Assembly: GCF_000009965.1 (NCBI RefSeq)
Contig: NC_006624.1
Location: 1,800,001 to 1,832,000, forward strand
Reading direction: 5' to 3'
DNA length: 32,000 nucleotides
Source of the DNA: Thermococcus kodakarensis KOD1
GTDB taxonomy: Archaea > Methanobacteriota_B > Thermococci > Thermococcales > Thermococcaceae
Notes under the pieces: generated by a model
What the model was told of the DNA's origin: nothing
What the model saw: only the letters and a program-made list of their open reading frames with translations
Database searches by the model: none
Made by a program: the position numbers and the translations under genes
Shown: piece by piece, positions 1 through 32,000 of the stretch
Numbering within the stretch: the stretch's first letter is position 1
Layout of the letters: every line of letters starts with the position of its first letter

Positions 1-49
1 GAGTTCCTTCAAGAGATAGGCTAGAAATGGAAAAAGCGGAATAGCGCCA

Positions 50-661
50 TCAGGCAAATGTAACGCTCCTGTCCTTGAGGGAGCGATTGAGCAGGTCGGC
101 GTGCTCGAGGGTGACCTGGTACTCCGCTATCTTCTCGAGCTTGATCTCCTCGCCGTCGAGGAGTATCTTGTTGACGTAGACCTTGCCCTCATCGAAGCCG
201 ACGGTGTAGACGAAGAGATCCTTCTTACCGAGGTACTCCCTGATCTTCTCGTCCTTAAGGGCCTCGGCGAGTCCTCCTGCCGCGAATATCCTGACGTGGA
301 CGACGAATGCTCCAGGAACGTCCTGCTCGGCGAACTGTCTGAGGGTCTCTACGAATATCTTCTTGGTCTCCTCGATCGGGGTCTCACCACCGAACTGGAG
401 GACTGTAACCTGCGGGGCGAACTCCTTGACGCGCTTCGCGATGTCCGCCTCCTTGCCTGCCTCTGCAAGGAAGTGGTAGGTCACTCCTCCGCTGAGGGTT
501 ATGTATGTAGCCTCGGTTGCGGTGGCTATGCTGGAGCAGATTATGTTCCTGCTGGCAACGACGGCAACCTTGTTGAGCCCGAGGTCTGCGAGGGCCTTTC
601 CAACCAGCCTTCCAGTGAGGGCCCTAAGGTAGATTTCCTCCTCAAAGGTCGTCTTCGCCAT
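50..661 (-). CDS. conserved hypothetical protein (203 aa), family not recognised
   Basis: Track ORF 50..676. I trimmed it to the ATG at 661 (MAKTTFEEE...) because GGAGGTG lies 6 nt upstream. Composition looks coding. A T5 run on the minus strand (31-35) follows the stop. Confidence 0.6.
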   Translation of the reverse strand: MAKTTFEEEIYLRALTGRLVGKALADLGLNKVAVVASRNIICSSIATATEATYITLSGGVTYHFLAEAGKEADIAKRVKEFAPQVTVLQFGGETPIEETKKIFVETLRQFAEQDVPGAFVVHVRIFAAGGLAEALKDEKIREYLGKKDLFVYTVGFDEGKVYVNKILLDGEEIKLEKIAEYQVTLEHADLLNRSLKDRSVTFA

Positions 662-964
662 TGGCACCACCTCCAATACCCAGCTATGGGTGTTTGTTCT
701 CGTTATTGTCCAATGCAGTTAAGGAATATAACCTTTTTGGTTCTCCTAATGAACTTTTGTTATCCTAATCACACTTCTTTTTGAACAGATGACAAAATCG
801 AGTCAAAAAATAGCCAAATATTTGACATTTAGACACCACAAATGTGTGGAATCATCACAGTGTCAATCACTCGGGGTGGTACTGCTCTCCTGCTAGAGCT
901 CCGATGGTAGTTCGATAGATAAACTTATAACGTTCGAAAACAACAGAGAAGTGAGGTGATGGAA

Positions 965-1489
965 ATGCTGAGCGAGAGAATGCTGAAGGCCCTGAACGAA
1001 CAGCTTAACAAGGAGCTGTTTTCTGCATACTTCTACTTGGGCATAGCGGCCTACTTCAAGGACATGGGCTTTGACGGCTTCGCCACCTGGATGGAGGCCC
1101 AGGCCGAGGAGGAGCTTGGACACGCCATGAGGTTCTACGACTACATCTTCGACAGGGGCGGCAAGGTAGAGCTTGAGAAGATTGAGAAGCCCAAGCAGAC
1201 CTTCGAGAGCCCGCTGAAGGCCTTCGAGGCTGTGTACCTCCACGAGGTTGGGGTTACTCAGTCGATATTCAAGCTCGTCGAACTTGCCCAGGAGGAGAAA
1301 GACCACGCTACCTACCAGTTCCTCCAGTGGTTCGTCGAGGAGCAGGTCGAGGAGGAGGCCAGCACGAAGGCGATAGTCGACAAGCTCAAGATAATCGGCG
1401 ACAACCCCCAGGGCCTCTTCATGCTCGACAGGGAGCTTGGAGCCAGGGCGCCGAAGCTCAGGGCACTGCTCACTCAGAAGGGTGAGTGA
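965..1489 (+). CDS. ftn: ferritin (non-haem Ftn, 174 aa)
   Basis: [25 protein letters not shown]...[13 protein letters not shown]...[11 protein letters not shown] carries the ferroxidase-centre Glu/His pattern and closely matches the Pyrococcus ferritin N-terminus as I recall it. Start moved from 956 to ATG 965, which has GAGGTGA 5 nt upstream. Confidence 0.93.
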
Positions 1490-1509
1490 TTCTTGTTTTC
1501 TCTTCCTAG

Positions 1510-1515
1510 TTTTTT
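1510..1515 (+). terminator. oligo-T (T6) termination signal after ferritin, inside the TCTTCCT...AGGAAGA inverted repeat
   Basis: A T6 run lies 21 nt after the ferritin stop. Archaeal RNA polymerase terminates at oligo-T tracts. Confidence 0.5.
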
Positions 1516-1594
1516 GAGGAAGAACTTCCAGAGAAGGAAGATGATGAGGTAGTTCTCTTATGAAACCGTTAGAATGAGGCCCAAAATGTACAAC

Positions 1595-1600
1595 AAAAAA
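1595..1600 (-). terminator. oligo-T (T6 on the minus strand) after hypD
   Basis: The A6 run on the plus strand reads as T6 on the minus strand, 9 nt downstream of the hypD stop. Confidence 0.5.
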
Positions 1601-1608
1601 TAAGGAAG

Positions 1609-2727
1609 TCAGAACAGCACGCCGTACTTGTAGAATATCTGGCATGTTCCTTCGTAGGACACCATGCACGGCCCGACCGGGTGTCTCGGCGTGCAGGTCT
1701 TTCCGAAGAGGGGGCAGTCAGTAGGTAAAGCCAGTCCCCTCAGCACGGCGCCGCAGCGGCAGCCCTTTTCGAGGTCGGGCAGGTTCTTGGGAACCTCTAC
1801 TTTGTAGAAGCTCCTTATCTCGAAATCCTTCCACTCCTTCCTCAGCTCGAGGCCGCTCTTCGGGAAAACGCCGAGGGCACGCCACTTGGCATCGACGACC
1901 TCGAAGAACTTGTCTATCATCTTCTGGGCGACCACGTTGCCTTCGTACTTGACAGCCCGCTCGTACTCGTTGATTATCCTCGCCTCGCCTTCCTTGTACA
2001 TCCTGATGAGCATAAGAATCGCCATGAGGACGTCGTTCGGCTCGAAGCCCGCGACGACCTGAGGGATACCATACTTTTCTGTCAGGTACTCCCAGCCCTT
2101 CACTCCGATTATCGTGGAGACGTGACCAGGGGCTATGAGGCCCTGAAAGACCGTGCCCTGCTTGAGGAGCACCTCAACGGCTGGCGGGGTTAGCCTGTGG
2201 ACGGAGTATATCTTGAAGTTCTCAAGCTCCTCTTGGGCGGCGACGTTGAGCATTCCGGCCGCTGGAGCGGTTGTCGTCTCAAAGCCCGGCGAGAAGTGGA
2301 CGACGGTTTTGTCCGGGTTCTCCTTGGCGATTCTGTAGGTGTCAAAGATACCATAGACGATTCTGACATCAAAGCCCTCACTCTTTAAGTCGGCGAAGCT
2401 CCCCATCGGCGTCGGGATCTTGTACATGTCGCCGAAGGTCGTCAGGATTATCTCTTCTCCCTCTTCCCGGGCTTTCCTCATGATGAGCTGCATCGCCACG
2501 ATGTCCTCAACCGGTGTTATGCAGACCGGACAGCCCGGCCCGCTGACGACCTTAACGTTCTCCGGAAGAAGCGAGCGGATTCCGTGCCTCGTTACCGTGT
2601 CCTCATGGGTTCCGCAGACGTGCATTATCCTGATTTCACCGTCGAGGGTCTTCGCTTCCTCTCTGATCTTTTCAACGAGTTTCATGGCCACCTCACGCGA
2701 GCGGTAGGCCTCAAAGGGCTCCTCCAT
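1609..2727 (-). CDS. hypD: [NiFe]-hydrogenase maturation protein HypD
   Basis: 372 aa with the HypD motifs CGTHE, GPGCPVC and PGHVS plus a C-terminal Cys cluster (CRCG...CPLFGKTCTP...PCMVSYEGTC). The start overlaps the hypC stop (TGATG). Confidence 0.95.
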   Translation of the reverse strand: MEEPFEAYRSREVAMKLVEKIREEAKTLDGEIRIMHVCGTHEDTVTRHGIRSLLPENVKVVSGPGCPVCITPVEDIVAMQLIMRKAREEGEEIILTTFGDMYKIPTPMGSFADLKSEGFDVRIVYGIFDTYRIAKENPDKTVVHFSPGFETTTAPAAGMLNVAAQEELENFKIYSVHRLTPPAVEVLLKQGTVFQGLIAPGHVSTIIGVKGWEYLTEKYGIPQVVAGFEPNDVLMAILMLIRMYKEGEARIINEYERAVKYEGNVVAQKMIDKFFEVVDAKWRALGVFPKSGLELRKEWKDFEIRSFYKVEVPKNLPDLEKGCRCGAVLRGLALPTDCPLFGKTCTPRHPVGPCMVSYEGTCQIFYKYGVLF

Positions 2728-2954
2728 CAGAACCCCTCCATGGCCTTCTCAACCTCTGCCCAAGCCTCAAGGATTTCCATCGCCTTCTTCTCGTCCAGCT
2801 TCTCTATTGCAAAGCCCGTATGAACGATAACCCAGTCTCCTGGCTTGGTATCTGGCATTAGGTCAAGCCTTACCTCCCTTTTTACTCCCCCAAAATCCAC
2901 GACAGCAACGGGGCCGTTTACCTCAATGACCTTTCCAGGAACTGCAAGGCACAT
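2727..2954 (-). CDS. hypC: [NiFe]-hydrogenase maturation chaperone HypC
   Basis: 75 aa starting MCLAVPGKV, the obligatory Met-Cys N-terminus of the HypC family. GGTGA lies 5 nt before ATG 2954. The track extension to 2981 was rejected. Confidence 0.93.
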
Positions 2955-2995
2955 TTTTCTCACCACTTTAAAGTTGGGCAAGGCTCTTATAGGGC

Positions 2996-3004
2996 TTTTT
3001 TAAA
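2996..3004. promoter_or_regulatory. shared A/T element (TTTTTTAAA) in the 78-bp hypC/mobA divergent region; candidate TATA box for both directions
   Basis: It lies about 29 nt upstream of mobA ATG 3033 (leaderless-type spacing) and about 45 nt upstream of hypC ATG 2954. Confidence 0.45.
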
Positions 3005-3019
3005 CCAGGGGTTTAGAAC
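3003..3019 (-). promoter_or_regulatory. SurR-type box GTTCTAAACCCCTGGTT (GTTn3AACn5GTT)
   Basis: Exact match to the extended SurR consensus on the minus strand. It is upstream of the hypC TATA and lies between the TATA and the start of mobA. Confidence 0.6.
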
Positions 3020-3032
3020 CCCAAACTGTGTG

Positions 3033-3644
3033 ATGACTATGATTGGAGCAGTCTTGGCTGGAGGGAGGGGCAGACGCTTCGGCGGAGACAAGCTCCTATT
3101 CAGGATCAGCGGAAAGCCCCTCCTCCTCTACACCATTGAGAGGCTGGAGCAGGCGGAGAAAATAGACGAGATAGTCTTAGTTGCATCAAAGGAAAACGCG
3201 GAGAAGCTCAGGGATTTTGGGCACGATGTTGTGGTTGATGAGCTGATGATCGGGCCGATGGGTGGGATTTTCACCGCCCTGAGCCTCGGTGACGCCTTTG
3301 TTGTCGCCGGCGATATGCCCCTCCTCGTCCCGGAGTTCATAGACTTCATCGTCGAGCGCTTTGAAGAGGCCAAAAAGCCAGCCTGTGTGCCGAGGTGGAG
3401 CAACGGCTACCTTGAACCGCTCCACGCCGCTTACTCAAGTTCTTTCAGGGATTTTTTGGAGGAGAGGATAAAGTCCAGAAACTACGCTATAAACCAGGCT
3501 ATAAGGGAGAGCGACGCCTGTTACATCGAGATTGAAAAACTGCCAGAGGGCTGGAGGGAGAGCTTCTTCAACGTTAACACGAGGGAGGATTTAAGGAGGC
3601 TCACTCCACTGAGAACCCGAGACAATCCGGATACATTGAGATGA
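3033..3644 (+). CDS. mobA: molybdenum-cofactor guanylyltransferase-like protein (MobA family)
   Basis: [15 protein letters not shown] nucleotide-binding loop and the VVAGDMP motif. The start is ambiguous (GTG 3030, ATG 3033 or ATG 3039). Confidence 0.8.
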
Positions 3645-3680
3645 TTTGAGGATGGCTAAAACCAGAAGAGCACGTTGGTA

Positions 3681-3890
3681 TCAACCGCTATTCTTTCTCT
3701 CAAAGAAAGCCCTCCTCCTCGCCCCTATGTCCTTTGCGATCTCTTCAATGTCCTCATTGGTAAGCGTGGAGTTCTTTAAAATATTGTTGAGCTCAGCTAA
3801 TTCTCTGAGCCTTTCTTCCACCAGCTTGGCAAAGCCCCGTGCAATTCTTGGATCGATTCCTGCAGGGACGTGGATTGTTATCGTGCCCAT
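3681..3890 (-). CDS. small hypothetical protein (69 aa), possibly antitoxin/RHH-like
   Basis: MGTITIHVPAG... followed by helical, charged sequence. ATTTAAAA (3920-3927, minus strand) lies about 29 nt upstream of ATG 3890, which suggests its own promoter and a leaderless mRNA. Confidence 0.5.
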   Translation of the reverse strand: MGTITIHVPAGIDPRIARGFAKLVEERLRELAELNNILKNSTLTNEDIEEIAKDIGARRRAFFERKNSG

Positions 3891-3934
3891 CTTAACCACG
3901 ATCAAAAATTTTCACGGAGTTTTAAATAGCTTTC

Positions 3935-4411
3935 TTACTTGTTCTTCAGAATCTCCGCAATCAGCTCAGCCAGCCTCTCCGCCCTTTCCTTTATCAGTTC
4001 GCTCGGCTCCTCAAAGAGGCCCGTCGAACCCGGCTGACAGCCGATGAGGACTATATCGCTCCCCGTTTGCTCTTTAATATAGCTCGCCACAATCCTCAAA
4101 GGAAGCCCGTGGGTCGATACAGCTTCCCCGAGGGTTTTCAGCGGGTCGGCGATTATAAACTCCCCAATCTCACCCCCGAAGTGGATGGCATCAACGAAGA
4201 CCACCAAGTCTGGCTTAAAGGCCGCTATCTTACCGACGTAGCTCTCCGGCATCTCGCCGCAGTTCAGGATGAGAACATCTGGGGTCTTCACCAGCTCCTT
4301 CAGCCTCTCGGCGACGAGAACGCCGAAGGCGTCGTCCCCCCTCACGTCGTTTCCGATCCCGCAGATTACGATCCGCGTCTTCCCGGAGAAGACATCTTCA
4401 AGGACGCTCAT
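3935..4411 (-). CDS. hycI: hydrogenase maturation endopeptidase (HycI/HybD family, peptidase A31)
   Basis: 158 aa with GIGNDVRGDDAFG, VFVDA and STHGLPL motifs. The start is 3 nt after the PIN gene stop. Confidence 0.9.
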   Translation of the reverse strand: MSVLEDVFSGKTRIVICGIGNDVRGDDAFGVLVAERLKELVKTPDVLILNCGEMPESYVGKIAAFKPDLVVFVDAIHFGGEIGEFIIADPLKTLGEAVSTHGLPLRIVASYIKEQTGSDIVLIGCQPGSTGLFEEPSELIKERAERLAELIAEILKNK

Positions 4412-4414
4412 TAT

Positions 4415-4933
4415 TCAATACCCCCTGAAAATTCCTTTCCGGTACAGCTCAATGAATTCCAGCCCCCTGAGGATGTATACCTGAAAGTCTCCTATCTGAA
4501 GTATCTTTTCGTCGTTCCTCATGTCTAAGAGGTCTCGGTCGTACGTGATTATTGCATCCGCGCCGCTTTCGAGGGCGAGCTCAAGCCACTTGTTGTCGCT
4601 TTCATCTTGGCACAGTGACAGTCTCGTTTTGGGCTCAACAAACACGCTGATTTCTTTTATAAGCTTCAAGAGGATGGCTGGGTCTTGGAGTGGATTCCGC
4701 GGGGCAAAGCCCGAGCGAAGCCCCATTATCTTCGGGTGGGCGAACTTCTGCTCAACCTCTTCGAGCGCTTCCTTCGAGATGTAATTCACCACGGCCCTAT
4801 TAAGCATGAGGTTCAGGATAAACGCAACTGCGTTTTTCTCTGGATTCTTGCTGAGGAGAAAAGAAATCCACGCCGAAGTCTCTATCACAACTCTAACCCC
4901 ATCTCCTTCAGCCGCCTCTCGATTTTCTGCCAT
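4415..4933 (-). CDS. PIN-domain protein (PIN_3-like), putative toxin/RNase
   Basis: VRVVIETSAW (beta1, with Glu where the usual Asp sits) ... QDESDNKWLELALESGADAIITYDRDLL, the typical PIN_3 C-terminal signature. GAGGAGG lies 10 nt before ATG 4933. Confidence 0.75.
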   Translation of the reverse strand: MAENREAAEGDGVRVVIETSAWISFLLSKNPEKNAVAFILNLMLNRAVVNYISKEALEEVEQKFAHPKIMGLRSGFAPRNPLQDPAILLKLIKEISVFVEPKTRLSLCQDESDNKWLELALESGADAIITYDRDLLDMRNDEKILQIGDFQVYILRGLEFIELYRKGIFRGY

Positions 4934-5217
4934 TTTTGAATGTCCTCCTCGATTTCATTGAGAGCCTCTTCAAGCCCCTCGGGGGCATCCTCTGTTGGGA
5001 ACTCTACAGGGATTGATTCTGGAATTTGGGCTTCTTTTTCAGCCCTCTCAAGTTTCCCCATGTTCTCCTTCCACTCCATGTAACCGAGAAAGTCTTCAAC
5101 GGTCACACCCAGGGCCTCAGCCAGCTTAAGGACTACCTCAGAAACGAGCAATCTCTTGTCCTTGTCCTCCAGAAGTTTTTCAATGCTGTAGAGTTTGGGG
5201 TTCACGGCCTCGCTCAT
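4885..5217 (-). CDS. putative HTH antitoxin-like partner of the PIN protein (110 aa)
   Basis: LVSEVVLKLAEALGVTVEDFL resembles the C-terminal part of an XRE-type HTH, followed by an acidic tail. It overlaps the PIN gene by 49 nt. ATG 5217 was chosen over the track's TTG at 5265. Confidence 0.55.
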   Translation of the reverse strand: MSEAVNPKLYSIEKLLEDKDKRLLVSEVVLKLAEALGVTVEDFLGYMEWKENMGKLERAEKEAQIPESIPVEFPTEDAPEGLEEALNEIEEDIQKWQKIERRLKEMGLEL

Positions 5218-5242
5218 TGCATTAACGCGTACTCCCCAGGAG

Positions 5243-5250
5243 TATTTTAA
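5243..5250 (-). promoter_or_regulatory. TATA-like TTAAAATA 25 nt upstream of the HTH gene ATG
   Basis: It lies inside the 57-nt gap between the Mrp/MinD ATPase stop and ATG 5217, at leaderless-type spacing. Confidence 0.45.
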
Positions 5251-5274
5251 GCTTTCGAAATTCAAAAATGAAAA

Positions 5275-6021
5275 TCAAAGCCTCCCCGCCAGCTCCCTCA
5301 CCTTCCCGGCGAACTCCGTCTTCATTAGTTCTTCAACGTTCCCAACCTTCGCGTCGAGGTCGGGGTAGAATGGTATGCCGACCAGGTAGGGAACGCCGAA
5401 CTCCTCGGCGAGCTTTTCAACGTCCTTCTCGTCGTCGAGCTGCTCCGAACGGAGTTTCATGTTCTCAACGACGCCGATGACCTTGTGTCCTTCCTCTTTG
5501 AGGAGCTCGATGAGCTTCCTCACGACGTTGAGGGAGAGCTTTGAAGGTGTAGCGACAACGAGAAATTCGCCTCTCTTGAGGAAGCGGAGGACATCCAAGA
5601 GCTGGTCGCCAAGACCTGGCGGCATGTCTATGACGAGGTAGTCCAGCTCGTCCCAGCGGGTTATCGTGAGCAGCTCTATTAGCGCGTCGCTTATCTCCTT
5701 ACCGCGGAGCGGTGTAGGTCTGTCTTCCGTGTAATACGCGATAGTCATGAACTTTATCCCGTGAACAGTCGGCGGAACGACACCTCTGTCCTCCTCGGGG
5801 AACTCCTTGGGCTCAAAGCCGAGGATGACGTGGTCGCTGGCCCCGTGGAAGTCGAGGTCGAGGAGGCCGACCCTGTAGCCCTTCTCAGCCAGGACGAGCG
5901 CGAGAGTAGTTGAGACGAGGGACTTTCCAACACCGCCCTTTCCGCTGACGACCGGGATAATCCGCTTGACTCCCTCAAGCCTCGCGTTTATCGCTATCTC
6001 CCTCGGGTCTATCGCGTTCAT
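5275..6021 (-). CDS. Mrp/MinD-type P-loop ATPase acting as HypB substitute (Ni insertion partner of HypA)
   Basis: SGKGGVGKS deviant Walker A. No CxxC motif. ATGA overlap with the hypA stop. Thermococcales are known to use an Mrp/MinD ATPase in place of GTPase HypB. Confidence 0.9.
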   Translation of the reverse strand: MNAIDPREIAINARLEGVKRIIPVVSGKGGVGKSLVSTTLALVLAEKGYRVGLLDLDFHGASDHVILGFEPKEFPEEDRGVVPPTVHGIKFMTIAYYTEDRPTPLRGKEISDALIELLTITRWDELDYLVIDMPPGLGDQLLDVLRFLKRGEFLVVATPSKLSLNVVRKLIELLKEEGHKVIGVVENMKLRSEQLDDEKDVEKLAEEFGVPYLVGIPFYPDLDAKVGNVEELMKTEFAGKVRELAGRL

Positions 6022-6437
6022 GACCCTCCCTCCTTCTCGATCTTTATTCCAGCAACGTAAACTCCCCTTCCCTTGACGACCTCGAAATCATGACTGCCGC
6101 ACTTCGGGCAGGCGAGGAAGGCGTGGACGACCTCCGGGATGAAGTGGATGTCCTCCTTAATCCTCTCGTCGAACTTATCCTTTACCTCCTTGAGCTTCCA
6201 CTCATAGTTACAATTCCTGCACTTAAAGACGGCCTCTTCCTCGACGAACTCTATTTCAGCACCCTCAGCAATCGTCCCGGCGAAGAGCTGCTCCATCGCG
6301 AACTTCACGATGTCCTCCGCAACGTCCTGGAGTTCCCCAAGAACAACCCTAACCGCCTTCACCCTGCTTGCCCCTTCCCTTTGAGCATAATCTAAGACCG
6401 TCCTTACTATCGCATCGGCAAGCGCCCACTCGTGCAT
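6018..6437 (-). CDS. hypA: [NiFe]-hydrogenase nickel metallochaperone HypA
   Basis: MHEWALA N-terminal Ni site. CRNC...CPKC zinc site. GGTGA lies 5 nt before the ATG. Confidence 0.95.
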   Translation of the reverse strand: MHEWALADAIVRTVLDYAQREGASRVKAVRVVLGELQDVAEDIVKFAMEQLFAGTIAEGAEIEFVEEEAVFKCRNCNYEWKLKEVKDKFDERIKEDIHFIPEVVHAFLACPKCGSHDFEVVKGRGVYVAGIKIEKEGGS

Positions 6438-6482
6438 GGTATCACCGAGTTCCTATTGGAGTGCTACCTTAAAAAGGTCTGA

Positions 6483-6499
6483 GTTTTAAACCATCCGTT
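6483..6499 (+). promoter_or_regulatory. SurR-type box GTTTTAAACCATCCGTT (GTTn3AACn5GTT)
   Basis: Exact extended consensus. It lies immediately upstream (in the hypA direction) of CCTTTTTAAGG (6468-6478), the likely hypA TATA, and overlaps the only strong A/T element available to the divergent CDF gene. Confidence 0.6.
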
Positions 6500-6548
6500 T
6501 ACATAACAAAAATCTTTTGAACGAGTGAACGGAAATCGAAATGAGGGG

Positions 6549-7448
6549 ATGAAAGTGGCCCACCATCACCACGGCGAGCTTAAGGGCAGGATGCTGTTTT
6601 CCTTTGCCCTGAACATCGTGATAACCCTAGCCGAGGTCATCGGTGGTATCCTCTCCGGAAGTTTGGCCCTTCTCAGCGACTCCCTTCACAACTTCAGCGA
6701 TTCAATGAGTATCCTCGCGAGCTATCTCGCCATAAAGATAGGCGAGCGAGAGAAGAACGAGAAGTACACCTTCGGCTACAAGAGGGCTGAGATTTTGGTC
6801 GCGTTCGTTAATTCCGCTGTCCTGGTCGGTGTTGCGCTCTTCCTCCTCGTTGAGGCTTACAAGCGCTTTAAGAACCCAGAGCCAATAGACGGCCCTCTGA
6901 TGCTCGGGGTTGCTCTAATCGGCCTCTTCGCCAACTTAATCTCGGTTCTCCTGCTCCATGAGCACGCCCACGAGAGCATGAACGTCCGCTCCGCCTACCT
7001 GCATCTCCTGAGCGACACGCTCTCTTCGGTTGCGGTCGTGATAGGTGGAATCGCGATAATACGATGGGATGTTCTCTGGATCGATCCCCTCGTCACGGTT
7101 CTAATCTCGGTTTACATCCTCCGCGAGGGCTATGAGATACTGAAGGAGAGCGTGGAGGTGCTCATGGAAGCGGCTCCTGATTTAGATCTTGATGAGATAA
7201 AACGCGAAATCGAGAGTATTCCGGGTATCAGGAACGCCCATCACTTCCACGTATGGCGGATAGGGGAGAAGGAGATCCACTTTGAGTGTCACGTCGAAGT
7301 TAACGACATGCCGATAAGCGAGGCGCAGAGGTTAATAGACGAGATTGAGGAGAGGCTTAAGCGCTTCGGGATAACCCACGTGACGGTTCAGCTCGAGGCT
7401 GGGCGGTGTGAGGATAAAAACACGATCTGCGGTGAGAAAGGTGATTAG
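6549..7448 (+). CDS. cation diffusion facilitator (CDF) metal efflux transporter, CzcD/ZitB-like
   Basis: N-terminal HHHH; six TM segments; LLSDSLHNFSD and HLLSDTLSS metal-site motifs; a C-terminal cytoplasmic domain. The start is uncertain (GTG 6525 or ATG 6549). Confidence 0.85.
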   Translation: MKVAHHHHGELKGRMLFSFALNIVITLAEVIGGILSGSLALLSDSLHNFSDSMSILASYLAIKIGEREKNEKYTFGYKRAEILVAFVNSAVLVGVALFLLVEAYKRFKNPEPIDGPLMLGVALIGLFANLISVLLLHEHAHESMNVRSAYLHLLSDTLSSVAVVIGGIAIIRWDVLWIDPLVTVLISVYILREGYEILKESVEVLMEAAPDLDLDEIKREIESIPGIRNAHHFHVWRIGEKEIHFECHVEVNDMPISEAQRLIDEIEERLKRFGITHVTVQLEAGRCEDKNTICGEKGD

Positions 7449-7768
7449 GGTAGCAGTCCCAACATCCAGAGGTGGGCTTGAAGACAGAGTGCATGAGAGC
7501 CTCGTGAGGGCCGAGACCTTCACTCTGGTGGAGCTTAAGGATGGAGAAGTAAAAAGCGTGGAGATTGTCGAGAACCCCCTACCGAGAGGAGCCCTACGGA
7601 GCTGGTTCTAAGGTGGCCATGTTTCTGGTCAACCTGGGAGTGAACGTACTGCTGACCCCTATGGACTGCCCGAAGGGAAAGGCAATACTTGAGGCGGGGG
7701 GCGTTAAGATAATTAAAGTAAAATCCGGGGAAAATGTCAAAGACGTTCTAAACCTTCTCAAGGATTGA
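7441..7768 (+). pseudogene. NifB/NifX-type (FeMo-cofactor-binding domain family) small protein, split by a +1 frameshift at the C5 run 7575-7579
   Basis: Track ORFs 7408..7611 and 7565..7768 join into one domain (IRVAVPTS...EIVENP|YREEPYGAGSKVAMFL...) if one C is removed. The GTG 7441 start overlaps the CDF stop. Confidence 0.7.
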
Positions 7769-8174
7769 ACACGCTCTCAGCTCCGTTCGTGCTTTCTTCC
7801 TTCTTTTTCGTCAGGGGCTTTGTTATCTCAAAGGCCTTTCTTATGATCCCGTGCTCTATGACGAGCTTCTTAACGTACTCCTTTGGTGGGAACTCTATGG
7901 CGTTACATGGGCAGAGGATTGCACAAGTGTTGCAACCAACCATGCAGTTGTAGGGCCTCGCAACAACGGGCTTTCCCTCTTCGGTGTCCCAGTCGAAGAC
8001 CCTCCGTCCACAGGTTATAAAGCAAAGGCCACAGCGGGCGCAGACGCTGTAGTTTATCTTTGGATACCACTCTATCTCCTTTCTATCAACCCCCCACCAC
8101 GGAATAACGCTTAGGTCCTTAACCTCTCTCCCGAGAGCGTCCCTCCCGATGACGGGAGCCTTAACATCGGCCAT
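7758..8174 (-). CDS. 2x[4Fe-4S] ferredoxin-domain protein (138 aa)
   Basis: CARCGLCFITC and CMVGCNTCAILCPC cluster motifs. GAGGTG lies 6 nt before ATG 8174 (the track start at 8183 is a GTG). Confidence 0.8.
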   Translation of the reverse strand: MADVKAPVIGRDALGREVKDLSVIPWWGVDRKEIEWYPKINYSVCARCGLCFITCGRRVFDWDTEEGKPVVARPYNCMVGCNTCAILCPCNAIEFPPKEYVKKLVIEHGIIRKAFEITKPLTKKKEESTNGAESVFNP

Positions 8175-8233
8175 TTCACCCACCTCAATTTATGCTGAAT
8201 CTTTTTCATTTAAAATATTTTTCATATATCTAG

Positions 8234-8250
8234 GTTATCAACCAAGAGTT
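8234..8250 (+). promoter_or_regulatory. SurR-type box GTTATCAACCAAGAGTT (GTTn3AACn5GTT)
   Basis: Exact extended consensus 60 nt upstream of the ferredoxin-like ATG, directly upstream of its A/T-rich promoter DNA. Confidence 0.55.
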
Positions 8251-8399
8251 TTGGGCAGAAGTGTCCAGAAGCTTTGGATGTAGGCAAATGGAAGCTAGAG
8301 AAAACTCTTAAATAAAATGACGACAAAATAAAAGCAATCCAAACCGCTATGGGCATCCAGTTTTTCTTTTCTGCTCCGGTTTGGAGCGGAGGTGTCGTG

Positions 8400-10982
8400 A
8401 TGAAAAGAACCTACCGTGTTCTGGTTTTTATGTTGCTAGCCGGGTTAGTTCTCATAGGCGGATGCGTGGAGAACGGCCCCGTTTCCACTGGAGGGGGCCA
8501 GACGACCGAAACTGGAACGAGCGTAAGCACTTCCACTGATCATATAGGCGAGACAGACACTGGGACAGCAACCACAACCGAAACTGTTACTGAAACGGTC
8601 ACTCAAACCAATACTGAGACGGGCACGGGGACAGTTACGGAAACGCCGACGCCTAATGGGAGTGTCCAGTTCGACGAGGATGGATTGCCGATATGTACCG
8701 GGGACATGGACGAGGACCTTGGATGCGAGGACAACAAGACCATCGATGGGAGCGGCCCCGGCTTCTCCCTGCCGGAGGATATTCTCCTCAACATAACACT
8801 CGAGCCCGTTCTCCAGCTGGTGCCCCTAAACCCGCCGAACCTCACTTACGTTGGCCCTCTGAGCTCTATGGCAAGCGTTCCGGGCGAGGAGGACGTTATC
8901 GAGTGGGTTGGTCTGGCCACGTCATCAACGGAACCCGGGAAAAGCGTGACTCTAACGCTCCACTTCAAGAACGAGAGCCTCCTTAGTCAGTACATACATG
9001 TACCCTTCATTATGGATCCCGTAACGGGGAAGAAGGTAACGTACCAGCCAACCGTGATGAAGCTGAGCGAGGGAGACGAGTTCGGGAAGCGCTGGGAGGT
9101 CCACCTATACGGCGGGATAAGCGGAGGGAGCTTCACGCTCTACGAGATTACCGGAAACGGCCCTCTAAAGCTCCAGGAGGGGACGGTTGAGCTTAAGGGC
9201 TCCTCTGCGAGCTTCATCCTCGAGAACTTCTCCTCAATCTTTCCGGAGAAGACCTACATGAGCATGGAGGCCGTTCCGATGAGCTCCAAGTTTTCTACCT
9301 TCACCTACCCATCGAAGGAGAGCTTCGTGATAAAGGCCAAAGAGGGCAGGATAGACTACTACACTAGCGCCTTCTTTGGTATAGAGGATGAGCCAGTGAG
9401 CATCAGGACCACGAGCAGCGAGTACGACCTGATTTTTGAGTTCTACGTAACGAAGGACACCTGGCTGTCATTCACAGGGTTTATTGATAGCAGTGACGAC
9501 GGAATGGCCGACTGGATACTTGAAGTTAGAGATAGAAACTACGAGCTGAAAGATGAATCCGGGAGCCTTTTCAGAGATGGAAACGTGACCGTTGAGAACA
9601 CCCAGCTGGGAAAGAAGGTCAGTCTCAGGATAGAGAACTTCTACAGCCTCGTCCCGTGGAGGAAGTTCCGCTTCTGGATGACGAACTGGATCGAGCGCTT
9701 TCCAGCAAAGAGCAACCTCTGGGTTGACGCAAGCGAGGGAATGAGCATCGAGAAGGACGTTGACCTCTACCTGGTGGCTGTTGTGGAGGACGTCTTTGTA
9801 AAGGAGAACGGGGACTATGCGGAGGGGGAAATACAGCTCTCCTCGTGGGCCTACGGAATGACCTGGCCCGATGGAAAGGCCTGGCCGATAAACCACAGCT
9901 CCATCTACACCTTCGGCTATCCAATCGGCCACTGGGTCGAGGCTGAGGACAACAGCAGACTTTTGTATCACGACGATAGGATGACGGGCTCTCTCAACAT
10001 GCCCTTCGTGAACGGCTATCCGATCCTCGCGATGCCCATTGACGAGGCGAAGAAGTACAAGATCATAGTCCTCGAAACAGCGGGCTGGGATAGAGACGAG
10101 CCCGGGAAATACGTCACCAAAACGGTAGGCTACCTAACGGACTTCGCCGTGGGAATGGCCACCGGGGAGATTGGGACGGTGGCGGACTACGCCTACAAAG
10201 GAGCTACATGGATGAACTGGCTGGCGACGGGCCAGAGCGGGGACGAGCTCTGGGGGAGCGTCTTCAACTGGCTTGCTGGAGCGGAACCCGACAAGGTCGG
10301 AAACGCCGTCTACGTGCTCCACCCCAACGAGGCCGACTTCACCAGGGGCTACCGCGTGACCGCAGAATCGAGGGACGGCAACATGCGCGTAACCTACGTC
10401 ATTTACGAGGTGGAGGTGCCGAGGCTTCTCAAGTACGACAACCTCAAGGCGGAGCTCCTAGAGGTGGACTTCACGAAGGACACCGAGATAGGGGACGACG
10501 AGTATTACTACTATGCGAGGGCCTGCGCTGGCTTTGAGAGCCTCGGTGAAACTGAGGGGCTCCACAACGTCGAGGTTAACGTTTTAGCTCCAGCCGGCTA
10601 CGCCTACTCCTATCCGGTGAGCTCAAGCGAGGGAGCGACCTTCAACCGCCAGCCCTGCTCGGCATCAAAGCTCTTCCACAAGTACCTCAGCGGGAACGAG
10701 CTCTCCCTGAAGCCCGGCTTGGCCATGCTGGAGCGCGACGACGCTAGGGTTCCATTCCTCTACATGGAGTACTCAGGCTGGGAAGAAGATGCCGGAAAGT
10801 GGGGCAACGACGACGACCCGATGGGTAACGTTGGGATAACGATAGTCTTCGATGACGACTACTTCGACTGGGACGTTACATCAGGAATCCCGAGCAAGTA
10901 CTGGTCGCTGGACTTTGACGTCTGCGGCGTCTCAGGTGGCTGCTCTAAGGTGTGGTTCGGGCTGGACGTGAGGCGCGAGTGA
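8400..10982 (+). CDS. large secreted, probably lipid-anchored and glycosylated protein (860 aa), function unknown
   Basis: MKRTYRVLVFMLLAGLVLIGGC is a signal peptide with a lipobox-like GGC. A roughly 60-aa Thr/Glu/Gly linker and many N-x-S/T sequons follow. GGAGGTG lies before ATG 8400. No catalytic motif recognised. Confidence 0.8.
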   Translation: MKRTYRVLVFMLLAGLVLIGGCVENGPVSTGGGQTTETGTSVSTSTDHIGETDTGTATTTETVTETVTQTNTETGTGTVTETPTPNGSVQFDEDGLPICTGDMDEDLGCEDNKTIDGSGPGFSLPEDILLNITLEPVLQLVPLNPPNLTYVGPLSSMASVPGEEDVIEWVGLATSSTEPGKSVTLTLHFKNESLLSQYIHVPFIMDPVTGKKVTYQPTVMKLSEGDEFGKRWEVHLYGGISGGSFTLYEITGNGPLKLQEGTVELKGSSASFILENFSSIFPEKTYMSMEAVPMSSKFSTFTYPSKESFVIKAKEGRIDYYTSAFFGIEDEPVSIRTTSSEYDLIFEFYVTKDTWLSFTGFIDSSDDGMADWILEVRDRNYELKDESGSLFRDGNVTVENTQLGKKVSLRIENFYSLVPWRKFRFWMTNWIERFPAKSNLWVDASEGMSIEKDVDLYLVAVVEDVFVKENGDYAEGEIQLSSWAYGMTWPDGKAWPINHSSIYTFGYPIGHWVEAEDNSRLLYHDDRMTGSLNMPFVNGYPILAMPIDEAKKYKIIVLETAGWDRDEPGKYVTKTVGYLTDFAVGMATGEIGTVADYAYKGATWMNWLATGQSGDELWGSVFNWLAGAEPDKVGNAVYVLHPNEADFTRGYRVTAESRDGNMRVTYVIYEVEVPRLLKYDNLKAELLEVDFTKDTEIGDDEYYYYARACAGFESLGETEGLHNVEVNVLAPAGYAYSYPVSSSEGATFNRQPCSASKLFHKYLSGNELSLKPGLAMLERDDARVPFLYMEYSGWEEDAGKWGNDDDPMGNVGITIVFDDDYFDWDVTSGIPSKYWSLDFDVCGVSGGCSKVWFGLDVRRE

Positions 10983-10991
10983 GCGTTTCTC

Positions 10992-10996
10992 TTTTT
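10992..10996 (+). terminator. oligo-T (T5) after the 860-aa gene
   Basis: TTCTCTTTTTCTC starts 4 nt after the stop codon. Confidence 0.45.
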
Positions 10997-11107
10997 CTCA
11001 ATTCTTCCACTTCAAGCGTGCTCCCTAAAATATGAGAGCATCTGTTTTAACATTTAAAAAACTTTTTAAATGAGCGTCATTTCATTTGGCATGACAACAA
11101 AAATGAG

Positions 11108-11851
11108 ATGAGCCTAATGGACTACATAGCAGTCGGCATCATAGCTTTCATCCTGAGCGTCATCTTCTCCATCGGCGGAGTCGGAAGCGCGATAGCAATA
11201 GTCCCGACTATGATGTGGCTCGGAATACCCCTCATGGTTGCGAAGCCCACTGGCCTTTTCATAAACACCCTCTCGATGCTTTCGGCGACGATCAAGAACA
11301 TCAAGCACGGCAAGCTCGACCACCGCTTCGGTCTCCCGATACTGGTTATGGCGACGATTTTTGCTCCCCTCGGGGCCTACTCGGGTAAGTTCATACCCAA
11401 AGAATACGTCCTCTGGATCTTCATAATATTTCTCCTGTACTCTGGCACTATGATGATCTTCTTCAAGCCGAGGCCGAGGGACGGAGATGGGAACCATATC
11501 GTAGAGGGCTCGCTCATCGGAGGCTTGGCAGGGTTCCTCGGCGGACTGCTCGGCGTCGGCGGAGGGGGTATAATAAGCCCGACGCTCATAATGCTCGGCT
11601 ACGAGCCGAAAAAAGTGGCCGCGACAACGGCTCTGGTGGTCTTCTTCTCATCCCTGAGCGGTTTCCTTACTTACTGGGGTATGGGCGCTCTCGACTGGAA
11701 GCTCCTAGGGGTTGTTTCAATCTCCGCTATAACGGGCGGCTGGCTCGGAACACATCTCATGCACTTCAAGATGAGTTCCGAGCAGGTAAAGAAGGTAATC
11801 GGCGTTATTCTCTACCTGATAGCGCTGAAGATGGTTCTCAAGGTTCTCTGA
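11108..11851 (+). CDS. TauE/SafE (DUF81) family anion-exporter-like membrane protein
   Basis: About 8 TM segments with Gly-rich motifs in both halves (SIGGVGSA and GVGGGGIISP), typical of the family. Confidence 0.8.
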   Translation: MSLMDYIAVGIIAFILSVIFSIGGVGSAIAIVPTMMWLGIPLMVAKPTGLFINTLSMLSATIKNIKHGKLDHRFGLPILVMATIFAPLGAYSGKFIPKEYVLWIFIIFLLYSGTMMIFFKPRPRDGDGNHIVEGSLIGGLAGFLGGLLGVGGGGIISPTLIMLGYEPKKVAATTALVVFFSSLSGFLTYWGMGALDWKLLGVVSISAITGGWLGTHLMHFKMSSEQVKKVIGVILYLIALKMVLKVL

Positions 11852-11881
11852 TTATTTTTGATTAGGGAGAAAAATGGAAAA

Positions 11882-12874
11882 TCACGAGGAAAAGTCGTGG
11901 AGAAGCGTTTTAACCCCCGTGACCAGCCACAGGGCCAGAAGGAACCAGTAGAGTGCAAAACCGAAGTCCACCATTGCACCTATCCCGAGGCTCGTCCCAA
12001 CGTTGTAGGTCGCGCTCACGTAGGCCCCAAGGGGGAAGATGAAGCCCCACCAGGCGAGGCTGTAGGGGAGATGCAGGTTTCTGAGGTAGTGGAGCGTCAT
12101 CAGGATAGCCATGATGAGCCACCAGAGTCCGAAGCCCCAGAGGATAAAGGCAAAGCCCTTGAAAGCCTCTCCTGCAACGGGCAGTACCTTAACGAGGTTT
12201 AACAGCGCCACTGCACCCGCTCCAAGCGGTCCGAGGTTTATCCAGACTGCCGGCGCCATCATGGGCGGGAGGAGCTCGTGGGTTATGAAGCGCCTCATCA
12301 CTATGGCGAAGAGGGCCAGATAGAGGAAGAAGCCCGCGCCGAAGCCGAAGTAGTTGAACGCAATAAAAACCTCTCTCCACGTTTGGGACTGCGGGAGGAA
12401 CGGCAGGGCCGTGAGAGGTATCACGATAAGCCCAACCGGCGGTATAAACCACGCTGGCGTTATCGTCTTTACATCTACCCCCTCACCCACGAAAAACAGG
12501 TAGGGTATCAGGAGGGCGAAGACCACGACGAGAATGCTCCCAAGAATCCAGAGCGGGAGGGCTATTTCCCTGTGGCCGACCATTGCGAGGTTTATCGCCA
12601 CTATCGTCATCGCTATCGGCATCGTTCCGTAGAAGTGGCTCGTTACGGGGTGGTAGAGGTCTCTCTTCGCCTCAGAGGGATACTTGATCCACCTCAGCAG
12701 CCAGGGTATTAGGAGAATGAAGAAGACCGCGGCGTTCAAATACACCAGTGCCTTCGAAAACGTGCCAAGCGCTGGAAGCTTCGAGGAGTATGCCTTACTG
12801 ACCAGCGCCAGGGCTCCCGTTCCCATAACGCTCGCAAACCAGCTCGGTGCAAAATCTCTCACGTTTATTCTCAT
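11882..12874 (-). CDS. TDT-family (TehA/Mae1/SLAC1-like) anion transporter or channel
   Basis: N-terminal FAPSWFASVMGTGALA signature and 10 predicted TM segments. AGGTGA lies 6 nt before the ATG. Confidence 0.85.
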   Translation of the reverse strand: MRINVRDFAPSWFASVMGTGALALVSKAYSSKLPALGTFSKALVYLNAAVFFILLIPWLLRWIKYPSEAKRDLYHPVTSHFYGTMPIAMTIVAINLAMVGHREIALPLWILGSILVVVFALLIPYLFFVGEGVDVKTITPAWFIPPVGLIVIPLTALPFLPQSQTWREVFIAFNYFGFGAGFFLYLALFAIVMRRFITHELLPPMMAPAVWINLGPLGAGAVALLNLVKVLPVAGEAFKGFAFILWGFGLWWLIMAILMTLHYLRNLHLPYSLAWWGFIFPLGAYVSATYNVGTSLGIGAMVDFGFALYWFLLALWLVTGVKTLLHDFSS

Positions 12875-12924
12875 TTTTCTTCACCTGAAGAAATCGCCAT
12901 ATTTTTGTTTTTAAGCGTTTTTTG

Positions 12925-12941
12925 AACGTTCAGTTGAGAAC
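12925..12941 (-). promoter_or_regulatory. SurR-type box GTTCTCAACTGAACGTT (GTTn3AACn5GTT), overlapping the perfect palindrome TGAACGTTCA (12923-12932)
   Basis: Exact extended consensus on the minus strand, 51 nt upstream of the TDT-family ATG and directly upstream of GCTTAAAAAC. Confidence 0.55.
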
Positions 12942-13001
12942 CCCTAAATGGCAAAAAGAGCATAGAAAGAATGGAGAGAACGGGAATGAAAATGGAAACA
13001 A

Positions 13002-13391
13002 TCAGTGCTCGCAGTGCCCTCCCTTTTCCTTCTCCCGCTCTATCTTCTCCTTCCAGTGGGGGTCAACCTCAAGAACCTGCTCGATGAAGGCCTTAACTAC
13101 ATCGCCGACCTTTCCGTAGGCGCCGGTTACGACCGTTATTCCAAACTGGTTGAAGTATTCCATCGCCCGTCTTCCCATCCCGTAGACGATGACGACCTCG
13201 GCCCCGTGTTCCTTTATGAAGTTGGGCAAATCACCTGGGCCGTGCTCCTCAAAGGGGACAGGAACCACCTCAACGCCCCTTATCTCGCCGTCCTCCACGT
13301 CCACGAAGGCGAAGTACCTGGCCCTTCCAAAGTGTCCGCTCATCGGACTTTCCAGTCCAAGGTCTTCATCTACAGGAAGCGCGATTCTCAT
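13002..13391 (-). CDS. NifB/NifX-type (FeMo-cofactor-binding domain family) small protein with a His/Cys tail (129 aa)
   Basis: MRIALPVDE...SGHFGRARYFAFVDVEDGEI...GPGDLPNFIKEHGAEVVIVYGMGRRA follows the family pattern. The C-terminus reads GGHCEH. Confidence 0.8.
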   Translation of the reverse strand: MRIALPVDEDLGLESPMSGHFGRARYFAFVDVEDGEIRGVEVVPVPFEEHGPGDLPNFIKEHGAEVVIVYGMGRRAMEYFNQFGITVVTGAYGKVGDVVKAFIEQVLEVDPHWKEKIEREKEKGGHCEH

Positions 13392-13436
13392 GCTATCACC
13401 ACCACAACCATGAATCATTTTTCAAATATAAGCTTT

Positions 13437-13448
13437 GTGCATATGCAC
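13437..13448. promoter_or_regulatory. perfect 12-bp palindrome GTGCATATGCAC abutting the TATA of the NifX-type gene
   Basis: On the minus strand the order is palindrome, AAAGC, TTATATTT, 29 nt, then ATG 13391. Confidence 0.45.
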
Positions 13449-13504
13449 GCCTTTACTCCTTGGACACATCGGTTATAAGAAGATGCCATAGGATCATCTT
13501 AAGC

Positions 13505-13924
13505 TCACGGATCTGCCGGCTTTATTATCTCAACTTCTCCCTTTATCTTCTCCGCCCCGACGGTGTTGAAGACCGTCCCGTACTTCTCGGCCAGCTCCTT
13601 AACGCGCATAATCTTTTTCTCGTCCTCGTTAGTGAAGACGGTGATCTTGTAGGTTATCTCCTTCAGCTGGGGCTCGTCAAGCCCGCGCCAGCCCCTGACC
13701 TCTACCTCAAAGCCCTTCACGTCGAGACGCATCTTCTTGATCAGCCTGCCCCAGTTGACAGTCAGACAGCCACCTATAGCGGCCAAGAGGTATTCCGTCG
13801 GGTTTGGTCCTTTGTTGTGGCCGTCCGTGTTCGTGTCTATGTGAAAGGTAAACTCCCTCACCTTCGCTTCACTTCCGACGTTGCCGTCCCACTTCAGGTG
13901 TGCTGAATACTCAAGGCGCTTCAT
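13505..13924 (-). CDS. OsmC/Ohr-family peroxiredoxin-like protein (139 aa)
   Basis: GPNPTEYLLAAIGGC is the active-site Cys region. I prefer ATG 13924 (MKRLEYSAHLKWDG) because TTTTAAAA (13955-13962) sits about 30 nt upstream. Alternatives are 13954 and 14008. Confidence 0.75.
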   Translation of the reverse strand: MKRLEYSAHLKWDGNVGSEAKVREFTFHIDTNTDGHNKGPNPTEYLLAAIGGCLTVNWGRLIKKMRLDVKGFEVEVRGWRGLDEPQLKEITYKITVFTNEDEKKIMRVKELAEKYGTVFNTVGAEKIKGEVEIIKPADP

Positions 13925-14006
13925 GAAATCACCATTGAAAGTTATCCCCGCCATTTTTAAAACCCAGTACAAACCAAAGGTTAAGAACACTAATTTTCCA
14001 AAAAGC

Positions 14007-14014
14007 ATTTAAAT
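14007..14014. promoter_or_regulatory. palindromic A/T element ATTTAAAT, candidate TATA between OsmC and the ABC importer
   Basis: It lies in the divergent intergenic region. The upstream ATG of the track's OsmC ORF falls inside it. Confidence 0.4.
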
Positions 14015-14097
14015 CGTGTTACTATATTGGGTTTCGGTGACACAATGAAGAACACGCCCGATGATCGTATGGGAATTGTGCTCCAGTACATAGGGAA

Positions 14098-14112
14098 ACT
14101 CCGAGTCGGAGT
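14098..14112. promoter_or_regulatory. perfect 7-1-7 inverted repeat ACTCCGA-G-TCGGAGT in the leader of the iron-complex ABC operon
   Basis: It extends imperfectly to 12-1-12 (14093-14117) and lies 81 nt upstream of the binding-protein ATG. Confidence 0.5.
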
Positions 14113-14192
14113 GTTCCACCCCTTGAAAACTCACCAGTTCTATCCCCGGAAAATCCCAGGGGGGATAACCAAACTCGAATGGAGGGCCTGAA

Positions 14193-15326
14193 ATGAAGAG
14201 ATTGATGGCAGTTCTTCTGGTGCTGTTCGTAGTTCTTGCAGGCGGTTGCGTGGGTACTTCCTCAAATGGGGCAGAGAAAGCCTCACAGCAGTACATAACC
14301 GTAACAGACTCCCTGGGCAGAATCGTCCAGGTTCCTGTGAATGTCCAGAAGGTCGTTGCCATCGGGCCAGGAGCCCTTAGGCTCATCGTCTACCTCAACG
14401 CGAGCAATATGGTCGTGGGAGTGGAGGACTTCGAGAAGAAGTACTCCTACGGAAGGCCCTACATCATCGCTCACCCGGAGCTGAAGAACCTCCCGAGCAT
14501 AGGCCCGGGAGGCCCTGGAAAGCTTCCCAACCTCGAAGCACTCGCCAACGTCTCCCCTGACGTGATAATAGCGGTATTCATAAGCAAGGAGCAGGCCGAT
14601 GAGATTCAGGAGAAGACTGGGATTCCAGTCGTTGTCCTCAGCTACGGTGCGAGGGGAGGAATGAAAGGTTTCAACGATCCTCAGCTCATAGAATCAATAC
14701 AGCTGGCAGGTAAAATACTGCACAGGGAAAAGCGGGCAAAGGAACTCGTTGACTTCTTAAACTCCGTCCAGGAAGACCTGCAGAAGAGGATGAAGGGTGA
14801 GAAGAGCCCAAGGGTTTACGTAGGTGGGATAGGTTACAAGGGTGCCCACGGAATAGAGAGCACCTACGGCGACTACGCCCCCTTCGAAGTGCTGAACCTC
14901 ACCAACATAGCCTCTTCCCTCGGCCCCGGCTGGAAGACCGTTGACAAGGAGTGGCTCCTCAAGGAAGACCCGGACTACCTCTTCATCGATGAAGGCGGCT
15001 TGAAAATAATCCTCGACGACTATAGGAAGAACCCGGACTTCTACAGGGCACTGAGCGCCCTAAAAGAGGGCAGGGTGTACGGACTGCTCCCGTTCAACTT
15101 CTACAACACCAACCTCGGAACGGCTATAGCAGATACCTACTACATTGGAAAAGTTCTCTACCCGGAGCGCTTCAGCGACGTTGATCCAGTGAAGAAAGCG
15201 GACGAAATCTATGCATTCCTCGTTGGAAAGCCGGTCTATGAAACCCTCAAGGAGCAGTTCGGCGGCTTCGGAAAGATAGACTTCGAGAACGGAACCGTTA
15301 AGTACTCACTGCCAACTTCACCGTGA
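14193..15326 (+). CDS. ABC importer substrate-binding lipoprotein, Fe3+-siderophore/cobalamin (FecB/BtuF-like) family
   Basis: MKRLMAVLLVLFVVLAGGC signal/lipobox. Overall resemblance to the family, and it is followed by FecCD- and FepC-type genes. GGAGGG lies 6 nt before the ATG. Confidence 0.88.
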   Translation: MKRLMAVLLVLFVVLAGGCVGTSSNGAEKASQQYITVTDSLGRIVQVPVNVQKVVAIGPGALRLIVYLNASNMVVGVEDFEKKYSYGRPYIIAHPELKNLPSIGPGGPGKLPNLEALANVSPDVIIAVFISKEQADEIQEKTGIPVVVLSYGARGGMKGFNDPQLIESIQLAGKILHREKRAKELVDFLNSVQEDLQKRMKGEKSPRVYVGGIGYKGAHGIESTYGDYAPFEVLNLTNIASSLGPGWKTVDKEWLLKEDPDYLFIDEGGLKIILDDYRKNPDFYRALSALKEGRVYGLLPFNFYNTNLGTAIADTYYIGKVLYPERFSDVDPVKKADEIYAFLVGKPVYETLKEQFGGFGKIDFENGTVKYSLPTSP

Positions 15327-16366
15327 TGCCCATGGACTACGAGGGATACATCGCCAGAAAGTTCCTCATCGGCCTCTTTTTACTTCTTCTCACACTCCTG
15401 GTTAGCCTGTACTCTCTGTCCCACGGTTCGTACTCACTGTCCACGGGTGATGTCATAAACACGCTCCTTGGAAGGGAGGGCGGAAACGCTTACCTCATAG
15501 TCTGGAAGGTTCGCCTGCCGCGTATAGTTGCCGCCCTTTTCGTTGGTGCTTCCCTCGCCGTCTCCGGCGCGGTAATGCAGGGGTTCTTGAGAAACCCCCT
15601 GGCGAGTCCGTTCACAATGGGAGTCTCCCACGGGGCTATGTTCGGTGCCTCTCTCGCCATAATCCTCGGTGCCGGCTATGCGGAGAGCACCGGTAGAATC
15701 TCGCTCGACAACCCGTATGCAGTGGTCATCTTCGCGTTCGCTGGTGCCATGGCTGCTGTGGGCGTGATTCTTTTGCTGGCAAAGCTCAAGGGACTTTCCC
15801 CAGAGGCAATAATCCTCGCCGGAGTAGCTATGAGCTCCCTCTTTGTGGCACTAACGACCTTCATCCAGTACTTTGCGGATGAACTCCAGCTAGCGGCGAT
15901 GGTCTACTGGAGCTTCGGCGACCTTGGAAGAGCAACCTGGAGGGAGGACGTTATACTGCTCCTGGTCTTTGCACCGGTGTTTGCATACTTCATCGTGAAG
16001 AGGTGGGATTTGAACGCCTCCGCAGTTGGAGAGGAAGTGGCCAAAAGCGTTGGTGTGGAGGTAGAGAGGGTTCGCCTCGTATCCACTTTCCTTGCCGCCC
16101 TGATAACTGCCATCAGTGTGGCCTTCGTTGGGGTTATAGGGTTTGTTGGCTTGATAGCTCCACATCTTATCAGGCTCATAGCGGGGGGAGACTACAGGTT
16201 TCTGATACCCCTCTCGGCCCTCGCAGGTGCTTTACTCCTCGTCACGGCGGACACCGTTGCGAGGCTTGTACTTGCCCCCACTGTACTCCCCGTTGGGATA
16301 GTGACATCATTCCTTGGAGCTCCGGCCTTCATATACCTCCTCGTCAGGATGGAGGGACGAAGATGA
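15326..16366 (+). CDS. FecCD/BtuC-family ABC permease
   Basis: About 9-10 TM segments; RLPRIVAALFVGASLAVSGAVMQ motif. The ATG overlaps the upstream stop (TGATG). Confidence 0.9.
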   Translation: MPMDYEGYIARKFLIGLFLLLLTLLVSLYSLSHGSYSLSTGDVINTLLGREGGNAYLIVWKVRLPRIVAALFVGASLAVSGAVMQGFLRNPLASPFTMGVSHGAMFGASLAIILGAGYAESTGRISLDNPYAVVIFAFAGAMAAVGVILLLAKLKGLSPEAIILAGVAMSSLFVALTTFIQYFADELQLAAMVYWSFGDLGRATWREDVILLLVFAPVFAYFIVKRWDLNASAVGEEVAKSVGVEVERVRLVSTFLAALITAISVAFVGVIGFVGLIAPHLIRLIAGGDYRFLIPLSALAGALLLVTADTVARLVLAPTVLPVGIVTSFLGAPAFIYLLVRMEGRR

Positions 16367-17109
16367 CCGCTGTTGAGGCCAGAAACCTTCACTACTCCTA
16401 CAACGGCACTGAAGTCCTGAAGGGCATCAACCTGAAGATTGAGGATGGGGAGTTTGTCGCAATACTCGGCCCGAACGGCGCCGGGAAGAGCACCCTGCTG
16501 AAGTGTCTCTCTGGAATCCTCAGGTGCAATGGTGTTTATATCTCAGGACGGCCAATTGGGGAGTACTCTAGGAACGAACTAGCGAGGCTTGTGGCCTATA
16601 TCCCGCAGAGAACGGAACCGGGTTTTATGACCGTGTTCGATACAGTTCTGCTTGGTAGAAGACCCTACATGGGATTGAGGCCCTCGAAGAGGGATGTAGA
16701 GGTCGTTAAAAACGCACTGAAAAAGCTGGGGATAGATCACCTCGCCTTAAGGCCCACCAGGGGGCTGAGCGGTGGCGAACTTCAAAAGGTCGGCATAGCG
16801 CGCGCCCTGGCACAGGAGCCTGAGATTTTTATGTTTGACGAGCCAACGAACAACCTTGACATCAGGAGCCAGCTTGAGGTCATGAAGCTTGCGCGCGAGC
16901 TCTCTTCTGGGGGCAAAACCGTTATCATGGTCATGCACGAGATCAACCTCGCCATCCGCTTTGCGGAGAGGTTCGTCTTCATTTCAGAGGGACGGGTTGT
17001 TGCGGACGGTGGCCGTGAGATCCTGAAGCCTTCATTGTTCAGGGAGGTTTACGGAACGGAGGTCGAAATCGGGGAGGTGCACGGGATTCCGGTTGTTGTC
17101 CCCCTCTAA
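16363..17109 (+). CDS. ABC ATP-binding protein (FepC/FecE/BtuD-like)
   Basis: GPNGAGKST, LSGGELQK and IFMFDEPT motifs. ATGA overlap with the permease stop. The track ORF start at 16003 is an out-of-context extension. Confidence 0.92.
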   Translation: MTAVEARNLHYSYNGTEVLKGINLKIEDGEFVAILGPNGAGKSTLLKCLSGILRCNGVYISGRPIGEYSRNELARLVAYIPQRTEPGFMTVFDTVLLGRRPYMGLRPSKRDVEVVKNALKKLGIDHLALRPTRGLSGGELQKVGIARALAQEPEIFMFDEPTNNLDIRSQLEVMKLARELSSGGKTVIMVMHEINLAIRFAERFVFISEGRVVADGGREILKPSLFREVYGTEVEIGEVHGIPVVVPL

Positions 17110-17191
17110 TTACTCAAATGTGGGCAGTACTGTCAAATTTCTGGACAAACCTTTTAAGCCCTTGGGAAAACCTAAGTCGGAGGTGTTGCAG

Positions 17192-18079
17192 ATGACGATC
17201 AAAGCTCCTACCCTCAACATAGGCGGACTTGGCGCCGATCCGCTCACCCAGAGGATTCAGGAGAAGCAGAAGAAGTGGAAGTACAAAATAGCCGTCCTGA
17301 GCGGTAAGGGCGGCGTTGGTAAGAGCACAGTCGCGGTCAACCTCGCTGCCGCCCTCGCGAAGATGGGCTATTTCGTTGGAATCCTAGATGCCGACATACA
17401 CGGGCCGAACGTCGCCAAGATGCTCGGCGTTGACAAGGCCGACGTTCTTGCCGAGAGAATGGACGATGGAAGGTTTGAGATGATCCCCCCAATGGCGGAC
17501 TTCATGGGTCAGGTAACTCCTATCAAGGTCATGAGCATGGGCTTCCTCGTTCCAGAGGATCAGCCTGTCATATGGCGCGGTTCCCTCGTGACCAAGGCCA
17601 TAAAACAGCTCCTTGGAGATACAAAGTGGGGAGAACTTGACTTCATGATAATCGACTTCCCGCCTGGAACCGGCGACGAAATCCTCACCGTTACCCAGAG
17701 CATCCCCCTTGATGCGGCTGTGATAGTCACAACTCCACAGGAGGTAGCCCTACTCGACACTGGGAAGGCCGTCAACATGATGAAGAAGATGGAGGTTCCC
17801 TACATAGCGGTCGTCGAGAACATGAGCTACCTCATCTGCCCGCATTGCGGCAACGAGATAGACCTCTTCGGCAGGGGTGGTGGAAGAAAGCTCGCCGAAA
17901 AGGAAGGCGTTGAGTTCCTCGGTGAAATACCGATAGACCTCAAGGCCAGGGAGGCCAGCGATGCGGGAATCCCGATAGTCCTCTATGGAGACACCATGGC
18001 GGCAAAGGCATTCATGGAGCTGGCTGAGAAGCTCGTTAAGAAGCTTGAGGAAATGAAGGGCGAGAAAGCTGAGGAGTAA
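17192..18079 (+). CDS. Mrp/NBP35/ApbC-family Fe-S cluster carrier ATPase (295 aa)
   Basis: LSGKGGVGKST Walker A and the CPHCG cluster-ligand motif. GGAGGTG lies 6 nt before ATG 17192. Confidence 0.9.
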   Translation: MTIKAPTLNIGGLGADPLTQRIQEKQKKWKYKIAVLSGKGGVGKSTVAVNLAAALAKMGYFVGILDADIHGPNVAKMLGVDKADVLAERMDDGRFEMIPPMADFMGQVTPIKVMSMGFLVPEDQPVIWRGSLVTKAIKQLLGDTKWGELDFMIIDFPPGTGDEILTVTQSIPLDAAVIVTTPQEVALLDTGKAVNMMKKMEVPYIAVVENMSYLICPHCGNEIDLFGRGGGRKLAEKEGVEFLGEIPIDLKAREASDAGIPIVLYGDTMAAKAFMELAEKLVKKLEEMKGEKAEE

Positions 18080-18108
18080 ACCCTTTAAGTTTTACATTTC
18101 AACCTTTT

Positions 18109-18154
18109 CAGCGCGGCTCAGGCCGGCGGGAGCCGAAGCGATGGGGCCGCGCTG
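18109..18154. other. GC-rich extended hairpin (9 perfect bp, 11-13 with G-U) enclosing a 4-bp stem capped by a GGGA (GNRA) tetraloop; candidate structured RNA
   Basis: CAGCGCGGC (18109-18117) pairs with GCCGCGCTG (18146-18154). The inner stem is CGGC-GGGA-GCCG (18124-18135). The flanking intergenic DNA is A/T-rich. Confidence 0.45.
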
Positions 18155-18208
18155 GACCAGGCTGCATTAACTTTTTAACACCTTTTTCATACCAATTGCG
18201 GGAGGCAG

Positions 18209-19573
18209 ATGAAGAAGGCTCTTCCTGCTCTGTTTCTCATACTGATGCTGGCGGGCTCCGTTTCAGCCGCTGAGGTTAGTTATCGCCCTAACAAAGATGC
18301 GTTCGTGAAGTTTCTTGATTCGAATCTGACGTATCAAGTTGTTCCGGGCAACGACCCATGGTCGAGGGGATGGGCTGTTTACGTCGATGAAAAGCTCTCC
18401 GCTGTCAAAACACACGGAAACGATACCTTCGTTCTCGTTGGGAACGTTTATACAAACGACCTGATTGCCAAGATCTGGAACGAGACTGGCCTTGATCCCT
18501 CTGCTTCTCTAGAGCCTTCAATCATTGTGCTGAATGGCACTGTCCTGATTACCGGAAGCTCTGAGAACCTTTATCTGACATACGAGCCGTTTGTTGATAT
18601 AAAAGAGAACACTGTAAAAATTGCGGTTGTTACTCTGAGCATTATCGTTTATGCTGTTATCCTGATGTTAGTTTTAAGAAGGGACGGGAGCTACGCTGGA
18701 AGCACCTTCCTGATGGGTGCTCTTCTTTTAGGGGAATGGGTTCTACTCGAACCAATCCCTGCACACCTGATTTCAAAAACACTCTACCTTTCTCTGGCAC
18801 GTTTGAACGGCGCCCCTATCAATGATGTGCCCATCGTAATAATTTCCCACACTCTGGAAGTTCTTCCCCCCGATGAGAGGCTGTTCTGGGCAGTGAGGTG
18901 GCTTTTGATCTTTGTCCTTCTCGGCGTAACCGCTTACACTGCCCATAGAAGGGAACGCAGTCTGGGTATTGTGGCGTTCTTTTTGGTGCTCTCCGCGCCC
19001 TCGTTTAGGGAGTGGCTCCTGACTTCGAACGATATATTGGGATTGCTGGCCTTCGCGGTTGTGGTGGCAATTGTGTGCAGTTCAAACTTCGCCCCCTCTT
19101 CTTCGGGGGTCTTTTCGATGCTTTTGATGGCGCTGTTCACGGTGGTGGGAACGGCCTTCAATCCCTGTCTGGCTCTCTTGCCCTTTGTCTTTGTTATAGT
19201 ATTCCCGGGTAGGGTCAGCAGAAACGTTCCTTACTTACTGCTATCATCAATTGGAGCCCTCTGGGTATATTACAATCTTGGAAAATCCTGGATATCGCCT
19301 TGGTATCCTGGAGCATTCCATACTGAGATTATAACTGAAAATATCGCGAAAGAAGCGTTGCTCCAGCTGGTAGTTCTGGTGTATGTTGGGGCTAAGATTA
19401 TTGGGGGAAGAAAAGATATCAAAATCCGGAAAAAGGGTCCAACGGTGTTCGTTGGAGTCGTTACTGGGATACTACTGCTTTTAACACCCTTTAAATCCGA
19501 GCTTCTTCCTTATGCACTCTTCTCTCTATCTGTGCTTGCCGTCAGGCTGATCAGGGCTTCTCCTCAAATTTGA
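18209..19573 (+). CDS. polytopic membrane protein with signal peptide and a roughly 120-aa extracytoplasmic N-domain, function unknown
   Basis: MKKALPALFLILMLAGSVSA signal peptide. Sequons NLT, NDT, NET and NGT, then about 10 TM segments. GGGAGG lies before the ATG. Confidence 0.7.
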   Translation: MKKALPALFLILMLAGSVSAAEVSYRPNKDAFVKFLDSNLTYQVVPGNDPWSRGWAVYVDEKLSAVKTHGNDTFVLVGNVYTNDLIAKIWNETGLDPSASLEPSIIVLNGTVLITGSSENLYLTYEPFVDIKENTVKIAVVTLSIIVYAVILMLVLRRDGSYAGSTFLMGALLLGEWVLLEPIPAHLISKTLYLSLARLNGAPINDVPIVIISHTLEVLPPDERLFWAVRWLLIFVLLGVTAYTAHRRERSLGIVAFFLVLSAPSFREWLLTSNDILGLLAFAVVVAIVCSSNFAPSSSGVFSMLLMALFTVVGTAFNPCLALLPFVFVIVFPGRVSRNVPYLLLSSIGALWVYYNLGKSWISPWYPGAFHTEIITENIAKEALLQLVVLVYVGAKIIGGRKDIKIRKKGPTVFVGVVTGILLLLTPFKSELLPYALFSLSVLAVRLIRASPQI

Positions 19574-20300
19574 TTGCCCCGAAGACGGCTCCGGGCAAGT
19601 GTGGTCCTATGGCCTTTATGATTCCAGGAGCCTGGGTGCCCTTCTTCAGAACCAGGAGGGTCTCCATAAGGCCGAGTTCCTCCAGCCTCTTAACGTCCCT
19701 TCCGTGACCCGTCCTTATGAGTGCTTCCTCCACTTTTTCACTGATGGTTCCGACAACAAAGAGCTTGTCGAATCCGTCACTTATCCATGACTTGATGCGC
19801 TTCAACTGCTCCTCGGTGAAGGCCAGCTCGACTTCCCTAGCTCCAAACTCGACCCTAGTGACTTCCACTTCCACTGGAAGGTTATCAACCCATCCAAACC
19901 TGCGTATCATCCCCCTGACCGGAATGTCTCCGAAGGTCTTTTTGAGGTAGTAAAGGGGCAACAAAGCGTCCTTTGGGGCCGGTCTGAACACGCCTATGTC
20001 CACGTAGGCCCCGTAGCCGACCTTTCCAAGGTCGATGAAGCGTCCGCGGTAGCTCTGGCCTTCTTCCACGTTCTTCAGACTGTAGGGGACTTCGCCGAAC
20101 TCCTCTCTGACGAGGTTGGCACTTACCTCTTCGTCTTCCCCTGAGAGGGTTACCTTCACCCAGTTCTTCTTAACAGCTGAGAGCTTCCACTCAACATCAA
20201 GCTCGCCGAGAAGCGAGCGGAGCTTTTTGTTCAGCTTTTCAAAGCCGCTTCTGTCTCCATAAACCTTCTCCAGAATAACAACTTCCCGCATCTTCACCAT
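19551..20300 (-). CDS. conserved archaeal hypothetical protein (249 aa)
   Basis: Coding-like composition, directly downstream of tfe (24-nt gap). Family name not confidently recalled. Confidence 0.65.
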   Translation of the reverse strand: MVKMREVVILEKVYGDRSGFEKLNKKLRSLLGELDVEWKLSAVKKNWVKVTLSGEDEEVSANLVREEFGEVPYSLKNVEEGQSYRGRFIDLGKVGYGAYVDIGVFRPAPKDALLPLYYLKKTFGDIPVRGMIRRFGWVDNLPVEVEVTRVEFGAREVELAFTEEQLKRIKSWISDGFDKLFVVGTISEKVEEALIRTGHGRDVKRLEELGLMETLLVLKKGTQAPGIIKAIGPHLPGAVFGAIKFEEKP

Positions 20301-20324
20301 CCCCGAAGTTCATTAAGAGGCCAT

Positions 20325-20882
20325 TCACTCAGACCTTGACTTCTTTTTCTTTGAGGTCTTTCTGGGCTTCTTCTTGAGGCCCAGCTCGATCTCAAGCTCC
20401 TCAATTCGTCTTTTGAGTTCCTCTATGATGTGTGTGTTGTCGTACTGCATGAGCATCTTGCCGCAGATCGGGCACTGGAACTCGTACTCCATTGCCTCAT
20501 CAAAGGTGAGCTTTGGATGCCCCTCAGTGCCGCACCAGTAGTATATCTCACTGGTTTCCTCCTCCAGCATCTCCTTGAGCTTCTTAAGCTCCGCCATTTT
20601 TCTGGAACGAATTATTTCGGGGAGCTTTTTGGTCTCAAGGCGCCAGTAGTAGTAATACCATCCGGTTTCAGGGTCCCTGATTCTCTTGAAGTCGGCCAGC
20701 CCCTCGTCGTTGAGCATGTAGAGTATTCTCCTTACCGTGTTCACCCTTATGCCTGTTGCCTCTGCCAGCTCTTCATCGGTGGCCTCTTTCATTTTTTCGA
20801 GAGCCTTGACTACCTCAACGGCCTCTTCTCCACCTATCTCCTGTGCGATTTCGAGGAGCTCCTTGTTCTTGCGCTTTGCCAC
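20325..20882 (-). CDS. tfe: transcription factor E, alpha subunit (TFE)
   Basis: Winged-helix region ([27 protein letters not shown]) plus a zinc ribbon (CGTEGH...CPICG). GTG 20882 has GGGAGG 9 nt upstream. The track N-terminal extension to 21026 was rejected. Confidence 0.85.
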
Positions 20883-21022
20883 TGACAGCAGCCTCCCAGA
20901 GTTTGATTTTATTCTGAGTGGATACAATCGCCTTAACGGGTAAACTCCAATAGAAAAATAGGGCCCAATGATATATATACCTTTCCCGTCTCCATAGAAA
21001 CTATAATGAACAGAAAAGGACA

Positions 21023-21316
21023 TCAATCATTAAAGTATTCGTCCAGAAGCTCCTTGGCAGAGGGCTTGTAAAGCTCAAGAACCTCGATTTTTTCTATCAC
21101 GTTCCCCTCGCGGAGCTTCAGTTTTACCTTGCCCCCGTAAACCTGAAGGTCATCGAGCATTCCATAGATGGCATCTTCAGCCTCCAGAGGGCTTTTAAAC
21201 TTCATGATGTACTCCCCATCCTCAGTGATGAGCTTGACCCAGTACTCGTTTTTCCTTTTGAAAGGACGGGTAATCTTTGGCTTGAAGTTGTCGATTACGA
21301 CTTCCAAAGGACTCAC
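21023..21316 (-). CDS. small hypothetical protein (97 aa)
   Basis: GGAGGTGA lies before ATG 21316. Composition looks coding. No motif recognised. Confidence 0.55.
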
Positions 21317-21468
21317 CTCCAGCCTAAGCCCCTTCTGCTACCATATCATTAAGGCGATGCTCTTTTAAGGGTTTTCTATTTCGCTCTTAATGAGTCTTGT
21401 ACCTGCCTATTTAAAAGTTATGAAAGCAACTTTTTTAGATATCGGATTGAGTTTAGTCGGGTAGAGAT

Positions 21469-22437
21469 ATGAAGGCCGTTGAAGTTAACAACCTCAGAAA
21501 GAGCTACCCCAAGAAGATTCCCCTCCCCTTCCGAAAGGTTGAATGGGTCGAGGCAGTTAAGGGTATAAGCTTCGAGGTCAAGAGGGGAGAGCTCTTCGGG
21601 TTGCTCGGCCCAAACGGTGCGGGAAAAACGACTACGATAAAAATGCTGACGACGCTCCTCGAACCGAGCGGGGGGAGCGCCAAAATACTCGGACTCGACC
21701 TCATAAGAGATGCAAGGGAAATTCGGAAGAGGATAAACCTTGTGGCCGAGGGCGAGAGGACGCTCTACTGGAGGCTCTCCGCCTATGAGAACCTCAAGTA
21801 CTTTGCGAGGATTTATTACGTCCCGAAATCCGAGATGGAGAAGAGAATTGAAGAGCTTCTGAAGCTGGTCGGGCTCTGGGAGAGACGGAACGACCTCGTG
21901 ATGAGCTATTCACGCGGTATGAAGCAGAGGCTTGCAATAGCGAAGGCCCTGATAAACGACCCCGAGGTGCTTTTCCTCGATGAGCCCACACTTGGTCTGG
22001 ATGTTCAGAGCGCTCTCTTTGTCAGGGACTTCGTGAAGAGGCTCGTAAAGGAAGAGGGAAAGACCGTGCTCCTGACCACTCACTACATGGTCGAGGCAGA
22101 GGAGCTCTGCGACAGGATAGCCATCATAGACCACGGAAGGATCATAGCGCTTGATACTCCCGAGGGCCTGAAAAAGCTCGTGAAAGACGAGGAAACAGTT
22201 GAAATCGCGGTGAGGGAATTCAATCCAGCACTTCTCGAAAAATCCCCCTGGAAGCTTGCAGTCGTCCAGAGTACTGAAGAGAGAACAGTGCTTAGGGGGA
22301 GCGTTGACGAGGAAGACCTTCCAAAGCTGGTCGAGTGGCTCGTCAAAAATCAGGTTAAAGTGGTCTCCGTCGAGAGAAAGGAGCCGACGCTTGAGGATGT
22401 TTTCATAAAGCTGACCGGAAGGGGGCTGAGGGATTGA
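21469..22437 (+). CDS. ABC-2-type exporter ATP-binding protein (DrrA/CcmA-like)
   Basis: GPNGAGKTT, YSRGMKQRL and VLFLDEPT motifs, with a C-terminal accessory domain. Confidence 0.9.
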   Translation: MKAVEVNNLRKSYPKKIPLPFRKVEWVEAVKGISFEVKRGELFGLLGPNGAGKTTTIKMLTTLLEPSGGSAKILGLDLIRDAREIRKRINLVAEGERTLYWRLSAYENLKYFARIYYVPKSEMEKRIEELLKLVGLWERRNDLVMSYSRGMKQRLAIAKALINDPEVLFLDEPTLGLDVQSALFVRDFVKRLVKEEGKTVLLTTHYMVEAEELCDRIAIIDHGRIIALDTPEGLKKLVKDEETVEIAVREFNPALLEKSPWKLAVVQSTEERTVLRGSVDEEDLPKLVEWLVKNQVKVVSVERKEPTLEDVFIKLTGRGLRD

Positions 22438-23234
22438 TATCGGCGGTGATCGAAAAGGAGTTCAGGATGTTCTTCCGCTATCCCCTGAGGGTTATAAGTT
22501 CCGTCCTCGTCGGCATAGTCTTTCTCCTCCAGTTCGTTTACTTCGGGCAGGCGGTCCTCGGCGGGAGGTACTCGGCGCTTCTGGAGGCCTCAACAGGGCT
22601 TGGGGATTACCCGACGTACGCGCTCATCGGCTATACCCTCTGGTGGGTCTCTTCATCGCCCATAGAGGCCTATGTATGGGGAGTTCGGAGGGAACTCCAA
22701 AGAGGTACGTTCGAGACGAACGTCCTTTCCCCTTCGAGCCTGACGGCCATCCTTCTCGGCCTGGCCCTCAGCTGGATGCTCATGGATTCAATACTCATGC
22801 TCATCGTTTTTCTCTTTGGCGTCTTTCTGTTTAAAATCCCTCTCAGCGCTGTGATTATCCTCAAATCCCTCCCGGTGATTTTCCTCTCCCTTCTGGCATT
22901 TCTTGGTTTTGGGTTCCTCTTTGCGGGCCTCGTAATGCTTCTGAAAAATATAGGCCCGTTCGCCCAGCTCTTTGAGTTCGGAATGCTGTTCTTCTCTGGC
23001 GTCTTCTTCCCGCTCACCCTCATGCCGAACTGGGTGCGGAGTTTCGCGGAGTTCATTCCCCTTACTCATGCAATCTCAACTGTCAGAACCATATTCTCTG
23101 GAGGTGGATATTCACAGGCCTCCAGCTCTATTGGGTGGCTGGTCATTCTTGCCCCACTGTACTGGCTGATTGGTTATCTCCTGTTCCGGTGGGCAGAGAG
23201 GTTAACCAGGGTGATAGGTTATGGAGGTTACTGA
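22434..23234 (+). CDS. ABC-2 family permease
   Basis: Six TM segments. The TTG start overlaps the ATPase stop (TTGA); alternative starts are GTG 22446 and ATG 22467. Confidence 0.78.
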   Translation: MISAVIEKEFRMFFRYPLRVISSVLVGIVFLLQFVYFGQAVLGGRYSALLEASTGLGDYPTYALIGYTLWWVSSSPIEAYVWGVRRELQRGTFETNVLSPSSLTAILLGLALSWMLMDSILMLIVFLFGVFLFKIPLSAVIILKSLPVIFLSLLAFLGFGFLFAGLVMLLKNIGPFAQLFEFGMLFFSGVFFPLTLMPNWVRSFAEFIPLTHAISTVRTIFSGGGYSQASSSIGWLVILAPLYWLIGYLLFRWAERLTRVIGYGGY

Positions 23235-24039
23235 ACTCAGGGCGCTCTGGGGCGTCGCAGTGAAGAGCTGGAGGGTGTTCCTCAGCTATAAGGTCTGGTT
23301 CATCAGCGACATAGGGATGGGCTTCCTCTTCGTTGGACAGGCCCTCCTCATAGGGCTTGGACTTACCGGAAAGAGGAACTCCGAGGCCCTCCAGAGGCTC
23401 ACCGGGTATTCCGACTACGTGGCATTCGCGGTTCTAGGTCTGTTGGTTCTCGGCTTTGGTCTGACCTTCCTCAGCGGCTTTGTGTGGAGCGTCGTTGACG
23501 AGCTGTACGCGGGAACACTGGAGTACTCCTTTGCCGCCCCGATGAAGAGGATAACGTTCTTCCTCGGCAACGTCCTGGTTAGGCTCTTCCTCTCGCTCCT
23601 TTACATGGCGATCTATCTCCCAGTCTTCAAGCTGCTCTTCGGGCTGGGAATTGACCTCCTGGTAGTCCTTAAAGCCCTCCCGGTTCTGCTCCTCGGAAGC
23701 CTTGGGATGGTCGGGCTCGGTATGGCGGCCGCTGGTATCGTGCTCTACCTTAAAGACCCGGGGCCCTTCATAAGCATCCTGGAGATGCTCGTCTTTGCCC
23801 TCAGCGGCGCAATGTACCCCCTCTCAGTTCTTCCCAGGGCCCTCCAAACTCTGGCGAAGGCCCTCCCCTATGCGCCGACAACGGAGGCCCTGAGAAAAGT
23901 CGTGGTGTACGGCTACGGCTCAAGCACGGGCGAACTTTGGTACCTTGCCGTGATATCCCTTCTGTATTCCGTTCTGGGGTATCTCATCTATAAATGGAGT
24001 GAAAAGCAGGCGAGAATCGTTGGCCTCAAGTCCTATTGA
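23221..24039 (+). CDS. ABC-2 family permease (second subunit)
   Basis: Six TM segments; paralogous in layout to the preceding gene. ATG 23221 overlaps it by 14 nt. Confidence 0.8.
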
Positions 24040-24916
24040 AGGGCAGATCCAGGCCGACTTCCCTTGCTATCCTCTTTACCTCCTCAAGCGGGACTATGGC
24101 GCTCCTCGCCCCAACCTTCTGGACGGTCAGGTACGCGAGCAGCATTCCAAGCTTGGCGGAGTCGAGGAGGGACCAGCCGTTGAGGACGCCGTAGATAACG
24201 CCCGCATCGAAGGAATCTCCAGCGCCCGTCGAATCAACTACCTTCGCACTCAGACCCCTGACCTCGAAGACGTTATCCCCCTCCCTGACGAGCGCACCAC
24301 CGCCGTTCAGCGTGACCACGAGGTTCTTGGCCCTGCAAAGACTCGGGTCAAGGCTCCCGTACTTGCGCCTGTACTCGTCCTCGTTCATCATCAGGTAGTC
24401 CACCTTGCTCTCAAGCTCCCGCGGGAGCGGCGCCTCACCTATATCCAGGGAGACCTTTATTCCCCTCTGGCTCGCGAAATTAACTGCTTCCTCTATAAGC
24501 TCCGGCGGGTTGGATGAGAGGTGGAGAAACTTGGCCCTCGATGCGTATTCGGGCTTGAACCTCCTCCTGAGGTTTGCCCCGGGGTACTTGACTATTCTCT
24601 TGTCGTCCCCTGCAACCATCGCAACTGCCACGCCCGAGGGCTCTTCAACGACGTCTATTCCGCCGGTATCAACCCCGATGCCCTGGAAGTATTTGATGTG
24701 CATCTCTCCAACGTCGTCGTTTCCCACCGCCCCTATGTAGCCCGTTTTAAGGCCGAAGTGGGCGAGCCAGCTTATCGTGTTGGCTGCTGCACCGCCCAGT
24801 CCAAAGTGGGCACCTCTGGCATTGATCTTCTCATGGAACTCTGGAAAGCGTTCCAGCGTGAATATTATGTCGTAGTTCAGGTTGCCGATGCCGATGACGT
24901 CCAGCTTCACTTTCAC
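24026..24916 (-). CDS. PfkB/ribokinase-family sugar or nucleoside(-phosphate) kinase
   Basis: N-terminal [15 protein letters not shown], and C-terminal [12 protein letters not shown] anion-hole/catalytic motif. The start is ambiguous among TTG/GTG codons at 24910-24922. Confidence 0.85.
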
Positions 24917-24964
24917 CACCAAAATTGGGAATTGCACTGGGAGGTTATAACACTTGGGGAAAAG

Positions 24965-24972
24965 ATTTAAAT
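24965..24972. promoter_or_regulatory. perfectly palindromic ATTTAAAT, candidate shared TATA for the divergent PfkB kinase and regulator genes
   Basis: It lies 39 nt upstream of ATG 25012 (GAGGTGA at 24999-25005) and about 48 nt upstream of the kinase start (GGTGGTGA SD). Confidence 0.5.
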
Positions 24973-25011
24973 ATCCATTCCTACCCACATATGAGTAAGA
25001 GGTGAACAAAG

Positions 25012-25606
25012 ATGATGCTCATACTTGAGGCCTATTTTAAGAACTATCCCGCGAGGAGAAAGGTCGCGGAGTTCCTGTTTGAGAACGGACTGAGCGTGAA
25101 GAACGGTAAAATCTACATAAAGAACGTCGAGGTACCGATAAGCGAGCTGGCAAGGGCAATCGGCGTAAACAGGAAGATAATCTACCATACGATAGAGTAC
25201 ATAGAAAAGACCTACCCCTTTAAGCTTGTGTTTGAGAGACTGAACCCGCTCCCGAGCCTGATAGACGTCGCCCCCCTTATGGGCTGGGAAGTCCTGGAGA
25301 TAGACGTTGAGAAGGATCAGTACCAGATGGCGTTTTCAGACGTGCTCAGGCTGCTCGCCGAAGACAACACCCCCATCATGGAGGTCTTTGGAAGGAACCT
25401 CAGGGGAAGAAACAAGCAAGATTTACATAGTCATAGATGGAACGCTCTCAACCGAGACATTTGGCAAAATAAAGACAATCAGAGGCTTCAAGAGGCTCAT
25501 ACTCCACACACCTGAAAAGGATAAGGAGAAGTTCGTCTGCAACTACTGTGAGGTCAAGTACTGCCCGAAGAGGGTGCTGCTTGAGAGTCTCACCCAACGA
25601 CCTTAA
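25012..25606 (+). pseudogene. putative HTH + ACT-like small-molecule-binding regulator, split by a +1 frameshift at the G4 run 25403-25406
   Basis: Track ORFs 25012..25515 and 25307..25606 join as ...EVFGRNLR|EETSKIYIVIDGTL... if one G is removed. The tail of the first ORF past the shift is low-complexity junk. Confidence 0.65.
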
Positions 25607-25865
25607 AGCCCTCCAGCCCCTCGGGTTCTTCCCATTTTACCTCGACCCTTGTGACCCTGGCCAGCGGCGGCCCCTGATGCGCCCATCCTATTAAAGCCTC
25701 CACCCTTTCAGGATCGCCCTCGATAACGGCTTCCACCGTCCCATCCGGCAGGTTTCTGACCCATCCGTGGACTCCAAGCTTTCTGGCTTCCCGGCTCATG
25801 CTCCAGCGAAAACCAACCCCCTGAACCCTTCCGTATATTCTAAGGTGTGCCCTTACCCGCTTCAT
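25590..25865 (-). CDS. acyP: acylphosphatase (91 aa)
   Basis: [12 protein letters not shown] and [14 protein letters not shown] signatures. Start at ATG 25865. Confidence 0.92.
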
Positions 25866-25935
25866 CACACATCCCGTTCTAAAATCTCCCGCAAGGGATT
25901 TAAGCTTTGCCCGATATCTATCATTGGGTGGGCAT

Positions 25936-26250
25936 ATGGAGGCGATCATCGTTTACACGACGTTTCCAGACTGGGAGAGCGCCAGAAAGGTCACCAGGGA
26001 GCTCCTGGAAAGAAAGCTGATAGTCTGCGCAAACCTCAGGGAGCACGAGGCTATGTACTGGTGGGAGGGCAAGATCGAGGAAGGGAAGGAAGTCGGCGCC
26101 ATCTACAAGACCGAAGTTAGCAAGTGGAAGGAGCTGAGGGAGACGATAAAGGAGCTCCACCCCTACGATGTTCCGATGATAGCTAGGATTGATCTCGACA
26201 AGCTCAACCGCGAGTACTCCGAGTGGATGGCGAGGGTGCTCTTCGGATGA
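25936..26250 (+). CDS. cutA: divalent-cation tolerance protein CutA (104 aa)
   Basis: [11 protein letters not shown]...LIVCANL...YWWEGKIE...HPYDVP is the family pattern. Confidence 0.9.
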
Positions 26251-26834
26251 TACGAAAGGTTAAGCCCCAGATCAGAGTACTCGGCTTCGACGACGGCACC
26301 TTCTCCTTTTCTTCAAAGCTGAAGCATGAAAAGACGATACTGATTGGAGTCGTGATGAAAGGCTCCCTTGAGGTCGTTGGCGTTCTCTCGCGCTGGATAA
26401 CCGTTGATGGAAGGGACGTTACCGACGCTATGATAAACTCCGTGAACTCATCACGGTTCAAGGACTTGAGGGTTATCCTTCTCAAAGGGATAACCTACGC
26501 CGGGTTCAACGTCGTTGACCTTGAGAGGCTCCACAACGAGACGGGTCTCCCCGTGGTGGTAGTCGTTAGGAAGAAACCGGATATCCTGGCAATGGAAGAT
26601 GCCCTGAGAAAGCACTTCCGTGATGCGGAAGAGAGAATAGCCCTGCTCAGAAAGACTCCCCCTCTTGTTGAACTTGTACCGGATAAGCTCTACTTCCAAA
26701 CTGTTGGTTTAGACGAGAAAACGGCCGCTGAGGTGATTAAGGTCACGACGAGAACGGGTTTTATCCCTGAACCCTTAAGGTTGGCTCACATGATAGCAAG
26801 CGCCGTGATGACGGGCGAGAGCAAACGGGAGTAG
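26247..26834 (+). CDS. UPF0215/DUF99 family protein (endonuclease V-like fold family), 195 aa
   Basis: IRVLGFDDG...[15 protein letters not shown]... resembles the DUF99 family as I recall it. ATGA overlap with the cutA stop. Confidence 0.7.
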
Positions 26835-26835
26835 G

Positions 26836-26843
26836 TTTATAAA
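26836..26843 (+). promoter_or_regulatory. TATA box TTTATAAA 21 nt upstream of the candidate C/D sRNA 5' end
   Basis: A consensus-like archaeal TATA located immediately after the DUF99 stop. Confidence 0.5.
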
Positions 26844-26864
26844 GGACTGAAAAAAGTTAAAGCC

Positions 26865-26926
26865 GACCGATGATGGCAACAGGGTAGCTACCGAAGTTGA
26901 TGTGGAAGCCGTTCCAGTCTGAGGTC
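26865..26926 (+). ncRNA. candidate box C/D sRNA (62 nt) with degenerate internal boxes
   Basis: Layout is GACC-G-AUGAUGG (C) / 14 nt / CCGA (D') / AGUUG / AUGUGGA (C') / 12 nt / CUGA (D) - GGUC. There is a 4-bp terminal stem and it has its own TATA. It fills the intergenic gap exactly. Confidence 0.55.
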
Positions 26927-27763
26927 TCATTCACACGGAACGAGGAGCACCGGGAGTTTTGAGTCCCTTATGACCCTTTCCGCTGTGGAGCCGAGTATGA
27001 GCTCCTTGATTATGCTCCTGCCCTTCTTGCCGATGACTATGAGCGTTGCTTTTTTGGCTAGGGCCGTTCCTATTATGGCCTGACTGGCCGTTCCAACCAT
27101 AACCTCCTTTTCGAACTCCACTCCGAGTTTCTCTGCAATTTCCTCTAGACGCTTTTTCGCTGCCTCTATGTTGCTCTCCAGCTCATCTATTTTTCCGTAG
27201 TCAACCGAGTGGAGCAGGATTCCCTTTTCAATTAGCTCCCTGAACTTTGCAACGGCATTCGTGATTTTTTCGGAGCACTCTGAGAAGTCCAGCGCAACAA
27301 GCGGCCTCTGGAACAGCTCTGAACACTTCACGGGGAGCTCAAAGGAGTCGTCTTTCTTTGAGTACTTGAGGAGGAGCACTGGCCTCCTCGTGGCCCTGAC
27401 GAGGTTTGAAGCCGTGCTTCCCAGGAACATCTGCCTCCAGACGTTCTCGCCCACACTTGGACTGATGATGAGGTCAGCGCCTATGCTCTCCGCTTCCTCC
27501 GCTATTTCAAGGGAGGGAATGCCGATCCTCACGGAAGTCTTGACGTCAATCCCCTTTTCCCTGAGAGTTTTTGCAAGCTCTTCGAGCTTGTTTTTGTAAA
27601 TCTCTTCAAGCTCAAAGGCCTGGAGTTCTGCGACCGTTATGTCTATGACGTGAAGCAGGTGGAGCTCCTTTGCACCCAGCTCAAACAGGTCGGGGAGGCA
27701 GTTGTGAAGGGCATGAAGTGATACATCCGAGAAGTCGGTCGGGTACAAAATCTTCTCAAACAT
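26927..27763 (-). CDS. tandem universal stress protein (2x UspA domain), 278 aa
   Basis: MFEKILYPTDFS... is repeated as a second domain. Each domain ends in G-x-x-G...GS(T/V)A and VLLV-type motifs. GGGGTGA lies before ATG 27763. Confidence 0.88.
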   Translation of the reverse strand: MFEKILYPTDFSDVSLHALHNCLPDLFELGAKELHLLHVIDITVAELQAFELEEIYKNKLEELAKTLREKGIDVKTSVRIGIPSLEIAEEAESIGADLIISPSVGENVWRQMFLGSTASNLVRATRRPVLLLKYSKKDDSFELPVKCSELFQRPLVALDFSECSEKITNAVAKFRELIEKGILLHSVDYGKIDELESNIEAAKKRLEEIAEKLGVEFEKEVMVGTASQAIIGTALAKKATLIVIGKKGRSIIKELILGSTAERVIRDSKLPVLLVPCE

Positions 27764-27865
27764 TCTGGTCACCCCAGTATATTTTTGTACTTCAATGCTT
27801 ATTAGATTTGTCCATGCATTGGAAAGGATTATAACGCTCAGGTCGGAGTTTTATCGGTGATTGCA

Positions 27866-29062
27866 ATGGTCAAGAGAGTTCACATATTCGACTGGCATAA
27901 GGAACATGCCAAGAAAGTTGAGGAGTTCGCCGGCTGGGAGATGCCCATCTGGTACTCCAGCATAAAGGAGGAACACCTCGCCGTTAGGAACGGCGTTGGC
28001 ATCTTTGATGTTTCCCACATGGGCGAGTTCATCTTCCGCGGTAAGGACGCTCTGGAGTTCCTCCAGTACGTTACTACTAACGACATAAGCAAGCCGCCCG
28101 CGATAAGCGGAACCTACACGCTCGTCCTCAACGAGAGAGGTGCCGTAAAGGACGAGACCCTCGTCTTCAACATGGGTAATGACACCTACATGATGGTCTG
28201 TGATTCAGACGCCTTCGAGAAGCTCGACGCCTGGTTCAACGCCATCAAGCGCGGAATTGAAAAGTTCGGCGACATAGATCTCGAGATAGAGAACAAGACC
28301 TACGACATGGCGATGTTCTCAATCCAGGGGCCCAAAGCTAGAGACCTCGCGAAGGAGCTCTTCGGCATAGACATCAACGACCTCTGGTGGTTCCAGGCCA
28401 AGGAGGTTGAGCTCGACGGCATAAAGATGCTCCTTTCGAGGAGCGGCTACACGGGAGAGAACGGCTTTGAGGTCTACTTCGAGGATGCAAACCCGTACCA
28501 CCCAGACCCGAGCAAGAGGGGAGAGCCCGAGAAGGCCCTCCACGTCTGGAAGACCATCCTTGAGGCCGGCGAAAAGTACGGCATAAAGCCGGCCGGACTG
28601 GGAGCGAGGGATACCCTCAGGCTTGAGGCAGGATACACCCTGTACGGAAACGAGACCAAGGAGAAGCAGCTCCTCAGCACGGACATAGACGAGGTTACCC
28701 CGCTCCAGGCCAACCTCGACTTTGCGATCTTCTGGGACAAGGAGTTCATAGGAAAGGAGGCCCTCCTCAAGCAGAAGGAGCGCGGACTGCCGAGCAAGAT
28801 GGTGCACTTCAAGATGGTTGACAAAGGCGTCCCTAGGGAGGGCTACAAGGTCTACAAGGACGGTGAGCTCATCGGTGAGGTCACCAGCGGAACGCTCTCA
28901 CCTCTCCTCGGCATAGGCATCGGAATAGCCTTCGTCAAGCCAGAGTACGCGGTTCCAGGCGTTGAAATCGAGGTCGAGATAAGGGGCAAGCCCAAGAAGG
29001 CGGTCACAGTCGCTCCGCCCTTCTACGACCCCAAGAAGTACGGCGCCTTCAGGGAGGAGTGA
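27866..29062 (+). CDS. gcvT: glycine cleavage system T protein (aminomethyltransferase)
   Basis: 398 aa with [21 protein letters not shown] and GYTGENGFE motifs. Confidence 0.93.
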
Positions 29063-29094
29063 GCTTTTTAAGTTCCCTCTCATTTTTTTCTCCG

Positions 29095-29922
29095 ATGTCA
29101 AAGAAACATGCTGTCCTCGCTGTTATCCTCTGGTCAACGGTCGCATCCGCTTTCAAGCTCTCGCTTAGGCATCTTACTCCACTTCAGCTACTGTTTTATG
29201 CGTCTTTAACTTCCCTGCTGGTTTTCGGACTTCTCCATTCCCGGGAGTTTTCTCTCGACCGGAGGGATCTCCGTTCGGTGTATCTTGGGCTTATAAACCC
29301 TTTCCTTTACTATCTCGTTCTCTTCTCGGCATACGACAGACTGCCCGCCCAGGAAGCTCAGGCCCTCAACTACACGTGGCCCTTAATGCTCGTCCTGCTC
29401 TCCATCCCGCTCCTCGGAAGGAGACCTGAACCGAGAACAGTGCTCGGTCTCCTCGTTGGATTCGCGGGGGCGCTGGTTATCGCGACAAAGGGTGAGCTTA
29501 CGTCCCTGACCTTCTCTGACCCGCTGGGGGTTGCACTCGGCCTTGGGAGTGCCGTTATCTGGGCTTCCTACTGGCTCCTGAACCTCCGCGACGAGAGGCC
29601 CCTCGTGGAGAAGATGTTCTGGAACTTTCTCTTCGGGTTTGCCTACGTTTCAACGCTGGTTCTGGTGAGCGGAGAATTCCAGCTCCCGCCGCTGGAAGGC
29701 CTGGCGGGGGCAGTTTACGTCGGGCTCTTCGAGATGGGGGTCACTTTCCTGCTCTGGTATAGGGCGGTTGAGGGGGATATGGCATTCGCCTCCAGCATAG
29801 CCTACCTTGTGCCGTTCCTGAGCCTCTTTTTTATATCCCTCATTGTGGGAGAGAAAATAGCTTTCTCAACGATTCTGGGGCTCGTTCTGATAGTCACTGG
29901 AATAGTTATTGGAAAGAAGTAG
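29095..29922 (+). CDS. EamA/DMT-superfamily transporter (275 aa)
   Basis: Ten TM segments arranged as two EamA repeats. Start at ATG 29095. Confidence 0.85.
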   Translation: MSKKHAVLAVILWSTVASAFKLSLRHLTPLQLLFYASLTSLLVFGLLHSREFSLDRRDLRSVYLGLINPFLYYLVLFSAYDRLPAQEAQALNYTWPLMLVLLSIPLLGRRPEPRTVLGLLVGFAGALVIATKGELTSLTFSDPLGVALGLGSAVIWASYWLLNLRDERPLVEKMFWNFLFGFAYVSTLVLVSGEFQLPPLEGLAGAVYVGLFEMGVTFLLWYRAVEGDMAFASSIAYLVPFLSLFFISLIVGEKIAFSTILGLVLIVTGIVIGKK

Positions 29923-29977
29923 GGTCAGGGCCGATTAGGTCATCACTTCTCAGCCACCTACCCTCACATCATCCCCT
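29921..29977 (-). ncRNA. box C/D sRNA (57 nt), double guide
   Basis: On the minus strand the layout is AGGG-G-AUGAUGU (C) / GAGGGUAGGUGG (12 nt) / CUGA (D') / GAA / GUGAUGA (C') / CCUAAUCGGCC (11 nt) / CUGA (D) - CCCU. There is a 4-bp terminal stem. It starts 7 nt after the signal peptidase stop. Confidence 0.8.
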
Positions 29978-29984
29978 TAAAAGG

Positions 29985-30479
29985 TCATAACCCTATTCTT
30001 TCCCTTATCCACAGCGGAATTAGCCCGATTTTCGGAAACACGAGCTCTGCCTTGGCCTCGACGGCGTAGCTAGGGACGCAGCCGGCTATCATCCCGTTGG
30101 GCATACGGACTTCAAGGGAGCCTTGTGAAGTTGGGTATGGCGGATCGGGAACAGGGTTGTTGTCCCCCCACGTGACGAAGCAGGTCTCTTCTTTTCCATT
30201 GAGCTTCACGGTTGAGATGTATCTAACGCGGTGGATTATGGGGTAGGGGTAACCTGGGCGCTTGTAAACTATCACGTCGTTGACTCTCACCTGCGACGGG
30301 TCGGTGACGCCCTTCAGAAGAACTACGTCACCGCGGTAGAAGACGGGCTCCATCGAGCCGCTGACGACTATGACCAGGGGCGAATCGGTATGGAGGACGA
30401 ACCTGAGGCCCGAGTGTATGCCGGCGACTATGATGATCGTCAAAACGACCCATGCGACGTCTTTTTTCCACTCTTCCAT
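29985..30479 (-). CDS. signal peptidase I, archaeal/Sec11 type
   Basis: N-terminal TM anchor, SGSMEP (Ser nucleophile) and IIHRV (His) motifs. GGAGG lies 8 nt before the ATG. Confidence 0.88.
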   Translation of the reverse strand: MEEWKKDVAWVVLTIIIVAGIHSGLRFVLHTDSPLVIVVSGSMEPVFYRGDVVLLKGVTDPSQVRVNDVIVYKRPGYPYPIIHRVRYISTVKLNGKEETCFVTWGDNNPVPDPPYPTSQGSLEVRMPNGMIAGCVPSYAVEAKAELVFPKIGLIPLWIRERIGL

Positions 30480-31009
30480 TTTAACGCCTCCATGTACGTT
30501 GCTATTCTAGCGCCTATCGCGCCCATCGCGGTGCACGTTTCGAGGCTCGTTCTCTTTCCAGTCACATCCATGTGGTACCTTGCAATCTTAAAGATTTCCT
30601 CCGGCAGGCCGTGCCGTCCAAGCCCTATGAGGAGGAGAAAGCTTCTGCCCGAGAGCGCTTCCCTCGTTAGGTCGAGGGGGGTTATCTCCTTCTCCGGCCA
30701 AGGTTTTCTAGTTGTTGCAACTGGAGTCCCAAACTGTGGAGGGAACCCCTTCTTAGGGAATTCGAGAAGGTGGAACTTGTTTGCCTTAGCCAGTTCCTGG
30801 AGGTACTTTCCCCCATCTCCGATCGTGGTATGCCTGCTGACTTCTTCTGCTATCTCCATCGGTTTTCCGTCGAGCGGAAAGCCAACGAGGGCCAAGTGGA
30901 ACCCGTAGGCATACGCTATGGGCGCGGCCCTGGCTATTGCCCTCAGGTGGGCTTCGTGCAAACGTTTTGTGTCATAAGTGTTGTACAATGCAAGGGTCAG
31001 CGTTGCCAT
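30440..31009 (-). CDS. conserved hypothetical protein with SPOUT-methyltransferase-like C-terminal motif (189 aa)
   Basis: FLLLIGLGRHGLPEEI...SLETCTAMGAIGARI resembles the trefoil-knot SAM-binding region of SpoU/TrmD-class enzymes. Assigned by recollection only. Confidence 0.55.
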   Translation of the reverse strand: MATLTLALYNTYDTKRLHEAHLRAIARAAPIAYAYGFHLALVGFPLDGKPMEIAEEVSRHTTIGDGGKYLQELAKANKFHLLEFPKKGFPPQFGTPVATTRKPWPEKEITPLDLTREALSGRSFLLLIGLGRHGLPEEIFKIARYHMDVTGKRTSLETCTAMGAIGARIATYMEALKWKSGKKTSHGSF

Positions 31010-31062
31010 AGGTTTGAAATTTCAAGGAACCCTTATAAATATTGAGTACCAAAAATATATCC

Positions 31063-32000
31063 ATGATGAGCATAGATGATATACTTGCCCTTGCCGAGAG
31101 GGGACAGTTTGATGAGGCCATCCAAAGGGTTCCAGAACTCTACGATCCAGTGGAACAGATTAGGGCACTCACTAAGATTGCGCTCATAATGGCGGAAAAG
31201 GGTCTTGGAGAATGGGTATGGGACGTTATTGAGGATGCGGAGTACATAGCAGAGAACTCAAAAGAGAGCTACGTTAAGAGCCTCGGCTATGCACTGATAG
31301 GTGCTGCCCTTTTCAAGCTTGGGGATCAAGACGGCGCAGAGGAGTATCTGGATATGGCCTTGGAAGAGGCGAGTGGTATAGAAGACCCGCTCGAAAAGGG
31401 GGAGGTCGTGGCGGAGATAGCCCGCAGTGTAGCAATGACTGGAGACCTCGATGGGGCAATGGAGCTTTTTGACGAGGCATTCGACTTAATAGCAAGGGCA
31501 GAGATTGACTACAGGACGAAGGTTGATGAACTGATAAAGATTGGGGAGATTATTGAAAAAACGGGGGACGACCTTCCTTCGAGAACAGCGAGGGAGTTTT
31601 ACAGGATAGCTTTTGACATATTCGACAAGCTCCGCGTGAATCAGAGGGCGGCGATAGTTGAGAAAAAACTCCTGCTTACAAAGACAGTCGAAAACGTTGG
31701 ACTGCCCGAGATACGAAAGGCCCTTCTGGAAGGCAGGTATCACTATGCTTTGGCCCTCATAAGGCGTAAGTTTAAGGGCGTGAAAGTGCTTATGGGCCAG
31801 CTTGAGGTTGCACTGTGGATGAAAATGGTGAACGACCCCGAATATATAGACTTGACAAACCAGACCTTGAGCGAGCTTCAGAACACAGAAGTTCTCCCCT
31901 CAAATGCCTATTCAATTGCACTCATTCTGACAGAACTGGAGTACTTGCGGGAGGCCCTTTACTTTGTCAGGCTCATAGATGATCAAGTAAAGAGGGATGA
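31063..32000 (+). CDS. alpha-helical repeat (TPR/HEAT-like) protein, truncated by the window end
   Basis: The frame is open from ATG 31063 to the window end (no stop, so absent from the ORF track). It has repeated A-x-x-A/L helical hairpins. TTATAAAT (31033-31040) lies 22 nt upstream, suggesting a leaderless mRNA. Confidence 0.65.
   Translation, partial: MMSIDDILALAERGQFDEAIQRVPELYDPVEQIRALTKIALIMAEKGLGEWVWDVIEDAEYIAENSKESYVKSLGYALIGAALFKLGDQDGAEEYLDMALEEASGIEDPLEKGEVVAEIARSVAMTGDLDGAMELFDEAFDLIARAEIDYRTKVDELIKIGEIIEKTGDDLPSRTAREFYRIAFDIFDKLRVNQRAAIVEKKLLLTKTVENVGLPEIRKALLEGRYHYALALIRRKFKGVKVLMGQLEVALWMKMVNDPEYIDLTNQTLSELQNTEVLPSNAYSIALILTELEYLREALYFVRLIDDQVKRD

Follow-up and report, generated by a model that had tools for sequence, protein, structure and literature searches.

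The window, that is, the whole stretch of 32,000 nt of Thermococcus kodakarensis KOD1 DNA analysed here, carries the genes TK1999 to about TK203x, among them the presumed operons hypC-hypD and hypA-hypB-hycI, the gene of ferredoxin 3, a TehA-like transporter gene and an OsmC gene divergent from an iron-type ABC transporter operon; surR itself lies outside it. A both-strand scan of the whole window for GTTN3AACN5GTT, the extended form of the SurR recognition sequence (core form GTTN3AAC), gave five exact matches against 0.16 expected from 100 dinucleotide-preserving shuffles, in which the maximum was two. All five matches lie in intergenic DNA, which according to our own gene map makes up 3,075 nt (9.6%) of the window and in which 0.03 matches were expected (Poisson P about 2e-10); the coding DNA of the window, scanned with the same map, contained none (0.17 expected). 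The sequence-only reading had placed four such boxes in non-coding DNA, and their coordinates, strands and non-coding position proved correct, as did the identification of the neighbouring genes by family (HypC, HypD, HypA, a 4Fe-4S protein and SLAC1/TehA in Pfam). The count was one short, as a fifth exact match occurs at 13972-13988 on the minus strand, which was overlooked probably because the longest open reading frame of the OsmC gene (13505-14008) covers it.

Box 1, GTTCTAAACCCCTGGTT (3003-3019, minus), has the same direction as hypC and extends into a near double palindrome, TTTTTAAAC-CAGGG-GTTTAGAAC (2997-3019). It lies 49 nt from the hypC start codon (ATG 2954) and is followed by a BRE-like A-run (2996-3001) and the TATA-like element CTATAAGA (2985-2992, minus), which ends 30 nt before the ATG and aligns with CCATAAAAAG and GCTAAATATG of the orthologues. 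The presumed operon driven from this site (1609-2954, minus) consists of hypC (TK2001; 2727-2954, minus; Pfam HupF_HypC, 1.7e-30; BAD86190) and hypD (TK2000; 1609-2727, minus; Pfam HypD, 4.6e-138; 100% identical to PDB 2z1d). All three hypC orthologues of Thermococci (L001, L010 and L011) have an exact box at 46-49 nt, and in the same loci hypF is preceded by a separate box, 50 nt from its ATG. On its other side, 13 nt separate box 1 from the start codon of mobA.

Box 2, GTTTTAAACCATCCGTT (6483-6499, plus), lies in the 111-nt divergent region between hypA and a cation-efflux (CDF) transporter gene, in the orientation opposite to hypA, 46 nt from the hypA start codon (ATG 6437) and 49 nt from that of the CDF gene. 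The hypA TATA box, TTTTTAAG (6468-6475, minus), is 7 nt from box 2 and ends 30 nt before the ATG; the alignment of hypA promoters keeps TTTTTAAGG or TTTATAAAC at this position. The presumed operon downstream (TK2008-2004; 3935-6437, minus), the genes of which are contiguous or overlapping, runs from hypA (TK2008; BAD86197) through Mrp-type hypB (TK2007), a 126-aa open reading frame and a PIN-domain open reading frame to hycI (TK2004), with Pfam matches to HypA, ParA/NUBPL, PIN_3 and HycI. Among the Thermococci, the box is present in 22 of 29 hypA promoters, exact in 8 and with one mismatch in 14; its distance is 44-49 nt and its orientation constant, whereas the upstream neighbours vary. The other 7 of the 29 lack a recognisable box, which counts against assigning these sites to SurR.

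Box 3, GTTATCAACCAAGAGTT (8234-8250, plus), is oriented opposite to the gene of ferredoxin 3 (Fd-3, TK2012; 7758-8174, minus; 138 aa with nine cysteines, an exact match to BAD86201) and lies 60 nt from its start codon (ATG 8174). The Fd-3 promoter consists of a BRE-like GAAAAAT and the TATA element ATTTTAAAT (8208-8223 together, minus; the TATA element at 8208-8216), the latter 17 nt from box 3 and ending 33 nt before the ATG, and L004, L013 and L102 share the conserved GAAAAAT-ATTTTAAAT. An exact box at 50-59 nt was found in all six orthologous Fd-3 promoters (L004, L013, L015, L016, L024 and L102). TK2012 transcripts drop about 6-fold after S0 addition, and a sulfur-induced antisense RNA with a putative SurR site at its promoter is reported near this gene; Jager et al. 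2014 proposed indirect control of TK2012 through the antisense RNA rather than direct activation (PMC4247193). That proposal is in itself a point against direct activation of TK2012 by SurR. With S0 the Fd-3 protein cannot be detected, and growth without S0 depends on it (PMC6401487). A short palindromic SurR-type site, GTTCTAAAC (7745-7753), closely follows the Fd-3 stop codon on its 3' side and may be the site at the antisense-RNA promoter, a link that we infer; it is absent from the six orthologous Fd-3 loci.

Box 4, GTTCTCAACTGAACGTT (12925-12941, minus), again extends into a near double palindrome (12919-12941) and has the same direction as the gene of the TehA/SLAC1-family anion transporter (TK2015; 11882-12874, minus; Pfam SLAC1, 1.5e-75; BAD86204), which is annotated as a C4-dicarboxylate transporter. 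It lies 51 nt from the start codon (ATG 12874), and the TATA-like element CTTAAAAAC (12907-12915, minus) is 9 nt from the box and ends 32 nt before the ATG. Two of five TehA-like orthologues (L010 and L013) have the exact box at 49 nt, with TTTAAAT at the matching place of the promoter, even though their proteins are only about 60% identical to that of T. kodakarensis; L004 keeps the core only, and L015 and L016 have no box. This partial conservation is a point against a SurR operator.

Box 5, GTTCTTAACCTTTGGTT (13972-13988, minus), occupies the divergent region between OsmC (TK2017; 13505-13924, minus; Pfam, 3.9e-21) and the iron-type ABC transporter operon (TK2018 onward), in which binding-protein, FecCD and ATPase genes were recognised (14193-17109, plus; Pfam Peripla_BP_2, FecCD and ABC_tran). 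The OsmC start preceded by a ribosome-binding site is ATG 13924, with box 5 at 48 nt and the TATA-like element TTTTAAAAAT (13953-13962, minus) 9 nt from the box, ending 28 nt before this ATG. Towards the ABC operon, an A-run (14000-14004) and the TATA element ATTTAAAT (14007-14014, plus; 18 nt from box 5) are followed 30 nt later by ATG 14045 with a GGTGA ribosome-binding site. None of about 23 OsmC orthologue promoters has the box, which also counts against SurR operators. An alignment of binding-protein promoters that took in L007, L003 and L012 revealed a homologous box upstream of the binding-protein gene, exact in L007 and with one mismatch in L003.

The five promoters share one geometry, in which 7-18 nt separate the box from a TATA-like element downstream, which in turn ends 28-33 nt ahead of the start codon, although the positions of TATA elements and transcription starts were assigned by eye, from sequence only. 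The A/T-rich TATA regions and the distances of 49, 46, 60 and 51 nt named before for boxes 1 to 4 were recovered, the distances as plain coordinate differences to the start codons. The median distance between TATA and transcription start in T. kodakarensis is 23 bp (PMC4247193). The assignments imply 5' UTRs of only about 5-10 nt, which counts against the SurR-operator reading. Boxes 1, 2 and 5 lie within divergent promoter regions.

In a 406-kb sample of Thermococci, 42 matches were found against about 3 expected (~13-fold enrichment), whereas 691 kb of non-Thermococci DNA retrieved with the same query gave 5 against about 5 expected, the chance level; all loci compared had been retrieved around hypA or OsmC, some of them near-duplicates, so that the counts are non-independent and not genome-wide. 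The higher density in intergenic than in coding DNA that had been anticipated was borne out in part, with at least 32 of the 42 Thermococci matches intergenic in this biased sample. Among 46 Thermococci sites, position 10 is in addition preferentially C and position 14 preferentially G. The hypA, hypC and Fd-3 boxes keep distance and orientation even where neighbouring genes differ and are thus phylogenetic footprints, while the hypA and hypC promoters of non-Thermococcales archaea in the comparison loci have no box (0 of 7 and 0 of 2, respectively, in DHVE2/Thermoplasmata). Boxes 1-3 combine conservation in Thermococcales with absence outside; box 4 does so in part, and box 5 through the ABC-transporter promoter only. 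In the sample, the range of the motif, which includes Thermococci but not DHVE2 and bacteria, matches that of SurR.

These data point to the five boxes as operator sites of SurR, the redox/sulfur regulator of Thermococcales, with a probability of roughly 0.8. The regulator assignment made earlier held up in every test run, namely enrichment, footprints, the presence of SurR in the host (TK1086; PMC4247193) and the published S0 response of TK2012. A SurR site upstream of TATA leads to activation and a downstream site to repression (PMC12162507), and the predicted position upstream of BRE/TATA, already read as an activating arrangement, would agree with this published geometry. The best reading is that the boxes are an expected part of the known hydrogen/sulfur switch and putative activation sites of a known kind; SurR binding to all five and the regulatory direction at every site are predictions. 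Without elemental sulfur, reduced SurR would bind each GTTN3AACN5GTT box, which abuts BRE/TATA or lies 10 nt upstream of it, and would there aid recruitment of the basal transcription machinery. It would switch on ferredoxin 3, the electron donor of the membrane-bound hydrogenase, together with the hypC-hypD and hypA-hypB-hycI operons, and probably also the TehA-like transporter and at least one of the two promoters beside box 5. Once S0 is present, the SurR CxxC motif would oxidise and SurR leave the DNA, and the box promoters would be shut off along with the hydrogenase operons.

SurR targets of P. furiosus include hydrogenase-maturation genes, and T. onnurineus has lower levels of the HypB-type ATPase, HycI, HypE and HypF on sulfur (PMC4463584). 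A sulfur response of the T. kodakarensis hyp genes is predicted by analogy with these two species. In Palaeococcus pacificus, hydrogenase-maturation genes go up with S0, not down (PMC6981617). This trend is opposite to that expected from SurR activation and was counted against the SurR-operator reading.

A restricted version, in which the boxes at hypC, hypA and Fd-3 are real and boxes 4 and 5 are lineage-specific matches with little or no regulatory effect, is less likely than not. It agrees with the patchy occurrence of these two boxes among orthologues (two of five for TehA-like genes, none of about 23 for OsmC), and the literature found documents no role of either gene in H2 or S0 metabolism. 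However, the probability of even one exact match within the 3 kb of intergenic sequence is only about 0.03, the spacing to the TATA-like elements is the same as at the hyp promoters, box 4 is kept across diverged TehA orthologues, and box 5 aligns with the binding-protein promoter box of two other loci.

It is unlikely that the boxes serve mainly for SurR repression of promoters on the opposite strand (mobA for box 1, the CDF transporter for box 2, a plus-strand transcript for box 3), with an incidental link to hyp and Fd-3. Box 1, being so close to the mobA start codon, would lie downstream of any mobA TATA, the published repression geometry (PMC12162507); the CDF start codon is 49 nt away from box 2, and the antisense RNA reported near TK2012 is sulfur-induced and has a SurR site at its promoter (PMC4247193). 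Conservation, however, follows hypC, hypA and Fd-3 and not their neighbours: in the comparison loci no box was found at mobA away from hypC or at the CDF gene paired with OsmC, the hypA box persists beside different upstream neighbours, and at box 3 the purine-rich BRE-like run is on the Fd-3 side of the TATA element. Box 1 may nevertheless have a dual use, with one side activated and the other repressed, as described for surR/pdo.

Binding of the 17-mers by another factor, such as a different ArsR-type regulator, or their action as a generic upstream promoter element, is very improbable. SurR binding is a prediction here, and several ArsR-type regulators exist in Thermococcales (PMC6981617), but the motif equals the published SurR consensus and follows its taxonomic range, of the roughly 20 sizeable intergenic regions in the window only 5 contain it, and the genes served form a coherent set of hydrogenase maturation and the hydrogenase's ferredoxin. 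Chance matches of a short (9 fixed bases), A/T-leaning motif in A/T-rich intergenic DNA are effectively refuted by the shuffles, none of which gave five, by the intergenic count and by conservation of position and orientation in other genomes.

Under the SurR-operator reading, the SurR regulon may gain new members through the TehA-like and iron-transporter sites. That the T. kodakarensis regulon includes TK2015 and TK2017/TK2018, and that Fd-3 is directly activated through its conserved upstream box and not only controlled via the antisense RNA, we put at slightly below an even chance. If true, these genes would form, together with hypCD and hypAB-hycI, an 11-kb "hydrogen-mode" island with five SurR-controlled promoters, and the regulon would reach past the known electron-flow genes to anion and iron-type transporters.

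Ptr2 of Methanocaldococcus jannaschii and TFB-RF1 of P. furiosus are archaeal activators with binding sites immediately upstream of BRE, and an operator adjoining the upstream side of BRE/TATA, the position of their sites and the predicted one of the SurR-type boxes, allows stimulation of TBP or TFB recruitment. Ptr2 and TFB-RF1 differ from SurR in protein family and motif, and the recruitment step at the present promoters is one that we infer for SurR. The closest known system is the set of P. furiosus SurR operators, among which the mbh1, hydB1 and hyp promoters are activated and pdo, mbx/mbs and nsr repressed (PMC12162507, PMC12401011, PMC4463584). The boxes described here resemble them in the motif, GTTN3AAC(N5GTT), and in the predicted position just upstream of BRE/TATA at genes of H2 production, and the same logic, bound and active without S0 and released on CxxC oxidation, would be expected. 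Unlike that set, the predicted T. kodakarensis sites are at hypC, hypA, Fd-3, the TehA-like gene and OsmC/iron transporter, three of them in divergent regions. In T. kodakarensis itself, SurR sites were reportedly described by Hidese 2017 at ferredoxin:NADP oxidoreductase genes. Organism, regulator and motif are shared with those sites and with that of Jager et al. 2014, who already linked TK2012 to SurR and S0 repression (PMC4247193). They assigned their site to the antisense-RNA promoter and proposed indirect control. Box 3, which may or may not be the site drawn in their Figure S5, precedes the promoter of TK2012 itself and, in contrast to the short site at 7745-7753, is conserved in all Fd-3 orthologues compared. 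In silico maps of T. barophilus and T. piezophilus place long and short motifs 11-140 bp upstream of the starts of electron-flow genes (Table 2 of PMC12162507; Table 2 of PMC8595942); these tables cover hydrogenases, Mbs, Nfn, surR and pdo and do not include hyp, ferredoxin 3, TehA-like or iron-transporter promoters, and the long motif there precedes surR by 52 or 49 bp, a distance like the 46-60 nt found here.

A regular-expression search of both strands of the whole window for GTTNNNAACNNNNNGTT, the full-length motif GTTN3AACN5GTT of the redox/sulfur regulator SurR (TK1086 in T. kodakarensis; PMC4247193), returned five exact matches: box 1 at 3003-3019 (-), box 2 at 6483-6499 (+), box 3 at 8234-8250 (+), box 4 at 12925-12941 (-) and box 5 at 13972-13988 (-). 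Boxes 1-4 are the same sites that had been named in a sequence-only reading of this DNA, and their placement in non-coding DNA, 49, 46, 60 and 51 nt from the start codons at 2954, 6437, 8174 and 12874, agrees with the curated gene map; the total of four overlooked box 5, probably because the longest ORF of the neighbouring gene (13505-14008) crosses it. For OsmC, the ATG that has a ribosome-binding site is at 13924, 48 nt from box 5. All five matches fall within the intergenic 3,075 nt (9.6%) of the window, where the base composition of intergenic DNA predicts 0.03 (Poisson P ~2e-10), and the 28.9 kb of coding DNA contained none against 0.17 expected; dinucleotide-preserving shuffles of the whole window gave a mean of 0.16 and a maximum of two, and chance as the source of the matches is effectively excluded. 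An Rfam scan of the window detected no RNA family in the five box-bearing intergenic regions; two C/D-box snoRNAs, sR22 (26866-26924, +; 84.5 bits) and sR36 (29923-29976, -; 75.6 bits), occupy intergenic gaps elsewhere in the window, and no tRNAs were found in it.

The genes of the locus were assigned with Pfam and by exact-sequence look-ups, which returned T. kodakarensis KOD1 entries; locus-tag numbers derived from the accession offset agree with the published use of TK2012 for ferredoxin 3 (Fd-3) and TK2021 for an "ATPase near Fe-transport operon" (PMC6401487). Box 1 separates hypC (BAD86190, TK2001; 2727-2954, -) and the following hypD (1609-2727, -), whose product is 100% identical to PDB 2z1d over 372 residues, from mobA (3033-3644, +). 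Box 2 lies between hypA (BAD86197, TK2008; 6018-6437, -), followed by Mrp-type hypB (5275-6021, -) and hycI (3935-4411, -), and a cation-efflux (CDF) transporter gene (BAD86198, TK2009; 6549-7448, +). Box 3 precedes the gene of "ferredoxin 3" (BAD86201, TK2012; 7758-8174, -), box 4 that of a TehA/SLAC1-like protein annotated as "C4-dicarboxylate transporter" (BAD86204, TK2015; 11882-12874, -), and box 5 separates the OsmC family gene (BAD86206, TK2017; 13505-13924, -) from an iron-type ABC transporter operon (from 14193, +). A TauE gene (11108-11851, +) and a NifX-like gene (13002-13418, -) complete this region.

Several smaller features of the locus were also observed. Between hypB and hycI, a PIN_3-domain ORF (4415-4933, -) overlaps a 126-aa ORF (4885-5265, -); tblastn found relatives of both in a single comparison locus (L001), and in the other Thermococci hycI directly follows hypB. 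The pair looks like a two-gene, toxin-antitoxin-like insertion within the hypA-hypB-hycI operon. The overlapping short plus-strand ORFs at 7408-7611 and 7565-7768, presumably TK2010/TK2011, read like one NifX/Nitro_FeMo-Co-like gene broken by a frameshift, and the second of them converges on the Fd-3 gene, overlapping its 3' end. The gene at 8397-10982 (+) encodes a secreted protein of 877 aa whose signal peptide is lipoprotein-like and which contains a Thr-rich linker; neither a Pfam hit nor, by tblastn, a relative in 36 archaeal loci was found for it. The gene is an insertion between Fd-3 and TauE, which adjoin each other in loci L004 and L013.

The minus-strand gene set the direction in which each box and its TATA-like element were read, and TATA boxes and transcription start sites (TSS) were placed from the sequence alone. 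The elements are CTATAAGA, preceded by an A-run, for box 1 (2985-2992; 10 nt from the box, 30 nt from TATA end to ATG), TTTTTAAG for box 2 (6468-6475; 7 and 30 nt), GAAAAAT-ATTTTAAAT for box 3 (8208-8223; TATA-to-box gap of 17 nt, and 33 nt), CTTAAAAAC for box 4 (12907-12915; 9 and 32 nt) and TTTTAAAAAT for box 5 (13953-13962; 9 and 28 nt). Since the TATA box and BRE of T. kodakarensis lie at median distances of 23 and 33 bp from the TSS (PMC4247193), the boxes would be located upstream of BRE/TATA, abutting them in four cases. This is the activation-type geometry proposed in the sequence-only reading, SurR sites upstream of BRE/TATA being reported as activating and those downstream of TATA as repressing (PMC12162507; PMC12401011). 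Boxes 1 and 4 extend into near double palindromes of the form TTTN3AAC-N5-GTTN3AAC.

The comparison loci were obtained by a HypA scan with one genome per species (closest HypA match 95%), which returned 29 loci from Thermococci, seven from DHVE2/Thermoplasmata and 44 from bacteria and other archaea. The window and the Thermococci loci (406 kb) contain 42 exact motifs against ~3 expected, at least 32 of them within the 9.75% that a crude ORF caller left as intergenic, several of its "coding" calls being over-extended ORFs; the five exact motifs in the remaining 691 kb are a chance number. When one mismatch is allowed, the motif occurs in 22 of the 29 Thermococci hypA promoters (8 exact, 14 with one mismatch). 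It is always inverted there, lies 44-49 nt from the ATG and adjoins TTTTTAAGG or TTTATAAAC; none of the seven hypA promoters of DHVE2/Thermoplasmata has it. An exact box was found 46-49 nt upstream of hypC in 3/3 Thermococci loci, 50-59 nt upstream of the Fd-3 gene in 6/6, and at the TehA-like gene in two of five, a third keeping the core. Loci L001, L010 and L011 have hypF after hypD, with a separate box 50 nt ahead of the hypF ATG. At these hypF promoters (15819-15855, 13082-13118 and 6531-6567, respectively), the long box is preceded at 9 nt by a short GTTN3AAC site; the resulting succession of three to four half-sites may point to cooperative SurR binding.

One of the main rival readings is that the boxes mainly repress the promoters on the opposite strand. 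The orientation of the box is specific to each gene and conserved, and the hypA box is kept despite differing upstream genes. As primary targets of boxes 1 and 2, mobA and the CDF gene were rejected: among the orthologues, mobA has no box when it is not beside hypC, nor has the CDF gene where it is paired with OsmC. In these comparisons, the box accompanies the hyp and Fd-3 genes and not their neighbours.

A second main rival is that boxes 1-3 alone are functional. Of the five boxes, box 5 is the one whose function is least certain. The box is absent from the promoters of ~23 OsmC orthologues (metagenome scan and L013), and OsmC was down-weighted as the target in favour of the ABC-transporter promoter. 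On the plus-strand side of box 5, a TATA box ATTTAAAT is located at 14007-14014, 18 nt downstream, and this promoter aligns with those of orthologous periplasmic-binding-protein genes, of which L007 has an exact box, L003 a box with one mismatch and L012 none; box 5 is thus at least as likely to belong to the iron-type ABC transporter operon as to OsmC. The OsmC promoters of other Thermococci (L081-L094, L013) carry a different conserved element, TATAAAAG-N2-TTTCGAACG(T/C)TAAGAT, 50-75 nt before the start codon and downstream of the TATA box, and this element possibly serves a different regulator as operator; in T. kodakarensis it is missing, and the SurR-type box is present instead. The ~150 nt from the plus-strand TATA box to the binding-protein ATG at 14193 are filled by a 48-codon ORF (14045-14192, +) with its own GGTGA ribosome-binding site. 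The binding-protein ORF begins at the homologous ATG in L007 and L003, and L012 has a 6-codon remnant. The 48-codon stretch may represent a decayed N-terminus; alternatively, it is a leader peptide or long 5' UTR.

For boxes 1-3, we infer with a probability of about 0.8 that, when elemental sulfur (S0) is absent, reduced SurR binds and switches on the promoters next to them; for box 4 this is somewhat more likely than not, and for box 5 about as likely as not. When S0 is present, the CxxC motif of SurR would be oxidised and the protein released. In this way the [NiFe] maturation machinery and the ferredoxin of the hydrogenase would be produced in co-ordination with the hydrogenase operons. The remaining main rival is that another factor binds the motif. 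A literature search on T. kodakarensis gave nothing usable on the SurR regulon or on ChIP-seq of SurR. In P. furiosus, the hydrogenase-maturation genes have been cited as targets of SurR whose expression falls strongly in the primary response to S0, and the orthologous HypB-type ATPase, HycI, HypE and HypF proteins of T. onnurineus are lower on sulfur (both in PMC4463584); a dissenting report has the maturation genes of Palaeococcus pacificus up with S0 (PMC6981617).

Activation by SurR accords with the behaviour of Fd-3, which co-purifies with the membrane-bound hydrogenase, is undetectable as RNA and protein with S0, and without which (TK2012 deletion strain) there is no growth in the absence of S0 (PMC6401487). 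TK2012 transcripts drop ~6-fold within 20 min of sulfur addition, and indirect control has been proposed, through an antisense RNA that is induced by sulfur and whose promoter has a putative SurR site (PMC4247193). Full-length box 3 probably provides a direct SurR activation site. The sole other SurR-type site near TK2012 is the short palindrome GTTCTAAAC at 7745-7753, 5 nt past the Fd-3 stop codon; it was rejected as a conserved element, being absent from six orthologous loci, and is a candidate for the site of the antisense RNA of Jager et al. 2014 (PMC4247193). Immediately upstream of the Fd-3 box (L004, L013, L102; ~8251-8275 in the window), the distal half-site continues into a second near-palindrome, GTCCAGAAC; in L004 and L013 the GTCCAGAAC region forms the inverted repeat CTGGAC-N6-GTCCAG, only partly kept in T. 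kodakarensis.

T. kodakarensis is a main chassis for archaeal biohydrogen engineering. For rewiring H2 production or hydrogenase expression in sulfur-containing media, it is useful to know that one sulfur-sensitive switch would be shared by the promoters of HypCD, HypA/HypB/HycI and the ferredoxin dedicated to the membrane-bound hydrogenase, that Fd-3 is probably activated by SurR through a direct site, and that the switch may extend to an anion and an iron transporter. Conceptually, nothing new is added to the mode of action of SurR: the motif, the regulator, the activation geometry, the hyp genes as targets in P. furiosus and the link of SurR to TK2012 are already published. Compared with this known system, four points may be new, some of which Lipscomb 2017 or Hidese 2017 may already list: boxes located explicitly at TK2001 and TK2008, the conserved direct box at TK2012, the candidate sites at TK2015 and TK2017/TK2018, and the clustering of all these within 11 kb.
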